From the NCBI GenBank assembly GCA_017882165.1, contig JADGPZ010000002.1, positions 14,142 through 78,141 of the forward strand: a stretch of 64,000 bases of DNA. The letters are read 5' to 3'. The stretch is from Candidatus Kapaibacterium sp. (GTDB taxonomy: Bacteria > Bacteroidota > Ignavibacteria > Palsa-1295). Below are positions 1 through 64,000 of the stretch, piece by piece (the first letter of the stretch is position 1; every line of letters begins with the position of its first letter). A program made the translations under genes and the position numbers. Below the pieces are notes generated by a model. That model was not told the origin of the DNA, made no database searches, and saw only the letters and a program-made list of their open reading frames with translations.

Positions 1-1218
1 ATCCTCTTCGATACGTTCAGCGAGAAGGAGCGCCCGATGGCCGCCAGCATTTTCGGGCTTGGCGTCGTTATTGGTCCAACGCTTGCTCCGATGCTTGGCG
101 GCTGGATCATCGACAATTATAGTTGGCCATGGATTTTCTTCATCAATTTGCCAATTGGCATCATTGCAGCGATTCTCTCCTGGACCTATATTAAAGAGCG
201 AACGCACCGGAGGCAAGTGCTGCGGATCGACTGGGCCGGCATTGCACTGCTCATTGTGGGGATTGCCTCGCTGCAATATGTGCTAGAGCGCGGTCAATCG
301 GAAGACTGGTTCGATTCGCGAACCATCGTCTTGCTTGCTGTCACCGCTGTGATCTCTCTCGTTCTCTTCGTCTGGCGCGAGTTGACGACGAAGTATCCGG
401 TCGTCAACCTGCACGTCCTCAAAAGCCGCGTTCTCGCTTCATGTGGGGTACTCACCTTTGTCATTGGCTTCGGGCTGTTTGCTTCTGTGTTCGTCGTTCC
501 CGTCTTTGCCCAGCAGTTGCTCGGATATACGGCGATGCAAACGGGTTTGCTGTTGGTGCCGGGCGCGATCGTGACGATGGTTATGATGCCTCTGGTCGGC
601 CGCATTCAGGAGAAAGGAATGCCGCCGCAGGTCATGCTCTTCACCGGCTTTGCACTGACGGCGCTCTACACCTTTATGCTCTCTCGTATCAACCTCGATG
701 CGGGATGGGGGACGTTCTTCGGTCCTCTCGTGATTCGAGGCGTCGGGATGTCGCTTGCGATGATTCCACTCATGACGCTTGCCATCTCGGGGCTTCAGCC
801 GCGAGACCTTCCTCAAGGCGTCGCCCTCAATAATATGCTGCGGCAGCTTGGCGGATCATTTGGCATTGCGATCGTTACCACCTATCTTGCGCACCGCGTC
901 GGAGTCAATCGCGTCGCCCTGCTCTCGCATGTGACCCAGTATGGCACGGCGACACAGCAGCGATTGAGTATGCTCACCAATGGCTTCATGGCGAAGGGGT
1001 CATCGCTCGCGATCGCCAAACAGCAAGCCCTTGCCGCGATCGATGGGAGCGTCATGCGGCAGACGATGGTCAAGAGTTATATCGATATTTTCCTGTTTGT
1101 CACGATTTTCTTTGTTCTCTGTCTGCCGCTCATTCTCATGATTCGCCGAGGGCATCCGGCGCTGGATCGAGAAGAGATGGAAGAGGAAAGAGAACTGGTT
1201 CTGATGAATTTTGAATGA
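1..1218 (+). CDS. MFS transporter, DHA2/EmrB-QacA-like drug efflux permease (5' partial; C-terminal ~400 aa in window)
   Basis: Frame 1 is open from base 1 and continuous with the ORF at 37..1218. It has multiple hydrophobic TM segments and typical MFS loop motifs. It is directly followed by a TolC-like gene. Confidence 0.75.
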   Translation: MLFDTFSEKERPMAASIFGLGVVIGPTLAPMLGGWIIDNYSWPWIFFINLPIGIIAAILSWTYIKERTHRRQVLRIDWAGIALLIVGIASLQYVLERGQSEDWFDSRTIVLLAVTAVISLVLFVWRELTTKYPVVNLHVLKSRVLASCGVLTFVIGFGLFASVFVVPVFAQQLLGYTAMQTGLLLVPGAIVTMVMMPLVGRIQEKGMPPQVMLFTGFALTALYTFMLSRINLDAGWGTFFGPLVIRGVGMSLAMIPLMTLAISGLQPRDLPQGVALNNMLRQLGGSFGIAIVTTYLAHRVGVNRVALLSHVTQYGTATQQRLSMLTNGFMAKGSSLAIAKQQALAAIDGSVMRQTMVKSYIDIFLFVTIFFVLCLPLILMIRRGHPALDREEMEEERELVLMNFE

Positions 1219-1221
1219 TAA

Positions 1222-2529
1222 ATGATGAAATCCATTTTGCTTAGTATTGCCTTCGTTTTTCCGAGCCTCGCCCTCTATGCGCAGCATCCGGACACACTTA
1301 CGCTCGCAAATGCCGTGCGGATGGCGGTACAGACGGCGCCCGGTGCGCACGCGGCTGCCGCCGGAGTCGACGCAGCCAAAGCGCACCTCAAGGAGACCGA
1401 TTCCTACGTCTACCCGCAGATCAATGGCGATGCGAATTACACGCGGATCGATCCGGTCATTACGCTTTCCATCCCAATGAATGGGCAATTGCAGAGCTTC
1501 AGTACCATGCCGAATGATAACTACAACGGCAATCTGAACGTCCAGCAACTCATCACGACGTTCGGCCGCGAACGCGCCAACGAGCGCGTTGCGGAAAGCG
1601 GCATCCAAACGGCGGAGGACAATCTCCGGCAGTCGCAGACACTGGCTGCATACCAGACCGTGCAGACCTACTACGCGCTGCTTACGACCGATGAGGCGAT
1701 CCACGTCGAGCAAGATCAACTCACCGTGCTTAAAGAGAACCTCGGAATCACGGAGCAGCGCGTGAAACAGGGCACCGCCACATCGCTCGATCCGCTTTCG
1801 GTGCAAGTGCGCATCTCAACGATCCAAAGTCAGATCGCCGATCTCACTTCGTCGCGGCGCAAGCAGGAGTCGCAATTGCGCCGACTCACTGGTCTCGCGC
1901 CGGGTTCGCCGGTCAATGTCACCCGCGCAACGCTGGGCGAGGCGCTCCCCGAGCAGCTCGATACACTCCACGCCATCGCCGAACGTCAGCGGACGGAGAT
2001 CCAACTGGCAAAAGATGCAATGCAGACAGCCCGGTTTCAGATCGAGGCCGCACGATCGTCGAACAATCCTGTGCTCTCGGCAAATGTTGCCGGTGGAGTC
2101 AAGGATGGCTACCTTCCTAACCTGACCGATCCAAAGCTGAACTGGGCCGGCACGGTGAGCCTCCATGTGCCGCTCTTCGATGGTGGGCGTGTTTCGAGTC
2201 AGGTCGATCAGGCCGATGCGAATTATCGCGCAGCGCAGGCGCGGCTGGAAGATGCCGAGCGCGGCGTCGAAAATGACATCGAGCAAGCGCTCGCCGATCT
2301 CGAAGCGAGCCGCTCGCGGTTAGAGCTTACAAAAGTACAGATCGATCAAGCCAAACAAGCATTCGATGTGGCGCAAGTCCGATACAAGAATGGCGCCGCG
2401 ACGAACCTTGATGTACTCACCGCGCAGCAGGCGCTCGAGGCATCGCAGTTACAGCAAGCGCAACTCATGTATGCATACGAACTGAGCGAGTACAATCTGA
2501 ACCGCGCGGTCGGGACGAAGGTGTGGTGA
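1222..2529 (+). CDS. TolC-family outer membrane efflux protein
   Basis: Signal peptide (MMKSILLSIAFVFPSLALYAQ). Two repeated coiled-coil/beta segments with the TolC-like LTLxxAxxxA / QQA patterns. Start is 4 nt after the MFS stop. Confidence 0.8.
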   Translation: MMKSILLSIAFVFPSLALYAQHPDTLTLANAVRMAVQTAPGAHAAAAGVDAAKAHLKETDSYVYPQINGDANYTRIDPVITLSIPMNGQLQSFSTMPNDNYNGNLNVQQLITTFGRERANERVAESGIQTAEDNLRQSQTLAAYQTVQTYYALLTTDEAIHVEQDQLTVLKENLGITEQRVKQGTATSLDPLSVQVRISTIQSQIADLTSSRRKQESQLRRLTGLAPGSPVNVTRATLGEALPEQLDTLHAIAERQRTEIQLAKDAMQTARFQIEAARSSNNPVLSANVAGGVKDGYLPNLTDPKLNWAGTVSLHVPLFDGGRVSSQVDQADANYRAAQARLEDAERGVENDIEQALADLEASRSRLELTKVQIDQAKQAFDVAQVRYKNGAATNLDVLTAQQALEASQLQQAQLMYAYELSEYNLNRAVGTKVW

Positions 2530-2819
2530 ACCCCTGCATGTAGGACAAGCGTCCCCGCTTGCCCCCTCTAAAAAGGCAATCGCTGCTCGGGATGTATGTA
2601 ACCCTTGCAGCGATCAGTTAGTGGTAACTTCCGCGAGTCTCGGACCGCCAACTCTGCGGGCAAGCACATCGGCGTTGCCTGGGCGATAGGGGAATGCTCG
2701 CGATACCTTTTGAGTCCGGGTTTTTCCGGACACCCCAAAATGGCAGAAGGAGATTACCTCGATATTATGATAGCGTCAGCAAGTCATTAAGACTCACAAA
2801 CCCATCCACATACGCACAA

Positions 2820-3857
2820 TCACTCGACGATCACTTTCGCGTGATCGACCTCGGTGCCATCTACAGACATGCGGACGAAGTAACAACCAGAGGGGAGTGG
2901 CGCCCCTTCGATTTCGATGGAGGACTGGCCCACGGGCATCGTCCCATCGACGAGCGTATGTACCGATCGGCCCAACATGTCGGCCAACGTGATGCGAACA
3001 CGGCCTGACTCCGGAATCTCGAATCCAATATGGGAAAGTTGCGGGGTCGGATTGGCGTTGATCCGAAGGTGAGCAGAAGATTGGGAATTTCCGCTGACCG
3101 CACCCGTGACTGCCAAACTAATCGTGCCGAGTGCCTCGATCGGATGGGACTGGCTATTGTCGGTTGCCGTGGTCTGCTGCACAAAAATCACGGCTGTCAT
3201 ATTGTCGGTGTTCCAGTTGGCGTGGAGCGATGGGTCGTAGGTAACGGAGAAGGCCTTCGGTCCGCTGAATGGCGTTGAACCGGTCGCGGTTGGCAGCATG
3301 ATACGAAAGATATTGTTCCAGAGATCGCCCGGCATGGCGCCGTACGCCAGCGTATTGTGATAGACGATATTCGACTCCGTGAGCATCACACAGACCTTGA
3401 CTACATTCGGAGAACTGACGGAGAAATTGATGGTAATTATGCCATCGGTGCCGACGGACTTCGTCACGACGATCGGCGTCAGCGGTTGTGCAAGGCTCGC
3501 GGTGGTTAGTTGCTCCCAACTGGATTCGCTCGCACCGCCGGATCCGGCAAAGTATCCATCGATAAACGTTGTCGGATCATTCAGGCCGGAGCCTGCGCTA
3601 TAGAGCGCGTCCCGATTCGTGGTGGAAGGCTTGCCATCGACAAAGAACAGATCAGTCGGATCCGTATTGCTATTGTGACTACAAATTAGCACAACGCCCG
3701 AGACGGTCGAGAGATAGGATGCGTACTTATCGTCGGCCAGGCGGCAATTCCCACAATTGATATTGCTGAAAAGCTCGGTCACCACTTTGGGCTGGGCCGT
3801 TGCAGCAACGTTAAAGGCAACGGAGAGTCCGAGAAAAACGAGTGCGCGGTACTTCAT
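2820..3857 (-). CDS. Secreted protein with type-A T9SS (Por) C-terminal sorting domain; CGNC motif near N-terminus
   Basis: N-terminal signal peptide (MKYRALVFLGLSVAFNVAATAQ). The last ~70 aa (RVRITLADMLGRSVHTLVDG...GCYFVRMSVDGTEVDHAKVIVE) match the conserved T9SS CTD beta-sandwich pattern. Confidence 0.6.
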   Translation of the reverse strand: MKYRALVFLGLSVAFNVAATAQPKVVTELFSNINCGNCRLADDKYASYLSTVSGVVLICSHNSNTDPTDLFFVDGKPSTTNRDALYSAGSGLNDPTTFIDGYFAGSGGASESSWEQLTTASLAQPLTPIVVTKSVGTDGIITINFSVSSPNVVKVCVMLTESNIVYHNTLAYGAMPGDLWNNIFRIMLPTATGSTPFSGPKAFSVTYDPSLHANWNTDNMTAVIFVQQTTATDNSQSHPIEALGTISLAVTGAVSGNSQSSAHLRINANPTPQLSHIGFEIPESGRVRITLADMLGRSVHTLVDGTMPVGQSSIEIEGAPLPSGCYFVRMSVDGTEVDHAKVIVE

Positions 3858-3872
3858 GAGGATTCCAAAAAG

Positions 3873-5612
3873 CTAAAATTGACTGGTCAGTGTCAGTCTT
3901 AGCCCTTGGAACGGCGGGACGGCGCGGCAAATTCCGCCGCTACAGTTGATGCCACCCCGCTCGGTTCCATACGAGGCGAGCAGCGTATGCCCATTTCCAA
4001 TGCGGAACGAAAGAAACCCCTGGTTCTTCCATGCGCCATCCTGATGCGTCCAGGCATCGAAGAACCCGAGGTCGGAGTTCAAGCTGGCCCCCGGGTCGGC
4101 GCCCGTCGTATGGTCGAAGCTGAAGCCGAAGGTAAAGGTCGAATTAAGGGTGTATTGGAGCGTCAGCAGTTCGTTCAAACGGTTATGGTCAGGCTGCACG
4201 GCCACGTCATAGGACCATTGGTGTTCGAAGACGGCAAGAAGGCTCTGAGTCGGTGACGTCTCATATTGGACCTTCGCCGCAAGCGTCGTCGATGAGCGGT
4301 AGTCCGACTCGGATGGCACATCTGGACGGTAGAGAATCACGTCACTGCGGCGGTGGAATGCAAACTTCGCATAGTTCAGGTCGTTCGCCGGATCGAATTC
4401 CCACTCGACCTCGCTAAAGATTTCCCAGAAGGGGTAAAAGCCAAGATCGGAGAGCTTCGGAAAAAGGTTGGTCGATTCGAGCACCTTCGGTGTGTCCGAT
4501 GCATCGTACTTATTGTGCGTGCTCGAACCCGAAGCATTGAGATTGATCGTGATGTGCGGGATCGCCGTGATGCTCGCATCGAGTTCGTAGCCGAGTTCGT
4601 CATCGTAGTTGACGGCGTGCATCGTACGCGTGATCGAGGTATAGGTGAAATCTTTATAGACCTCTGGCGGATTCGAGATGGGCATCTTCGCAAAGGTCGC
4701 GGTGAGCGGATCGCCGTATGAATGGGGATGATAAGCGTAGTTCTTGTATTCGAATGTCGCGCCGAAGCTTGGGTTTGAATAGCTGAGCGAGCCATAGACG
4801 GCGTGTCCCGTGTTCGAGGTGTCCGGGATCGGATTCAGCGGATTGAGCACGGCGGCGTGCGTGCGGTCCTCGGTCCACTCGAGGAATGCCTCGACTTCGC
4901 CGGCATTCAGATCGACGTAGAAGTCCGGCTGGTTAATCTGACGATTCGTGGTCGTTGTATATCGTCCGAAGACCTCATTCGTCGAAGTAAACGCCTGCAC
5001 GAACGACGCGCCGAGCAGCAACTTCTTTTTGAAAAATCCGAACTCCGCATTGGCCGCACGCGCGGAAATATGCATCATCGGCAGCGTAGTGTCGATCGGG
5101 TAGAAGTCTTCAATTCCTTCGATGGCCTGCACGCGGATCGACGCACCGAGATTCAGAAACTCCTTGGGTATCTTGAACTCGGTCTTGGCGGAGGCGCCGT
5201 CGAGCCAGGAGTCATAGTTCAGCGTGCGCGCCTCGAAGATATTGAATGCGACGCCCCGGCCAAAGAGGGCGCTGACATCGCCGGCCTGAAGGTCAAGCCC
5301 ATCTTTGTTATATGCGATCCAGCGCTTCCGGAAATTGCGATCCTGATACGACCGGCCGACCTCGCTCGGGTCGTCCATCTCGTAGCGGAGGCCGATGGAC
5401 AAATTCTGATAGAAGAGCCGCACGTTCGCGATTTCCTCGAAATAGCGTTTGCCGACATCCTGTGCGGCGACATTCGTCGAGCCATCCCCGAAGCGGAGGA
5501 TATTCGATCCGGCGGCATGCACACCTCCGCCATCGGACTCCTGCGCCAGAGCGGGAGCCGAAAATACCAAAAACAAGCAGATAGGGGCAATAGACCTGAT
5601 TTTCCAATTCAC
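3873..5612 (-). CDS. Outer-membrane beta-barrel protein (unknown family), probable GTG start
   Basis: Signal peptide VNWKIRSIAPICLFLVFSAPALA-QE begins at a GTG (plus 5610-5612). The sequence has alternating amphipathic beta-strand character and an aromatic-rich C-terminus ending ...LTSQF. The longer ATG-initiated ORF up to 5864 would run into the tmRNA terminator. Confidence 0.5.
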   Translation of the reverse strand: MNWKIRSIAPICLFLVFSAPALAQESDGGGVHAAGSNILRFGDGSTNVAAQDVGKRYFEEIANVRLFYQNLSIGLRYEMDDPSEVGRSYQDRNFRKRWIAYNKDGLDLQAGDVSALFGRGVAFNIFEARTLNYDSWLDGASAKTEFKIPKEFLNLGASIRVQAIEGIEDFYPIDTTLPMMHISARAANAEFGFFKKKLLLGASFVQAFTSTNEVFGRYTTTTNRQINQPDFYVDLNAGEVEAFLEWTEDRTHAAVLNPLNPIPDTSNTGHAVYGSLSYSNPSFGATFEYKNYAYHPHSYGDPLTATFAKMPISNPPEVYKDFTYTSITRTMHAVNYDDELGYELDASITAIPHITINLNASGSSTHNKYDASDTPKVLESTNLFPKLSDLGFYPFWEIFSEVEWEFDPANDLNYAKFAFHRRSDVILYRPDVPSESDYRSSTTLAAKVQYETSPTQSLLAVFEHQWSYDVAVQPDHNRLNELLTLQYTLNSTFTFGFSFDHTTGADPGASLNSDLGFFDAWTHQDGAWKNQGFLSFRIGNGHTLLASYGTERGGINCSGGICRAVPPFQGLRLTLTSQF

Positions 5613-5677
5613 GACCTCAAAAATACGGCGATATTTGCCGCCGTCCGTGATTTGCGATTCTGAAGCCCGAAAGAAAA

Positions 5678-5703
5678 GCCCCCCGGATTTGCGTCCGGGG
5701 GGC
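5678..5703 (-). terminator. Rho-independent terminator hairpin downstream of tmRNA (GCCCCCCGGA-n-TCCGGGGGGC followed by a T-rich run on the minus strand)
   Basis: Perfect 10-bp GC stem immediately 3' of the tmRNA acceptor end on the minus strand, followed by TTTTCTTTC. Confidence 0.55.
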
Positions 5704-5707
5704 TTTG

Positions 5708-6228
5708 TGGAGATGAGGGGAGTCGAACCCCTGTCCGAAGAATTCAACCGAAGGGTACTACGCACATAGTCTCCTGATAAGTTAGATGACGCGCGATCAT
5801 AGCAGGAAACGACCGATCGCATGTCATCGCCCCTCCTTGTTACTTCAGCGCAAGCGAAGAGCACTCATGCGCCAAGAGATACGGCAAGATGATACCCGCT
5901 TTCGCGAGAACCACCCGTTACACCGCAGCCAGATCCGCCATATCCAAAGACCTGGTACGATGGGCACCCTCCCACCTATCGGCGAGATAGCAGCATCAAC
6001 TTTAAGTTACCTTAAAGGAGCTTAGGCAGCCATTGCGTAGCTATAAGTGTTCGCAATTGTTTGTTGCCGCGAGTTTGAGTCAGAACGTTCTTTGGATGAT
6101 CGCTCATCCACCGAACGTTCACGAGCGTTCCCGGCGCCACTCGGTGCGCACCTGTACGTGATTCCCGCTTTCGCGAGCCTCACGCACTACTTCAGCGGAT
6201 TATCCCCCGTCGAAGCCAATGCATCCCC
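5708..6228 (-). ncRNA. ssrA: tmRNA (SsrA), ~520 nt, predicted tag peptide ANTYSYAMAA
   Basis: Minus-strand 5' end GGGGATGCATTGGCTTCGACGGGGGATAATCC is the canonical tmRNA 5' motif. The 3' end is GGACAGGGGTTCGACTCCCC-TCATCTCC-A (T-arm plus acceptor). Acceptor pairing GGGGATG/CATCTCC includes the G3-U wobble. An internal reading frame gcg aac act tat agc tac gca atg gct gcc taa gives A-N-T-Y-S-Y-A-M-A-A-stop. Confidence 0.8.
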
Positions 6229-6374
6229 AGTCGGGAAAAGATGAAAGATGAAGTATGAAATATGAAAATCGCACTTCAACCATCTTAACCCATCATGATA
6301 AGCCAAAAACCTGAACGAGTGTTCCTTAGCGCAAATTCACGGGGAGCCTCTCAAATTCTGGTAGATTTGTAGTC

Positions 6375-8081
6375 TTGAAACGCACCTTCGACATTGCACT
6401 GGCCATTCTTGGCCTCGCCGTTATCGCGTTATTCACCACGCGTTACCGGATGCCATTCCGTTTGGACGACATCCTCCTGATGGAGTGGTCGCTCGCGCAC
6501 CACTGGTGGGACGCGTTCGATCCGATCAAGGGACAACTCGTAAATAGCTATCGGCCGGTCTTTGCGCTCGCGGCGTATGGTCTCACCCACGTCGCTGGCT
6601 GGGCGCACCCTTTTTGGTGGCACCTGAAGCTCTGCTCGACGCTGATTATCGGTCTCGCGTTCGTCGGCATGACCTCGCGGCAAATCGCGGGCCGTTGGTA
6701 CGCGCTCGAAATCTCGGTACTGCTCTATCCCATCGCCTTTGCGACGATACTGAATGTCTTCTTCTGGTACAGCGATCTGACGTATGGTCTTGAATTAGTT
6801 TTTACGGCACCAGCGTGGTATTTCGGCTTGCGGGGGTTGCGCGAAGGACGGCTCACGTTCTGGCTCTTGGCGATGCTGCTCGGCACGCTCGCCGTGCTTT
6901 CAAAAGAACCGGCATTTGTACTGGTGCATGTGGTGCTGATTTGGTCCTTGTTGGAAGAGCGGGCATGGACCAAGTGGACGGGATGGACACGATGGACGGC
7001 GATCGGCGCTTACGGGGTGCTCGTTGCTGTGACGGCATTCATAATAATCAACTCGCCGACGCGGGGCAATCGTTTTCTTTCGCTGGCTTCCCCAGGAATT
7101 GGGGAGGCGGTGCGCGAGCGGATCAATTATTATAGTGCCGTCTATCTTGCCACTGTTCCGAGGCTGCTCATCTTCTTGCCGATCGTATTTGTCGCGTTGC
7201 GCGAGTTCTTCCGAAGACTCGGCAGAGGCGCATCTCTCGTGGATTTCTTCATGCTCACCGTACTCGCCGCCGTAGCGAGTGTGTTGCTCTTTACGAACAT
7301 CCTGATCGCGGTCCCGCTGCTGTTCGTAATTCTTGTGATGCTCGCCATCACGCCGAATGAAGAACAAACGCGCGCCCGGCGGCTTCTGCCATTTGCCCTC
7401 TGCCTTATGCTTGCGATGGGCGCGCTGCTTTTTACGGTGCAGCTCGTCAAGACACAGCTTACGGAAGTGGCGATCCTATCGGTTATCGTCAGCGGCTGGG
7501 CGTGGTGCGTGTGGGGGGAGGATCTGTCGGAGAAGATGAAATCGATTCAGAATCGTCGAATGCGAATCGCCGTCGCCGTAGTTTTGGTAGCATGTGAAGC
7601 GATGGTTATTGTATCATCCATCCCAAAGATGAAGGCCGAAGAGCACATGCTTCGCGACGTGCGGGACGTGCGGCAGAACGCGAACGATGCGCTGACGTGG
7701 TCAGCCAAGAATCTGCCGGAGAATTCGCTCTTCGCGCTTGCGGTCTATGCGTTGCATGGTATCGAGCATCAGAATCTGCTCACGCCGAAAGACGATGCGA
7801 CCAAACTCCGGTCACAATACACGTTCGATGGCGGATTCGTCTATCACGTTTTGGAAGTGCTGGGTCGCCGCGATATTCGTCACGCCTATCTGGAGGATAC
7901 CGCGATGCTGCCGCGCGTCCTCGCGGCCATGCGTCGCGAGCCGAATTCCTATCTCTTCCTACAGTCGGAGTTGGACCTGAAGCTATTTCACGGGCAACCG
8001 TCACTCATCCAGCCATCGGATACGCTCGTCGCCCGGTTTGCGCGCGGGCCGTATCCGTGCGAGGTGTGGTTGTTACACTAA
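6375..8081 (+). CDS. Polytopic integral membrane protein, GT-C fold (ArnT/PMT/GT39-like) glycosyltransferase candidate; TTG start
   Basis: At least 10 predicted TM helices in the N-terminal ~420 aa. An acidic DD motif (RLDDILL) follows TM1 as in GT-C enzymes, and the C-terminal domain is soluble. No closer family assignment is possible by eye. Confidence 0.4.
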   Translation: MKRTFDIALAILGLAVIALFTTRYRMPFRLDDILLMEWSLAHHWWDAFDPIKGQLVNSYRPVFALAAYGLTHVAGWAHPFWWHLKLCSTLIIGLAFVGMTSRQIAGRWYALEISVLLYPIAFATILNVFFWYSDLTYGLELVFTAPAWYFGLRGLREGRLTFWLLAMLLGTLAVLSKEPAFVLVHVVLIWSLLEERAWTKWTGWTRWTAIGAYGVLVAVTAFIIINSPTRGNRFLSLASPGIGEAVRERINYYSAVYLATVPRLLIFLPIVFVALREFFRRLGRGASLVDFFMLTVLAAVASVLLFTNILIAVPLLFVILVMLAITPNEEQTRARRLLPFALCLMLAMGALLFTVQLVKTQLTEVAILSVIVSGWAWCVWGEDLSEKMKSIQNRRMRIAVAVVLVACEAMVIVSSIPKMKAEEHMLRDVRDVRQNANDALTWSAKNLPENSLFALAVYALHGIEHQNLLTPKDDATKLRSQYTFDGGFVYHVLEVLGRRDIRHAYLEDTAMLPRVLAAMRREPNSYLFLQSELDLKLFHGQPSLIQPSDTLVARFARGPYPCEVWLLH

Positions 8082-8131
8082 GATTGGTGTAGTGTGGAGT
8101 TCTACTCTATACATTCCGCCAGTGGCGAGGG

Positions 8132-8152
8132 CTGTGGAGTACAACTCCACAG
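8132..8152. terminator. Bidirectional terminator hairpin between convergent genes (CTGTGGAGT-aca-ACTCCACAG)
   Basis: Perfect 9-bp stem with a 3-nt loop, located between the stop of the + gene (8081) and the stop of the - gene (8168). Confidence 0.5.
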
Positions 8153-8167
8153 TACACAGGGAATAGC

Positions 8168-9277
8168 TTATTCCCCCCGATGCGCCGCAGCTTGTGACGG
8201 TGGCCGGACCCAATTCCAGGCTTCAAGAAATTTGGTCCTGAGATCGAGCGGGACCTCGTGGATCATGCCGGGGACGATGGTAAGCTCGAATGGTACTCCA
8301 CCCTTTATGCACTCATCGTGAATTGCTTCGATCTGGGCGTGGAAGGTGGGGTCTTCGAATTCGCCGCTGATCGCATAGATCCGCGTGCCTCGGTTGCGGA
8401 TCGCAGCCAATGCGCTATCGGTCGGCGGATCGGACGTGAAACCGGACATGGCAATCGCGCCGTGGAATAGATCGGGATGCCGGAGCGTGAGTTCAATGGA
8501 TGCTTGCGCGCCCTGCGAAAAACCGGTCAGATACACTTGCGCCGGATCAGCGAGATGCGCGTCCGTGTATTTGCGGGCAAGCGCCATGATCGGCCCTTCG
8601 ATCTGGTCCATGTTCGAGCCCCAGGAGTTCGTGATTTCCGACTCGCGGATAATTCCGGGCGGCACGACGATGACGGCCCGCAGCAGTTTTGCCATTTCGA
8701 TCCATCGTTCGGCGAAGCTCTCGTAATTGGCATTGCCGCCGTGCATGGCAATGATGAGTGGCCAGCGGGCTGTTGAATCGTAACCGTCGGGGTAGTAGGT
8801 GTATGAAGGCTGCGCGTGCCAGGTGGACCGCTCTTCGGCGCAGACTGCGGCCCAGAATTTGGAAACGCTGTCGAGCCAGTCGGACCCGCAATCCGCGACC
8901 ACGAGCGAGTCGAGCCGGACGAGAGCGGAATTCCAGAAGTGGTGCCGGAATGCGTGATCGAGCGAGACGCGGCAAGCGGAATCCTTGTGAAGACGGGCGT
9001 AACAACGCGAGATTCCATAGGCCGCGGTTCCCTGATACCACTCGCGAACGGCCAGCGGCAACGACGCACTATGCTCTACGGCCTCTCGGTAATGCTCGAT
9101 CGCACCGGTCCAATCGGACTGGTACTCGGCGATGCCCGCGAGATGCCAGTCGGCCCTCACGAACGCGTAGTAATCCTGTTGCTGCGCCCGAAGCTCGGGA
9201 GCCCGAAGAGCGGGCACAGCAAAAACAAAAAACAAAACGATAGCACGAGCCAGCGACGTGCGCGTGTATTCAAACAT
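8168..9277 (-). CDS. Secreted alpha/beta-hydrolase, phospholipase/carboxylesterase family, with N-terminal TPR-like region
   Basis: Signal peptide. GFSQGA nucleophile-elbow motif (GxSxG) and a downstream MSG...D/H catalytic pattern (LTGFSQGAQASIELTLRHPDLFHGAIAMSGF). Confidence 0.65.
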   Translation of the reverse strand: MFEYTRTSLARAIVLFFVFAVPALRAPELRAQQQDYYAFVRADWHLAGIAEYQSDWTGAIEHYREAVEHSASLPLAVREWYQGTAAYGISRCYARLHKDSACRVSLDHAFRHHFWNSALVRLDSLVVADCGSDWLDSVSKFWAAVCAEERSTWHAQPSYTYYPDGYDSTARWPLIIAMHGGNANYESFAERWIEMAKLLRAVIVVPPGIIRESEITNSWGSNMDQIEGPIMALARKYTDAHLADPAQVYLTGFSQGAQASIELTLRHPDLFHGAIAMSGFTSDPPTDSALAAIRNRGTRIYAISGEFEDPTFHAQIEAIHDECIKGGVPFELTIVPGMIHEVPLDLRTKFLEAWNWVRPPSQAAAHRGE

Positions 9278-9460
9278 TCAATTGTCGGCAAATACTAACC
9301 TGAAACGGACCGAAACCCGCTAATGACTTCTGTGCAGTGAGTGGGGCCCTGCACATGTTGACGTATGTGAAAAACGCTCACACCGAGGTATGAGTTCGAA
9401 TTTCCCTAACGCTCCTGAAACGTTAACACAGGGAGAACGGAGAAGTCACACAAGAATTCT

Positions 9461-12328
9461 TCAGACCAGTTCTCTCAGGCTTACTTCGAGCTTTTCAATC
9501 TGATCGGCATAGTTCGCTTGCTTCTCCCGCTCCTTCAGCACGACTTGTTCCGGTGCGCGGGAGATAAACCCATCATTGGAGAGCTTGGCGGTTACTTGTT
9601 CAAACTGTGCGCGGACCCTGACGAGCTCCTTGGAAAGCCGTTCGTGTTCTTTCGCTCGTTCTGCCCCCGACATGCTTGGGATTTTCACGAAGACGCGAGC
9701 ATCGCCGCCAACTAATTCGCTCGTGTACTCGCGAGAGGAGTAATCGGTGCCTTCCCGCTCAACAATAAGCTCGCTGGCCCGCGTGAGGCGCTCGATAATA
9801 TGTGAAGTCGATTGCAGTGACCACAAGCCGGCTTCCGTTCGGGCCTGCACGATCACCGCTGCCGTTGCCGATGGCGCGAGATTGAGCGTTGAGCGGACAA
9901 GACGTGCCGCTTCGATCGTCCGCTGCACGAGCGCGAATTCGCGCTCGGCTTCGTCATCGATCTTGTAAGTATCCGGTGTGATGTAATCATCTCGGCCAAG
10001 TAGAGTGTCTTCCGGCGCGCCGGTCAAGGCATGCCAGAGCTCTTCCGTGACGAACGGCATGATCGGGTGCAGTAGCCGGAGGATACCTTCGAGGATTTCG
10101 ACCGCAAGCGGCATGGAATCCGGCTGGAGCTTGACGATCTCCAGATACCAATCGCAGAAATCGCGCCAGACGAAATCATAAAGGATTTTCGTCGCTTCGT
10201 TGATCTCGTAGTTGTCGAACGCCTTCCGAATGTCTCGCGCAGCGCGGTTGGCGCGGCCGATAATCCATTTATCGGCGAGAGATTTCTGCTCCCCCGCCTT
10301 TTCAAGGCGGGGGTTGGGGGGTGGTTGACCCTTCAACCCGGAATAACCACCCCCTGCCCCCGCCTTGAAAAGTCGGGGGTTCTTATCTTCGCTATTGAGG
10401 ACTTCCGTATCCTCACTCTCGAACTCGACGTTGGGTTGCTTGGCCTGGTACTCATCGCGCTTCATCATGACGAAGCGGGTGGCGTTCCAAAGCTTGTTGG
10501 CGAAGTTGCGGCCTATCTCGCAGGAGGCTTCAGCAAAACGGATGTCCTGTCCGAGCGGCGCGAGATAGAGCAGCGAGAAGCGCACCGCGTCCGTGCCATA
10601 TCGCGCGAGCAACTCGAGCAAGTCCGGCGAGTTGCCGAGTGATTTCGACATCTTGCGCCCATCCAAATCGCGCACGATGTTGTGGAAATAGACATCGCGG
10701 AACGGGATGAGGTCCTTCAGCTCCGTTCGCGGCGAGCCATCTTTCATCGGAATGGACGGCATGAATTCGATGCCGGCCATGATCATTCGTGCGACCCAGA
10801 AGAAAACGATCTCGAAGCCGGTCGAAAGCAACGAGGTCGGATAGAACTCGATGAGGTCCGGCGTTGCCTCTGGCCAGCCGAGCGTTGCCATCGGCCAGAG
10901 CCACGAGGAGAACCAGGTGTCGAGTACGTCGGGGTCTTGCACGAGCGCTCCGTTGTACCCTGCGGCAGTTGCGCGCGCGCGCGCTTCCGCTTCGTTGCGT
11001 CCGACGAAGATTTCGCCTGTCTCGGCGTACCATGCCGGAATGCGATGTCCCCACCAGAGTTGTCGCGAGATGCACCAATCGCGGATGTTCGTCATCCAGT
11101 GGTGGTAGGTGCTGACCCATCGCTCGGGATGCAAGCGCACCAGTCCATCGTCGACAACTTTGAGCGCCGGCTCGGCGAGCGGCTTCATACTGACAAACCA
11201 CTGGTCCGAGAGATACGGCTCGACCATCTCGCCACCGCGCTCGGAGTAGCCGACGGAGTGCGTGTAATTCTCGATCTTATCGACAAGTCCAAGGAGTTGA
11301 AGCTCCTCGACAACTCGCTTGCGGGCATCGAAGCGGTCCAATCCGGCGAAGCGTCCGCCGTTCTCGTTGATGACGCCATGCGGGTCCATCACGTTGATCT
11401 GAGGCAGATTATGCCTGAGCCCGATCTCGAAATCATTTGGATCGTGGGCCGGTGTGATTTTCACGCAGCCGGTGCCGAATTCCTTGTCAACGTAAGCATC
11501 CGCGATGATCGGAATCTCCCGCTCCACAAGCGGCAGGATGAGCGTCCGGCCAACGAGATGTTTGTAGCGATCGTCATCCGGGTTGACGGCCACAGCGACA
11601 TCGCCGAGCATCGTCTCGGGGCGAGTTGTCGCAATCGTGAGGTACTCCGGTTCGTCCTTGCTCGTGCCGACGATCGGATACCGGAAATAGTAAAGCTTCC
11701 CTTGGGTCTCTTTGTGAATGACCTCTTCATCCGAGAGCGCGGACTGAGCGAGTGGCGACCAATTGATGATCCGCTTGCCGCGATAAATCAGGCCCTTATC
11801 GTAGAGCCGGACGAATGCCTCGATCACAGCGTCGTAGTATGCCGGGTCCATCGTGAATCGTGTGCGGCGCCAGTCGCACGAACAGCCGAGTGCGCGAAGC
11901 TGATCGAGAATGATCCCGCCGTATTTCTCTCTCCACTCCCAGACGCGCTCGACGAATTTCTCGCGGCCAAGATCGTGGCGGGTCAGACCTTCGGCGCGCA
12001 TCTCGCGCTCGATCTTCGTCTGCGTTGCAATGCCAGCATGGTCGGTGCCCGGCATCCAGAGTGACTCACGGCCCAACATCCGGTTGAGGCGGACGTAGGT
12101 ATCCTGAATGGTATTGTTGAGCGCGTGACCGATGTGCAGGATGCCGGTCACGTTCGGCGGCGGAATGACGACGACGAACGGCGGCTTATCGACCGCGCGG
12201 CGTCCGGTCGGGTCCTGCGGATTCAGCTCCGCGCGGTTGGCATCGAAGAGATGATATTTCTCCCAGCGCTCGTACCACGATTTCTCGATGGAGCCCGGGG
12301 TATATGCTTTTGCTAACGGTTCGGCCAT
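9461..12328 (-). CDS. valS: Valine--tRNA ligase (ValRS)
   Basis: HIGH motif (PNVTGILHIGHALN) and KMSKS motif (KMSKSLGN). Class-I editing domain and C-terminal coiled coil are present. The start was moved to ATG at 12328 (MAEPLAKAYTP...), because the longer ORF extension lacks homology character. Confidence 0.9.
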   Translation of the reverse strand: MAEPLAKAYTPGSIEKSWYERWEKYHLFDANRAELNPQDPTGRRAVDKPPFVVVIPPPNVTGILHIGHALNNTIQDTYVRLNRMLGRESLWMPGTDHAGIATQTKIEREMRAEGLTRHDLGREKFVERVWEWREKYGGIILDQLRALGCSCDWRRTRFTMDPAYYDAVIEAFVRLYDKGLIYRGKRIINWSPLAQSALSDEEVIHKETQGKLYYFRYPIVGTSKDEPEYLTIATTRPETMLGDVAVAVNPDDDRYKHLVGRTLILPLVEREIPIIADAYVDKEFGTGCVKITPAHDPNDFEIGLRHNLPQINVMDPHGVINENGGRFAGLDRFDARKRVVEELQLLGLVDKIENYTHSVGYSERGGEMVEPYLSDQWFVSMKPLAEPALKVVDDGLVRLHPERWVSTYHHWMTNIRDWCISRQLWWGHRIPAWYAETGEIFVGRNEAEARARATAAGYNGALVQDPDVLDTWFSSWLWPMATLGWPEATPDLIEFYPTSLLSTGFEIVFFWVARMIMAGIEFMPSIPMKDGSPRTELKDLIPFRDVYFHNIVRDLDGRKMSKSLGNSPDLLELLARYGTDAVRFSLLYLAPLGQDIRFAEASCEIGRNFANKLWNATRFVMMKRDEYQAKQPNVEFESEDTEVLNSEDKNPRLFKAGAGGGYSGLKGQPPPNPRLEKAGEQKSLADKWIIGRANRAARDIRKAFDNYEINEATKILYDFVWRDFCDWYLEIVKLQPDSMPLAVEILEGILRLLHPIMPFVTEELWHALTGAPEDTLLGRDDYITPDTYKIDDEAEREFALVQRTIEAARLVRSTLNLAPSATAAVIVQARTEAGLWSLQSTSHIIERLTRASELIVEREGTDYSSREYTSELVGGDARVFVKIPSMSGAERAKEHERLSKELVRVRAQFEQVTAKLSNDGFISRAPEQVVLKEREKQANYADQIEKLEVSLRELV
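10291..10379. repeat. Palindromic mini-element (direct repeat - inverted repeat - direct repeat) inserted in-frame inside valS
   Basis: CCCCCGCCTTttcaaGGCGGGGG (10291-10313) and CCCCCGCCTTgaaaagtCGGGGG (10357-10379) flank an inner IR GGGGGGTGGTT...AACCACCCCC. On the coding strand it encodes NPRLFKAGAGGGYSGLKGQPPPNPRLEKAGEQ. The E. coli equivalent region, FVLMNTE...LSLADRWIL, is only a dozen residues long. Confidence 0.6.
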
Positions 12329-12377
12329 AAGAACAGAGAGAACAGCGCGGCGCGTGGAGTATACTCCCGCCGATTTG

Positions 12378-12947
12378 CTACTCCGATTCGGCAGGTGGCG
12401 GCGCCGTTGCGGAAGGCTTTGCGGGCTTGGATCGGTGTAAGGACCACGATTCATCCCGATCGATTTGCCGAAGTTTGAGAAAAGCCGGGTTCCGGTCGAT
12501 GAAATAGTCAACGGGGCGCAAGACAAGGAGGACCAGGAACGCGAGGACGGCAATTGCTGCGGCGCTAAAAACGAAGCCGGTTCCTGCGACAATGCCAATG
12601 CTGGCAGATACGAAGATGGAGGCGGCCGTCGTCAGACCCAGGACGCGGCCACGCTGTTGCAGGATTACACCACCTCCGAGGAAGCCAATTCCCGTCACGA
12701 TTTGCGCGGTAATGCGTCCCGGCTCACCGCCAAATAACGCAGCCGTCTCGAGCGAGATGATTGTGATGACGCAGCAAGCGATTGTGACGAGCAGGCTGGT
12801 CCGCAACCCGGCCGCTTTGCCATAAATCTGATTCTCTGCGCCGATCAGGCCGCCGCCAATGATGGAGGCAGCGATGCGCGGCCAATAGAGATCGGCAAAA
12901 GCCAGAAAATCCTGGAAGGTCTCGTTCGGTTGATGGATCGGCGGCAT
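12378..12947 (-). CDS. mgtC: MgtC/SapB family membrane protein
   Basis: Four or five TM helices with a conserved MgtC core (LETAALFGGEPGRITAQIVTGIGFLGGGVIL). The start ATG overlaps the livF stop (TGATG). Confidence 0.7.
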   Translation of the reverse strand: MPPIHQPNETFQDFLAFADLYWPRIAASIIGGGLIGAENQIYGKAAGLRTSLLVTIACCVITIISLETAALFGGEPGRITAQIVTGIGFLGGGVILQQRGRVLGLTTAASIFVSASIGIVAGTGFVFSAAAIAVLAFLVLLVLRPVDYFIDRNPAFLKLRQIDRDESWSLHRSKPAKPSATAPPPAESE

Positions 12948-13678
12948 CAGGCTGTTCCCAAATAAGCGCGTTTCACCTCCTCGTCCTGTGCGAGGTCGTG
13001 TGCCGGACCGCTCAGGACGATCTTGCCGGTCTCGATTACATAGGCGGTATGCGCGATGGCAAGCGCGAGGTTCGCGTTCTGCTCGACGAGCAGGACGGTC
13101 ACGCCAAGCTCGCGGTTAATCTCGGTGATCTTCTCGAATATGGTCCGCACAAGCTTTGGCGCAATGCCGAGCGATGGTTCATCAAGCAGCAGCATCTTCG
13201 GCTTCGACATGAGTGCGCGCGCGATGGCGAGCATTTGCTGCTCTCCGCCCGAGAGCGTGCCGCCCGGCTGCCAGAGGCGTTCCTTGAGGCGCGGAAAGAT
13301 CGTGAACGAGAAATCCAAATCACGCTTGATCTCCTCCGTGTCCTTCCGCAGGTAGGCTCCCATCCGGAGATTTTCCTGCACCGTGAGGTTCGCGAAGATC
13401 ATTCGTCCCTCGGGCGCATGTGCAATGCCGACCTTCACAACGTCGTGTGGCGGGCAGTTCGTGATATTCTTGCCGTTCCAGGTGATCGAGCCGTTCTTCG
13501 CCTTCAACAGCCCGGAGATCGTCCGCAGCAATGTCGTTTTGCCGGCGCCATTGGCGCCGATGAGCGTGACGATCGAGCCATCGGGAACCTCGAGCGAGAT
13601 CCCTCGGATCGCTTTGATCCCGCCGTACGATACGTGTAGGTCCTGGACTGTTAGCATGGTAGCGAAGTCCTCAAACAC
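12947..13678 (-). CDS. livF: ABC transporter ATP-binding protein, LivF-like (branched-chain amino acid type)
   Basis: Walker A GANGAGKTT, ABC signature LSGGEQQ, Walker B LLLDEPSLG, and the typical LivF length of 243 aa. Confidence 0.85.
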   Translation of the reverse strand: MFEDFATMLTVQDLHVSYGGIKAIRGISLEVPDGSIVTLIGANGAGKTTLLRTISGLLKAKNGSITWNGKNITNCPPHDVVKVGIAHAPEGRMIFANLTVQENLRMGAYLRKDTEEIKRDLDFSFTIFPRLKERLWQPGGTLSGGEQQMLAIARALMSKPKMLLLDEPSLGIAPKLVRTIFEKITEINRELGVTVLLVEQNANLALAIAHTAYVIETGKIVLSGPAHDLAQDEEVKRAYLGTA

Positions 13679-13700
13679 ACCGGGCGGCTACTTTCCTTCC

Positions 13701-14507
13701 TCAATCCTGCTTCGCCGCGGCATGCGGCGCGACTTCACCGAGATAGGCCTCAATCACCTTCGGGTCGTTCCGAATTTCGAGTGGTGAGCCATGCGCAATC
13801 TTCAGGCCGTAATCAAGGACGTAAATCCGTTCGCAGACACCCATGACGAGAGACATGTCGTGCTCGATGAGCAGGATGGCGATGGAGAATTGCTCGCGGA
13901 GTTGTCGGATGAGCCGCATGAGGTTCTGCTTCTCCACCATGTTCATTCCAGCGGCGGGCTCATCGAGCAGCAACAGCTTCGGCTCGGTCGCCAGTGCGCG
14001 GACGATTTCGAGTCGGCGCTGATCGCCATAAGGGAGGCTCGTCGCAAGCTCATCACGCATGGGACGAAGCTGGAAGAGATCGAGTAATTCTTCGACGCGT
14101 CGGGAAACGCGGCGCTCGTTAGAATAAAAACTGCCGAGCCGAAGCATCGAGCGCCAGTGGCCGAATGGTGTGCGGGGCGTAAGCGAGACACGGATGTTAT
14201 CGAAGACCGACATGCCGCGAAAAAGCCGGATGTTCTGAAACGTCCGCGCAATACCGTGATGGCCGATCGTATGCGGACGAAGTCCGTTGAGCAATTTGCC
14301 GCCGAATCGAACTTCTCCTTCGGTCGGCGTATAGACGCCGGTGATCACGTTGAAGACGGTCGTCTTTCCGGCACCGTTGGGGCCGATGAGTCCGACCAGA
14401 TCGTGCGGCCCGACCTCGGCATCGAGATCGCCAACGGCGGTCAGTCCGCCGAAGCGCATCGAGACGTGATCGAGTTTGAGGCCCTCGGTCATACCCTTAT
14501 CGCTCAT
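13701..14507 (-). CDS. livG: ABC transporter ATP-binding protein, LivG-like
   Basis: Walker A GPNGAGKTT, signature LPYGDQRRLEI, Walker B LLLLDEPAAG, and the LivG-type C-terminal extension. Confidence 0.85.
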   Translation of the reverse strand: MSDKGMTEGLKLDHVSMRFGGLTAVGDLDAEVGPHDLVGLIGPNGAGKTTVFNVITGVYTPTEGEVRFGGKLLNGLRPHTIGHHGIARTFQNIRLFRGMSVFDNIRVSLTPRTPFGHWRSMLRLGSFYSNERRVSRRVEELLDLFQLRPMRDELATSLPYGDQRRLEIVRALATEPKLLLLDEPAAGMNMVEKQNLMRLIRQLREQFSIAILLIEHDMSLVMGVCERIYVLDYGLKIAHGSPLEIRNDPKVIEAYLGEVAPHAAAKQD

Positions 14508-15622
14508 GCTTTGACTTCAGGTTTGACAAACGGTGGCTTTTGCACGCGCGCCTTCACGCGCTTGCCCGGACGAGTTTCGACAAGTACCTCCGTGCCGTCT
14601 TTGCCGAGCGCCGTTGGTACATATCCTAATGCAATAGCTTTGTTCAGCATTGGCGAAATATTGCCGCTCGTGATCTCGCCGATGGTGTTGCCGCTCTCAT
14701 CCACGATCTTGTGGCCATGCCGCATGATGGCGCCTTTTTCATCGGTGATGAGTCCGACGAGTTTGCGCGTCAGCCCACGCTCTTTGATCTGGCGCAGTGC
14801 CGGAAAGGCGAGGCACTCGGGCGTCTTATTCAGCTTTGTGATCCATCCGAGACCGGCTTCCAGTGGGTTCGTCTCTTCGTTGATGTCATTGCCATACAAG
14901 CAATATCCCATCTCGAGTCGCAGTGTATCGCGCGCGCCAAGACCGATGGCTTGGAGTCCGCCAACGGACTTACCGGCTTCGAAGATGGCGTCCCACACTC
15001 TGTCGGCATTGCCCTCATGCGGAAACCAGATCTCGTAGCCCGGCTCACCGGTGTAGCCAGTGCGCGAGATACCGCAATGGACGCCGGCAAGAATGCCGCT
15101 CGTGAAATGATAATACTCGATTTTGCTCAGATCGACTTTCGTCAGTGTTTGCAGAGCAGCCTGTGCGCCTTTGCCCTGAATGGCGAGAAGCGCTGTCTCT
15201 TCGGTGAAATTCGTGAGCTTGACATTGAACCGCGGGGCGTGCTTGCTGAACCAGGCCCAGTCCTTTTCCATCGTCGCACCGTTGACGATGATCATGTAGT
15301 GATTCGGCTCGACGTAATAGACGATGAGATCGTCCAGAAGCGTCCCGCGCTCGTTCGGAAGGGAGCTATACTGGGCTTGGCCGGGCACGAGGGCCGCGAC
15401 ATCGTTCGTCGTGATCGTTTGCAGAAAAGCCAGCGCGTCCGGCCCTGCAACATCGAACTCGCCCATGTGCGAGACATCGAAAACGCCGCCCGCGCCCTCG
15501 CGGACCGCTTTGTGCTCGGCGATAATGCCTGACGGATACTGGACCGGCATTTCGTAGCCAGCGAATTCAACGATCTTGCCGCCGAGCGCGACGTGCTTGT
15601 GGTAGAAGGGAGTGCGTTTCAC
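14504..15622 (-). CDS. gcvT: Glycine cleavage system T protein (aminomethyltransferase); GTG start
   Basis: N-terminus [28 protein letters not shown] and overall GcvT pattern. It overlaps livG by 4 nt. Confidence 0.9.
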
Positions 15623-15722
15623 GAATCGAGGTATGATGAATGTTAGGATGCAAATATACGAGGTAGCGTCCAGCGTGGGCGCCGGGCAAGAACTTCAGAA
15701 TGGTCGAGCCGGTTCAAGGCAC

Positions 15723-16199
15723 ATGCGAAATTATTCAAAATCGGTTCGAGCCGCCTTCATTGCCGGTGGGCTTAGTCTTCTCTTGCTCAGTGGTTCTCTC
15801 ATCACCACGAATGCTCATTCCTCGCTGCCGGTGGCGCTGGTGCATGTGACGCAGGCCGATTCCGCCGTCCCCTATACGGCGATGGGTCACACGGAGAAGA
15901 AAGAATATATGCGCGATGTGCTGACGCCCCGGTTTGGGCAGATGTTCATGGCATTTGACGCCAAGCGATTCCCGCAGATGAAATGCGTCACGTGCCACGG
16001 CAACGGCGCGCGAACCAGTGAGTTCAAAATGCCGGACGAGAAACTGCCGAAGCTTCCGAAATCTGACGCAGGCATGAAGAAGCTCGAAGTGAAGATACCG
16101 GCGATGGTTAAGTTCATGCGCGACTCCGTCGCGCCGCTCACAGCGCAGATGCTCGGCATGAAGGAGTATAAGTGTGAGGGATGTCACATGCTGAAGTGA
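15723..16199 (+). CDS. Small periplasmic diheme c-type cytochrome
   Basis: Signal peptide (AAFIAGGLSLLLLSGSLITTNAHS) and two CxxCH haem-binding motifs (CVTCH, CEGCH). The ATG at 15723 was chosen over the longer upstream extension. Confidence 0.6.
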   Translation: MRNYSKSVRAAFIAGGLSLLLLSGSLITTNAHSSLPVALVHVTQADSAVPYTAMGHTEKKEYMRDVLTPRFGQMFMAFDAKRFPQMKCVTCHGNGARTSEFKMPDEKLPKLPKSDAGMKKLEVKIPAMVKFMRDSVAPLTAQMLGMKEYKCEGCHMLK

Positions 16200-16299
16200 T
16201 GTCTGAGCCATGATTTTATGAGCTTCTTGCGACGGAGGAGAGACTGGAGAAGCTAATCTAATGAATCAGATGAATCTCAAAGTAACATAGTTCAGCCAA

Positions 16300-19101
16300 T
16301 TACCACACCCACTCCGGGATGCGAATGATCGAGCCGATGCCGCTACGGATGGGATGCCAGAGCGCCCAGAAGATATTTGCCTTCGGGTCCAAGATAGCGG
16401 AAATGTTGGCAGTCGCCAGCGGATTATCCAACTCGGGAGTGTTATGCGAGCGCATGAAGATCGCGTTCGCGAAGAACGAGACAAACCCCGGCGGGAAGCG
16501 GTCCCAGCGGAAGAATTTCACATGCAGACTATCATACTGCGGGGCGATTGTTCCAGTCATGAGGCTATCTCTGAGTCTAAAATCGAATATCGCTGAATGG
16601 ACATTGCCCGTCAACGTGAATGGCTCGCTGTATGTGAGATATTCATTGAAGAGCGACGCGTCCATCGGTCCGACTGTACCTTGAACATCGACGAAAAGAT
16701 GTGGATTGAGCAGTTGGTAGTCTAACCTAAACGTGATTAATCCTGCATTCATGATCATCAGGTTACCATCAATTTCGGTGGTGGCTGTATCGCCAAACCC
16801 GCGATCGGTCGAGATATTTGCGACACGCGCATCCACGCGCGTGAGAGTGATCGTACCAGGAGTATTCGTATCGGGCCAGCTCTCGCGGTAGGAAATGCGG
16901 CCATCGTTGAGGACCGTCTGCTTGATTCCGACCGGCATTCGGACCAACTGAAACAACTCTTGCGGATAGCGTTCGATTGTTGTTCGTGGCGCTTCGGGAT
17001 GCCGACGGTCATTATAGATATTCAACTTCCAATTATTGGCGATGATGCGGTCTGCAAAGAGGCCGCTGCCCATACATAGCTTTTGGTAGTTGACACCGAA
17101 CATCGAGAGTTTTGGTGCGATGAGATCGACTCGCGCTGTACGAAACGGGAACGCGTTACCGAAGGAGTCCTCAGTAATCAATGGACGCATGCGAATGGAA
17201 TCAATGGTGAGCGTCCGTCTGCGAAGATCGCCCGTGACAGAGCCCACGCGATATTGATACATCCCTGCCTGAGTATGTTCCGTTATCGGACTAATCGAGA
17301 AGGTCGCGGTTTTACTGAACAGCATGCCTCTTCCGCGCGTCCAGGAATGGCGGTCGAGATTGAAATCCGTGAGGCTCAGTTGCAGGCCATGGATGGAATC
17401 TCCGGAACTCCGCGGGTTTGCTGGATCGTCGAAGTAATGGATGCCACGGACCGACCCGCCCGATACAACGATCGACCCAATATGTACCTCTGGAAGGAGT
17501 GCCGGTAGTGGATACTGTTTATAGCCTCGTACGGCTGCGAGAGGATCGCTCATCAAAATAGAATCCAGGCTGGTCATTGGTGCGCTGAATGTGCGATCCA
17601 GAAACACGGATGGTTGTTGGACGCGCAAACTGGTGGAGAATATCCCCTCGCGCATCAACAGCTTCCACATGTCAAGTGCGCCAATCTCCATCGACTTCAC
17701 CGTAACCAACGCAAGTCCCTTTGCAGAAGGACTCAATCGAATGTTCGACACCAAGACCGATTTGCCAGTGCCACTCACGGTCCCGAGTTGTAGCGCACCG
17801 AATGCCGTGCTCAGGCTGCTCGGCGACGAGATGCTATAACTAGCCCGTGAACTGAAGAACGACGAGACGTTGGTGAAGGGGGTTGTGGAATCGAGCTCGA
17901 ACTGTTCAAGCAACAGCCGGATGTGTTTCAGTTCGCTGACTCTCCGCGTCCCCGGAAGCAGCGCATATACTTCGGCATTCGATACTTCGATTTCATCTAT
18001 CGCAACGTTTGGCAGGAGTGTGGGAAGCGGTATGAGGTCTGAGGCTGCGATGTGCTGTGCAGGATGAGGCGAGATTGCGGCAACATCCTGCAAATACAAC
18101 TGAGGTTTAGTGATTGCGAGATGGCGACCGTGCAGGCCGCGGCCGGCGAGGGCGCTAAACCAATCGAGTCCTGCAAATGTGACACGATCCACGCCAACCT
18201 TCCGGACCTCTTCAATCGGCCTCGTGCTCACGATGGTCTGGACCGTCATCGATGAGTCGATGAGGTCGCCATCTACTGCGGCAACGTGGATGCGAGTTGT
18301 GCGGAGAGAATCGATCTGCGATACGTCTTCGGCATGGAATGTCGCTCCTTTACAAAAGAAGGTAGAGGAAGCATTTTTGTACGTCGGCTCATCCAGGAAG
18401 AAATCTCGAAATTCAAGCGAAGCCTTCCGGACCATCACACCCGTGCGCGGGATAGAGGATGGGTCGGATGGGGAACTGGGAGAGGGGGCGTCCTCCGAGA
18501 GATAGACTTTGGCATTCTCCACGCTGATATACTTCGATGACACGGCAGGGAGGAAGCCGGGTAAGAGCTTGGTGTTGGCGGAGAACTTCGGGAGCGTACC
18601 CGGTCGGAGATAGATCGTTGGTGAGCGAATGCTGATCATATCCGCGAACAGGCCTCTCTGGAGGATCAGCTTCCAGTAATGCAAACCAGAGATCAACACT
18701 GTGTCGGTTGTCAGTCGATCGAGAGGCAACTCCATTCCGAAACTATGCGCAGAAGAATCAGTACCTCCTTGGGCTGTTCGTCCATTATCCACGATTCGGA
18801 CACCCGTTAGAATGAGGCTATCTCGATTTCGAGAGAGAACGATGCTCTTCATTTCAAGAGAATATCTCTGTCCGAGTCTGTCGGCGATGAGCTTCTTCAG
18901 CTTCGGCTCGACCACATAGTGGATTACGGTATTGGGATAAAACCTCAGCAGGACACCGCCAATAATCGCAACGAGCATAAAACACCCCCCGGCCACATAG
19001 AGGGCCTTTCTGATCGCTGAGCGGGGTTTACGTTGTTTGATGTCGTGCGTGACATCAACGTCTTCGTTCGCTGGCATACTGATGGCGCGTGTGATCCCCA
19101 A
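16300..19101 (-). CDS. Large AsmA-family-like envelope protein (N-terminal TM anchor, ~900-aa periplasmic beta-rich region)
   Basis: Single N-terminal TM (LYVAGGCFMLVAIIGGVLLRF) followed by a long repetitive beta-strand-rich region. Architecture matches AsmA/TamB-like proteins. The assignment comes from architecture only. Confidence 0.4.
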   Translation of the reverse strand: MGITRAISMPANEDVDVTHDIKQRKPRSAIRKALYVAGGCFMLVAIIGGVLLRFYPNTVIHYVVEPKLKKLIADRLGQRYSLEMKSIVLSRNRDSLILTGVRIVDNGRTAQGGTDSSAHSFGMELPLDRLTTDTVLISGLHYWKLILQRGLFADMISIRSPTIYLRPGTLPKFSANTKLLPGFLPAVSSKYISVENAKVYLSEDAPSPSSPSDPSSIPRTGVMVRKASLEFRDFFLDEPTYKNASSTFFCKGATFHAEDVSQIDSLRTTRIHVAAVDGDLIDSSMTVQTIVSTRPIEEVRKVGVDRVTFAGLDWFSALAGRGLHGRHLAITKPQLYLQDVAAISPHPAQHIAASDLIPLPTLLPNVAIDEIEVSNAEVYALLPGTRRVSELKHIRLLLEQFELDSTTPFTNVSSFFSSRASYSISSPSSLSTAFGALQLGTVSGTGKSVLVSNIRLSPSAKGLALVTVKSMEIGALDMWKLLMREGIFSTSLRVQQPSVFLDRTFSAPMTSLDSILMSDPLAAVRGYKQYPLPALLPEVHIGSIVVSGGSVRGIHYFDDPANPRSSGDSIHGLQLSLTDFNLDRHSWTRGRGMLFSKTATFSISPITEHTQAGMYQYRVGSVTGDLRRRTLTIDSIRMRPLITEDSFGNAFPFRTARVDLIAPKLSMFGVNYQKLCMGSGLFADRIIANNWKLNIYNDRRHPEAPRTTIERYPQELFQLVRMPVGIKQTVLNDGRISYRESWPDTNTPGTITLTRVDARVANISTDRGFGDTATTEIDGNLMIMNAGLITFRLDYQLLNPHLFVDVQGTVGPMDASLFNEYLTYSEPFTLTGNVHSAIFDFRLRDSLMTGTIAPQYDSLHVKFFRWDRFPPGFVSFFANAIFMRSHNTPELDNPLATANISAILDPKANIFWALWHPIRSGIGSIIRIPEWVW

Positions 19102-19392
19102 GTATGGAGAAGGTGAGGCGGAATATCAGCCTACTCAAACTCTAACGAATGTGGGGCACGGCGCGTTCAACCTCGCGCGCAAATGCGATGGCCAGCCATT
19201 CGACAACTCCGTCCACCGCGCGATTCCCGCGTCCAACCTCGTCTCACCTGCGAGCGGATGGACAAATGGTCGCGAGTGGCGACGACTGACCGGATGCTGA
19301 ATGCAACTTCCAAGTCTTATGAACGTACTTGGAAACGGAAATTGCGAAATTCTCCACCCTGTCATTTGACAATCACACTTCTGACATCGGCC

Positions 19393-19929
19393 ATGCCAAC
19401 CACACCGAATCTATTCCTCCTTGGCGCGCTCTGCGCGGTCACATTCTGGGGCTGCTCTTCCTCGAAGGGCGATCTGCCGGTCGTCAAGTCGGTCGATCTC
19501 CAAAAATACTCTGGCACCTGGTACGAGATCATGCGGATGCCGAGCAGCTTCGAGTCGGGGCTGACGTGCGTGACTGCAAACTACTCGATCAAGGAGAATG
19601 GCGACATCAAAGTTGTGAATTCAGGGCATAAGATCACGGGCCCCGAAACGATCAAGACGGCAACCGGCACGGCCTGGATTCCCGAAGCCTCGGAGCCAAC
19701 AAAGCTCAAGGTCCGATTCTTCTGGCCGTTCTCCGGAAACTACTGGATCATCGCACTCGACCCCGATTACAGATTCGTGATGATCGGCGAACCGTCGAGA
19801 GATTATCTCTGGATACTCAGTCGCGAAAAATCACTTCCGGAGGCAGCGATCAACACGTTGCTCGCGCAAGCGAAGTCACAAGGCTTCGATACCGCGAAGC
19901 TCGAGCGGGTCGCGCAGGACTGCAAGTAA
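19393..19929 (+). CDS. blc: Bacterial lipocalin Blc (outer-membrane lipoprotein)
   Basis: Lipoprotein signal with lipobox (LGALCAVTFWGC-SSS). Lipocalin SCR motifs are present (GTWYEIMRMP, TCVTANY, YWIIALDPDY, YLWILSR). Confidence 0.8.
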   Translation: MPTTPNLFLLGALCAVTFWGCSSSKGDLPVVKSVDLQKYSGTWYEIMRMPSSFESGLTCVTANYSIKENGDIKVVNSGHKITGPETIKTATGTAWIPEASEPTKLKVRFFWPFSGNYWIIALDPDYRFVMIGEPSRDYLWILSREKSLPEAAINTLLAQAKSQGFDTAKLERVAQDCK

Positions 19930-19935
19930 CAGGCC

Positions 19936-21816
19936 TCAGAGATCCCCCAGCTCGGTCCAGCGTTCGAGGGCTTTGTCGAGTCGGGTGTTCAAGTCCGTCA
20001 ACTCCGTGAAGAGCTTGCTTGTGGCTTCGTAGTCGGCGCCCATAGTGCCGAGCGCGGCTTCAATTTCGATCTTCCGCTTTTCGTCCGCAGCGATAGCTTT
20101 TTCCAGAGCGTCGAATTCCTTCTGTTCTTTAAAGCTAAGCTTCTTCGGCTTTGACGATGTTGCCGGCGCAGGTTTTGCGGATTTCTTTGGGGCTTCGAGC
20201 GCCAATCGCTCGCGCGTCTCGCGGTCCCGGATTTCTAAGAACGCGCTGTAATTGCCGGGATACTCGCGGATGTGGCCATCACCTTCAAAACGCAACACGC
20301 GATCGACGACGCGATCGAGAAAGTAGCGATCATGGCTCACCGCGATCACACTGCCAGCGAAGGAATCCAGATATTCTTCCAGTGCGACGAGCGTCGGAAT
20401 ATCAAGATCGTTGGTTGGCTCATCGAGCAGGAGAACATTCGGCGCTTCCATGAGCAGGCGAAGCAGATAGAGACGGCGGCGCTCGCCACCGGAAAGCTTC
20501 GAGATCGGCGCAAACTGCATCGCGGGCGGGAAGAGGAACCGCTCGGCCATCTGACTCGCGCTGATCGTCATCCCGTCGGCTGTTGCTAGGTTCTCGCCAG
20601 CCTCTTTGACGTAATCGATCAGTCGCTGATTCTCGGTCATGCGACGATTCTCCTGATCGTAGTATCCGATATGCACGGTCGTGCCGAGACTGATCCTTCC
20701 CGCATCGGGCTTGATGCGCTCGACGATCATGTCGAGTAGCGTCGTCTTGCCTGTGCCGTTCGGACCGATGATGCCAATGCGGTCGCCGCGCTGAAGAATG
20801 AACGTGAAATCCTTGACGAGGACGAGATCGTCGTAACGCTTCGAGACCTTCTCGAACTCAATGACCTTCGTGCCGAGCCTGCGGCCAACGGCGCCGATCT
20901 CGATCTCCTGCCGTGGTTTCTCGCGCGGGGCGGAGAGCATCTCTTCGGCGCGGTCCACGCGGGCCTTCTGCTTTGTGCTGCGCGCCTTCGCGCCGCGCCG
21001 CAGCCAGGCAAGCTCCTGCTTCATGAGTTGCTTGCGCTTTTCGTACTCGACTTCGCGGCGCGATTCCTGATCGGCTTTCTTTTCCAGGTAATAGGAGTAG
21101 TTACCGGAGAAGGTTTGCGTCGTGCCGCGATCGATTTCGACGATGCGGTTCGTGACGCGGTCGAGGAAATACCGGTCGTGCGTGACGAGAAACAGCGCAC
21201 CGGAATAGCGTGCCAGATAATCCTCCAGCCACTGGATCGTCTCTGCGTCGAGATGATTGGTCGGCTCGTCGAGGATGAGCAGATCCGGACGGACGATGAG
21301 CGCGTGTGCCAGCGCGACTCGCTTCCGCTGTCCGCCGGAGAGTGTGCCGACGATCTGCTCCGTATCGGTGATGCCAAGTTGCGAAAGAATCGCCTTGGCG
21401 TTCGCTTCCAACTCCCACGCACCGGCGGCATCAAGTTGATGCGCGAGATCGGTCATGCGCGTCAGCAGCTTCGCATTCGAGTGATCGTGTGCGACAGCCG
21501 CGCACGCCGCTTCGTAATCGTGAATGAGTTGCATGGTCGCGCTGCTTTTGGAAAATAGCGCATCAAGAACGGATAGCTTTGGGTCGAACTTCGGCTCCTG
21601 TGGCAGATAGCCGATCTGCGCGCCTTCGGCAACGACGATTTCCCCGGTGTCGGACGCCAGTTCGCCAGCCAGAATACGGATGAGCGTCGTTTTGCCGGAG
21701 CCATTGACACCGATCAGCCCGACGCGGTCGGTCCAATCAATGCCAAAGGTGACCGCAGAGAAGAGCGGCTTGTTGCGGAAGTCTTTACTAAGGTTGAGGG
21801 CGGTGAGGACGGGCAT
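19936..21816 (-). CDS. ABC-F family ATPase (two tandem ABC domains, no TM domain; Uup/EttA-like)
   Basis: Two Walker A sites (GVNGSGKTT, GPNGTGKTT), two signatures (LSGGQRKR, LSGGERRR), and a C-terminal coiled-coil/basic tail. The start is assigned to MPVLTALNLSKDF. Confidence 0.85.
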   Translation of the reverse strand: MPVLTALNLSKDFRNKPLFSAVTFGIDWTDRVGLIGVNGSGKTTLIRILAGELASDTGEIVVAEGAQIGYLPQEPKFDPKLSVLDALFSKSSATMQLIHDYEAACAAVAHDHSNAKLLTRMTDLAHQLDAAGAWELEANAKAILSQLGITDTEQIVGTLSGGQRKRVALAHALIVRPDLLILDEPTNHLDAETIQWLEDYLARYSGALFLVTHDRYFLDRVTNRIVEIDRGTTQTFSGNYSYYLEKKADQESRREVEYEKRKQLMKQELAWLRRGAKARSTKQKARVDRAEEMLSAPREKPRQEIEIGAVGRRLGTKVIEFEKVSKRYDDLVLVKDFTFILQRGDRIGIIGPNGTGKTTLLDMIVERIKPDAGRISLGTTVHIGYYDQENRRMTENQRLIDYVKEAGENLATADGMTISASQMAERFLFPPAMQFAPISKLSGGERRRLYLLRLLMEAPNVLLLDEPTNDLDIPTLVALEEYLDSFAGSVIAVSHDRYFLDRVVDRVLRFEGDGHIREYPGNYSAFLEIRDRETRERLALEAPKKSAKPAPATSSKPKKLSFKEQKEFDALEKAIAADEKRKIEIEAALGTMGADYEATSKLFTELTDLNTRLDKALERWTELGDL

Positions 21817-22000
21817 GGAGAGATAATGTGTTGAGTGCAAACCACGCAATCGCTCTCATAGCTCCGCCCCGCGCGACATATCGAGGTCGATGCTGCTCGC
21901 AAGCGTCATGTTGTATTTGGAAGGGCCGGCCTGAAAATGTATTATTTTTGTATGCGGTTCTCACCGGTTCTCATTGACAATCTTTCCAAATGATAAACTT

Positions 22001-22783
22001 ATGAAGCTCACATTCAGTATCTCCATAGCTCTTGCCTTCGTGCTCTCCACTTCGGTCTCCGCTCAGACGCGCGGCGTCGGCGCAGGTGGCCTCGTCCTTG
22101 ACGATTACACCGGTCATACGATCACGGCGCAAACGCCGCAAAACCCATCGGCGGAATGGACCGCCTGGCAAACATCTGGCCTCACGAACCTGACCTGGTA
22201 CGTACCCACGCCTCCCGCAAGCGGCGCGCAGGCGGGATTCGTATTTTCCGGGCCGCTCACCGGAACTGTCGTTCCTCAACTTGCCTATTGGGTGCCGCCC
22301 GGGCAGGCGGGTTTCCATAACAATGGTGGTTATGCTGGCGCGTGGGACTACGCGACCGAATCGCAGCTTGGCATCGGCGGCGGCGGTGGATTTACACCGT
22401 CATACCTGAACGCATACGCCAGTGCATCTCAGACCGTGGCGATAAGCGCGGCAGTGGTTTTTGCTTCGATTCCGTTTAGCGCTGGCTTCACCACGACATC
22501 CACCACATTTACGGTCACTGCGACTGGTATCTATAACGTGGAGTTTACGGTCACACCAGTCGGAGTTTCTGACTTCGCGATCACTGTGAATGGCACCGTC
22601 GCACCAAATTGTGCATTTGGCTGTGCCACCGGAACAACCGTGATCCATGGCAACGCGATCCTGTCACTCACGGCGGGTGATGTGCTCCAGCTGATAAACA
22701 ACAACTCCCCGGCTGCTGTCACCTTGACCCCTGAAGTTGCCGCATCAACATCGGCATCCATTACTGCTATACGAATCCAATAG
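22001..22783 (+). CDS. Secreted hypothetical protein, Gly/Ala/Thr-rich
   Basis: Signal peptide MKLTFSISIALAFVLSTSVSA-Q. The composition is low-complexity with no catalytic motifs. The C-terminal ~90 aa are beta-rich, possibly a jelly-roll (C1q/BclA-like) fold, which is speculative. Confidence 0.45.
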   Translation: MKLTFSISIALAFVLSTSVSAQTRGVGAGGLVLDDYTGHTITAQTPQNPSAEWTAWQTSGLTNLTWYVPTPPASGAQAGFVFSGPLTGTVVPQLAYWVPPGQAGFHNNGGYAGAWDYATESQLGIGGGGGFTPSYLNAYASASQTVAISAAVVFASIPFSAGFTTTSTTFTVTATGIYNVEFTVTPVGVSDFAITVNGTVAPNCAFGCATGTTVIHGNAILSLTAGDVLQLINNNSPAAVTLTPEVAASTSASITAIRIQ

Positions 22784-22952
22784 TTGCGGTTGATTTCGGA
22801 GCCGATCTGTGGTCATTCCACTCCGACTCCAAATGCCTTTTGTTCGGTTTTTGAAGCCCTGCCGATTCGGCGGGGCTTTCTGTTAGCAGTTGCGTTATCA
22901 GTCGCGTGTTCGTTACGGATTGTCTGAACCCGGATAGCTGGCGGTGTACGGA

Positions 22953-22999
22953 CGAATTCCAATTCGCCCGCCCTTCCTGAACCGGCGAATTGGAATTCG
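22953..22999. repeat. Perfect 16-bp inverted repeat CGAATTCCAATTCGCC-n15-GGCGAATTGGAATTCG upstream of a hypothetical gene
   Basis: Seen directly. The arms are exact reverse complements. It lies ~75 bp upstream of the ATG at 23073 and ~170 bp downstream of the preceding gene. Confidence 0.6.
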
Positions 23000-23072
23000 C
23001 CGGTACATGGCCGGTTCGTCGTATATTGTCCATGCTGTAATGGGCACCTATCTAATTACCGGGGAGAAACAC

Positions 23073-23915
23073 ATGGAAAATACCGCAATCACAACCACCC
23101 GTTCCATCCGCGCAAACGACATTTTTGGATTGCCACCGGAGCCGAAGCGGGAGGAATTATGCAAGTATCAGGGCGATTTTGGCGAGCTGCACGGCATCTT
23201 CAGCAACACGATCACGATCGCCTTGAGCCGCGATTTGCAGAAAAACGTGATGCTTGCCAATGCGGTCGCACTGCACCTGGCAATGAAATATCCCGATCGG
23301 AACGTGCTGCTCGTCAATACCTACGCGGGCACCGAGATGATGCAGCGGACGCTGGCCGATGCCGCGTACCGGGAGCTTATCAATTCCGGCAGGAAGGCAC
23401 CGACAACATTTCGAGAGTTTCTTCCGAAAGCCCTCGATGAGTATTTTGACGAACAGAGCACGTTCGAATTTCCGGAAAATCTTCGCGTCCTGAACGCGCC
23501 GACGGGCACGCTTACGGCGGCAAATTTGGCATCGGAAATCGAAGAATGTCATGCCGACACCCTGATTCTGAATTCGTTCGAGTTTTCCGCGTGGTCTATT
23601 TTCCTGAGAGCGCAGTTTGCACAGGGGTTGGTCGGGTTGCAGAAGCGGCTGCAACTGACGGTCGTTGTATTCTCGCATGAGTTGCGGTCGAACGTCGGCA
23701 GTTTTCGCGCAGGACGTGGGCCACTCGGTTTGCTTGCTGCATATGCCTATTCGGTGTGGCACGCTGTATCTTTCGAAGAGACACAACGGCTAAATCGTTC
23801 CGGAAACCGCACTGTTCATGAAAAACAAACTCAAATGCGAAAGCCGAACCAAGAGAGTAGCATCCCTTACGAATGCGATTTTTCGAACGCTGCCGGGATC
23901 GCCTACGAGGAGTAG
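23073..23915 (+). CDS. Hypothetical protein, possible degenerate RecA/KaiC/DnaB-like ATPase fold lacking a Walker A motif
   Basis: A good RBS (GGGGAG) precedes the ATG. Alternating hydrophobic beta-strand / helix pattern with Walker-B-like hhhhNS/DT motifs (LLVNTYAG, LILNSFEF, LTVVVFSHE) but no GxxGxGK[ST]. The fold call is speculative. Confidence 0.45.
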   Translation: MENTAITTTRSIRANDIFGLPPEPKREELCKYQGDFGELHGIFSNTITIALSRDLQKNVMLANAVALHLAMKYPDRNVLLVNTYAGTEMMQRTLADAAYRELINSGRKAPTTFREFLPKALDEYFDEQSTFEFPENLRVLNAPTGTLTAANLASEIEECHADTLILNSFEFSAWSIFLRAQFAQGLVGLQKRLQLTVVVFSHELRSNVGSFRAGRGPLGLLAAYAYSVWHAVSFEETQRLNRSGNRTVHEKQTQMRKPNQESSIPYECDFSNAAGIAYEE

Positions 23916-24130
23916 GAGCGAAATCTTGGTCTCCGGCGCCGCCGGCCAGAGAATATTCCACAGACTCCGCATCAAAATGGATGGACAGCGATGCCAGCGC
24001 CGGTTTTTGAGGCACCGATCGAGCCTCCGAAGCCGAAGAAAGACTTCTTTTTTTAGCCAGAATCGCCATTCAGACATTGGTATCAGGGTTCTGACGTTGA
24101 TTCTTGCGTATATTTGTACGAAAAACTTAA

Positions 24131-25747
<1,617 letters not shown>

Positions 25748-26028
25748 CTTTCCGGTGTGTGAATTCTGGAACTACGAGTCTCGTCTCATCGGTTCGGGAT
25801 GCATCGCGTTTTGGTCCGGCGACTTTGTGAAGTATCGTTGTCGGCGTCGCCTTGTTTTTGGATTGTTATCTTCTTTTTTTCTTCTTTTTTCATAATGTTC
25901 CGCTGGTAACGGGACATTTGGGGCGTGAGAGGTTTACGCTCGTAACAACGGAGGTGCCGGTGGACAGCATTAAGCGAAGTGAATTGCTACACTTCAGCCA
26001 TGTTGCGTCGCGGGACGAAGTTTTGACT

Positions 26029-26547
26029 ATGACCTCGGAGAAACGTGCCGAGGTGGTCGAGAACGCCCTGACTACGCTCTACAAGCTGAAAGCAAAGTCG
26101 GAACGGGACGAGTTGCTCGCCCTCGTTCAGACCGTCATGCGCGTCGATTCTGAAGTGAGCACACTGTTCACCGAAACGTCCTATGTCATTTGCAACAAGC
26201 ACCTCGTGATCACGCTGGTCAACGAACACTTCCTGAAGCGATCGGGCGTTGAGCGCGTTGAGATTCTCGGCAAATCGCTTTATTTCGAGCGTGAGTATGA
26301 AGGCACCCAGATCGAGCAACTCTATAGTATGGTTATGGAGACCCGGCTTGTCGGCGACGCCCTTGTGCGATACACGATGCAGAGTATTGGCGGCAAGGTC
26401 TTCGACGGCTGGTTTGTGATTGTTGTCATTCCTCTCGAAGATGGCGGCATCGGCGTCCTGAGTCGGTTCTCCAAAAACAAGGATGAAATCCTTGGCGATA
26501 TTGATCCCACTTATCCCGATGGTCCTCGGTATATCGTCCTGACCTGA
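26029..26547 (+). CDS. Hypothetical protein (~170 aa) immediately upstream of the dcw cluster promoter
   Basis: ORF with coding-like composition and no recognisable motif. The start is assigned to MTSEKRAEVV, and the longer T-rich 5' extension is unlikely to be coding. Confidence 0.35.
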   Translation: MTSEKRAEVVENALTTLYKLKAKSERDELLALVQTVMRVDSEVSTLFTETSYVICNKHLVITLVNEHFLKRSGVERVEILGKSLYFEREYEGTQIEQLYSMVMETRLVGDALVRYTMQSIGGKVFDGWFVIVVIPLEDGGIGVLSRFSKNKDEILGDIDPTYPDGPRYIVLT

Positions 26548-26661
26548 GCGTCCGCCCAAGCCGGTCGCTTTCTTTGAGAATAGAGATATTTTCTCTCTTT
26601 TGCGATTTTTATTCGCGAAAGTGATCGACTTTTCCCATTTTGTAGTTATATTTGTAGGAAA

Positions 26662-26687
26662 GTGGGGAAATGTGGGGTGAATTGGAG
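26662..26687 (+). promoter_or_regulatory. Putative MraZ operator: three direct GTGGG-type repeats with ~10-11-bp periodicity in the AT-rich mra promoter region
   Basis: GTGGGgaaatGTGGGgtgaatTGGAG located 17 bp upstream of the mraZ ATG. MraZ-binding repeats (GTGGG/TGGGN, 10-bp spacing) are established for Pmra in E. coli and B. subtilis. Confidence 0.5.
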
Positions 26688-26703
26688 TCACCCATAGAGT
26701 CGA

Positions 26704-27153
26704 ATGTCATCATTTAAAGGTAGCGATACATACACGGTCGATGCGAAAGGACGCGTCAGCATTCCGTCGAAGATGCGTAAGAACATCGAGCCGGAAGCGC
26801 GGCAGACCTTTGTCGTCACGCGCGGGCTGGAGAAATGCCTGCACGCGTATCCGCTCGACGAGTGGAAGCGGCTGGAAGCGGATATTCGCTCGTCAACGCA
26901 ATCGAGCGAGAAGGATCGCTTCTTCGTCCGGATGCTGATGCAGTGGAGCGAGGAAGTTCAGCTCGACTCGCAATTCCGTTTGCTCATACCTCGCTCGCTC
27001 ATGGATTTTGCGCAGATCAAGAAAGAAGTATTTTTCATCGGTGTGCTCGACCATATCGAACTTTGGGATCCGGGGAACTTCAAGCAGTATCTCGCTTCCA
27101 AGAAGGATACGTACGAAAAAGTAGCCGAGCATCTGATCGGTGGACAACGGTAG
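26704..27153 (+). CDS. mraZ: Transcriptional regulator MraZ
   Basis: Two tandem MraZ/SpoVT-AbrB-like domains with conserved DxxGR motifs (VDAKGRVSIP, LDSQFRLLIP). Confidence 0.9.
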   Translation: MSSFKGSDTYTVDAKGRVSIPSKMRKNIEPEARQTFVVTRGLEKCLHAYPLDEWKRLEADIRSSTQSSEKDRFFVRMLMQWSEEVQLDSQFRLLIPRSLMDFAQIKKEVFFIGVLDHIELWDPGNFKQYLASKKDTYEKVAEHLIGGQR

Positions 27154-28165
27154 CGGCAGTAGTTCATTGAAAACCGATCCGAAGCGTGACGACTCGAGCG
27201 TAGTAGGCGCATATCATACGCCTGTGATGCTCGAAGAATCGCTCGAGTGTCTTGCGTTGTGCGAGGATGGCATCTATGTGGATGCTACGCTCGGCGGCGG
27301 CGGATACGCGGAAGCGATCATCGAGCGCGCAAAGTCAGCGCGCGTGTTTGGCTTCGATACCGATCCTGCGGCGCAGCGATATGCGTCGAACCGCCTTGCG
27401 CGATTTGGCGAGAGATTCGTGCTCGTGCCGGAGAACTTTGCAAGCATCGCGGATGCACTGCGCGCGCGCGGCATCACTGCCGTAGATGGCATCGTCTTCG
27501 ATCTTGGAGTCAGCAGCCATCAACTCGATACCGACTCGATCGGGCTGAGCTACCGGATCGAAGCACCGCTCGATATGCGGCTCGATCCGAGGCTGAAGAA
27601 GTCGGCAGCAGAGGTTATTGCGAATTCAGACGAGTCGCAGCTCGCCCAGATTTTTCGAGCGTATGGCGAGGAGCGCTTTGCCGGACAGATTGCAAGGAAG
27701 ATCGTGCAGGCAAGAACGGAGGCTCGAATTGAGACCACGACTCAGCTCGCGAGCGTCATCACGAATGGCCTGCGGGAGGACAAGCGGAACGAGACGCTCT
27801 CGCGCATTTTCCAGGCGCTTCGGATCGAAGTGAACGATGAGCTTGGGAATTTACGCCAAGCGTTGGAGCAGGCGCCGGAGTTACTCCGCGATGGTGGCCG
27901 GATCGTCGTCGTGAGCTACCATTCGCTCGAGGATCGGATCGCGAAAGAGTTTTTTAGGAAAGAGAGCGCTCCCCGGTTCGAGCCGGGATCGCTCGGTGGA
28001 CTGAAGGAAGCGATCGATTTAGCGCGGGCGCGGCTGCGTCTGTTGACGCGGAAGCCGGTCGCTCCCTCGCGGGAGGAGGTCGAGAGAAATCCTCGCGCGC
28101 GGAGCGCACGGCTCAGAGCGGCCGAGCGCATTGCGCGAAGCATTGCACGAATCGACGAACAGTAG
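27140..28165 (+). CDS. rsmH: 16S rRNA (cytosine1402-N4)-methyltransferase RsmH (MraW)
   Basis: HTPVMLEESL, SAM-binding DATLGGGGYAEAI, and DLGVSSHQLD motifs. Confidence 0.9.
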   Translation: MDNGSGSSSLKTDPKRDDSSVVGAYHTPVMLEESLECLALCEDGIYVDATLGGGGYAEAIIERAKSARVFGFDTDPAAQRYASNRLARFGERFVLVPENFASIADALRARGITAVDGIVFDLGVSSHQLDTDSIGLSYRIEAPLDMRLDPRLKKSAAEVIANSDESQLAQIFRAYGEERFAGQIARKIVQARTEARIETTTQLASVITNGLREDKRNETLSRIFQALRIEVNDELGNLRQALEQAPELLRDGGRIVVVSYHSLEDRIAKEFFRKESAPRFEPGSLGGLKEAIDLARARLRLLTRKPVAPSREEVERNPRARSARLRAAERIARSIARIDEQ

Positions 28166-28173
28166 GCAAGATT

Positions 28174-28608
28174 ATGGCAACAATTGCAATTTCGGCAGGC
28201 ACGATGCGGCGTAACGCCGCGGTACAAGCGCCTACTCGCGGACTCATCGGTGTCACGAGCCGCGAGCCAGTGGCATACGTCGCGCCGGTTGCGGAGCCAC
28301 TTCCCCAGAAGCACGAGCCGAGTGAGATCGAGCGCGTCGTCAAAAAGATGCCGACGCTCTATGTCATCGTCTTCTTTGGCGTCGTGGTGAGTTGCGCGGT
28401 GCTCATCATTTGGAATACATTGCAGGTGAACCGCCTGACTGCGGAACGGACAAAACTTGACGAGCAGATTGCGCAGACGGAACAGAGAATGCTTCGGATG
28501 CGGGCGAACGAGATGCAGCTTTCGGCGCCGAGCCGTGTCGCGGAGATTGCTAAGACAAAGCTTGGCATGATCGAGGCGACTGGCGATGATTTCGTCATCG
28601 TCAAATAA
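28174..28608 (+). CDS. ftsL: Cell division protein FtsL-like (single TM + coiled coil)
   Basis: Position between rsmH and ftsI. Single TM (LYVIVFFGVVVSCAVLIIW) followed by a leucine-zipper-like helix. Confidence 0.6.
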   Translation: MATIAISAGTMRRNAAVQAPTRGLIGVTSREPVAYVAPVAEPLPQKHEPSEIERVVKKMPTLYVIVFFGVVVSCAVLIIWNTLQVNRLTAERTKLDEQIAQTEQRMLRMRANEMQLSAPSRVAEIAKTKLGMIEATGDDFVIVK

Positions 28609-28625
28609 GTGGGACGAATGAACGG

Positions 28626-31010
28626 ATGAGGTTTCGTGACCAGGACGAACTGTTTGGCGAGCCCGTGCTTCGTGCAGGGGTGGCCACGCCGCGCGCCGCT
28701 CCACGCCAGAATCCTGATGTTCGCTCGCAGGAACAACCGCGTCCATCAGCTCCGGTGTTTGGAGGAGCAAATGAGGATGTCCGCGGTACCCCGGTAGTCG
28801 AAGACGAGACTCGATCTGGAGCAGAGCCGCTATTGAAGCGATTCTTCGCAGCACCCAAACCCGCTAATGCCTTGACGAGCAATGGCCGTTTGTATACGGT
28901 ACTCATTTGCTTCCTGTTCGCGCTTGTCTTAGTTGTTGGCAAGCTCTTCAAACTTCAGGTGCTCGACCATGCTGCGTTTTCGCGCGAGGCTGCGGGGCAG
29001 TATAAGATGGTGTCAGCGATTCCGGCACGCCGCGGAGTTGTCCGCGATCGTCATGGGATGATCCTCGCGACGAATGCCTACGTTGTCAAATACGCGGTCG
29101 ACCCACGCGCGATCCAGCACAAGGAGCAGCTCGCAGCGCTCTTCTCCGAGGTGTTCGGTCGTCCGGTGAAGACGTATCTCGCACTGTTCAGCGATACGTC
29201 TCGGCGGTTTGTCGTCGTGGAAAAGGAAGTACCTCTCGAAGTTGCCGCGAGGCTCGATACCGTGAAAGACCACGGGCTAATTAGTTTGCGCGATTCACGC
29301 CGAAACTACGCATTTGGCGAGCGAGCCTCGCATGTGCTCGGCTTTGCCAGCAAGGATGGACGCGGGCTGGCCGGTATCGAACTGCTCGCGAACCGCGATC
29401 TCGCTGGCCGCGCGGGTACACAGATCATGCAGAAGGATGGGCACGGTGCGCTCCGGCCCGATGTGGACTATGAGAAGACGGCTGCTTTAGACGGAGAAAA
29501 CCTCACGCTCACAATCGACGAAGCGATTCAATCGGCCACTGAAACGGCGCTCAAGGCCGGAGTTGAAAAAGCGGGCGCGGAAGCGGGCATCGCGATTGTC
29601 CTGCGTCCTTCGACGGGTGAAATCCTTGCACTTGCAAACGTGCCGGATTTCGACCCGAACAAGTTTGGCATTGCAACAAACGACATGCTTCGCAATCGCG
29701 CGATCACGGATGCCTATGAGCCGGGTTCGACGATCAAAGTTCTGACTGCTTCGGCAGCACTCGAGGACGGCGTGTGGAAGCCGGACGACAAGATCGACGC
29801 CGAGCACGGCCATTGGGCGCCGGAGAAAGGCGTACACATTACGGACACGCATCCCTACGGGATTCTCACGTTTCGGCAGGCACTCGAGAAGTCGAGTAAT
29901 ATTTCTTTCGCCAAGATCTCGGACCGACTTGATCGCCGCCGTTTCTACAAATACTTGCGCGATTTCGGAATTGGCAATTACACCGGCATCGATCTTCCGG
30001 GCGAGGTCAAAGGCGTGCTGCACACGCCGGGAAACTGGCAAGCGAACTCGAAGCGATACATGGCCTTCGGCTACGAGATGACAGCTACACCGATGCAGAT
30101 GGCCGTGGCCTATGCGACCGTGGCGAATTTCGGTCTCATGATGAAGCCCTACATCATCGCTCGGCGCGACGGCCCGAATGGACCCATCGAGACGCAGCCG
30201 CAGGAAATTCGGCGTGTCATCAGCGAGCAAACGTGCCGGACGCTGATTAGTATCATGGAAGGTGTCGTCGATTCCGGAACGGCAACGCTCGCGCAGATCA
30301 AGGGTGTGCGCATCGCAGGCAAGACAGGCACGGCACAGCAGCTCGTCGATGGCCATTGGTCGAAGGAGCATTACACTTCCAGCTTTACAGGCTTTTTCCC
30401 GGCGCGAAAACCGGAGTATTTGATCAGCGTTATCCTTCGCTCACCGCATAATGGCTATTACGGCGGCACGGTCAGCGGGCCGATCTTTCGGGAGATCGCG
30501 ATGCGCATCATGGATATGAACGGCACTCTTCCGGCTGAGGCGCGGACGCAGATGAAGCAAGAGAAGCCGGCCGTCGATGAAGGCGTCGTCGATATCGACG
30601 GTATGTTGCTCACGACGCGATCGGAGCAGAGGCAGATGCCGAACGTGCTCGGCCTTTCGGTCGAGCAGGGGCGCTCAGTGCTGGCAAGCCAGGGGTTCGT
30701 CGTCCGTGGAGCATTGGCGAAGGATGCTCAGGACGGCATCATCGACAATGTCGAAAAGTGTGGTGGGGATACTGTTCGCTTCCAAATCGTACATCCTGAC
30801 GCGAGACAAGAAGATCGCGCCGTCGCAATGCCCGCGCTAGTGGGCCTTCCGATGACGCGCGCGATCAAATACGCATCGGCAAAGGGATTGCGCGTGCATG
30901 CCAATGGCCAGGGGACTGTCACAAGACAGGAACCGAATCCAGGGGCGTTGCTCGGTATGGAGGCGACCGGCGGTAGCCCGACCGTTACGCTCTTCGGCGA
31001 AGAACAATAA
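28626..31010 (+). CDS. ftsI: Peptidoglycan D,D-transpeptidase FtsI (class B PBP) with two C-terminal PASTA-like domains
   Basis: TM anchor, SxxK (STIK), SxN (SSN) and KTGT motifs. The C-terminal ~150 aa form two PASTA-like repeats. The N-terminal ~70-aa basic/proline-rich extension is uncertain. Confidence 0.85.
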   Translation: MRFRDQDELFGEPVLRAGVATPRAAPRQNPDVRSQEQPRPSAPVFGGANEDVRGTPVVEDETRSGAEPLLKRFFAAPKPANALTSNGRLYTVLICFLFALVLVVGKLFKLQVLDHAAFSREAAGQYKMVSAIPARRGVVRDRHGMILATNAYVVKYAVDPRAIQHKEQLAALFSEVFGRPVKTYLALFSDTSRRFVVVEKEVPLEVAARLDTVKDHGLISLRDSRRNYAFGERASHVLGFASKDGRGLAGIELLANRDLAGRAGTQIMQKDGHGALRPDVDYEKTAALDGENLTLTIDEAIQSATETALKAGVEKAGAEAGIAIVLRPSTGEILALANVPDFDPNKFGIATNDMLRNRAITDAYEPGSTIKVLTASAALEDGVWKPDDKIDAEHGHWAPEKGVHITDTHPYGILTFRQALEKSSNISFAKISDRLDRRRFYKYLRDFGIGNYTGIDLPGEVKGVLHTPGNWQANSKRYMAFGYEMTATPMQMAVAYATVANFGLMMKPYIIARRDGPNGPIETQPQEIRRVISEQTCRTLISIMEGVVDSGTATLAQIKGVRIAGKTGTAQQLVDGHWSKEHYTSSFTGFFPARKPEYLISVILRSPHNGYYGGTVSGPIFREIAMRIMDMNGTLPAEARTQMKQEKPAVDEGVVDIDGMLLTTRSEQRQMPNVLGLSVEQGRSVLASQGFVVRGALAKDAQDGIIDNVEKCGGDTVRFQIVHPDARQEDRAVAMPALVGLPMTRAIKYASAKGLRVHANGQGTVTRQEPNPGALLGMEATGGSPTVTLFGEEQ

Positions 31011-31033
31011 GCACAAACGAATGTTGAATACTG

Positions 31034-31085
31034 AGGATGAGCGATCATCCTAAGGATGAGCGATCATCAGGATGAGCAATCATCC
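31034..31085. repeat. Three tandem copies of a 17-nt self-palindromic unit (A)GGATGAGCGATCATCC in the ftsI-murE intergenic region
   Basis: Seen directly at 31034-31050, 31052-31068 and 31069-31085, with one G-to-A change in the third copy. Confidence 0.7.
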
Positions 31086-31242
31086 GCCTAACTTCAGAAT
31101 TCATCATTCGTTATTGCTGCTGTGATCACGCCGGAGGTACCTGTGCGAGAAATGCAGTGGATGAGACTGAGATCATCGATGATCTCAAAAATCGTCCACG
31201 TCACGACGCATCTCATCGCCTGAAAGCAGCGTTCTTTGAAAA

Positions 31243-32769
31243 ATGAAATTACGTGAGCTAACGCGGTTGGAGGAGATCGGTCTTCTTGGGGTATCGGCAC
31301 CGAGTGAAAGTGCCTCCTGGGAGGCCGATCTCTCCAGCCCGCGTTATGATTCGCGCGACGTACAGACGGGCGATACTTTTTTCGCCATTCGAGGCTTTGA
31401 AACGGATGGCCATCGCTTTATCCGGCAAGCGATTGCACGCGGCGTGCAAACAATCGTCATCGAGGACGAGAACACATTCTCGAGCCAGGATGCGGAGCAA
31501 GCGGGTGTCGCGCGCATTCTTGTCGAGAACACACGCCGCGCGCTCGCAATCGTTTCGGAGCAAGCTTTCGGGTCGCCCAGCTCGAAAATGCGTCTCATCG
31601 GAGTCACCGGGACGAACGGCAAAACGACGACGACCAACCTCATCAAGCAGTTTCTCGAACTGCGCGGCGAACGCGTCGGACTCATCGGGACGATCGGCAT
31701 TGAGATCGCTGGCGAGGAGATCGAGGCGACGCACACGACGCCAGAGTCACGGGATGTTTCCGAATTGCTTGCACGGATGGTTGCAGTCGAGGTAACCACC
31801 TGTGTGATGGAGGTCAGCTCACATGCACTGGCGCTCGATCGTGTGGCAGGACTTGATTTTGACATTGCCGTCTTCACTAATCTGACGCAGGACCATCTCG
31901 ACTTCCATCACACGATGGAAGAGTATTTCGCGACCAAACAAAAGTTTTTCAACGGACTCAAAGATACGGCCATTGCGATCACGAATGCGGATGACCCGTA
32001 TGGCTATCGAATGGTCGAACGAACGCGTGCCAATGCACACACTTTTTCAATCTCCGAAAACGGGATAATGGTCGGCGGAGATCTCATTGCAAGTGATCTC
32101 GATCTTTCGATCGAGGGCAGCAGCTTCGTTGTGGAAAAAAGATATTCCGACGAGAAGGCGCGTGTTAGCTCCCAGCTTGTCGGGGCGTTCAACGTCCAAA
32201 ATTTGATGGCTGCGATCGGTGCGCTTTACTTTGGAGTGGAGGGCTATCCACTCGAACGGCTGGCAATGCTTGCGCGCGAACTCCGGCCCGTGCGGGGAAG
32301 ATTCGAGACGATTCCGCTCGCGAGCGGCGCGTCGGCGATTATTGACTACGCGCATACCCCGGACGCGCTCTGCAAGGTGCTCGAGACAATCCGCCAGGTG
32401 GCGCCATCCGCAAAGATCACCACGGTTTTTGGTTGCGGAGGCGACCGCGACAGGATGAAACGCCCTCAGATGGGCCAAATCGCAAGTCTATTGTCAGATG
32501 CGGTGATCGTTACGTCCGACAATCCGCGTTCGGAATCGCCGGAAGCCATTATCAGTGAAGTTGTGGCCGGAATTCCGGCAAATGCGCTGCAAAAAGTGGC
32601 AATTAAACCAGATCGGAGCAGGGCTATCGCAATGGCGCTAAACCAATCGGAGCCCGGAGATGTCGTGTTAATAGCTGGCAAAGGGCATGAGCGAGTGCAG
32701 ATTATCGGCCACGAACGTCATCATTTTGACGATCGCGAAGAAGTGCTCCGGTGGGGTGGAATCACCTGA
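31243..32769 (+). CDS. murE: UDP-N-acetylmuramoyl-L-alanyl-D-glutamate--2,6-diaminopimelate ligase
   Basis: Mur ligase Walker-like GVTGTNGKTTTT. The DNPR motif (SDNPRSE) indicates meso-DAP specificity. Confidence 0.9.
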   Translation: MKLRELTRLEEIGLLGVSAPSESASWEADLSSPRYDSRDVQTGDTFFAIRGFETDGHRFIRQAIARGVQTIVIEDENTFSSQDAEQAGVARILVENTRRALAIVSEQAFGSPSSKMRLIGVTGTNGKTTTTNLIKQFLELRGERVGLIGTIGIEIAGEEIEATHTTPESRDVSELLARMVAVEVTTCVMEVSSHALALDRVAGLDFDIAVFTNLTQDHLDFHHTMEEYFATKQKFFNGLKDTAIAITNADDPYGYRMVERTRANAHTFSISENGIMVGGDLIASDLDLSIEGSSFVVEKRYSDEKARVSSQLVGAFNVQNLMAAIGALYFGVEGYPLERLAMLARELRPVRGRFETIPLASGASAIIDYAHTPDALCKVLETIRQVAPSAKITTVFGCGGDRDRMKRPQMGQIASLLSDAVIVTSDNPRSESPEAIISEVVAGIPANALQKVAIKPDRSRAIAMALNQSEPGDVVLIAGKGHERVQIIGHERHHFDDREEVLRWGGIT

Positions 32770-32902
32770 TTTAACGTGTTCGAGTGGGAGCGGTATCGGC
32801 CATAGATGCTGTTATCATTGCGCCCCGAGCGGCGCGGACACCGTCTGAGGCCTGCGGCATTTTGATCGTTTTTACCCTGCATACTCCACTGGCACACCAA
32901 AA

Positions 32903-34324
32903 GTGAATCTCACTGTTCAGGACCTGCTCTCGATCCCGTTCCTCCACGAGGACCGGCTGAGCAGGCTCGATCCGAACCGGACATTCCGCGATGTCTCGAC
33001 CGATTCGCGGACTGTGCACCGGGACGATCTGTTCGTCGCGCTCAAGGGACCGCACTTCGACGGCCACAAATTTTTGGATACCGCACGAAATGAAGGCGCA
33101 GTAGCAGCCATCGTCTCCGACCATTGGTATCGTGCGCAGAAAGGAAAGCAGCTTTCACTTCCGTTACTCGTTGTCAAGGACACACTCGATGCGCTGGGCG
33201 CGCTGGCGAATTGTTACCGGAAGAAATTCAAGATTCCAATCTTAGCCATCGCAGGCTCGAATGGAAAGACGACAACGAAGGAGTTGGTTGCCCACCTGCT
33301 TTCAGATTCGTACGATGTGCTGAAGACGGAGGCGAATTTCAACAACCAGATCGGCGTGCCGCGAATGCTATTCCAGTTGCGCGATGGGCATGACATGGCC
33401 GTGCTCGAGATCGGCACCAACCATCCGGGCGAAATCGCATGGCTTTGCAATGTGACAGAGCCAACACACGTGCTGGTGACGAATATCGGCCGCGAGCATC
33501 TTGAGTTTTTCAAAGACTTGAAGGGCGTTGCGGAAGAAGAGAAAATAGCATTTGCGTATGCGCAAGCGCATAGCGGATTTGCATTCGTCAATCTGGACGA
33601 TCGGTATTTGCGCCAAGCCGCTAAGCAGTTCGGAGATCGCTGCACGACCTTCGGAACGAACGCTCAGGAGAGCCCACATCACGTTAATGTGACCAAGATT
33701 GCCAACTCGAAGGATGGACAAGCCGAGTTACGCGTCGGATTCGATGGCAAGTCCTTCAAAGTGCGGACGCAATTGATCGCAGACTACGCACCGAACATGG
33801 TTGCGGCAGCCGTCGCGGTTGCATTCCATTTCAAGGTTCGGCGAGCCGAGATCAAGTCTCAACTCGAGATCTTCCGGCCCCATACGAAGCGCATGGAGGT
33901 TATGCACACGCCGCACGGTGTGACGATTCTGAACGATGCCTACAACGCTAATCCGGACTCCATGGAAGCCGCAGTTCGCACGCTCGCGACGTTCCCAGCC
34001 GAAGGGCGGAGATATGCGGTTCTCGGAGATATGTTCGAGCTTGGCGATCGATCGAGCAAGGAGCATCGAGCTTTGGGACGATGGCTTGCGACGTGCCATG
34101 TTGACCAAGTCTTCTTTACCGGCAAAGATATGGAGCTGGCCTGGAAGGCATTCGGCTCCGCCAGCGCAAACCAGAAGAGTTCGGCAACCGAGTCGTACTT
34201 CAAGACCAAGAAGCAGCTCGCGACGACTCTTCGAGAGCTTCTGAAGCCTGGCGATGCGGTGCTCATCAAGGGGTCGCGCGGCATGAAGATGGAGGAGCTG
34301 ATCGAAATGCTTCAGCGAGCCTAA
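32903..34324 (+). CDS. murF: UDP-N-acetylmuramoyl-tripeptide--D-alanyl-D-alanine ligase; GTG start
   Basis: IAIAGSNGKTTTKEL P-loop and Mur ligase middle and C-terminal domains. Confidence 0.9.
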   Translation: MNLTVQDLLSIPFLHEDRLSRLDPNRTFRDVSTDSRTVHRDDLFVALKGPHFDGHKFLDTARNEGAVAAIVSDHWYRAQKGKQLSLPLLVVKDTLDALGALANCYRKKFKIPILAIAGSNGKTTTKELVAHLLSDSYDVLKTEANFNNQIGVPRMLFQLRDGHDMAVLEIGTNHPGEIAWLCNVTEPTHVLVTNIGREHLEFFKDLKGVAEEEKIAFAYAQAHSGFAFVNLDDRYLRQAAKQFGDRCTTFGTNAQESPHHVNVTKIANSKDGQAELRVGFDGKSFKVRTQLIADYAPNMVAAAVAVAFHFKVRRAEIKSQLEIFRPHTKRMEVMHTPHGVTILNDAYNANPDSMEAAVRTLATFPAEGRRYAVLGDMFELGDRSSKEHRALGRWLATCHVDQVFFTGKDMELAWKAFGSASANQKSSATESYFKTKKQLATTLRELLKPGDAVLIKGSRGMKMEELIEMLQRA

Positions 34325-34339
34325 CGATCCTTCACCCCA

Positions 34340-35467
34340 ATGTTCTACTATCTTTTTAACTGGATCAATCGAACGTTCAGCCCACCCGGCGGCGACCTGT
34401 TCCGATACCTGACCTTTCGCAGCGCGCTCGCAGCGATTACAGCGCTGCTCATCAGCCTTTGGAGTGGCCCGAAGATCATCGCACGCTTGCACTCGCTGCA
34501 GATTGGCGAGCAAGGGAAGGTCGAGGCGCCCAAACAGCACCTCAAAAAAGCCGGCACGCCGACGATGGGCGGCATCATCGTGCTGATCTCCATCGTGATA
34601 CCCACGCTGCTCTGGGCAGAACTCAGCAATGTATTTATCATCCTGATATTGGTTGCCACCGTTTTGCTCGGTGGCGTTGGATTCCTCGATGATTACCTAA
34701 AAGTTGTAAAGAAGAAGAAGAAGGGATTGGTTGGCCGCTACAAGATTCTCGGGCAGATCGTGGTGGGGCTTGTGGTTTCGCTCACGATCATGTTCTCAAC
34801 CAATCTCTTCAAGTACGCCGGAGTCGATATTACGACTGCGACGACGGTCCCGTTTTTCAAAAATCTCGTATTCGAGTTCGGGCCGGTGTTTTATGTGCTG
34901 TTCGTGATATTTGTTATCACGGCGACATCAAACGCGGTAAACCTGACAGACGGCCTCGATGGGCTCGCTGCGGGGACGGTGGCAATTGCCTTCATTCCAA
35001 TCGCGGCGATCGTTTACTTCTCCGGCAACTTGCAACTCAGCGATTATCTGAATATTCCGTACCTGCGCGGAGCCGGTGAACTGAGTGTGTTCTCGGCCTC
35101 GCTGGTCGGAGCGGTGCTCGGCTTCCTCTGGTACAATGCGCATCCTGCGGAAGTATTCATGGGAGACACCGGATCGCTGGCATTGGGTGGAGCGATTGGG
35201 ACGATGATGGTGCTCTGCAAAAAGGAGTTCGTGCTCCCGATCGTCGGCGGTATCTTCATTCTCGAATCCGTGTCGGTGATCATTCAGACGAGTTACTTCA
35301 AGTATACTCGAAAGCGCTATGGCGAAGGCAAACGAATCTTCCGGATGGCGCCGCTGCACCATCACTTCGAGCTGTGCGGTTGGGACGAGTCGAAGATCGT
35401 GACGCGTGCTTATATCACAGCGATCATCCTCGCAATCCTGGCGCTGACTACTTTCAAAGTTAGATAG
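34340..35467 (+). CDS. mraY: Phospho-N-acetylmuramoyl-pentapeptide transferase
   Basis: Ten TM helices. Conserved KxGTPTMGG, NAVNLTDGLDGLA, and HHHFE motifs. Confidence 0.9.
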   Translation: MFYYLFNWINRTFSPPGGDLFRYLTFRSALAAITALLISLWSGPKIIARLHSLQIGEQGKVEAPKQHLKKAGTPTMGGIIVLISIVIPTLLWAELSNVFIILILVATVLLGGVGFLDDYLKVVKKKKKGLVGRYKILGQIVVGLVVSLTIMFSTNLFKYAGVDITTATTVPFFKNLVFEFGPVFYVLFVIFVITATSNAVNLTDGLDGLAAGTVAIAFIPIAAIVYFSGNLQLSDYLNIPYLRGAGELSVFSASLVGAVLGFLWYNAHPAEVFMGDTGSLALGGAIGTMMVLCKKEFVLPIVGGIFILESVSVIIQTSYFKYTRKRYGEGKRIFRMAPLHHHFELCGWDESKIVTRAYITAIILAILALTTFKVR

Positions 35468-35483
35468 ACATTCTGGTCAACGA

Positions 35484-35557
35484 GGGTGTAGGGTATAGGG
35501 TGTAGGGTATGAATACCCTGCATCCTCTACCCTATACCCTAAACGCTATACCCTATG
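35484..35557. repeat. Nested palindrome built from TAGGGTAT / ATACCCT units spanning the mraY-murD junction and the murD start codon
   Basis: gggtgTAGGGTATAGGGTGTAGGGTATgaATACCCTgcatcctctACCCTATACCCTaaacgctATACCCTATG. The murD ATG (35555) lies inside the 3' arm. Confidence 0.55.
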
Positions 35558-36907
35558 TTAGTCCGTGGCAAACGTTTTTCGATCTTAGGTGCCGGCAGGT
35601 CCGGCCTCGCGGTCGCGCGCTTGCTCAAGACGCGACGGGCCAAAGTATTTCTTTCCGAGAGCGGCAAAAAGTCGAAGTTCGAGGATGCCGCGCGCGAGTT
35701 GGACGAGATTGGAGTCGAGTACGAGTTTGGGAACAACACGCACCGCGTGCTCGATGCCGATTATGTCATACTTAGCCCCGGCGTTCCAATGGAAGCGCCG
35801 ATCGTAAAGCTCGCGCGAGAGAAGGGTATCAAGATCTTGGCAGAGATCGAGATCGCGTTCGATCAATGCGAAGTGCCGGTCATTGCAATCACAGGCACGA
35901 ACGGAAAGACGACGACGACAACGCTCGTCGGGGAGATATTCAAGCGCGCCGAGTGGAACACGCTGGTTGCCGGCAACATCGGAATTGCGTTCTCGGAAAT
36001 TGTCGATCAGGCGAAAGGCGAAAAGGCGGTGGTCGTGCTCGAAGTATCGAGCTTCCAGCTCGATGCGATCGATACGTTCCGACCAAAGGTCTCCGCCATC
36101 TTGAATATCACGCCGGACCACTTAGACCGATACAAGAATTACGAAGCCTATATCCAGTCGAAGTTTCGGATTGTCGAGAACCAGAAGGGACACGATGTCT
36201 TCGTCTATAATCACGATGACGAGACCGTCCGCAATGTTGCGGAAACTGTCAGTGTCCGAACACTCGGATTTTCGCTAAAAGAAGAACTGAAGCAAGGCGC
36301 CTATCTGCAAGGCGACGACATCGTCCTTCGCATTGGCCGCGAAAAGGAAGTGCTGATGAACCGCGCGGAGATCGGCATTCCGGGGCCGCACAATCTGATG
36401 AACGCCATGGCGGCGGCGCTCATGACTCGGACGATGGGTGTCGAGTTCGACGTGATTCGCGAGACGATGCGTGAATTCAAGGGCGTCGAGCATCGCATCG
36501 AATTCGTCCGCGAGTTGAACGGCGTGAAGTATTACAACGACTCCAAAGCGACGAACGTCGATTCGGTTTTTTACGCACTCGGTAGCTTTGCAGAGCCGAT
36601 CATCCTTATCGCCGGTGGCAAGGACAAAGGCAACGATTACTCGAAGATCAAAGATTTAGTCGAGGAGCATGTGAAGGCAATTGTCACCGTCGGCAAAGGT
36701 GCCGAGAAGATCGAGAAATTCTTCAAAGGGATGAAGCCGATTCACTCTGCCGGGATGTCGATGGAGGAAGCCGTGCGATTAGCGAAGGACGCTGCCGCAC
36801 CTGGCGACATTGTGCTCCTCTCACCCGCCTGCGCGAGCTTCGACATGTTCGATAATTACGAACACCGGGGGAGAGTGTTTAAGAAATTAGTGAATCAATT
36901 GAAATGA
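35555..36907 (+). CDS. murD: UDP-N-acetylmuramoylalanine--D-glutamate ligase
   Basis: N-terminal Rossmann GxGxxG (ILGAGRSGLAVARLL), P-loop IAITGTNGKTTTT, and Mur ligase C-terminal domain. Confidence 0.9.
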   Translation: MLVRGKRFSILGAGRSGLAVARLLKTRRAKVFLSESGKKSKFEDAARELDEIGVEYEFGNNTHRVLDADYVILSPGVPMEAPIVKLAREKGIKILAEIEIAFDQCEVPVIAITGTNGKTTTTTLVGEIFKRAEWNTLVAGNIGIAFSEIVDQAKGEKAVVVLEVSSFQLDAIDTFRPKVSAILNITPDHLDRYKNYEAYIQSKFRIVENQKGHDVFVYNHDDETVRNVAETVSVRTLGFSLKEELKQGAYLQGDDIVLRIGREKEVLMNRAEIGIPGPHNLMNAMAAALMTRTMGVEFDVIRETMREFKGVEHRIEFVRELNGVKYYNDSKATNVDSVFYALGSFAEPIILIAGGKDKGNDYSKIKDLVEEHVKAIVTVGKGAEKIEKFFKGMKPIHSAGMSMEEAVRLAKDAAAPGDIVLLSPACASFDMFDNYEHRGRVFKKLVNQLK

Positions 36908-36917
36908 AATTTCCAAT

Positions 36918-37325
36918 ATGGATCCCGTTATCGGCATTCTAACATCGATTGTTATCCTCGCGATTATTTACCTCTGCGTATGGCTAATTCTGAGAATGCT
37001 CATTCGAAGAAGAATCATCAGCGTGCTAATTTCTTCCCTCATTGCACTAATCGTATTTGCAGTGCTCATTACATGGTCCTATTCAAAATGGTATGAACAC
37101 CATATTAAGAGCCTCTCATACGTTGATCCTATCGCTGCGAAGTTCTTTCATGAGCATCCGCTTCGAAGGGATAGCCTGCTCGGAATGACGAAACCGCAAG
37201 TGTTTACCACACTGGGCCTGCCGGAAGATACTGCCGGAGATCGAATCGTTTACACAATCGAACCATACTACCGGACGATTGTCCTATTTTTTAAGAATGG
37301 AACGGTAATCGAAGTTGAGAAATGA
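36918..37325 (+). CDS. Small membrane-anchored protein with BamE/SmpA-OmlA-like C-terminal domain, inserted between murD and ftsW
   Basis: Two N-terminal TM helices. C-terminal GMTKPQVFTTLGLPEDT...RIVYTIEP...VLFFKNGTVIEVEK resembles the BamE fold pattern. GC content is visibly lower than the flanks. Its stop overlaps the ftsW start. Confidence 0.45.
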   Translation: MDPVIGILTSIVILAIIYLCVWLILRMLIRRRIISVLISSLIALIVFAVLITWSYSKWYEHHIKSLSYVDPIAAKFFHEHPLRRDSLLGMTKPQVFTTLGLPEDTAGDRIVYTIEPYYRTIVLFFKNGTVIEVEK

Positions 37326-38497
37326 AACCCAAACGTACTGCCGACCTTAGTCTTTTTTTGGCCGTGACTGGCCTGTTGCTCGCGTCGTTGGCGTTCGTTT
37401 ATACGGCGAGCGCGCACTTCAGCTCGATCAGGGGCACAAGCGAGTCGATGCTCTTCAATCACGCGAAGAAAGTCTTCTTGTCCTTTGCGGCAATGCTTTT
37501 CTTCACGAAGATCGACTACCACAAGTTCGAGAAGCATACGAAGTGGATCATGCTCTCCTCGCTTCTTCTGTTGGTGATGGTACTCTTTGTCGGCACGCGG
37601 GAGCTTGGCGCAAAGCGCTGGCTTGCGCTCGGGCCACTCAGCTTCCAACCGGCGGAGTTTGCAAAGTTCGCCTTGGTGCTGCATGTTGCAGCGCTCTGCG
37701 CGGCGAAGCAGGAGATCATCGGCGATTTCAAGAAGGCATTCTTGCCGATTGTGGCCTGGGCCATTGCGGCGGCAGCGCTGATTGCCAAGCAGCCGAATAT
37801 GTCCACTGCAAGCGTACTGGTGCTCATCACGTTCGGCATCATGTATGTGGCGCAAGTGCCGATGAAGTACATGCTCAGCACCGGGGCGCTGGCCGTGTTC
37901 GGTGGCGGGATCTTCGCGCTGACTGCAAGCTATCGCGTTCAACGGATGCTGGCCTTCGTTGGACATCACAATGCGAGTACGGACAAAGTCACGTATCAGC
38001 TCGATCAGGCGCTGCTCGCCTTTGGTAATGGCGGAATATTCGGAGTCGGCATAGGGCAGTCAAAGCAAAGCATGTTCTTCTTGCCGGAGTCGTATGGCGA
38101 CTTTATTTACTCCGTGATCGGCGAGGAGTACGGGTTTATCGGTGCGGCGCTGCTTGTGGTCCTCTTCGGCTTCATCATTGTGCGGGGCTTCCAGATCGCC
38201 AAGCACGCGCCGGACACATTCGGGCGATTCACGGCTTTCGGTATTACGATGACAATTGCAATTTACGTCATCATCAACGCCTTCGTCAACGTTGGGCTGA
38301 TGCCCGTGACCGGACTACCGATGCCATTCGTGAGCTATGGCGGCACAAGCATGATCTTTGGCGCGGCGGCAGTTGGAATTCTGCTGAATATTTCGAAGCA
38401 TGTTGAATTGCTTCCGCGCGCCTCGACGGTCTCGCTATTCGATCGGCTTGAGCGGCTCTTTCGTCCGCGATCGGAGGAAGGAGCACAACCGGCTTGA
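37322..38497 (+). CDS. ftsW: Peptidoglycan glycosyltransferase FtsW (SEDS family)
   Basis: Ten TM helices and SEDS motifs (GIGQSKQ, PESYGDFIYSVIGEE, PMPFVSYGGTS). Confidence 0.85.
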   Translation: MKPKRTADLSLFLAVTGLLLASLAFVYTASAHFSSIRGTSESMLFNHAKKVFLSFAAMLFFTKIDYHKFEKHTKWIMLSSLLLLVMVLFVGTRELGAKRWLALGPLSFQPAEFAKFALVLHVAALCAAKQEIIGDFKKAFLPIVAWAIAAAALIAKQPNMSTASVLVLITFGIMYVAQVPMKYMLSTGALAVFGGGIFALTASYRVQRMLAFVGHHNASTDKVTYQLDQALLAFGNGGIFGVGIGQSKQSMFFLPESYGDFIYSVIGEEYGFIGAALLVVLFGFIIVRGFQIAKHAPDTFGRFTAFGITMTIAIYVIINAFVNVGLMPVTGLPMPFVSYGGTSMIFGAAAVGILLNISKHVELLPRASTVSLFDRLERLFRPRSEEGAQPA

Positions 38498-39606
38498 TGA
38501 AGAGCGCAAAGAAGACAATCCTCATCGCTGCAGGTGGCACGGGCGGCCATTTGTATCCGGCATTGGCAGTCGCGGAAGAGATTCGCCGCATGCGGCGGGA
38601 TGTCCGTGTCATCTTCGTCGGCACCCGCAAGCGGATCGAGTCGCGCGAGGTGCCGAGAGCCGGGTTTCCGTTTCATCCGATCAAAATCGAAGCACCGCGC
38701 AAGTCTGCGGCAGGAATGCTGCGATTTCCATTCCAATTCGCCGCTGCCACGGTTGATTGTATGCGACTGATGTCCGGCGAGCGGCCTGCAGCGATGCTGG
38801 GCGGTGGCGCGTATCTCAGCGTGCCAGTAGGCATTGCGGCCTGGATCATGCGAATGCCGATAGCGCTACTCGAAATTAACTCGATCGCCGGTTCAGCGAA
38901 TAAACTCCTCGCGCCATTTGCGGATAAGCTGTTCGCGGCCTATCAGGAATCGCTCGATCAATTCACAAAACCTCTTGCACAATCGGCGATTGTCTGCGGA
39001 ACGCCCGTGCGGCCCGAGCTCGGCGCGCTCCAGCTTTCGCAAGCGGAGGCAAGATCGAGTTTCGGCCTCGACGCCGCACGCCGGACGATCTTCATATTCG
39101 GCGGTTCGCTCGGTGCGCGACCGATTAACGAAGCGGTCGAGAGTGCGGCCCCGGGGCTTACCCAGCAGGGGTACAACATCCTGTGGCAGACCGGAAAGAG
39201 CGCTGACGCCGAGCGTCTACGCGAGAAGTTTAGGAATCAGCCGAACGTTCGTGCGATGGAGTACATTTACGAGATGGAGCGGGCCTTCCGCGCTGCGGAC
39301 TTAGTCGTGTGTCGCGCGGGAGCATCGTCGCTGGCCGAGCTTGCACGGCTTGGGAAGCCAACGGTGCTGGTTCCGTGGTCGGGCGCGATGGCGAACCATC
39401 AGGAGATGAACGCACTTGCATTCGAGAAGGATGGAGCGGCCGTAGTGCTTCAAGACGGCGAAGTCAGAGACCGATTGTTAGAGACGGTCCTGTTGTTGCT
39501 TCACGATCCAGAACGATTACGCACGATGTCAGAGGCAATGGCCCGCAGAGACAAACCGGATGCTGCAAAGATTGTGGCCGAATGGTTGTTAGAGAGAGTC
39601 ACATGA
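38497..39606 (+). CDS. murG: UDP-GlcNAc:undecaprenyl-PP-MurNAc-pentapeptide GlcNAc transferase
   Basis: N-terminal GGTGGH(L/V)xPAxAV motif (AAGGTGGHLYPALAVAEE) and GT28 C-terminal domain. The ATG at 38497 overlaps the ftsW stop. Confidence 0.9.
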   Translation: MKSAKKTILIAAGGTGGHLYPALAVAEEIRRMRRDVRVIFVGTRKRIESREVPRAGFPFHPIKIEAPRKSAAGMLRFPFQFAAATVDCMRLMSGERPAAMLGGGAYLSVPVGIAAWIMRMPIALLEINSIAGSANKLLAPFADKLFAAYQESLDQFTKPLAQSAIVCGTPVRPELGALQLSQAEARSSFGLDAARRTIFIFGGSLGARPINEAVESAAPGLTQQGYNILWQTGKSADAERLREKFRNQPNVRAMEYIYEMERAFRAADLVVCRAGASSLAELARLGKPTVLVPWSGAMANHQEMNALAFEKDGAAVVLQDGEVRDRLLETVLLLLHDPERLRTMSEAMARRDKPDAAKIVAEWLLERVT

Positions 39607-40124
39607 CCGAGGAATCAACACACGTCTATCGAGCACGCCTCGATTTCCTGTATCAGTCTATCGCGATGTACGCGGTGGCGCTGGTGCTATATCTCATTGT
39701 TCGGTCGTCCGTTGCATCCGAGGCGTTTCCTTCGCTATGGCAGGACCCACTGTTGTTCCTGCTCTCCGCAATCACGTTGATTTCCGTTTGTGCCTTGGCT
39801 TATAATCTATTTATGGGCCGCCAAATTGAGATCGCACGGGATGCAATCCGGTTTAAGAGCCGCGCGCGCCAGCGCTCTGTGGCGCGATCTGAGGTAGCCT
39901 TTCTGCAATTCGGACCGCGGTTTCGCCAGCCTCGCGGACGTATCCGTGTCGTACGCATTCGGTTGAAAGGCGAGCGGCGCCCAATCCGAATTCGTCTGGC
40001 GAACTTCGATCGCCGCAGACAGTTGCTTGCCGACTTGCGCCAGTGGGCGGGACCGCTGGGCAGAGAAGCGCGTCCGGCGTCAGGCGCGCCACGTAAGATA
40101 GCGCTCGGGAAGGAGTCTGGCTGA
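39603..40124 (+). CDS. Small 2-TM membrane protein with basic, possibly bacterial-PH-like, C-terminal domain, between murG and murC
   Basis: The ATG overlaps the murG stop (ATGA). Two TM helices (IAMYAVALVLYLIV, LLFLLSAITLISVCALAY) and an Arg-rich C-terminal ~90 aa. Part of the frame overlaps the murG 3' end, so the call is tentative. Confidence 0.35.
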   Translation: MTEESTHVYRARLDFLYQSIAMYAVALVLYLIVRSSVASEAFPSLWQDPLLFLLSAITLISVCALAYNLFMGRQIEIARDAIRFKSRARQRSVARSEVAFLQFGPRFRQPRGRIRVVRIRLKGERRPIRIRLANFDRRRQLLADLRQWAGPLGREARPASGAPRKIALGKESG

Positions 40125-40135
40125 GGCCAGCGACT

Positions 40136-41560
40136 ATGCGTCACGTTCATTTTATTGGCATCGGCGGAGCCGGTACGAGCGGGCTTGCGGAGATATTGCT
40201 GCTCCGGGGCATCGAAGTCTCCGGAAGCGATCTGGTTGCGAATGCAAAGACGGACGAACTCGCATTGCTTGGCGCGACCATCCATGAAGGACATGCCGGG
40301 CAGAATGTGAACGGGGCGGATATCGTCGTTTATTCTTCCGCCGTGCATCGCGACAATCCTGAATACGCGGAAGCCGTGCAGCGCGGTGTTCGAATCCTTC
40401 GCCGTGCGGACTTCATGGCCGAGCTACTGGCCGATCACAGTGTCATTGCCGTTGCTGGCACGCACGGAAAGACCACGGTGACCAGTATGATCGCCTCGAT
40501 CCTCATCGAGGCAAAGCTCGATCCGCTCGTGCTTGTTGGCGCCAGCGTTGCGGAACTGGATGGGAAGAATTCGCGCGCCGGGACCGGACGCATTGCCGTT
40601 GTTGAAGCGGACGAGTACGATCGCAGCTTCCTCGCGCTCCGGCCATTCATCGCCGTCATGACCTCTCTTGAAGAAGAGCACCTCGATATATACAAAGACT
40701 TGGACGATCTGAAAGACGCGTTCGTCGAGTTCGCGAACCAGGGTCCATCATCGCCGCAAACCGGATACGCGGTTGTTTGCATCGATGAGCCAGCCTTGCG
40801 CGCCATCACACCACGGCTTCAGAAGCGGATCGTGAGTTATGGCCTTCGGTCGATGGAAGCAAAGTATCGTGCGACGAACGTTTTGCTGAGTGCCCAACGG
40901 ATGCGTGCAACGATCATGCGAGGCAGCGATGCAGTTGGAGAGTTGGAATTACGCGTACCCGGGGAGCACAATATCTACAATGCGCTTGCCGCGCTGACCG
41001 TCGGAGAGATCTTATCGATTCCTTTCGAGACCTCGGTGCGGGCGCTGAAACGCTTTACGGGTGCCGAGCGGCGGTTTGAACGTATCGGCGAGGCTGCCGG
41101 TGTGGTTGTGATCGATGATTACGCGCATCATCCCACCGAAGTCCGAGAGACGCTCCTGACAGCCCGAAAATGCTATCCGGGCCGGCGCATCGTCGCGTGT
41201 TTCCAGCCGCACACATTTACGCGGACACGTGATTTTGCAACTGGTTTCGGCCAGGTATTTGCGGAACTTGCCGATGTGCTCGTGCTGCTGGACATATATC
41301 CGGCGCGCGAACAGCCGATTGAAGGTGTCACCAGTAAGCTGATCGCCGAGGCGGTGCTGGAGCTGAAGGAAATCCATGAGGTTGCAACCGTCGAAGAGTT
41401 GCCGGATCGGGTCGTCGCGATCGCGCAGGCCGGCGATGTCATCCTGACCATCGGCGCCGGGACGATTACGAACGCAGCCCGACCGATATTCGAACTCATG
41501 AAGGATAGGGAGCAAACTGGTGTTACCGTGCCGGCCTCAGAATTTGCCATCGCACAATGA
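40136..41560 (+). CDS. murC: UDP-N-acetylmuramate--L-alanine ligase
   Basis: N-terminal HFIGIGGAGTSGLAEIL, P-loop AVAGTHGKTTVTSM, and Mur ligase domains. Confidence 0.9.
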   Translation: MRHVHFIGIGGAGTSGLAEILLLRGIEVSGSDLVANAKTDELALLGATIHEGHAGQNVNGADIVVYSSAVHRDNPEYAEAVQRGVRILRRADFMAELLADHSVIAVAGTHGKTTVTSMIASILIEAKLDPLVLVGASVAELDGKNSRAGTGRIAVVEADEYDRSFLALRPFIAVMTSLEEEHLDIYKDLDDLKDAFVEFANQGPSSPQTGYAVVCIDEPALRAITPRLQKRIVSYGLRSMEAKYRATNVLLSAQRMRATIMRGSDAVGELELRVPGEHNIYNALAALTVGEILSIPFETSVRALKRFTGAERRFERIGEAAGVVVIDDYAHHPTEVRETLLTARKCYPGRRIVACFQPHTFTRTRDFATGFGQVFAELADVLVLLDIYPAREQPIEGVTSKLIAEAVLELKEIHEVATVEELPDRVVAIAQAGDVILTIGAGTITNAARPIFELMKDREQTGVTVPASEFAIAQ

Positions 41561-43026
41561 CCCAAGAAACTCCCATACACGAGATAGAAGAAACGCCATC
41601 CCCCTTGGAGATGGTGACCGATGAGAGTACCATCCCTTCGGATGGCGCTGCTTCGGATGTCGCTTCAGAAGAAACGGAAGCTCCACCCACCGATGGTGCG
41701 GTCGCTGCCAATGGCACGGCCCGCCGCGAATACCGCCCGCAAAGGGAGCGTGAGCCACGGGAGCGTGAGCCGCGCGCGCGAAAGGCACGCAAACCAGCCC
41801 CAGCAATCTTCGAGCGCTTTGTCGTCATCCGCTGGTCCGGACGCCGCGAGCCGGTCGATGATATGTTCTGGGCCGAGGCGACCAAGGAAGGCGAGTGGAT
41901 GGTCCTGACGGAGTTCGAGCAGATCCGTTCTCGCAAGGATATTTTGGCACGGCTACTGGAATTGCCGCCTGCGTTGGTCGCGCTTGATTTCCCGCTCAGC
42001 TATCCCGCTGACTTTTTCGAATTTTTGAAGGGCGAAGGGATCACCGACTGGAGATCGCTCGCAAAGCGAGTGCGGGAGGATCTCAAAAAGAACGTTGATG
42101 ACGGCGTGCGGCTTTGGATCGAACGGATGGGCGCCTATCGTGAGTCGCGGTTGGAAGACGAAGCACTCTGGCCCGATCGCCGGGACGACCGCTACAACGA
42201 CCGCCGAGGCGACCGGTATAACGATCGAGGGAATGACCGGTACAACGATCGCCGCTCGCCACTACCTCGTGAGCCTTTAGCACCCTACGAGCGCGGATCG
42301 CTCGCCGAGCGCTTTCGCCGCACGGACCATGCCCTGCGCCGCGTGGCCGACCGGCATCTTGTCAGTCCGGTTCAGATTGGTTACAACCGTCTGACCAATC
42401 GTTATGAGTTTACCGATGCGAACTCGCAGGGCCGCGCGGCGCTGCTTGGCATGTCGATGCTCGATCAAGTGCTCGATGTTCGTCAAGATGCGGCAGTCTG
42501 GCCGATGATGGCGCCGAAGCCGCTGACAATCGTTGAGGTGTTGCCATGGGTCTTCACCGCTGGTGACCGGTTGCAACCCGATGTGCTTCGGAAGCAAATG
42601 GCCACACTGGAAGATCGCGGCTGGGATATCCCGAGTCATGCGATCGACCAGGCCGCTCGAAATCCCGAGGCGCAAAGTGCCCTCCGGTGTTTGCTCGGCA
42701 TGATTAAGACCGAGAGCCGAGAGGATCGGCAACGGCGCCCGATCCGCGATTACTTGCCTGCATTCTATGATGATCCGCAGGTCAAACTCGAAGGGTGGTT
42801 CTATAGCGTTGGCTATCGGTCGATGACTGAAGAATCCAAATCGGAGCACCCACATAAGGAGGAAGCGAAAGACTCGCATCCGAAAGAGAAGCAAGAGACC
42901 AAGAAGAATATAGCGCTGCCAACGCCTCTGGAGAGTGTCCAGACCGAAAGTCCGGAAGCAGCAGTCCTTGCCGAAGTGACCGAACCCGCTGTTTCTGCGG
43001 AAGCCGAGCAAGAGCCAAGCCTTTAG
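41557..43026 (+). CDS. Hypothetical 489-aa protein inserted between murC and ftsQ: acidic/RE-rich termini, three DRYND repeats, possible RNase-H-like (DUF429-like) core
   Basis: The ATG overlaps the murC stop (ATGA). It contains a 21-nt tandem DNA repeat x3 (GACCGCTACAACGACCGCCGA...) encoding DRYNDRRGDRYNDRGNDRYNDRR. Core motifs VVIRWSGRRE, LVALDFPLSYP, RTDHALRRV...SPV and TIVEVLPWVF loosely resemble DUF429-type proteins. The fold assignment is speculative. Confidence 0.5.
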   Translation: MTQETPIHEIEETPSPLEMVTDESTIPSDGAASDVASEETEAPPTDGAVAANGTARREYRPQREREPREREPRARKARKPAPAIFERFVVIRWSGRREPVDDMFWAEATKEGEWMVLTEFEQIRSRKDILARLLELPPALVALDFPLSYPADFFEFLKGEGITDWRSLAKRVREDLKKNVDDGVRLWIERMGAYRESRLEDEALWPDRRDDRYNDRRGDRYNDRGNDRYNDRRSPLPREPLAPYERGSLAERFRRTDHALRRVADRHLVSPVQIGYNRLTNRYEFTDANSQGRAALLGMSMLDQVLDVRQDAAVWPMMAPKPLTIVEVLPWVFTAGDRLQPDVLRKQMATLEDRGWDIPSHAIDQAARNPEAQSALRCLLGMIKTESREDRQRRPIRDYLPAFYDDPQVKLEGWFYSVGYRSMTEESKSEHPHKEEAKDSHPKEKQETKKNIALPTPLESVQTESPEAAVLAEVTEPAVSAEAEQEPSL

Positions 43027-43175
43027 ACGAGAGCAGTGGAGCTTCCGCTGCCCGCAAGCCCTATTTGCATTGCCTCTCAACGAGGCAAGCCTTTAACTCA
43101 CGTATTTCATTTTTCAGCGAACGCTGTTTTCGTGCTGCGCGCAGGCAACTGTGCGTGTTTGCGAAAGTTTTTGCT

Positions 43176-44399
43176 ATGCGATTTACGATCAATCCGCCGA
43201 ATGGCGGCCGCAAAGAACTGACGAATCTTCGGGCGCGGGAGCCGGACGATCTCGTCCGGCAGCGACTGGGCGAGCGACAGAGCGAGCACCTTGGCGCGTC
43301 CGCACTGCGGACGGATGTAGAGGCATATCTCGATCGGGCGGCCGCGAGCGACGCTCCCGAAAGCGAGAGCATGCCGAGCGATACGTTCGAACAGTTCCTT
43401 GCGGAGGATACTCATGATTTATCTGGAACGAACGGTGACGAAGGGACTTCCTGGAGGCATTCTCGCTGGGCACCGGCGCTATTTCTTCTGGCAGTTGGTG
43501 CGCTAGCTTCACTGTGGTACTTCGCGGCGCATTTCGATCGCTCGCTCGCGCTTGAGAGCGTAAAAGTGGAAGGTGCCGATCTTGTGGCCGAGCGGGAGAT
43601 CGTCCGGCTTGCCGCAATCGACATGAAGCAAGCATTCTACTCGATCGACCTCCGGCGCATTGAGTCGAGGGTCGCGCAGCACTCTTTAGTCAAACATGTG
43701 CATGTTCGCCGAGAACTGAGTCCGGCAAGCATCGTCATCTCCATCGAAGAACGGCGGCCAGTGGCGATGCTAAAGTCAGATTCGTCGGGTGAGACTTATC
43801 TTATCGATCGGGATGGACACCTGCTTCGACCCAAGCTGCTTGCGGGTCTCAGCGATCCCGCGCGTTTGCTCGCGGTGCCACTCCTGAGCGGTGTGAGCGA
43901 GCGGGACACGGTCGGCTTCCAGGCGATGGCGCGACTCGTCGCGACGATCGGCGCGATTGACTCCGGGGCGTTGGGCAAAGCGATCGGCGAATTGCGCCGG
44001 ACGCCCAACGGATCATACGTCATCTATACTGCCGAGACACAGACGCCGATCTTCATCGGATCGCCGTTCGACGCACCATTTCAGACCGCGCTTGAAGAAG
44101 AGCGTGGCACAACCACGCGCGTGACAAACGATCACTTCTTCATGACACAGATCGCGCTGCTTGCCAAAGTCTGGAGATCCAAGCTTGAGAAGTCGCTCCG
44201 GGCCGGCGATGCGCTCTATGTCGATGCGCGGTTTCGAGGGCAGATCATCCTGAAGCGCCGCAACCAAGCCATGCTGCATGGTGCGCCGCCAGCATCTCAG
44301 AAATTTTCTGGACTCAATGGACTTGATGGACGATGTGGACCGTCCACCGCGTCCATGGTGTCCGTTCCGTCCATCGAGTCCATTCAGTCCACATCATAA
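43176..44399 (+). CDS. ftsQ: Cell division protein FtsQ/DivIB-like (POTRA domain)
   Basis: Position before ftsA. Single TM (WAPALFLLAVGALASLWYF) followed by a POTRA-like LESVKVEGADLVAEREIVRLAAID...IESRVAQHSLVKHVHVRRELSPASIVISIEERRP. Start chosen at ATG 43176. The cytoplasmic tail is unusually long. Confidence 0.6.
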   Translation: MRFTINPPNGGRKELTNLRAREPDDLVRQRLGERQSEHLGASALRTDVEAYLDRAAASDAPESESMPSDTFEQFLAEDTHDLSGTNGDEGTSWRHSRWAPALFLLAVGALASLWYFAAHFDRSLALESVKVEGADLVAEREIVRLAAIDMKQAFYSIDLRRIESRVAQHSLVKHVHVRRELSPASIVISIEERRPVAMLKSDSSGETYLIDRDGHLLRPKLLAGLSDPARLLAVPLLSGVSERDTVGFQAMARLVATIGAIDSGALGKAIGELRRTPNGSYVIYTAETQTPIFIGSPFDAPFQTALEEERGTTTRVTNDHFFMTQIALLAKVWRSKLEKSLRAGDALYVDARFRGQIILKRRNQAMLHGAPPASQKFSGLNGLDGRCGPSTASMVSVPSIESIQSTS

Positions 44400-44405
44400 C
44401 TTGTT

Positions 44406-45848
44406 ATGCAACGAACGCGAATGAGCGATCCCCGGATGAGCGATCGTCCGACCTATTCAGAACCAGCGTATAGCACGAGCAGCTATTCGAGTGGGGCCCC
44501 GATGGGTGGCTCACCCATGGGTGGCTCTCCCATGATGGGCGTCCCAGCGCAACACGAGCCGGCGAAGATCATCGTCGGGCTTGATGTGGGCACGACGAAG
44601 GTCTGTGCGATCGTCGCGGCGATCTCGCTGCGCGAGCCGCACACGATGACCGTGCTCGGCGTGGGGCATGCCCCGGCCGATGGACTTTCGCGCGGCGTCG
44701 TGACGAACATCGAGAAGACGGTGCGCTCGATCGAGCGCGCCATTGCGGAGGCCGAGGCTCAGAGCGGTGTGAAGATCCGCGAGGTCGTTGTTGGCATTGC
44801 GGGCGATCACATTCAGTCGTTCCAGTCGCGCGGCGTTGTCACGATCTCGAATGCCGAGCGGACGATCTCGCAGGATGATGTCGATCGGCTGATCGAGGAT
44901 ACGAAGAAGGTGCATCTGCCCATGGACCGCCGAATTTTGCACGTAATCCCGCAAGAGTTTATCGTCGATGGACAGGACGGGATTTACGAACCGATCGGTA
45001 TGTCCGGCGTGCGGCTGGAGGCGAGCGTCCACATCATCAACGGCCTCGTCACCGCCGTGCAAAACATCTACAACTGTGTGGAGCGCGCTGGACTCCGCGT
45101 CCGCGATATCGTTCTTGAACCGCTCGCGTCGAGCTATGCCGTGCTTGACGATGAGGAAAAGGAGGTTGGCGTGGCGCTCGTCGATATTGGCGGTGGCACC
45201 ACGGACATTGCGGTATTCGAAGAACGGACCATCCGCCACACGGCTGTTGTCGGTATTGCCGGACAAAAAGTCACGGATGATATTCGCAAGGGACTCGGCA
45301 TTCTCGGCGATCAGGCCGAACGTCTCAAACGTGAGTATGGCTGCGCCGTTGTCTCGCACATCCTGCGTGACGAAGTGATCCAATTGCCAGGACTCGCCGG
45401 CCGCAAGCCTCGTGAAATTCAGAAGTCCGTAATCGCGCGCGTGATTCAGCCGCGAATGGAGGAGATTCTCGAATTCGCGCTCTCCGAGATCAAACGATCC
45501 GGGTACGCGCGGCATCTCTCGGCGGGTGTCGTGCTCACGGGCGGTGGCTCGATGACGAATGGCACGCGCGAACTGGCCGAAGAAGTCTTCCAGATGCCGG
45601 TCAAGATCGGAATGCCGATGGGCTTCGGCGCGGGACTCGTCAAAGAGGTCGAGTCGCCGGTCTTCTCGACAGCGGTCGGACTCGTGCTCTATGCCTTCCG
45701 GCATCACGAGAAGAGCGACCTTATGTCATACGTGGAGACGTTGGCTGCGGAAGAACCCGTTGTCGTTAGCGAAGAGACGCATCTGGAAGATGACGAGCAA
45801 AAGGGCTCGATCTTCTCGAAGATGAAAGAATGGTTTGAACAACTCTAA
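44406..45848 (+). CDS. ftsA: Cell division protein FtsA (actin-like ATPase) with ~50-aa low-complexity N-terminal extension
   Basis: IIVGLDVGTTKVCAIV phosphate-1 motif, DIGGGTTDIAVF phosphate-2, and the overall FtsA pattern. The extension carries a 15-nt tandem repeat encoding PMGGSPMGGSPMMG. Confidence 0.85.
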   Translation: MQRTRMSDPRMSDRPTYSEPAYSTSSYSSGAPMGGSPMGGSPMMGVPAQHEPAKIIVGLDVGTTKVCAIVAAISLREPHTMTVLGVGHAPADGLSRGVVTNIEKTVRSIERAIAEAEAQSGVKIREVVVGIAGDHIQSFQSRGVVTISNAERTISQDDVDRLIEDTKKVHLPMDRRILHVIPQEFIVDGQDGIYEPIGMSGVRLEASVHIINGLVTAVQNIYNCVERAGLRVRDIVLEPLASSYAVLDDEEKEVGVALVDIGGGTTDIAVFEERTIRHTAVVGIAGQKVTDDIRKGLGILGDQAERLKREYGCAVVSHILRDEVIQLPGLAGRKPREIQKSVIARVIQPRMEEILEFALSEIKRSGYARHLSAGVVLTGGGSMTNGTRELAEEVFQMPVKIGMPMGFGAGLVKEVESPVFSTAVGLVLYAFRHHEKSDLMSYVETLAAEEPVVVSEETHLEDDEQKGSIFSKMKEWFEQL

Positions 45849-45943
45849 CAGTGCTGAGTGCTCAGTGTTGAGTGCTAAGTATGGCATTCGGCAGAGACAC
45901 TCAGCGTCCTTTGAAACACAGCACTCAGCACTTAGCACTTAGA
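45849..45943. repeat. Palindromic repeat element (AGTGCTGAGTGCT ... AGCACTCAGCACTTAGCACT) filling the ftsA-ftsZ intergenic space
   Basis: Left arm cagtgctgagtgctcagtgttgagtgctaagt and right arm acacagcactcagcacttagcacttag. A 12-bp perfect core stem GTGCTGAGTGCT/AGCACTCAGCAC. It ends 4 nt before the ftsZ ATG. Confidence 0.55.
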
Positions 45944-45946
45944 ACT

Positions 45947-47431
45947 ATGATAGAACTCGATACCAAACAAGAATACGGCGCGAAAATCCGGGTGGTCGGC
46001 GTGGGCGGCGGTGGCTCCAATGCTGTCAACGCAATGATCAACAAAGGCCTGGAGGGCGTGGAATTCTGCGTGCTCAACACCGACATGCAGGCGCTCGAAA
46101 AGAGCACGGCCTCGATCAAGCTGCAAATCGGCAAGAACCTGACGCGGGGACTTGGCGCTGGCGCCGATCCGGAAGTCGGGCGCAAAGCCGTCGAAGAAGA
46201 CCGCGAAGAGATCATGCACATGATGGCGGGGAGCGATATGATCTTTGTCACGGCCGGCATGGGTGGCGGCACCGGCACGGGTGGCGTCCCCGTCGTGGCG
46301 TCGATTGCGAAGTCGATTGGCGCGCTCGTAGTCGGAATCGTCACGAAGCCGTTCGCCTTCGAAGGCAAGCGCCGATCGCGGCAGGCTGAAGATGGCATCG
46401 AGGAGCTTCGCCGCAATGTCGATACGCTCATCGTGATCCCTAACCAGAAGTTGCTCGGGTTGGTCGAGAATTCAACCTCGTTTCTCGATGGCTTCTCGCT
46501 CGCAAATCAGGTGCTTTACAATGCCACGCGGGGCATCAGCGAACTGATTATTCGTCACGGATACATCAACGTTGATTTCGCTGACGTGCGGACCGTCATG
46601 CGCGAGATGGGCGATGCCATCATGGGCTCGGGTGTTGGCCGTGGCGAGCACCGCGCCTCCGTCGCGGCGGAGCACGCGATCTCCTCGCCGCTGCTCGAAG
46701 GGGTATCCATTCAGGGCGCGCAAGGAGTGCTCGTCAACATCACTGGTGGGCGCTCAATGTCGCTGATCGAAGTGAGCGAGGCGACGCAGATCATCCACGA
46801 CGCGGCCGGCGACGATGCGAATATCATCTTCGGTGCCGTGCTCGATGAGACGATGGAAGAAGAGATCATGGTGACGGTGATCGCGACCGGATTTAACTCG
46901 CGGCCAAAGTACAATGGCCTGAGCGTGGGCGGCGGCGGCGAGCTGCGTCCAACCCGTGTGACGGAACGAGTAGAGGAAGAAGTACCGCGCCTGCGAACGC
47001 AGCGCATCAATCAGGCATCGACCGAAGAGGTCGTTGCGACCTCGCGGCCGCCATTGCGAGAGACGGCGATGGCCGACACACAGGCGATGCCGCTGCCGCG
47101 CGTCGAACGGATGTTTGTACCGCGTGGCACGCTCCGTGAAAAAGAACGCGGGACTTCATTCGAGACGAACGAGGTAGAAACGCCGGAGCGTCCGCTAACG
47201 ACCGGAGTCTCGCGGCTGACGCCGCGTACCGATACGCGGCACGTTCCATCAGGTCCACGCGATTTGAAGGACTACGACCAACCAGCGTATCTGCGACGTG
47301 GCGTGCAGCTTCCGCCCATCGGCGAAGCAGAGGAACCGCAGGCCGTCGCGCAAGAAGCGGCAAAGGTGGAAGAACCGCGTAGCCGCGACCACGATGACAA
47401 GCCAGCGTTCCTGAAGCGGATTATGGATTAA
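45947..47431 (+). CDS. ftsZ: Cell division GTPase FtsZ
   Basis: GVGGGGSNAVN tubulin signature, T7 loop NVDFADV, long disordered C-terminal linker, and conserved C-terminal peptide (DKPAFLKR). Confidence 0.9.
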   Translation: MIELDTKQEYGAKIRVVGVGGGGSNAVNAMINKGLEGVEFCVLNTDMQALEKSTASIKLQIGKNLTRGLGAGADPEVGRKAVEEDREEIMHMMAGSDMIFVTAGMGGGTGTGGVPVVASIAKSIGALVVGIVTKPFAFEGKRRSRQAEDGIEELRRNVDTLIVIPNQKLLGLVENSTSFLDGFSLANQVLYNATRGISELIIRHGYINVDFADVRTVMREMGDAIMGSGVGRGEHRASVAAEHAISSPLLEGVSIQGAQGVLVNITGGRSMSLIEVSEATQIIHDAAGDDANIIFGAVLDETMEEEIMVTVIATGFNSRPKYNGLSVGGGGELRPTRVTERVEEEVPRLRTQRINQASTEEVVATSRPPLRETAMADTQAMPLPRVERMFVPRGTLREKERGTSFETNEVETPERPLTTGVSRLTPRTDTRHVPSGPRDLKDYDQPAYLRRGVQLPPIGEAEEPQAVAQEAAKVEEPRSRDHDDKPAFLKRIMD

Positions 47432-48991
47432 GTGTCACGGTTGGATCCGAGACGCGAGAGCAGTCTCTCACCCTTGAAGAGTAGTCTACTTCCAATCGGC
47501 GTTGCCATTGGGAGTAGTCTGCTCACGCTCATCCCGCCCTCGATCATCGGGACCGATTCGAGCGCGCTCACCCTGCAAAGCCTCGAGCATTGGATGCACG
47601 GGACACCAGACCGCTTCGAGGCGCTGCGCATTCACTGGCTGTGGATACCTCGCGTGATCGCATATCTGACGGGCGATGCGTTTGCCGCGCTCGTGATCTT
47701 CCGAGCGATCATATTCGGCCTCACGATCTATCTCTTCGCGAAAGTTGGCGAGCGGTTCGGGCGTGGAGACCGCGCCACAACAATCCTTGCGGCTGCGATG
47801 CTCGCGCTGAACGTGGTCGTTCTCTACTTCTCGCACACATTCGCCTCGCAATTGCTGACGTTGTTCGTTGCGGTCTGGATGCTCTATCTTTTGACGAGTG
47901 ACAAGACGCAGAATCATCGGCTCGCCGCGCTGATTTTCGGACTGAGTCTGTCGATTGGTTTTTGGCCGTTTGTGCTTCTGCTTGCTGTCGTGACGGTAGG
48001 ACTGAATTTTCATCACGCGACGTATACTCCTCGCTTGCGACAAACCTATCAGCTATTTGGTCTCGTGCTGCTCGGAGCCGCCTCCTATATTTTGTTGGAA
48101 ATATTCCTCTTCGGCACAGCGCATGTTTGGGAAATGATGATGCCAAAAGTCTACCAGCCACGCGAGATCAGCCTCATCGCACAGGGGCTCATCATTGGGC
48201 TCTTCTCGGTCAACATGCTGGTCATAGCTGTATTCGTTCGCAGGCAAGACAGCATCGCTCGCGATTTCCAATCGGCATTTGTTATTCTCGTCGCATTTCT
48301 TTTGCTGAATACCTTTTCGCGCGAGGATATGCTGCACGATGTGATGGTACTGATCCCTTGTGTGATCCTCGTTGGAGTGGACAAATGTGGACTTAGTAGA
48401 CGGCGTGGACTTATCGGAGCAGCATATTTGGGGGTGAACCTCGGACTGTTCTTCTTGCTTCCGACTTTTTTGCCGGACCCGCAAATCGCCATGCCGAGTG
48501 CGAAGCGCACGGTAAGCTCAAGCGATGTCTCGCTGCACCACTATGCCAGCGCAGATTTCTTTAGCTATGCGAAGCTGCGAGAGCAGGCGGCAGGAGAGGA
48601 AGAAGTCAGAGCCGTTCTTGAAACAGCTCGACTGGATTCGACGCTTGTGTTAATTACTCCTGGCACCGATTATTGGTTCGATGCCGCAACGCTCGGCGCA
48701 ATGTATCCGAGTGCGAAGTTCGGCTGGTTCTATGGTAATCCGATTAATATGGTTCGGATCAATGGGCTGCTCGATACGGCGTTTATTCGCCCTCCATCCG
48801 GTACGCCATATCTCGCCGGGTTGTTTGAGAAGTCGTATGCGATGCGATTCATCGATAGCTCACTTCCATCAGGTGTGCCCATACGGGAATCTGCGCGATT
48901 TCAATACATCGACACACGAGGCAACACGGATGCGCGAAAGGCGCTGATCGATCGGCTGATCTTCTTACAATATCAGGGCTTTCGACATTGA
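47432..48991 (+). CDS. Polytopic integral membrane protein (GT-C-like / unknown) directly abutting ftsZ; GTG start
   Basis: The GTG is 1 nt after the ftsZ stop. Roughly 11 predicted TM helices with a C-terminal soluble ~180-aa domain. No catalytic motif is recognised. Confidence 0.4.
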   Translation: MSRLDPRRESSLSPLKSSLLPIGVAIGSSLLTLIPPSIIGTDSSALTLQSLEHWMHGTPDRFEALRIHWLWIPRVIAYLTGDAFAALVIFRAIIFGLTIYLFAKVGERFGRGDRATTILAAAMLALNVVVLYFSHTFASQLLTLFVAVWMLYLLTSDKTQNHRLAALIFGLSLSIGFWPFVLLLAVVTVGLNFHHATYTPRLRQTYQLFGLVLLGAASYILLEIFLFGTAHVWEMMMPKVYQPREISLIAQGLIIGLFSVNMLVIAVFVRRQDSIARDFQSAFVILVAFLLLNTFSREDMLHDVMVLIPCVILVGVDKCGLSRRRGLIGAAYLGVNLGLFFLLPTFLPDPQIAMPSAKRTVSSSDVSLHHYASADFFSYAKLREQAAGEEEVRAVLETARLDSTLVLITPGTDYWFDAATLGAMYPSAKFGWFYGNPINMVRINGLLDTAFIRPPSGTPYLAGLFEKSYAMRFIDSSLPSGVPIRESARFQYIDTRGNTDARKALIDRLIFLQYQGFRH

Positions 48992-48997
48992 AGGGGA

Positions 48998-49016
48998 GGA
49001 CGTGCGCGGCACGTCC
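48998..49016. terminator. Bidirectional terminator hairpin GGACGTGC-gcg-GCACGTCC between convergent genes
   Basis: 8-bp perfect GC-rich stem in the 31-bp gap between the stops at 48991 (+) and 49023 (-). Confidence 0.5.
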
Positions 49017-49022
49017 CTACGA

Positions 49023-50465
49023 TTACCCCAAGAAGTGGACCTTCACCATGTTCGTGTGGCTGACCTGAAAAGTCGGGTGACCACCGGTCAGCACGACCCA
49101 TCCTGAACCGTCGATGAGTTCCTTGGCTTGCGCATCTCGGACCATGCGTTCGAGCGTCTCGTCGAAGGTCTTAACCTCTTCGAGCTTGAGCGGAATGACA
49201 CCGTGATAGAATGCCATGCGGCGCAATACGGTGTCATCGGTGGACATGCCGATCACCATCTTCGAGAACCGGTACTTGGCAACAGATCGCGCGCTACGTC
49301 CCGAGAGCGTGGCGCAAATGATTGCCTGAGCGTGTACCTCCTCTGCGAGGACACACGCGGCGCGGGCGACGGAATCGGTTGCATACTCGACTTCGTCCTG
49401 TGGGAGCACGAATTCGCGGTCAACTCGCACATACCCGCTCCGCTCGGCGGCTAAGATGATTTCTCGCATCGTTGCGACCGACTCGACCGGATAGGCTCCC
49501 GCGCCCGTTTCGGCTGAAAGCATGACGCAGTCCGAGCCATCGAATACGGCGTTTGCCACATCGCTCGCCTCGGCGCGGGTGGGACGCGAGTGGACGATCA
49601 TGGATTCCAACATCTGCGTCGCCGTGATCACGGGAATTCCACGCGCATTGGCGAGATCGACCAAGCGCTTCTGTATCGGCGGCACGCGTTCGAGCGGCAT
49701 TTCGACACCGAGATCGCCGCGCGCGACCATAATCATATCCGTCTCGTTGAGAATATCCTTGATGTTCTCGACGGCCTCCGGTTTCTCGATTTTGGCGATC
49801 AGCGGTGTCCAAGTGTCGTTGAACTCTGTCTTCAGGAATTGCCGCAGTTCCCTGATGTCTTCGGCTTTTCGGACAAAGCTGAGTGCCAGCGCATCCACGC
49901 CGATCTTCTGAATGGCAAAACGAACGATCTCCTTGTCATGGTCCGTGAACGTCGGGATGCGGAGTACGGTCGCGGGAAAGTTAATTCCCTTGTGGCTTTT
50001 GAGGGTCCCGCCGGTCTTGACCGTGCAGACGATCTCGGTCGCGGAGATTACGGACTTCACCACCAGTTCGATCGCGCCATCATCGAGCAGGACCGAATGG
50101 CCGGTCTTGATATCAACCCCCAGATATTGATAGGACGTCGTGATCCGCTCGGTGGTCGTGGGGACTTCGGGATCATACGCGAGCCGGACATCGGTGCCGA
50201 CCATAAGCAAGACGCCATTTGGATCGGCTACATCTCCGGTGCGCATTTTGGGACCAGGCAGATCGGCAAGGATCGCAATATGCCGGCCGAGCCGCTGGCT
50301 CACGGCGCGGACCTTCGTGGCGATGTCGAGGTGGGTTTCGAACGTGCCGTGAGAGAAGTTCAGCCGGGCGATGTCCATTCCGGCCAGCACCAGCTTTTCG
50401 ATGATCTCTTCGGTCGCGCTCGAAGGACCTAACGTCGCGACAATTTTCGTCTTGGCCTGAAGCAT
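49023..50465 (-). CDS. pyk: Pyruvate kinase
   Basis: KIVATLGPSS N-terminus and conserved MVARGDLGVE and ATQMLESM motifs. Length is 480 aa. Confidence 0.9.
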   Translation of the reverse strand: MLQAKTKIVATLGPSSATEEIIEKLVLAGMDIARLNFSHGTFETHLDIATKVRAVSQRLGRHIAILADLPGPKMRTGDVADPNGVLLMVGTDVRLAYDPEVPTTTERITTSYQYLGVDIKTGHSVLLDDGAIELVVKSVISATEIVCTVKTGGTLKSHKGINFPATVLRIPTFTDHDKEIVRFAIQKIGVDALALSFVRKAEDIRELRQFLKTEFNDTWTPLIAKIEKPEAVENIKDILNETDMIMVARGDLGVEMPLERVPPIQKRLVDLANARGIPVITATQMLESMIVHSRPTRAEASDVANAVFDGSDCVMLSAETGAGAYPVESVATMREIILAAERSGYVRVDREFVLPQDEVEYATDSVARAACVLAEEVHAQAIICATLSGRSARSVAKYRFSKMVIGMSTDDTVLRRMAFYHGVIPLKLEEVKTFDETLERMVRDAQAKELIDGSGWVVLTGGHPTFQVSHTNMVKVHFLG

Positions 50466-50468
50466 GAG

Positions 50469-50545
50469 GAAGTGCTAAAGTGCTGAAGTGCTAAGATGCT
50501 CGTCTCGCGCTGAACTCAGCACACGAGCACTTTAGCACTTCGGCA
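50469..50545. repeat. Palindromic repeat element, same family as 45849-45943 (GAAGTGCTAAAGTGCT ... AGCACTTTAGCACTTC), between tRNA-Val and pyk
   Basis: 16-bp perfect inverted repeat with a ~40-nt loop. It begins 4 nt upstream of the pyk start codon on the minus strand. Confidence 0.55.
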
Positions 50546-50555
50546 CCTATAAAAG

Positions 50556-50629
50556 TGGGCAATACGGGATTCGAACCTGTGACCTCTTCCATGTCAAGGA
50601 AGCGCGCTAACCAACTGCGCCAATTGCCC
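50556..50629 (-). tRNA. tRNA-Val (anticodon GAC)
   Basis: Cloverleaf folded by hand: acceptor GGGCAAT/ATTGCCC, D-arm GCGC-AGTTGGTTA-GCGC, anticodon arm CTTCC-TTGACAT-GGAAG, T-loop TTCGAAT. There is one A.C mismatch in the T-stem. CCA is not encoded. Confidence 0.8.
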
Positions 50630-50718
50630 ATCGGTTGAAGTAAGGAACGCCTAACCGGAAACGAGTCCGGGGCCGTTCCCAAAGCATGGCACGCCGCGGC
50701 GGGCGGGCGGATACTTCC

Positions 50719-51024
50719 TCAAGAGAACCGGCGGAGTGTCATGACGGCTTGCCGTGCCTCGGCGAAATCAGTCGCGATACGGCTGATCAGCCGACTCGTT
50801 TCGTCGTCCAGGCTGTCTTCGAGCGCATCATAGGCGGGCGTCGAGTCGCATTCGTAGAGTTCGACGAATGTTCCTGGCGTATCTTCCGACTGGTAAACCG
50901 AAAAGCGGACGGCCTGCTGAGTGCTATTGATGCGGTTCTCAAGGTCCCGAATGATGCCCTCGAATTCCCTTCGCTTGGCCCCGGGCACCGAATACGTGAT
51001 AGTGACGAGTGTGTTCGCTGCCAT
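50719..51024 (-). CDS. Small ABM-domain-like protein (antibiotic-biosynthesis-monooxygenase / stress-responsive alpha-beta-barrel fold)
   Basis: VTITYSVPGAKRREFEGIIRDLE...AVRFSVYQSEDTPGTFVELYECDSTPAYDAL follows the ABM pattern (beta-alpha-beta, ...F...E.W.S..A...H-like). The start is assigned to MAANTLV. Confidence 0.4.
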   Translation of the reverse strand: MAANTLVTITYSVPGAKRREFEGIIRDLENRINSTQQAVRFSVYQSEDTPGTFVELYECDSTPAYDALEDSLDDETSRLISRIATDFAEARQAVMTLRRFS

Positions 51025-51137
51025 TCTTCCGATGTTATCGCTATTAGTGAGATTGCAATTCTGAACTGCAAAGTTACGGCACTTTGGAGAGCTTTCCAAG
51101 AAATCGGGCTGAATTTCCTCTATTTTCGTAGTACCTT

Positions 51138-53444
51138 ATGCAAACACCACTCTTTTCCCGGCTTTGGCCGAATGCTGTTCTTATAGGCGCGGTCTCGATC
51201 ATCGAGATTGCCTTTTCCAGTCCGCTCTTTGCCACGTTGGGGTTTGAGTACTCCGCGCTCATGGCCTTGTCGCTCAGTTTCGTGTGCGGGATGGAAGCCA
51301 GCTTGAACAAGCTCGCGTGGCGCAGCAGGCTTGGCCGCGTGCTTACACTTTGGTCGATTCCGCTGTTGGTCTCGCTCCTCTCACTCCTGTGGCTTCGGAA
51401 CTGCGCACTGTGGGATGGGATCATACTATACTTTGAGATTGCACTTCCGAGCGCGCTCCTTGGTGGCGCGTTCGGCGCGGCCTTCTCGATGTTCTTCCGC
51501 TCACGTCGGACAAGCTTCCTGGTGTTCGTGGCATTCTGGATTGTTACTCTCGTCCTTTCACTACTGCCCGGTTACACGAATCCCCAGCTTTTCACCTATG
51601 GCTGGCAGTATGGCTTCTTTCCCGGCCTCGTCTGGGATGAAGCGCTCGAGTTATCGAACGCCTATCTGCTATTCCGCGCCGAGAACCTCGTCTGGGCGGC
51701 GTTCGTGATCTCGATTCCGATTGCGATCGGATCGACAGGCTCGCTTCTCAAACGTGTCGGCATCCCCACCGCGCTTGCCGTTGCTGCATTCTGGATACTG
51801 TCTCAAAATGACCTCTTCCAAATTACTTCGTCGCACGCTCGCGTCGAGCATTCGCTTAGCCATGTGTCGCGACCCGCCCAAGGTTGCGTGGTCCACTACG
51901 ATTCCGCATCATTGACCGCGGAGGAGATCGAGCAGGTCAATGCCGATATTCGCTGGTATCTCTACGACGTTCGCCAACGGTTTTTGCTGCGCGATACGAG
52001 CAGTCCGATCAACATCTACATCTATCCTTCGACGGAGACACTCAACGAGTTGGTCGGCACGCGCGCTGCCTCGATTGCGAAACCCTGGCTCGGCGAGCTT
52101 CATATCGCGAAGGGCAATCTGCATTCTCTGAAGCACGAGTTGACGCATATCTTGCTGCGGGAGAAGGCTGCGTGGCCGTTCTATGCGAGCTGGTCTACCG
52201 GACTTACGGAAGGTGCCGCGATGTCTGTCGAGCCAGAGTTCGATGGGATATATTCGCTCGATGAGCACGCAGCTCGGATTCTGCAATTGCATTACGCTTC
52301 CGGAGTAAAGCCGGTGATGGCATTCACCGGGTTCGCTGCGAATGCTTCGACGAAGAGTTACGTGCTGGCGGGATCGTTCTCGCGATATTTGTTGAACACC
52401 TATGGCCCGGAACACTTCGATCGAGTGTATGTGACACTGAATTTCGAAAAGGAATACGGGAAGCCGATTGATTCGCTCGACGCCGAATGGAAGCGGTGGC
52501 TGGCACCACTCATGACGCCACTGGAAGCGGACGATTCCGAGCACTTTCGATATTACTATGACCGCGCTTCGATCATTTTTAACCCCTGCCTCCGCCGCAT
52601 CGGAAAACTGGAGCGCAAAGCGCAGGAGGCATTCGGTCGCAAAGGGTACTCGGATGCGGAGCGATTGTATCGCGACGCTGTCACCGCAGGTGGCGGGATT
52701 GGGCCACTCGTCGGCGAGTCCTACGCGATCCTGATGCAGGATAAAGATGAGCGCGCACTCGAACTTCTGGATACGTCACGGTCCCCCGAACTCCAAAAAC
52801 AACGCGCCGCGCTCTATCTCGAAAAGGCTGATCTCGGAGTGCTGACCCATGGGCAATCAGCGCAAGCGAATTATGCAAGCGCCGAGCGGGTGAAGATTAG
52901 CAGTGGACAGTTCATTCTCGCCTATGTTCGTAGCGTTCTCGACACCTCCGATGTCGCGTCGATCTTCCACACGTATCTCCACCATCTTTATCATCGTCGC
53001 ACGCTTGACGACTCGATCCGCCGCGTCCTGATCGATTCCATGGCTTCAATGCACCATCGAACCGAGCACTTCGACAGAGTGGCGCTTTCGATTCGCTTTC
53101 TCCAAACTTCGATGCTCCAGCAAATGGGAATGCTCACGAAGGCGGCAGAACTCGATCCGTTTGGGAATGTGGAGGAGGAAGCCAACGGCCACTCAGACAT
53201 CGACTTATTTCTTAAGACAGAATCTCTGACTGCGACGGATTCGCTTGCGATCTCCGCTGTCTATCTTCACTTTGCCACCTTGCCGGAGGGAGATCGGCGT
53301 GTCCTCGGCGAACTGCTTCAGGCGGAGGTGTATTGTCCCCAAAAGTACGCACGGACAGTTCGAGACATTTCTGATGAAATAGATCGGCAATGGCATTTCA
53401 GGCATGGGATTCCGCCGACACCCTACCGTGGAACGTCTCCGTGA
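51138..53444 (+). CDS. Large membrane protein: N-terminal polytopic domain + soluble region with HExxH zincin-like motif + C-terminal helical repeats
   Basis: About 8 TM helices in the first 230 aa. HELTHILLRE...E suggests a zinc metallopeptidase (MA-clan-like) domain. The C-terminus has a TPR-like helical character. Confidence 0.45.
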   Translation: MQTPLFSRLWPNAVLIGAVSIIEIAFSSPLFATLGFEYSALMALSLSFVCGMEASLNKLAWRSRLGRVLTLWSIPLLVSLLSLLWLRNCALWDGIILYFEIALPSALLGGAFGAAFSMFFRSRRTSFLVFVAFWIVTLVLSLLPGYTNPQLFTYGWQYGFFPGLVWDEALELSNAYLLFRAENLVWAAFVISIPIAIGSTGSLLKRVGIPTALAVAAFWILSQNDLFQITSSHARVEHSLSHVSRPAQGCVVHYDSASLTAEEIEQVNADIRWYLYDVRQRFLLRDTSSPINIYIYPSTETLNELVGTRAASIAKPWLGELHIAKGNLHSLKHELTHILLREKAAWPFYASWSTGLTEGAAMSVEPEFDGIYSLDEHAARILQLHYASGVKPVMAFTGFAANASTKSYVLAGSFSRYLLNTYGPEHFDRVYVTLNFEKEYGKPIDSLDAEWKRWLAPLMTPLEADDSEHFRYYYDRASIIFNPCLRRIGKLERKAQEAFGRKGYSDAERLYRDAVTAGGGIGPLVGESYAILMQDKDERALELLDTSRSPELQKQRAALYLEKADLGVLTHGQSAQANYASAERVKISSGQFILAYVRSVLDTSDVASIFHTYLHHLYHRRTLDDSIRRVLIDSMASMHHRTEHFDRVALSIRFLQTSMLQQMGMLTKAAELDPFGNVEEEANGHSDIDLFLKTESLTATDSLAISAVYLHFATLPEGDRRVLGELLQAEVYCPQKYARTVRDISDEIDRQWHFRHGIPPTPYRGTSP

Positions 53445-54018
53445 CCGAATGAAGAAACTCGGCGATCTTAGATTGCCGAATCGCGACCCGGAGTGTCACA
53501 CTTTCGAGGTACGTCGATTCCTCGATACTGCCATCGAATGCCTTGATGAGCCGCTCCATATGCGGCAGGTCCTCGTATATGACGTGGAAGATAATATCGC
53601 TGGTGAGATAGACACGTATCACATGAGCCATCGAGACGGCCTGCTGCGCAGCCTCTGCGTATGCGCGGGCCAGTCCACCCGTGCCGAGCTTCGTCCCACC
53701 GAAGTACCGCGCGACAACTAAGAGGACATTCGTTAACTTTTGGGCGGTGAGCACGAATAGAATTGGCTTTCCGGCCGTCCCGGTTGGCTCGCCGTCGTCT
53801 GCCGCTCGGACAAGCTTCGCATCCGCGCCAAGTCGATAGGCAAAACAATGGTGGCTCGCGTCGTGAAACTCCTTGCGAATGCTCGCGAGAGCGGCGTCCA
53901 CGTCCTCTTTGGAACCAACGGGCACAAGGTCCGCGATGAAGCGCGAGCCCCTCACTTTCACGTCTGGCGCACGCAACGGTGCGGCGATGGTATAATAAAA
54001 ATCCTCCTCGTTCGTCAT
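53398..54018 (-). CDS. yigZ: IMPACT/YigZ family protein (UPF0029)
   Basis: N-terminal domain pattern KVRGSRFIADLVPV...HHCFAYRLG...DDGEPTGTAGKPIL...VVARYFGGTKLGTGGL is highly characteristic. Confidence 0.75.
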   Translation of the reverse strand: MTNEEDFYYTIAAPLRAPDVKVRGSRFIADLVPVGSKEDVDAALASIRKEFHDASHHCFAYRLGADAKLVRAADDGEPTGTAGKPILFVLTAQKLTNVLLVVARYFGGTKLGTGGLARAYAEAAQQAVSMAHVIRVYLTSDIIFHVIYEDLPHMERLIKAFDGSIEESTYLESVTLRVAIRQSKIAEFLHSVTETFHGRVSAESHA

Positions 54019-54083
54019 TCTCTGAGCCGCGTAACAGCGCGGAGCGGGACGAAGTGCGGTATCTCTCTGTTTTGAAACCCTCT

Positions 54084-55253
54084 ATGAATATCGGTATCAC
54101 TTGTTATCCTACCTACGGCGGCTCGGGCGTCGTTGCGACCGAGCTTGGAAAATCGCTTGCCAGCCGCGGTCATCGGGTCCACTTTATCACCTATGCGCTG
54201 CCGATGCGGCTGACCGGCATCGGCCATACCGAGTCGGAATACATCGACAACATCTTCTACCATGAAGTTGAAATGTCCACCTATCCGCTCTTCGAGTTTC
54301 CACTCTACTCGATGGCGCTGACGAGCAAGATGGTGGAAGTTGCCCGGTTCGAAAAGCTCGATCTGATCCACGCGCACTACGCAATCCCTCACGCGACCAG
54401 TGCTGTTCTCGCGAAGCAGATACTGCACGGGGATGGCCGATCATTGACCAGTGACATCAAGATCGTTACGACCCTGCATGGCACCGACATCACCTTGGTT
54501 GGACTCGAGCCGAGCTTTGAACCGCTCATGAAGTTCTCGATCGAGTCGTCCGATGTTGTAACCGCCGTCTCGCGGTATCTGCGTGACGAAACGATTGGAA
54601 ATTACGGCGTCAGCAAGGAAATCGACGTAATCCCGAATTTCATCGATACGGAGGTCTTCCGTCCCGTCGATGCTAAGAACCTGCGCCGCCTACTCGCTCC
54701 GAACGGCGAAAAGCTGCTCATCCATATCTCGAACTTCCGCGAGGTCAAGCGTGTCAAGGACGCGATTCGAGCACTCAAGATCATTCTCGACGCCGGTGTC
54801 AAGGCGAAGTTCCTCCTTGTCGGCGATGGACCGGATCGCGGCGAGTGCCAGGCTCTTGCTCGCGATCTCGGGATCTGGCAACAGACCCGATTTCTCGGCA
54901 AGCAAAGTGAGCTTGCCTCGATCCTCTCGGCGAGTGACGTGTTCCTCATCCCGTCCGGCAACGAGAGCTTCGGTCTCTCGGCATTAGAAGCCATGGCCTG
55001 TGGTGTGCCGGTCGTTTCGAGCGATGTCGGCGGCTTGCCTGAACTCAATGTGGACGGTGAAACCGGCTTCGTGGTGAAGGTTGGCGATGTCGAAGCCCTT
55101 GCCGAAAGAACGCTCCAAATTCTGCGCGAGCCGAAACTCCATGCAAAGCTCTCTCGCGGCGCACTCCGTCACGCGACCACCGAGTTCACGAAGGAGCGAA
55201 TCGTCCCGATGTATGAAGCCGCCTACGAGCGAGCACTCTCTAGAGCCCGTTAG
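54084..55253 (+). CDS. bshA: GT4 glycosyltransferase, BshA-like (N-acetyl-alpha-D-glucosaminyl L-malate synthase, bacillithiol pathway)
   Basis: The N-terminus MNIGITCYPTYGGSGVVATELGKSLASRGHRVHFIT...ALTSKMVEVARFEKLDLIHAHYAIPHA is close to B. subtilis BshA (KIGITCYPSVGGSGVV...HVHYAIPHA). GT4 C-terminal EX7E region is present. Confidence 0.75.
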   Translation: MNIGITCYPTYGGSGVVATELGKSLASRGHRVHFITYALPMRLTGIGHTESEYIDNIFYHEVEMSTYPLFEFPLYSMALTSKMVEVARFEKLDLIHAHYAIPHATSAVLAKQILHGDGRSLTSDIKIVTTLHGTDITLVGLEPSFEPLMKFSIESSDVVTAVSRYLRDETIGNYGVSKEIDVIPNFIDTEVFRPVDAKNLRRLLAPNGEKLLIHISNFREVKRVKDAIRALKIILDAGVKAKFLLVGDGPDRGECQALARDLGIWQQTRFLGKQSELASILSASDVFLIPSGNESFGLSALEAMACGVPVVSSDVGGLPELNVDGETGFVVKVGDVEALAERTLQILREPKLHAKLSRGALRHATTEFTKERIVPMYEAAYERALSRAR

Positions 55254-55326
55254 CCGTCTAATATCGCGGATAAGGGCTTCCGTAGGACAGCTTGCCCATT
55301 CTTTTTCTGCTATTTTCGGAAATCGC

Positions 55327-55355
55327 TTGACTTTTGGCCTGAGATTGTGTATAAT
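55327..55355 (+). promoter_or_regulatory. Near-consensus sigma70-type promoter (TTGACT - 17 bp - TATAAT) upstream of the hypothetical gene at 55407
   Basis: cTTGACTtttggcctgagattgtgTATAATaagg with exactly 17-bp spacing. It lies about 50 bp upstream of the ATG. Confidence 0.5.
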
Positions 55356-55406
55356 AAGGGTTGATTCATGTGAGGTTGAATAGCGTGAGGGAGAGGAAGA
55401 TAGGCA

Positions 55407-56345
55407 ATGGAAACCGCGACACATGCCGCAGATGGGAGAGTAATCGTTGGTAGCATTCATGCTGCCTCGGGCGGAGCGTTGTTCGATCCCGACATTGTCG
55501 TGCGCGCTCCGCGTGTAATCACCACACGACCGCACGTCGCGATTAGCGATCAGGAACTGCGCGCGCGCGTGCAGTGGGACCACCGGACGAGCCCGCACTT
55601 TGCCCTCACCTTCGACCGAGTCGCCTTCGAGGAACGACAGTCCCAATCGCTTCTCGGTACGCTTGAGGCTGCGTATAATCAGATTTTCCATTTCACACAC
55701 GAGTCGTTCGCCGATCGTTTCCATGTCTACGCGATCGATCATCATGCGGCATCGCTGCTCGGATGCAGTGTGCAGCCGCACTTCAATCTGGAGGAACAGG
55801 CGATCTATCTGGTCGAGACCAGTCGTCATCGGGCGGAGAGCGATATCGTCCGGCAAGTTACTCATGCGATGCGGACCGCACGGGTTGCGCGACACTATCA
55901 GCAGACTCCGGGCTGGGCTGCGCTCGAGGAAGGGTTTGGCATTTTCCTCAGCGAGCGCCTGGCGATCACCGAGGAAGCGTTTCCCCTCTATGGTGCCCAG
56001 CCGGAGGTGATCGCCCACCACCTCACGCAGTCCCAAGGCATGGCGCTTGGCGAGCATTGGCCCAGCCCTGCGACGAACCTACAGGCGGATCAACTCGCGC
56101 TCCTCGGAGCCTTCTTTCTCTACCTCGGTGACACATTCAGCGACGACCGTGTTGTTGCATTCTCGAAAAGCGAAGACGCAATCACGCCGGAGACATTCCA
56201 GGCGTGCTTCGGCGAAAGTCTGGATGAATTGGAATACGGATGGATCCAACGTTTGCCAGTCTCGCTCATGGCGCTGACGCAATCCGAGAAAGACGCAATG
56301 GTCCTGAAATGGGAGCAAGCGATCGAAGGGCACCGTCACTCATAA
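55407..56345 (+). CDS. Hypothetical protein (312 aa), first gene of an apparent hyp-hemC-hemD operon
   Basis: It has a consensus promoter and an RBS (GGGAGAGGAAG) upstream. The competing antisense ORF 54984-56057 overlaps the bshA 3' end and was rejected. No motif is recognised. Confidence 0.4.
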   Translation: METATHAADGRVIVGSIHAASGGALFDPDIVVRAPRVITTRPHVAISDQELRARVQWDHRTSPHFALTFDRVAFEERQSQSLLGTLEAAYNQIFHFTHESFADRFHVYAIDHHAASLLGCSVQPHFNLEEQAIYLVETSRHRAESDIVRQVTHAMRTARVARHYQQTPGWAALEEGFGIFLSERLAITEEAFPLYGAQPEVIAHHLTQSQGMALGEHWPSPATNLQADQLALLGAFFLYLGDTFSDDRVVAFSKSEDAITPETFQACFGESLDELEYGWIQRLPVSLMALTQSEKDAMVLKWEQAIEGHRHS

Positions 56346-56360
56346 TACACTACGAATCCA

Positions 56361-57317
56361 TTGATCATCGGCTCTCGAGGCAGCGATCTTGCGCTGTGGC
56401 AGGCGAACCATGTTCGCGATTGGCTTCTTTCCCTCCATCCGGGTTTCCATGTTGACATCGAGATCATCCACACCATGGGTGACAAGATCCTCGACTCCCC
56501 GCTCGCGCAGATCGGCGGCAAGGGGGTCTTCACCAAGGAGATCGAGACCGCGCTGCTCGATCGCAGCATTGACGTTGCCGTCCATAGTCTGAAGGACTTA
56601 CCGACGGAGAACCCGCAGGATCTCACGATCGCAGCCATTCCAGAGCGCGCGCCTGTCGAGGATGCATTCCTCGCCAAAGACATCAGCTTGCGACTTATGG
56701 ACCTGCCGGATGGAGCACGCATCGCCACCGGAAGTCTTCGCCGCAAAGCGCAACTGCTTTCGAAGCGGCCCGATCTTCAGATCGTTGACATTCGTGGCAA
56801 CGTCCCGACCCGCATCCGGAAGCTTCTCGATTCCGACTGGGATGGCATGGTGCTCGCAAGTGCCGGCCTCTATCGGCTCGGACTCACGGAGCATGTCGCG
56901 CACACGATCTCGCTCGAATGGGTCCTGCCAGCCGTCGGGCAAGGCGCGCTTGGCATTCAGTGTCGCACCGACGATGCTGCCACGATAAGCCTTCTCGCAC
57001 CACTCGATCATGCCGCGACGCGTGCCGCCGTGACGGCCGAACGCGCGCTGCTCGCTGAGATGGGCGGCGGATGCCAAGTGCCGATCGGAGCATACGGCAG
57101 GCTTGTCGGCGAAGTGTTGGACCTCACGGCCTGTGTCGCCTCGCTGACTGGCGAGTCGATCATCCGGGCTTCACACACCGGCCTCGCTACGGACGCGGAG
57201 CGAATCGGCACCGAGCTTGCCCGAACGCTGCTCGAACAAGGCGGGCGCGAGATTCTCGATGTCGTGTTTCGGATGGAGTCCGGCGAAACGCGCGTCAGTC
57301 CGCGTCCCCAAGCGTAG
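56361..57317 (+). CDS. hemC: Hydroxymethylbilane synthase (porphobilinogen deaminase)
   Basis: IGSRGSDLALWQA N-terminus, GGKGVFTKEIE, and the HemC C-terminal domain. Confidence 0.9.
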   Translation: MIIGSRGSDLALWQANHVRDWLLSLHPGFHVDIEIIHTMGDKILDSPLAQIGGKGVFTKEIETALLDRSIDVAVHSLKDLPTENPQDLTIAAIPERAPVEDAFLAKDISLRLMDLPDGARIATGSLRRKAQLLSKRPDLQIVDIRGNVPTRIRKLLDSDWDGMVLASAGLYRLGLTEHVAHTISLEWVLPAVGQGALGIQCRTDDAATISLLAPLDHAATRAAVTAERALLAEMGGGCQVPIGAYGRLVGEVLDLTACVASLTGESIIRASHTGLATDAERIGTELARTLLEQGGREILDVVFRMESGETRVSPRPQA

Positions 57318-57320
57318 TCC

Positions 57321-58112
57321 ATGCCGAGCGTTCTTCTGACGCGGCCGCTATTGCAATCCTCGGGGGAGGATACGCTGCATGTAGTCCTTACGCAATCAGG
57401 GATTACCGTTCTCGAACTTCCGATGCTGAACTTCGAGCTGCCGCCTGAGACGGAAGAACTGGATGCCGCGCTCCATCGCGCATCGCGTGGCGAGTTCCAC
57501 GCGATCGTCCTGTCGAGTCCCACCGCAGTTCACTTTTTCAAAGAACGCGCTCGCGATCTGGGTCTGCTCGATGCACTCCAGATCACGGCCCGGTTCGGTG
57601 CCGTCGGCCGCGCGACTGCCGATGCACTGGAAGCCCTCGGTTGTGACATCACACTGCCAATACCGATTCATGCCGGCAGCCACCACCTTGTGGCGATGCT
57701 CGCACAGCATGACCTTGCCGGTAAGCCGATCCTGCTTCTCCAATCTCAACTTGGCCTCGAAATCCTGGAGCACTCGCTCCACGAACTTGGAGCCGAGCCG
57801 CACCGTGTAACGCTCTATCATACCAACGGTCCATCGCTGCATGACACAGCGCGGCTTCTAAATCTTCTGGAAGGACCGTCTCGACCTGATGTGATTGCCT
57901 TCTTTTCGCCATCTGCTGTTTCTTATTTCATTCGCGCGCTTGCGGAAATGGGAGCCGGTCATCTGCACAATCTACCAGCCCTGGCAACCATTGGTGAGAC
58001 CACGGCCAAAGCTGTGGAAGAATCGCTCCGCCGACGCCCCGAGATCGTGGCGCGAAAGGCAGATCAGCGAAGCCTGGCGGAGGATATTCTCAGATTTCTG
58101 CAACTCTCATGA
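57321..58112 (+). CDS. hemD: Uroporphyrinogen-III synthase
   Basis: Position directly after hemC and the HemD/HEM4-like two-domain pattern (VLLTRP..., SSPTAV..F). Confidence 0.7.
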   Translation: MPSVLLTRPLLQSSGEDTLHVVLTQSGITVLELPMLNFELPPETEELDAALHRASRGEFHAIVLSSPTAVHFFKERARDLGLLDALQITARFGAVGRATADALEALGCDITLPIPIHAGSHHLVAMLAQHDLAGKPILLLQSQLGLEILEHSLHELGAEPHRVTLYHTNGPSLHDTARLLNLLEGPSRPDVIAFFSPSAVSYFIRALAEMGAGHLHNLPALATIGETTAKAVEESLRRRPEIVARKADQRSLAEDILRFLQLS

Positions 58113-58133
58113 GTATACGCCAACGGCTTGTCC

Positions 58134-59375
58134 CTACTTTGCTACTCGCTCGGCTGCGCACTTTGCAAGGTATGCCGTTCGGTCCAGCTTATGCCCGCGC
58201 TTCCACACCGCGACGATGTTCCGTGTGGCGGTGATCGTAGTCGTTGCGTCACCACTCACGAGCAGCAGATCGGCGCGAAAGCCGACATGAATGTGCCCGC
58301 GATCGCGGAGATGAAACGCATCGGCAACAAAACCTGTCGCGGCGGCCAGCGCGTGGACTGGTGTCAGCCCGGCGTTCGTCAGCAATTCCATCTCGCGGTG
58401 CATGCTTACTCCAAACGCGGTTCCAGGATTGGGCGCGTCCGTGCCGGCCAGAATATGAACGTGCGCCTGCTGAAGCTTCTTGGTCGATAGCTCGGCCAGA
58501 GGATAGCTGAGCGCCGCGCCATCCCCGCTGAAACGCAACGCCAGATTTTGCGCGCTCGCCCGAGGCAGATAGGGGATGATGTTCGTGTCGAGCGCGAAGG
58601 CGGCATTGCTGCTTCCGGACTTCCAATAGATCGAGGACAAGCTCGGAACGACGAAGACATTGCGGGCGCGGGCGAGCTTCATCAGAGACGAATCCAACTC
58701 GGCCGGATCGCCGATCAGGCCATCCACTCCGGCTTCGATGCAGACGCGCGCGTCGCAATGAAGGTGAACGACAGCCAGGCGCCCGCGGGTGTGCGCAGCC
58801 GCCACCGTTGCTTCGAGATTCCGTTTGATGATGGATGCTGTGCCACACAAGTAGTCGATATTGACGTAATCCGATCCATGAGCAAGTCTCTCATCGACCG
58901 TATCCGTCATGCTCGTTGGCGTTGCGGGACGAGCTGCGTCACCTCGCACGAGCATGTGGATCGTCCGTCCTGCCCAAAACACGTCCGCATCGGAGGCATC
59001 GTCTTTGGGAAGTTGCCGCGCGGTGTCGCTTCCCATATCGAGCACGGTCGTGACGCCGGCCATGATCGCATCTTCGAGCGCGTGGCCCGAGACATGCGCA
59101 TGCGCATCGATCAGTCCCGGCAGCAGCGTCTTACCAGTGCCGTCGATCGTGTCCGTCCCCGGCGGTGCGGCGAAGTCATGCCCCATCTGTGTGATCTTTT
59201 CACCTTCGACAAGTATGTTCGTCTGCGACAGGAGCGTCAGACCGTCGAAGACGCGAACGTCTTTGAAGAGGGTGGCTGGCTGGGCACTCGCAGTGTGCGC
59301 GAACAGCAGCATTGCGAGAAGGATGAAGGATGAGGGATGAAGGATGAGGGTCTGGAGTGCTGAGCGATGCTTCAT
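58134..59375 (-). CDS. Secreted metal-dependent amidohydrolase (amidohydrolase superfamily)
   Basis: Signal peptide. LPGLIDAHAHV metal-binding HxH motif and downstream H/D ligand pattern. The start is assigned to MKHRSAL immediately after the yebC stop. Confidence 0.65.
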   Translation of the reverse strand: MKHRSALQTLILHPSSFILLAMLLFAHTASAQPATLFKDVRVFDGLTLLSQTNILVEGEKITQMGHDFAAPPGTDTIDGTGKTLLPGLIDAHAHVSGHALEDAIMAGVTTVLDMGSDTARQLPKDDASDADVFWAGRTIHMLVRGDAARPATPTSMTDTVDERLAHGSDYVNIDYLCGTASIIKRNLEATVAAAHTRGRLAVVHLHCDARVCIEAGVDGLIGDPAELDSSLMKLARARNVFVVPSLSSIYWKSGSSNAAFALDTNIIPYLPRASAQNLALRFSGDGAALSYPLAELSTKKLQQAHVHILAGTDAPNPGTAFGVSMHREMELLTNAGLTPVHALAAATGFVADAFHLRDRGHIHVGFRADLLLVSGDATTTITATRNIVAVWKRGHKLDRTAYLAKCAAERVAK

Positions 59376-59400
59376 TCGTAATTCGTCATTCGTCATTCGT
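59321..59400. repeat. Two adjacent heptanucleotide tandem arrays (GGATGAR x4; CATTCGT/AATTCGT x4-5) spanning the yebC stop / amidohydrolase start
   Basis: ggatgaaggatgagggatgaaggatgaggg ... cattcgtaattcgtcattcgtcattcgtaattgc. The minus strand encodes the yebC C-terminus (...AITNDE*) and the amidohydrolase N-terminus (...LILHPSSFIL). Confidence 0.55.
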
Positions 59401-60141
59401 AATTGCTAAAGCCGTTTCATCAATATCCGCATTCGAGAAGACGTTCTGCACGTCGTCGTTGTCTTCGAGTGCTTCGATGAGATGCACCAGCTTCGCCGCA
59501 TCCGATCCGGCAACAGCCACGAGATTCTCCGCAATCATGCTGACCTTCGCCTCTTCGATCGCGATGTTCGCGGTGACCAACGCATCGCGGACTTTGTCGA
59601 AGTCCGAGGGTGCTGTTCGAACCTCGAAAAACTCCGGATCGTCTGTCCGCAGGTCTTCCGCGCCGGCATCGAGGGCGAGTTCGAGCAGACGATCCTCTTC
59701 CAGACCGGCACGCGGCACGACGATCGTCCCGGCCTTCGTAAACATCCAGCTCACCGAGCCGGACTCGCCGAGATTGCCGCCATACTTACTGAGGACATGC
59801 CGGATCTCGCCGATCGTCCGGTTCTTGTTGTCCGTCGCGGTCTCGACAATAATCGCGACTCCGCCCGGACCATAAATCTCATACGCGCCTTCGACGAGCG
59901 CCGCGCCGCCCTCGCCGCCCGCGCCGCGAGCAATGGCCCGCTTGATGTTATCGGCCGGCATCGAGTTTTTTCGCGCCTGCTCGACGGCAAACCTCAGGCG
60001 TGGATTACCCACCGGATCGCCGCCGCCCTCGCGTGCCGCAATCATGATTTCCCGGATAAACCGCGTGAAAAGCCGCCCCCGATTGCGGTCCGTGACTGCT
60101 TTCTTGCGCTTAATTTGTGACCACTTGTTATGTCCGCTCAT
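59386..60141 (-). CDS. yebC: YebC/PmpR family DNA-binding regulatory protein
   Basis: MSGHNKWSQIKRKKAVTDRNRGRLFTRFIREI... is canonical YebC. Confidence 0.85.
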   Translation of the reverse strand: MSGHNKWSQIKRKKAVTDRNRGRLFTRFIREIMIAAREGGGDPVGNPRLRFAVEQARKNSMPADNIKRAIARGAGGEGGAALVEGAYEIYGPGGVAIIVETATDNKNRTIGEIRHVLSKYGGNLGESGSVSWMFTKAGTIVVPRAGLEEDRLLELALDAGAEDLRTDDPEFFEVRTAPSDFDKVRDALVTANIAIEEAKVSMIAENLVAVAGSDAAKLVHLIEALEDNDDVQNVFSNADIDETALAITNDE

Positions 60142-60369
60142 ACTTTTTTGGAAGTGTGGAGTGCTAAGTGCGAAGCGTGGAGTTGTGTTCCATCGTTGCC
60201 GCACATCCCGGTAAGACCACAATACAAAAATACGGGTCGAATCCGCGATGGGCACGCATAAATGCCCTGTCCCAATGCGCAAAAATCGGAACTCAACGAT
60301 TCGACAGCTACTTAAAGGGTCTGTTCGTTCCGGCGAGTATTCAGCCCCAGGCACGCGCTTCAACTGGCT

Positions 60370-62079
60370 GTGGTCCGTGGGCCGACATGTAGTACGACAA
60401 CACCGAGCCGGAAGCATCTTTACCACTACAATTCCTTGAATTCAAACCGTATTCGCCTCTTTCTTCTCAGCCTACTCCTCGCGGTGCTTGCTTTCCCGCT
60501 GAGCGTGCGTGCGCAGGTTACAGGCGAGGCCTTTCAAAACCGGCTCGGTGTTGCCGATACGACAACAGAGAAACTGCTTTCCGGACGCCGGACTGGGGGT
60601 TCTGTCGCCGACGCGCAGCCGCTCGAAGGCAAAATCGATCCGAACACCTATGTGCTTGGTCCGGGCGATGGCGTCTATTTGAATGTCTATGCGATGCACG
60701 CGCTCGATCAGGATCTGACCGTGACGCCCGATGGCAAGCTCCTCATTCCGCGCATCGGCGAGGCTCAGGTTTCGGGACTGACCGTAGCCGATGCGCAGAA
60801 AGCGATCACGAAGCTGCTTGCCCGCGAGTACAAGATGCCGGACGCCTCACTTTCAATGCGTCGCGTTCGGCCGCTGAAGGTTTCGGTTCTCGGGGAGGTA
60901 TTGCAGCCCGGCATTCAGACCGGTACGGCACTCCAACGCGTCAGCGAGGTGATCGACCGCTGCGGCGGATTGCTCAAGACGTCTTCGCTTCGGAATATCG
61001 AAATCCGCTCACCGACCGGAGCCGTGCGCGCGCGCGCCGACTTGATGCGGTACTACGCAATCGGCGATCTGAAATCGAATCCAACCATCGAGGGCGGCGA
61101 TGTGATCGTTGTTCCGACCGTCGCCCATTCCATCACGATCGCAGGCAGTGTAGTGCAGCCGCAGCGGATGGAATTTGCAGATGGCGACTCGCTCTCGACT
61201 GCGATCGCGCTTGCACGCGGCTTGCTTCCGGCAGCGATCACGGACTCGATCGAGCTTGCTCGATTTGGAGAAAACGATCCCTCGCACGCGGCGCGCAGTT
61301 ACATTGACTACCAACGCGGCGAGAACCCATTGTTGCACGATGGCGATCAGATCTTCATTCGCTCGATGACGCAATACCATGTACCGCGATATGTCATTGT
61401 TGGTGGCGAGGTACAGTTTCCTGGCCGATTTGCCATCGAGCCTGGCACGACCCGGCTGAAGGACATGATCCAGCGGGCGGGTGGTGTACTCTCTACGGCT
61501 TCGCTCGAGGAGGCCGTGCTCATCCGCCGTGTGGGTGTGGGCTCATGGGAAAACGATCCCGAATTTATCCACATCCGCGAACTTGCGCCGATGCGAAAAG
61601 AAGGCTTGAGTGACCAGGAGTTGTCTTACTACACCGGACGGCTCGATCAACTCATGCGATCGTCGATGGTCGTGGATTTCAAGGCACTCCTCTTAAATCA
61701 CGACGAATCGCAGAACATCCTCCTGCGCGAGCAGGACTCGATCTATTTTCCCCGCGCGCTCGGATATGTGACGGTCTCGGGAAGCGTCAATCAGCAGGGG
61801 AATGTCGGCTATATTGAAGGGGGCTCCTACGAAGATTACATTGTCAAAGCTGGTGGGTTTGCTTCAAATGCCGACCGGGGGGCGTTACGGGTCGTGAATC
61901 CCAAGACCGGATCGTACATCGACCCTCACTCGTCGCGCGACTATAAGATCGCGCCGGGCGACATGATTATCGTGCCGCAAGAGCGTCCCACATTCTGGAA
62001 GGACTTGCAATCGGCGACGACATTCACAGCGGAGATTCTGACCATTCTCGCCGGCATTCTCATCCTGAGAAAAGGATAA
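60370..62079 (+). CDS. Polysaccharide export outer-membrane protein, Wza/KpsD-like (multiple SLBB domains, C-terminal helix)
   Basis: Signal peptide. Polysaccharide-export motif YVLGPGDGVYLNVY plus repeated SLBB-like segments. C-terminal hydrophobic helix TFTAEILTILAGILIL. The true start may be the in-frame TTG at 60436. Confidence 0.65.
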   Translation: MVRGPTCSTTTPSRKHLYHYNSLNSNRIRLFLLSLLLAVLAFPLSVRAQVTGEAFQNRLGVADTTTEKLLSGRRTGGSVADAQPLEGKIDPNTYVLGPGDGVYLNVYAMHALDQDLTVTPDGKLLIPRIGEAQVSGLTVADAQKAITKLLAREYKMPDASLSMRRVRPLKVSVLGEVLQPGIQTGTALQRVSEVIDRCGGLLKTSSLRNIEIRSPTGAVRARADLMRYYAIGDLKSNPTIEGGDVIVVPTVAHSITIAGSVVQPQRMEFADGDSLSTAIALARGLLPAAITDSIELARFGENDPSHAARSYIDYQRGENPLLHDGDQIFIRSMTQYHVPRYVIVGGEVQFPGRFAIEPGTTRLKDMIQRAGGVLSTASLEEAVLIRRVGVGSWENDPEFIHIRELAPMRKEGLSDQELSYYTGRLDQLMRSSMVVDFKALLLNHDESQNILLREQDSIYFPRALGYVTVSGSVNQQGNVGYIEGGSYEDYIVKAGGFASNADRGALRVVNPKTGSYIDPHSSRDYKIAPGDMIIVPQERPTFWKDLQSATTFTAEILTILAGILILRKG

Positions 62080-62083
62080 ACAC

Positions 62084-63358
62084 ATGCCCCAATCCAAATC
62101 TCAAAACGGTCAGCATTCGAACATCCGCCCGGACTTCTGGCTGCTCATGCTGCGCAGCCGGAAGACGTTACTAATGGGTACACTGCTCGGCGGTCTTCTC
62201 CTCTTCGCCTATGCGAAGCTAACGCCGGAAACCTACGAAGCGACCGCAACGGTGCTGCCACCGGAGCGTTCTGGATCTGGTGGGATGCTCGCATTCCTTG
62301 CCAATAGTTCGTCGGCGCTCGATTTCCTGAAAAGTGCCGGTGGTGCCGAGAATCCAGCGCTCGATCTTTTTAAGACGATCATCGACTCGCGAACGATTGC
62401 CGAAGATGTCGCACGCGACTCCGTCGTCCATTCCTTTTTGATGCGAACCGACACCAGTTGGAAGGGGGTGGTCGGGCGCCTGCAAGGGGGTCTTACGAGC
62501 GAAGCGATGCGAACCGGGATGTTCACCGTGAGCGTGAAGCTCAGGACATCACGGCTTCCATCTGCGCGCGAGCGCGATTCCGTCCGAACCATGTCCGCCT
62601 ATATCGCAAACGCGTATGTTGCGGCGCTCGACCGCTACAACCGCGACCGGCTCATGACGAGCGCGCGCTCCACACGCATTTTCATCGAGAGCGAGTATCA
62701 CTTAAAGCTCGCACAGCTCGACAGCTCCTACGCGCGACTTCAATCGTTTCAGGAGGGGCACAAGGCGATCGCACTGCCGGAGCAACTCTCTGCGACCGTC
62801 TCCGCCGCTGCGAAGCTGACGAGCCAGATCCAGCAGACCGAAATGCAAATGGATGTCGAGGAGCACGAACTCGGCGCCTCCTCGCCACGCATGAAGGCGC
62901 TCGCCGCCCAACTCGAAGCGGCAAAAGCAGAGTTGCAGAAATACGACGACGGCGGGGCCGGGGAGTACATCATCGCGCTTCGGAGTGCCCCGGCTCTTTC
63001 TCGCGAACTCGCAGGCTATCTGCGCGAAACAAAAGTGCTCGAACAAGTCACGGGCTTTTTGCGCCAGCAGTTCGAGGAACAGCGGATCAACGAAGAGCGC
63101 GATCTGCCCTCTCTCCAACTGCTCGACCGCGCTCAGCCTCCGACCGCGCCAACGGCTCCGAACACGAAGTTGCTTGCAATGCTGGGTTTGATCCTTGGCC
63201 TGTTCGGTTCAATCGGATATGTCTGGACGCAGTCCTTCCTGCATGATGTGCGCGAGCGCCCGGAGGCACACTACCGGCTCATCAATTTCCTCCGCACCGC
63301 CCGCTACGGCCGACGCGTGAAGCTGATTGAACCAGCCAAGACAACAGAAAATAATTAG
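62084..63358 (+). CDS. Polysaccharide co-polymerase (Wzz/GumC-like chain-length determinant) without kinase domain
   Basis: N-terminal TM and a Wzz-like periplasmic coiled-coil region. C-terminal TM (LLAMLGLILGLFGSIGYVW). It follows the Wza-like gene with a 4-nt gap. Confidence 0.6.
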   Translation: MPQSKSQNGQHSNIRPDFWLLMLRSRKTLLMGTLLGGLLLFAYAKLTPETYEATATVLPPERSGSGGMLAFLANSSSALDFLKSAGGAENPALDLFKTIIDSRTIAEDVARDSVVHSFLMRTDTSWKGVVGRLQGGLTSEAMRTGMFTVSVKLRTSRLPSARERDSVRTMSAYIANAYVAALDRYNRDRLMTSARSTRIFIESEYHLKLAQLDSSYARLQSFQEGHKAIALPEQLSATVSAAAKLTSQIQQTEMQMDVEEHELGASSPRMKALAAQLEAAKAELQKYDDGGAGEYIIALRSAPALSRELAGYLRETKVLEQVTGFLRQQFEEQRINEERDLPSLQLLDRAQPPTAPTAPNTKLLAMLGLILGLFGSIGYVWTQSFLHDVRERPEAHYRLINFLRTARYGRRVKLIEPAKTTENN

Positions 63359-63445
63359 GAATTAGGAATGAGGACTGAGGATGAAGAAGTGTTTTGGATG
63401 TGTCCAGCCATTCCTCAATCCTAATTCCTCATTCCTAATTTTCCG
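63358..63445. repeat. Heptamer-based (GGAATNA)n inverted repeat / terminator-like hairpin downstream of the wzz-like gene
   Basis: GGAATTAGGAATGAGGACTGAGGATGAAG ... CATTCCTCAATCCTAATTCCTCATTCCTAATT. The arms are largely complementary. Confidence 0.4.
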
Positions 63446-64000
63446 ATGCGCGTTCTCATCATCAACTCCATGTTCGCGAACCGGCTCTACCGCCGGGCGG
63501 CCGATGAGTTGGGTACACTCGGCGGTATCGATCTCACGATGCTCACCGTCGATGCGTGGCGCATGAATGGACGCCCGATGCCATTCGAAGAGTTGCAAGC
63601 TGGATCGCCGTATGCAACGGTTGTCGGCAAGGCCGGCTGGCGCGGATTTGAGAACCGCGGGTTCTACCGCAGCGGCCTGATCCGCGCTTTCCGGCTGGCC
63701 AAGCCGGATGTGCTGTTCCTGATGGAGGAGCCGTTTTCGGTTTTCACCGCAGAAATCTTATTTGTCAAGTCGTTGCTCGCGCCGAACACTCCGGTGGTGT
63801 TCTTCACATGGAATAATCTCTCGCTTACGAAGTTCGACTACCGGCCAGGTCTCTTTTATCGCACGATTGCCCGGTGGGCGCTCCCACGCATGCACTTCGC
63901 TCTCACGGCGAACAACGCTGGCCATCATGTGCTCCGCGAAGCGGGATTCCGAGACCCAATCCGAACCGTCGGCTATGGCGTCGATAGTGAAGTCTATAGC
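63446..64000 (+). CDS. Glycosyltransferase family 4-like (N-terminal domain; 3' partial)
   Basis: GT-B N-terminal domain pattern (MRVLIINSMF...). Context is the EPS export locus. It runs off the end of the window. Confidence 0.55.
   Translation, partial: MRVLIINSMFANRLYRRAADELGTLGGIDLTMLTVDAWRMNGRPMPFEELQAGSPYATVVGKAGWRGFENRGFYRSGLIRAFRLAKPDVLFLMEEPFSVFTAEILFVKSLLAPNTPVVFFTWNNLSLTKFDYRPGLFYRTIARWALPRMHFALTANNAGHHVLREAGFRDPIRTVGYGVDSEVYS

Follow-up and report, generated by a model that had tools for sequence, protein, structure and literature searches.

Predicted hairpins of tandem heptanucleotide repeats in the intergenic spacers of a Kapabacteria-like lineage

Intergenic heptamer repeats have, to our knowledge, been known since about 1990, from cyanobacteria, Xanthomonas, Beggiatoaceae and some Bacteroidetes, and we know of no agreed origin or function for them. 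The cyanobacterial STRR repeats, which Mazel et al. reportedly described in 1990, are said to be heptanucleotide repeats. In the case of extragenic palindromes, a REP close to a stop codon is said to down-regulate translation, a finding attributed to Liang, Rudd and Deutscher in 2015. The documented roles of REPs include mRNA stabilisation (PMC3733652, PMC3116915). In Xanthomonas, inverted pairs of GGGAATC heptamer arrays are located mostly between aligned ORFs and are transcribed (Rehm et al. 2015, PMC4692102). Direct TAACTGA repeats that precede start codons have been reported from Beggiatoaceae, Cyanobacteria and five Bacteroidetes (MacGregor 2015, PMC4679880) and, as far as Mrazek et al. 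2007 is quoted in that same paper, heptamers form the most abundant class among 5-11-nt repeats. In the 5'-UTR of the H. influenzae hmw1A and hmw2A genes, (ATCTTTC)n supplies one of the two arms of a long hairpin (Rapun-Araiz et al. 2025, PMC12721329); there, RNase III cleavage raises expression, and a change in repeat number needs both transcription and the hairpin (PMC12721329). Among structures of this kind, hmw is the only one whose mechanism has been dissected by experiment. The class of element described below is already published, and its setting here is a little-studied Kapabacteria-like lineage. A first-pass annotation of the DNA had considered such families to be undescribed in the clade, which holds insofar as our literature search found no paper on Kapabacteria repeats or on the AGTGCT word, but does not hold for the class itself (PMC4692102, PMC4679880).

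In the window, by which we mean the whole 64-kb stretch of DNA that was analysed, the spacer between ftsA and ftsZ is occupied by a predicted hairpin (45849-45946; dG -42.9 kcal/mol, z = -5.6) flanked by the ftsA stop codon (45846-45848) and the ftsZ ATG (45947). Its 5' arm (45850-45880) begins 2 nt past the ftsA stop and is composed of about 4.4 tandem AGTGCTN units, reading AGTGCTG AGTGCTC AGTGTTG AGTGCTA AGT, and its 3' arm (45920-45946) is composed of about 3.9 NAGCACT units, reading CAGCACT CAGCACT TAGCACT TAGAACT, and ends 1 nt before the ftsZ ATG. The central region that would form the loop (45881-45919) is without periodicity and contains a GACACTCAGCG stretch that is conserved in L002, one of the fetched loci, which are given here by their L numbers. 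At the seventh (N) position of the units the arms are not complementary, so that any correction of one arm by the other would be occasional at best. Allowing at most one mismatch, AGTGCTNAGTGCT has 7 matches in the 64-kb window for 0.09 expected, a count that was reached in 0 shuffles, and exact AGTGCTNAG has 8 matches in the window for 1.23 expected, all 8 of them located in spacers between ORFs. Within the window, the earlier description of dispersed palindromic repeats at gene junctions is borne out, the repeats being intergenic and well above chance level.

The second of these structures is an inverted repeat with an AGTGCT hexamer core, located between pyk (ATG at 50465, minus strand) and the tRNA-Val gene (50555-50629, minus strand). 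It spans 50469-50546 (dG -46.7, z = -7.0) and its period is 8 nt in both arms, the pyk-side arm (50470-50500) being built of AAGTGCTN units and the complementary arm (50515-50546), 9 nt from tRNA-Val, of AGCAC-type units. In the yebC leader, 9 nt upstream of the yebC ATG (60141, minus strand), there is a degenerate NNAGTGN x5 array (60150-60187) that reads GAAGTGT GGAGTGC TAAGTGC GAAGCGT GGAGTTG and is C-rich on the yebC sense strand; its complementary arm is absent and its fold z values are -1.6 and 0.0. Long inverted repeats had been annotated at all three sites, more weakly at the third, and we retain them at 45849-45946 and 50469-50546 (fold z -5.6 and -7.0), while 60150-60187 is a single array. 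The statement that the sites abut the start codons of ftsZ, pyk and yebC was correct in every case. The tandem-heptamer nature of the arms had been overlooked.

At least four further spacers of the window, equally overlooked, have the same architecture with other words. Between mraY and murD, (AGGGTRT)x4 is followed by (ATACCCT-like)x6 in a hairpin at 35483-35556 (dG -47.1, z -8.1), the 3' array of which overlaps the murD ATG (35555). Between a Wzz-like gene and the next ORF, an AATKAGG / CCTMATT hairpin (63353-63440, dG -38.6/-41.3) overlaps the upstream stop codon (63356-63358) with its 5' array, and its 3' array stops 5 nt short of the ATG at 63446. The arrays of the yebC-amidohydrolase spacer (59318-59404, genes on the minus strand), (GAAGGAT)x4.3 and (ATTCGTM)x4.4, pair on the plus strand only, via G.U (dG -33.3, vs -6.3 for the sense strand); the yebC stop (59386-59388) is within the right array and the downstream ATG is at 59312. 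A hairpin is also present at 8087-8157, between the convergent genes at 6375-8081 (plus strand) and 8168-9277 (minus strand), with arms formed by GTGTAGT GTGGAGT TCTACTC and the complement (dG -40.3, z -6.4), and the period-7 autocorrelation of that spacer is 0.41. Finally, a single array at 6237-6267 (AAAGATG AAAGATG AAGTATG AAATATG) lies next to the tmRNA gene (5705-6228, minus strand), 9 nt away from its 5' end, and has only a weak complementary partner at about 6278-6295.

Arrays with a period of seven nucleotides are specifically over-represented: the window has 7 period-7 runs vs 0.15 in shuffles and 0-3 runs for the other periods among 4-12, and the Kapabacteria-like loci have 13 per 247 kb, vs 0-6 for other periods. 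TRF and a period scan gave copy numbers of 4.4 and 3.9 for the arrays starting at 45850 and 45920, 4.0 and 6.3 for those at 35483 and 35513, 4.3 and 4.4 for those at 59318 and 59374, and 4.1 and 4.4 for those at 63353 and 63410. Five spacers of 86-111 nt are made up almost wholly of one hairpin each, with period-7 autocorrelations of 0.41-0.62 compared with about 0.25 elsewhere, and the inverted array pairs of the window have dG values of -33 to -47 kcal/mol and folding z of -4 to -8. All arrays in the window are intergenic, between Pfam-confirmed or long ORFs, and at least six heptamer words occur within this single 64-kb stretch (AGTGCTN, AGGGTRT, AATKAGG, GAAGGAT, AATKACG, AAAGATG and GTGKAGT). 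A search of the whole window against Rfam 15 at the gathering threshold returned tRNA-Val and tmRNA only, and no family at the hairpins. Each element is an array of 3-6 tandem 7-nt units, a short loop and an array of complementary units, which together fill a short intergenic spacer, and we identify these elements with high confidence as heptanucleotide simple-sequence-repeat hairpins of the LSSR/STRR type. The word AGTGCT(A/G)AG, which had been taken to define the family, cannot be kept in that role, since at least five other heptamers in this genome share the architecture and the word differs between relatives at one and the same junction. AGTGCTN arrays occur across many phyla and on viral contigs, with at least 120 matches in species genomes for about 17 expected by chance. 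We nevertheless rejected AGTGCTN as a special cross-phylum family, because composition-matched control words are similarly common (57 AGTGCTN stretches on viral contigs vs 38, 47 and 19 for three such words).

When the orthologous junctions of relatives are compared, the word at ftsA-ftsZ is AGTGCTN in the window, L002 and L128-L130, and GAGTAAC/GCGTAAC in L189 (FtsZ 94% identical), L001 and L125, and at tRNA-Val-pyk the window and L001 have AGTGCT where L002 has AATTAGG. In these replacements the hairpin is kept and both arms are altered together, and the 7-to-8 period shift of 50469-50546 is present in both arms. Some words recur at unrelated loci (AATTAGG at 63353 in the window and at 15706 in L002; AATTACG at 59374 in the window and in L127). 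Conservation of the hairpin does not extend to the wider clade: the ftsA-ftsZ junctions of L126, L127, L131 and L132 have no hairpin and that of L004 has a remnant only, hence the hairpin is dispensable. The part of it that persists most widely is the C/A-rich 3' array, which is present in L128 and L130 and as a remnant in L004, L133 and L134, and in L128 and L130 the C-rich array beside the ftsZ ATG persists unpaired; together with the non-pairing sense strand at 59318-59404, this indicates that the hairpin may not be the selected feature. In regards to length, the difference between the window and L002 is 8+1 nt, with no clean 7-nt step, and L001 and L189 are of equal length and differ by substitutions only, so that slippage has no direct evidence in these relatives. 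We found no strain-level copy-number polymorphism, as L002 and L003 are identical, and there were no exact matches to the FtsZ, PK and MraY of the window. The unequal arms seen in other phyla, for example 10 vs 3.5 units in L045, would fit with slippage.

In the fetched loci as a whole, inverted pairs were located at 28 co-directional, 10 convergent and 1 divergent junctions, relative to a background of 494, 141 and 149 such spacers, a background drawn from loci of many taxa with crude ORF calls, and the median gap between a pair and its flanking ORFs was 6-8 nt. Of the 84 pairs, 78 have a G+T-rich 5' arm. This polarity recurred in independent loci that carry control words (10:1 for a G-rich 5' arm) and does not vary with junction type (10:2 at convergent vs 25:7 at co-directional junctions); Rho avoidance, which predicts more reversed hairpins at convergent junctions, was for that reason discarded as its cause. 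Single arrays are G-rich near a stop or C-rich near a start in 26+25 cases, vs 9+8 contrary ones, but a sense-strand rule drawn from them was rejected, given that it is strand-symmetric and equals the hairpin polarity, and thus brings no evidence for a transcript-level cause. We were also not convinced that the purpose of the 5'-arm words is to supply stop codons in three frames (stop-containing words 16/18 vs 12.7 expected from composition, P = 0.05; stop-containing word families 7/8 vs 5.8 expected, P = 0.28). Among 41 co-directional hairpins we found no signature of sense-RNA selection, neither in stability (sense vs antisense 19:20) nor in G.U pairs (131:149), and the complementarity of the arms was therefore probably made at the DNA level and not through selection on the mRNA. 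AGTGCT can be read directly as wobble-self-complementary, and with DNA parameters the 5'-arm words self-fold only slightly better than their complements (-1.57 vs -1.15 kcal/mol), which lends a snap-back model of hairpin origin suggestive but not strong support. In L030, perfect arms run on into unique sequence close to the loop. The keto skew of array words in general is only mild.

A scenario that could account for such hairpins starts with replication slippage, which would lengthen and shorten the arrays, and the inverted partner would arise at the DNA level when one arm is copied into the other, by snap-back or template switching. The G+T-rich strand, self-pairing by G.T wobble, would become the parental 5' arm and so give the observed polarity. 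Arm-to-arm copying would hold both arms to one word and one period over time, and turnover of the words would result in different words at orthologous junctions. One could go further and assume that the hairpins are produced by an undescribed directional process that imposes the keto-rich 5' arm, a polarity that is nearly universal over many phyla and viral contigs, and that they were co-opted as intercistronic devices in the SD-less Kapabacteria. In that process, a nascent array that is G+T-rich and pairs with itself by wobble could be copied by snap-back, or repeats could be remodelled in dependence on transcription or RNase III, as hinted at by H. influenzae; ftsZ, murD and pyk would then be translated only after the stem has been opened by a terminating ribosome or cleaved. 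We consider this extended version improbable.

The location of the hairpins inside operons (mraY-murD, ftsA-ftsZ, tRNA-Val-pyk) suggests that they are transcribed and folded as RNA, in which case they would form stems of 25-37 bp. The Shine-Dalgarno (SD) signal is absent in the Kapabacteria-like clade (12% upstream vs 11% in the internal control; 35% vs 14% in Ignavibacteria-like loci), and the distance from the 3' arm to the ATG is 0-6 nt in 8/8 cases read. The most likely effect would be that of a long intercistronic RNA stem sequestering the leader of an SD-less start codon, with hmw of H. influenzae as a precedent for RNase III. The base of the stem would bring the upstream stop codon beside the downstream start codon, and the stem itself would hide the 15-30 nt, C/A-rich leader of that start. 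It may also be a substrate for RNase III-like, double-strand-specific processing and a barrier to exonucleases, and translation of the downstream gene could require that the stem be cleaved, or that it be opened by a ribosome terminating at the abutting stop. A post-transcriptional role like that of REPs, which had been put forward from the start, is a reasonable functional analogy. The chances that the hairpins measurably affect expression seem to us about even, and it is rather doubtful that such an effect is the reason why they are kept. Taken together, we lean slightly towards simple-sequence-repeat hairpins whose arrays change length by slippage, whose arms are copied at the DNA level and which act post-transcriptionally as the best explanation overall.

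The same hairpins could also be functionally inert, a mutational by-product that expands in non-coding spacer until it reaches coding sequence and is tolerated there. The loss or degeneration of the hairpin at the same junction in many relatives would fit this, as would the free turnover of words, the uncompensated substitutions in the arms with mismatches at every 7th position, the missing sense-strand wobble signature, and control words about as common as AGTGCTN (19-47 vs 57 stretches); the filling of spacers up to a few nt from the ORFs is also expected of neutral expansion. However, a -40 kcal/mol stem 0-6 nt from the SD-less start of ftsZ, murD or pyk could hardly be translation-neutral, and the depletion at divergent (promoter) junctions, with 1/39 pairs, implies that the hairpins are not tolerated everywhere. 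Moreover, the hairpin outlasts the replacement of its word at the same junction, and a hairpin that controls expression has an experimental precedent (PMC12721329). We regard inertness as unlikely, though deserving serious consideration.

The remaining alternatives appear much weaker. If the arrays were periodic sites for a protein that recognises the sequence or composition of RNA or DNA, such as S1, Csp or a CsrA-like protein at the C/A-rich leader or else a DNA-binding regulator, and the hairpin secondary, the partnerless C-rich array by the ftsZ ATG in L128 and L130, its remnants in L004, L133 and L134, and the arrays near starts at 59318-59404 and 60150-60187, which have no sense-strand fold, would find an explanation. 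Binding of S1, Csp or CsrA has been proposed for TAACTGA arrays at SD-poor starts (PMC4679880), and Nostoc heptamer repeats near start codons alter reporter expression (bioRxiv 10.1101/2022.06.06.494920). Even so, a sequence-specific binder would not tolerate many unrelated words in one genome and a swap of the word at one junction, arrays are also found in convergent spacers, which lack a start codon, and no candidate protein was identified, which makes this very unlikely. REP/REPIN-like or MITE-like elements moved by a transposase, for example a RAYT, would account for dispersed extragenic palindromes at gene 3' ends, for the same words at unrelated loci and in relatives, and for the simultaneous replacement of both arms at one site. 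But copies share only a 6-7-nt word, with unrelated loops and flanks, and others use different words; no terminal inverted repeats around a core, target-site duplications or flanking direct duplications were seen; GTAG/CTAC or CGTC/GACG are missing from the stem bases of 45849-45946 and 50469-50546, and GTAG occurs only within words at 35483 and 8087. The 7-nt periodicity and the unequal unit numbers between arms are not REP or MITE traits either, and control-word arrays are equally common, so that mobility is highly improbable. The REP/BIME membership suggested in the first-pass annotation fails accordingly, there being no shared 20-40 nt palindrome and no GTAG/CGTC tag, and the arms being internally periodic. 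As for transcription terminators or attenuators, stable stems do occur downstream of stop codons, 8087-8157 lies between convergent genes and a TTTT follows 63353-63440; yet 0/21 terminator-like sites (stem plus T-run) in 34000-52000 overlap the hairpins, their count being that expected from shuffles, the stems are far longer than those of typical terminators, and several immediately precede ftsZ and murD within essential operons, in which termination would be harmful. We give this reading the least credence of all. No promoter consensus was found at the hairpins in 34000-52000.

The hairpins place this type of repeat in a new lineage, in a host without Shine-Dalgarno use, where structure upstream of a gene should dominate translation initiation, and they directly precede the essential, dosage-sensitive genes ftsZ, murD and pyk. 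The ftsA-ftsZ junction would therefore be a clean test case for gating of translation or mRNA processing. Models of origin are constrained by the keto-rich 5' arm (78/84), the avoidance of divergent junctions, the joint change of word in both arms and the lack of a sense-strand wobble bias; we found no joint statement of the polarity, junction, arm-coupling and wobble regularities in the papers that we consulted. The presence of these repeats will break short-read assemblies, and they can be confused with REP elements, MITEs or regulatory RNAs.

With regard to the known systems, the likeness to the REP, BIME and REPIN sequences of Enterobacteria and Pseudomonas (PMC3733652, PMC3116915) lies in their being extragenic palindromes at gene 3' ends or between cistrons. 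REPs differ in having one conserved 20-40-nt sequence with a GTAG/CGTC tag that is mobilised by RAYT, whereas the elements described here have no conserved sequence, an internal 7-periodicity and many words. Head-to-tail 7-nt units, several words per genome, an extragenic location and a sporadic phylogenetic distribution are shared with LSSR/STRR repeats; these were however described as direct arrays, and the inverted-pair hairpin, the polarity and the tight fit between stop and start fall outside their definition. The GGGAATC repeats of Xanthomonas are similar in many respects, being convergent tandem heptamer arrays with stem-loop potential that show an excess between aligned ORFs and a deficit between divergent ones, are no more than about 50 nt away from stop and start codons, have the G-rich array on the 5' side, and usually keep the repeat type at orthologous loci while varying in length. 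In Xanthomonas, however, essentially a single G-tract word is used, which has the potential to form G-quadruplexes, and four units are preferred, in contrast to the many words in one genome, the replacement of the word at orthologous junctions and the SD-less host seen here; a GGG tract is absent in AGTGCTN, AATKAGG, GAAGGAT and GAGTAAC, and GGG x4 is present only at 35483-35510 (AGGGTRT x4). As in the TAACTGA repeats, arrays lie a few nt upstream of starts in spacers without canonical ribosome-binding sites, one word is found in distant phyla and a translational role has been proposed, but the TAACTGA repeats are nearly all direct (169 direct sets and 1 indirect in BOGUAY) with one dominant word, and those of the window are mostly inverted pairs of varied words. 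Finally, if transcribed, our predicted hairpins would resemble the hmw leaders, in which a heptamer simple-sequence repeat provides one side of a long imperfect RNA hairpin ahead of a start codon. In hmw only one arm is such a repeat, the other being G-rich and unique, and the polarity is opposite, with a pyrimidine-rich 5' arm; the hmw repeats, at least 11 in number, belong to a phase-variable virulence gene, whereas the hairpins reported here are found at the junctions of housekeeping operons.

Upstream of ftsZ, at 45849-45946 (site 1), the units AGTGCTG, AGTGCTC, AGTGTTG, AGTGCTA and a final AGT are followed after 39 nt by CAGCACT, CAGCACT, TAGCACT and TAGAACT, so the palindrome of the first-pass annotation in fact consists of a tandem-heptamer array and its inverted counterpart. 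The element runs from 2 nt past the ftsA stop to 1 nt short of the ftsZ ATG (45947), with a predicted fold of -42.9 kcal/mol (z = -5.6). Site 2 (50469-50546), flanked by two minus-strand features, tRNA-Val and the pyk ATG, is a hairpin with the same AGTGCT core but a period of 8 nt in either arm (predicted dG -46.7 kcal/mol, z = -7.0). Site 3 (60150-60187), 9 nt away from the yebC ATG, is one degenerate array for which sequence reading and folding gave neither a complementary arm nor a significant fold. Within the window, AGTGCTNAGTGCT with at most one mismatch has 7 matches versus 0.09 expected, and AGTGCTNAG has 8 versus 1.23. The observation of three long inverted repeats beside start codons is real, statistically solid and for the most part correct, the exception being site 3, which has no inverted arm.

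The proposed family definition, AGTGCT(A/G)AG, did not hold, since scans of the whole window for tandem and inverted repeats found the same architecture with different words. An AGGGTRT/ATACCCT hairpin lies between mraY and murD (35483-35556), its 3′ array overlapping the murD ATG, and an AATKAGG/CCTMATT hairpin extends from a Wzz-like gene to the next ORF (63353-63440); GTGKAGT occurs between convergent genes (8087-8157), arrays of GAAGGAT and ATTCGTM between yebC and an amidohydrolase gene (59318-59404), and a single AAAGATG array (6237-6267) adjoins the tmRNA gene. Seven is the sole over-represented period (7 runs versus 0.15 in shuffles), and the five hairpin spacers, 86-111 nt long, hold almost nothing but the hairpin, with a period-7 autocorrelation of 0.41-0.62 versus about 0.25 elsewhere. 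The window hairpins coincide with no Rfam family and with no consensus for a terminator or a promoter. The elements are heptanucleotide simple-sequence-repeat hairpins, a kind already described, and this identity is secure; cyanobacterial STRR repeats are a further described case of such heptanucleotide repeats. REP/BIME, REPIN, MITE and terminator were each rejected because a defining feature is absent, so the REP/BIME-like label was partly right in spirit but wrong as a classification. At 59318-59404 the arrays differ consistently at two positions per unit (GAAGGAT versus complement GACGAAT), so each was homogenised within itself once the arms had diverged; yebC, with its stop codon, extends into the right-hand array.

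Other features were seen in the window. The minus-strand tmRNA gene (5705-6228) is full-length by Rfam (90.3 bits, model positions 1-374 of 374) and was not reported by ARAGORN; the 3′ part of this gene is overlapped by a longest-ORF call (3873-5864), whose true start therefore probably lies further downstream. A second dispersed motif, GGATGAGCGATCATCC (6-bp stem, GCGA loop), is unrelated to the heptamer arrays and has 7 matches versus 0.15 expected, including three in tandem between ftsI and murE (31035-31085), one within the tmRNA gene (6094-6109) and one, with 1 mismatch, within ftsA (44434-44449); the 16-mer also lies in the loop of the ftsA-ftsZ hairpin of comparison locus L134. Two GC-rich composite palindromes are not of the heptamer class, namely CCCCCGCCTTTTCAAGGCGGGGG paired with CCCCCGCCTTGAAAAGTCGGGGG at 10291-10379, inside a crude 1045-aa ORF call (9461-12598) that may therefore be two genes, and GGCGAATTGGAATTCGCC at 22940-23012.

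The FtsZ proteins nearest to that of the window carry the labels Candidatus Kapabacteria or Bacteroidota. Among the fetched loci, the ftsA-ftsZ junction has AGTGCT/AGCACT arrays in L002 (FtsZ 85% identical) and L128-L130 (72-74%), with the array beside the ATG kept but unpaired in L128 and L130, and a GAGTAAC/GCGTAAC hairpin in L189 (94%), L001 (91%) and L125. L004, L133 and L134 retain no more than a remnant of the 3′ array beside the ATG, no hairpin or array was found in the spacers of L126, L127, L131 and L132, and in Ignavibacteria-like loci the spacer is plain and contains an AAGGAGG Shine-Dalgarno (SD) sequence. At tRNA-Val-pyk the word is AGTGCT in the window and L001, and AATTAGG, the word found at window 63353, in L002. 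The hairpin thus tends to persist at its junction, and both arms swap word together, from a small vocabulary common to the clade. L001 and L189 differ by uncompensated substitutions only, and the window and L002 differ in length by 8+1 nt rather than 7, so neither comparison shows a slippage step directly. Upstream of ftsZ, L133 (~1535-1615) and L134 (~7680-7760) also carry a long GC-rich palindrome, GTAGTGGCGCGG...CCGCGCCACTAC, with the GTAG start and CTAC end that tag the GTAG-type REP superfamily and a short AGCACT remnant between it and the ATG. In L145, which is more distantly related and does use SD sequences, the ftsA-ftsZ spacer (~4920-5040) is filled by 14 or more CAACCGA-type heptamers in direct array, with no inverted partner, immediately 5′ of an AAGGAGG SD.

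At least 120 stretches of species-representative genomes contain three tandem copies of AGTGCTN, versus about 17 expected by chance (our own arithmetic), the matches listed coming from Nostocales, Acidobacteriota, Chloroflexota, Gemmatimonadota, Chlorobiaceae, Planctomycetota, Verrucomicrobiota and others, and frequently folding into nearly perfect hairpins (about -70 kcal/mol). In viral contigs there are 57 such stretches, against 38, 47 and 19 for three control words of matched composition, which rules out AGTGCTN as a single spreading family and makes it one of many words in a general heptamer-array phenomenon. The viral-classified contig IMGVR_UViG_3300005578_000008 (40.8 kb) is saturated with dozens of arrays within ~38 kb, of related words (AGTGCTG, AGTCCTG, AGGACTG, GGACTCA, GGAACTC) with a constant CTNAG core and two variable bases.

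Across all fetched loci, which span many taxa, have crude ORF calls and were picked for containing arrays, inverted pairs lie at 28 co-directional, 10 convergent and 1 divergent junctions (background spacers 494/141/149), at a median of 6-8 nt from the flanking ORFs. The strict AGTGCT pattern shows array-then-complement order 26 times and the opposite order 0 times, and of 84 de novo pairs 78 have a G+T-rich 5′ arm (69:5 for search-seed-like words, 9:1 for others). This polarity recurs in control-word loci and is independent of junction type (25:7, 10:2, 3:1); as a hairpin is identical read from either strand, it is uninformative on the strand used. A single-array rule, G-rich after stop and C-rich before start, was discarded as separate evidence because it restates hairpin symmetry.

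The arrays may have arisen by slippage with occasional copying of arm into arm at the DNA level, and a keto-rich 5′ arm would be the expected outcome of snap-back synthesis off a G/T-rich strand. AGTGCT can pair with itself by means of two G.T wobbles, which its complement is unable to form; the energetic support for such an origin of the polarity is, however, weak. As to effect, a predicted long intercistronic RNA stem could bury the C/A-rich sequence leading into the next gene's start codon; in all cases read, 0-6 nt separate the ATG from the end of the 3′ arm. The Kapabacteria-like clade shows no SD usage (12% upstream of start codons versus 11% in the internal control, in the window and L001, L002, L004 and L125-L134), whereas Ignavibacteria-like loci of the same FtsZ search reach 35% versus 14%. 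As an alternative or addition to RNase III cleavage, the stem base could be opened by translational coupling, through the ribosome that terminates at the adjoining stop codon. That the hairpins are a purely neutral by-product remains a serious rival to a regulatory stem, since many relatives lack the hairpin, L128 and L130 keep the ATG-adjacent array unpaired, and the arrays at 59318-59404 fail to pair on the sense strand (-6.3 vs -33.3 kcal/mol). Sense and antisense are equal in fold stability (19:20) and G.U content (131:149), with no sign in these comparisons of selection on the mRNA maintaining pairing.

The interest of these elements lies in an SD-less host with hairpins before ftsZ, murD and pyk, in word turnover at fixed junctions and in the keto-5′ polarity. 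Among the long simple-sequence repeats of Mrazek, as summarised in PMC4679880, 7-mers are the commonest class, and TAACTGA arrays lie immediately 5′ of SD-poor start codons (PMC4679880). The inverted pairs of GGGAATC arrays of Xanthomonas (PMC4692102) have the same junction preference as the hairpins here. The best experimental precedent for the proposed stem effect is the H. influenzae hmw leader, where a heptamer repeat arm forms a long hairpin whose cleavage by RNase III raises expression (PMC12721329).
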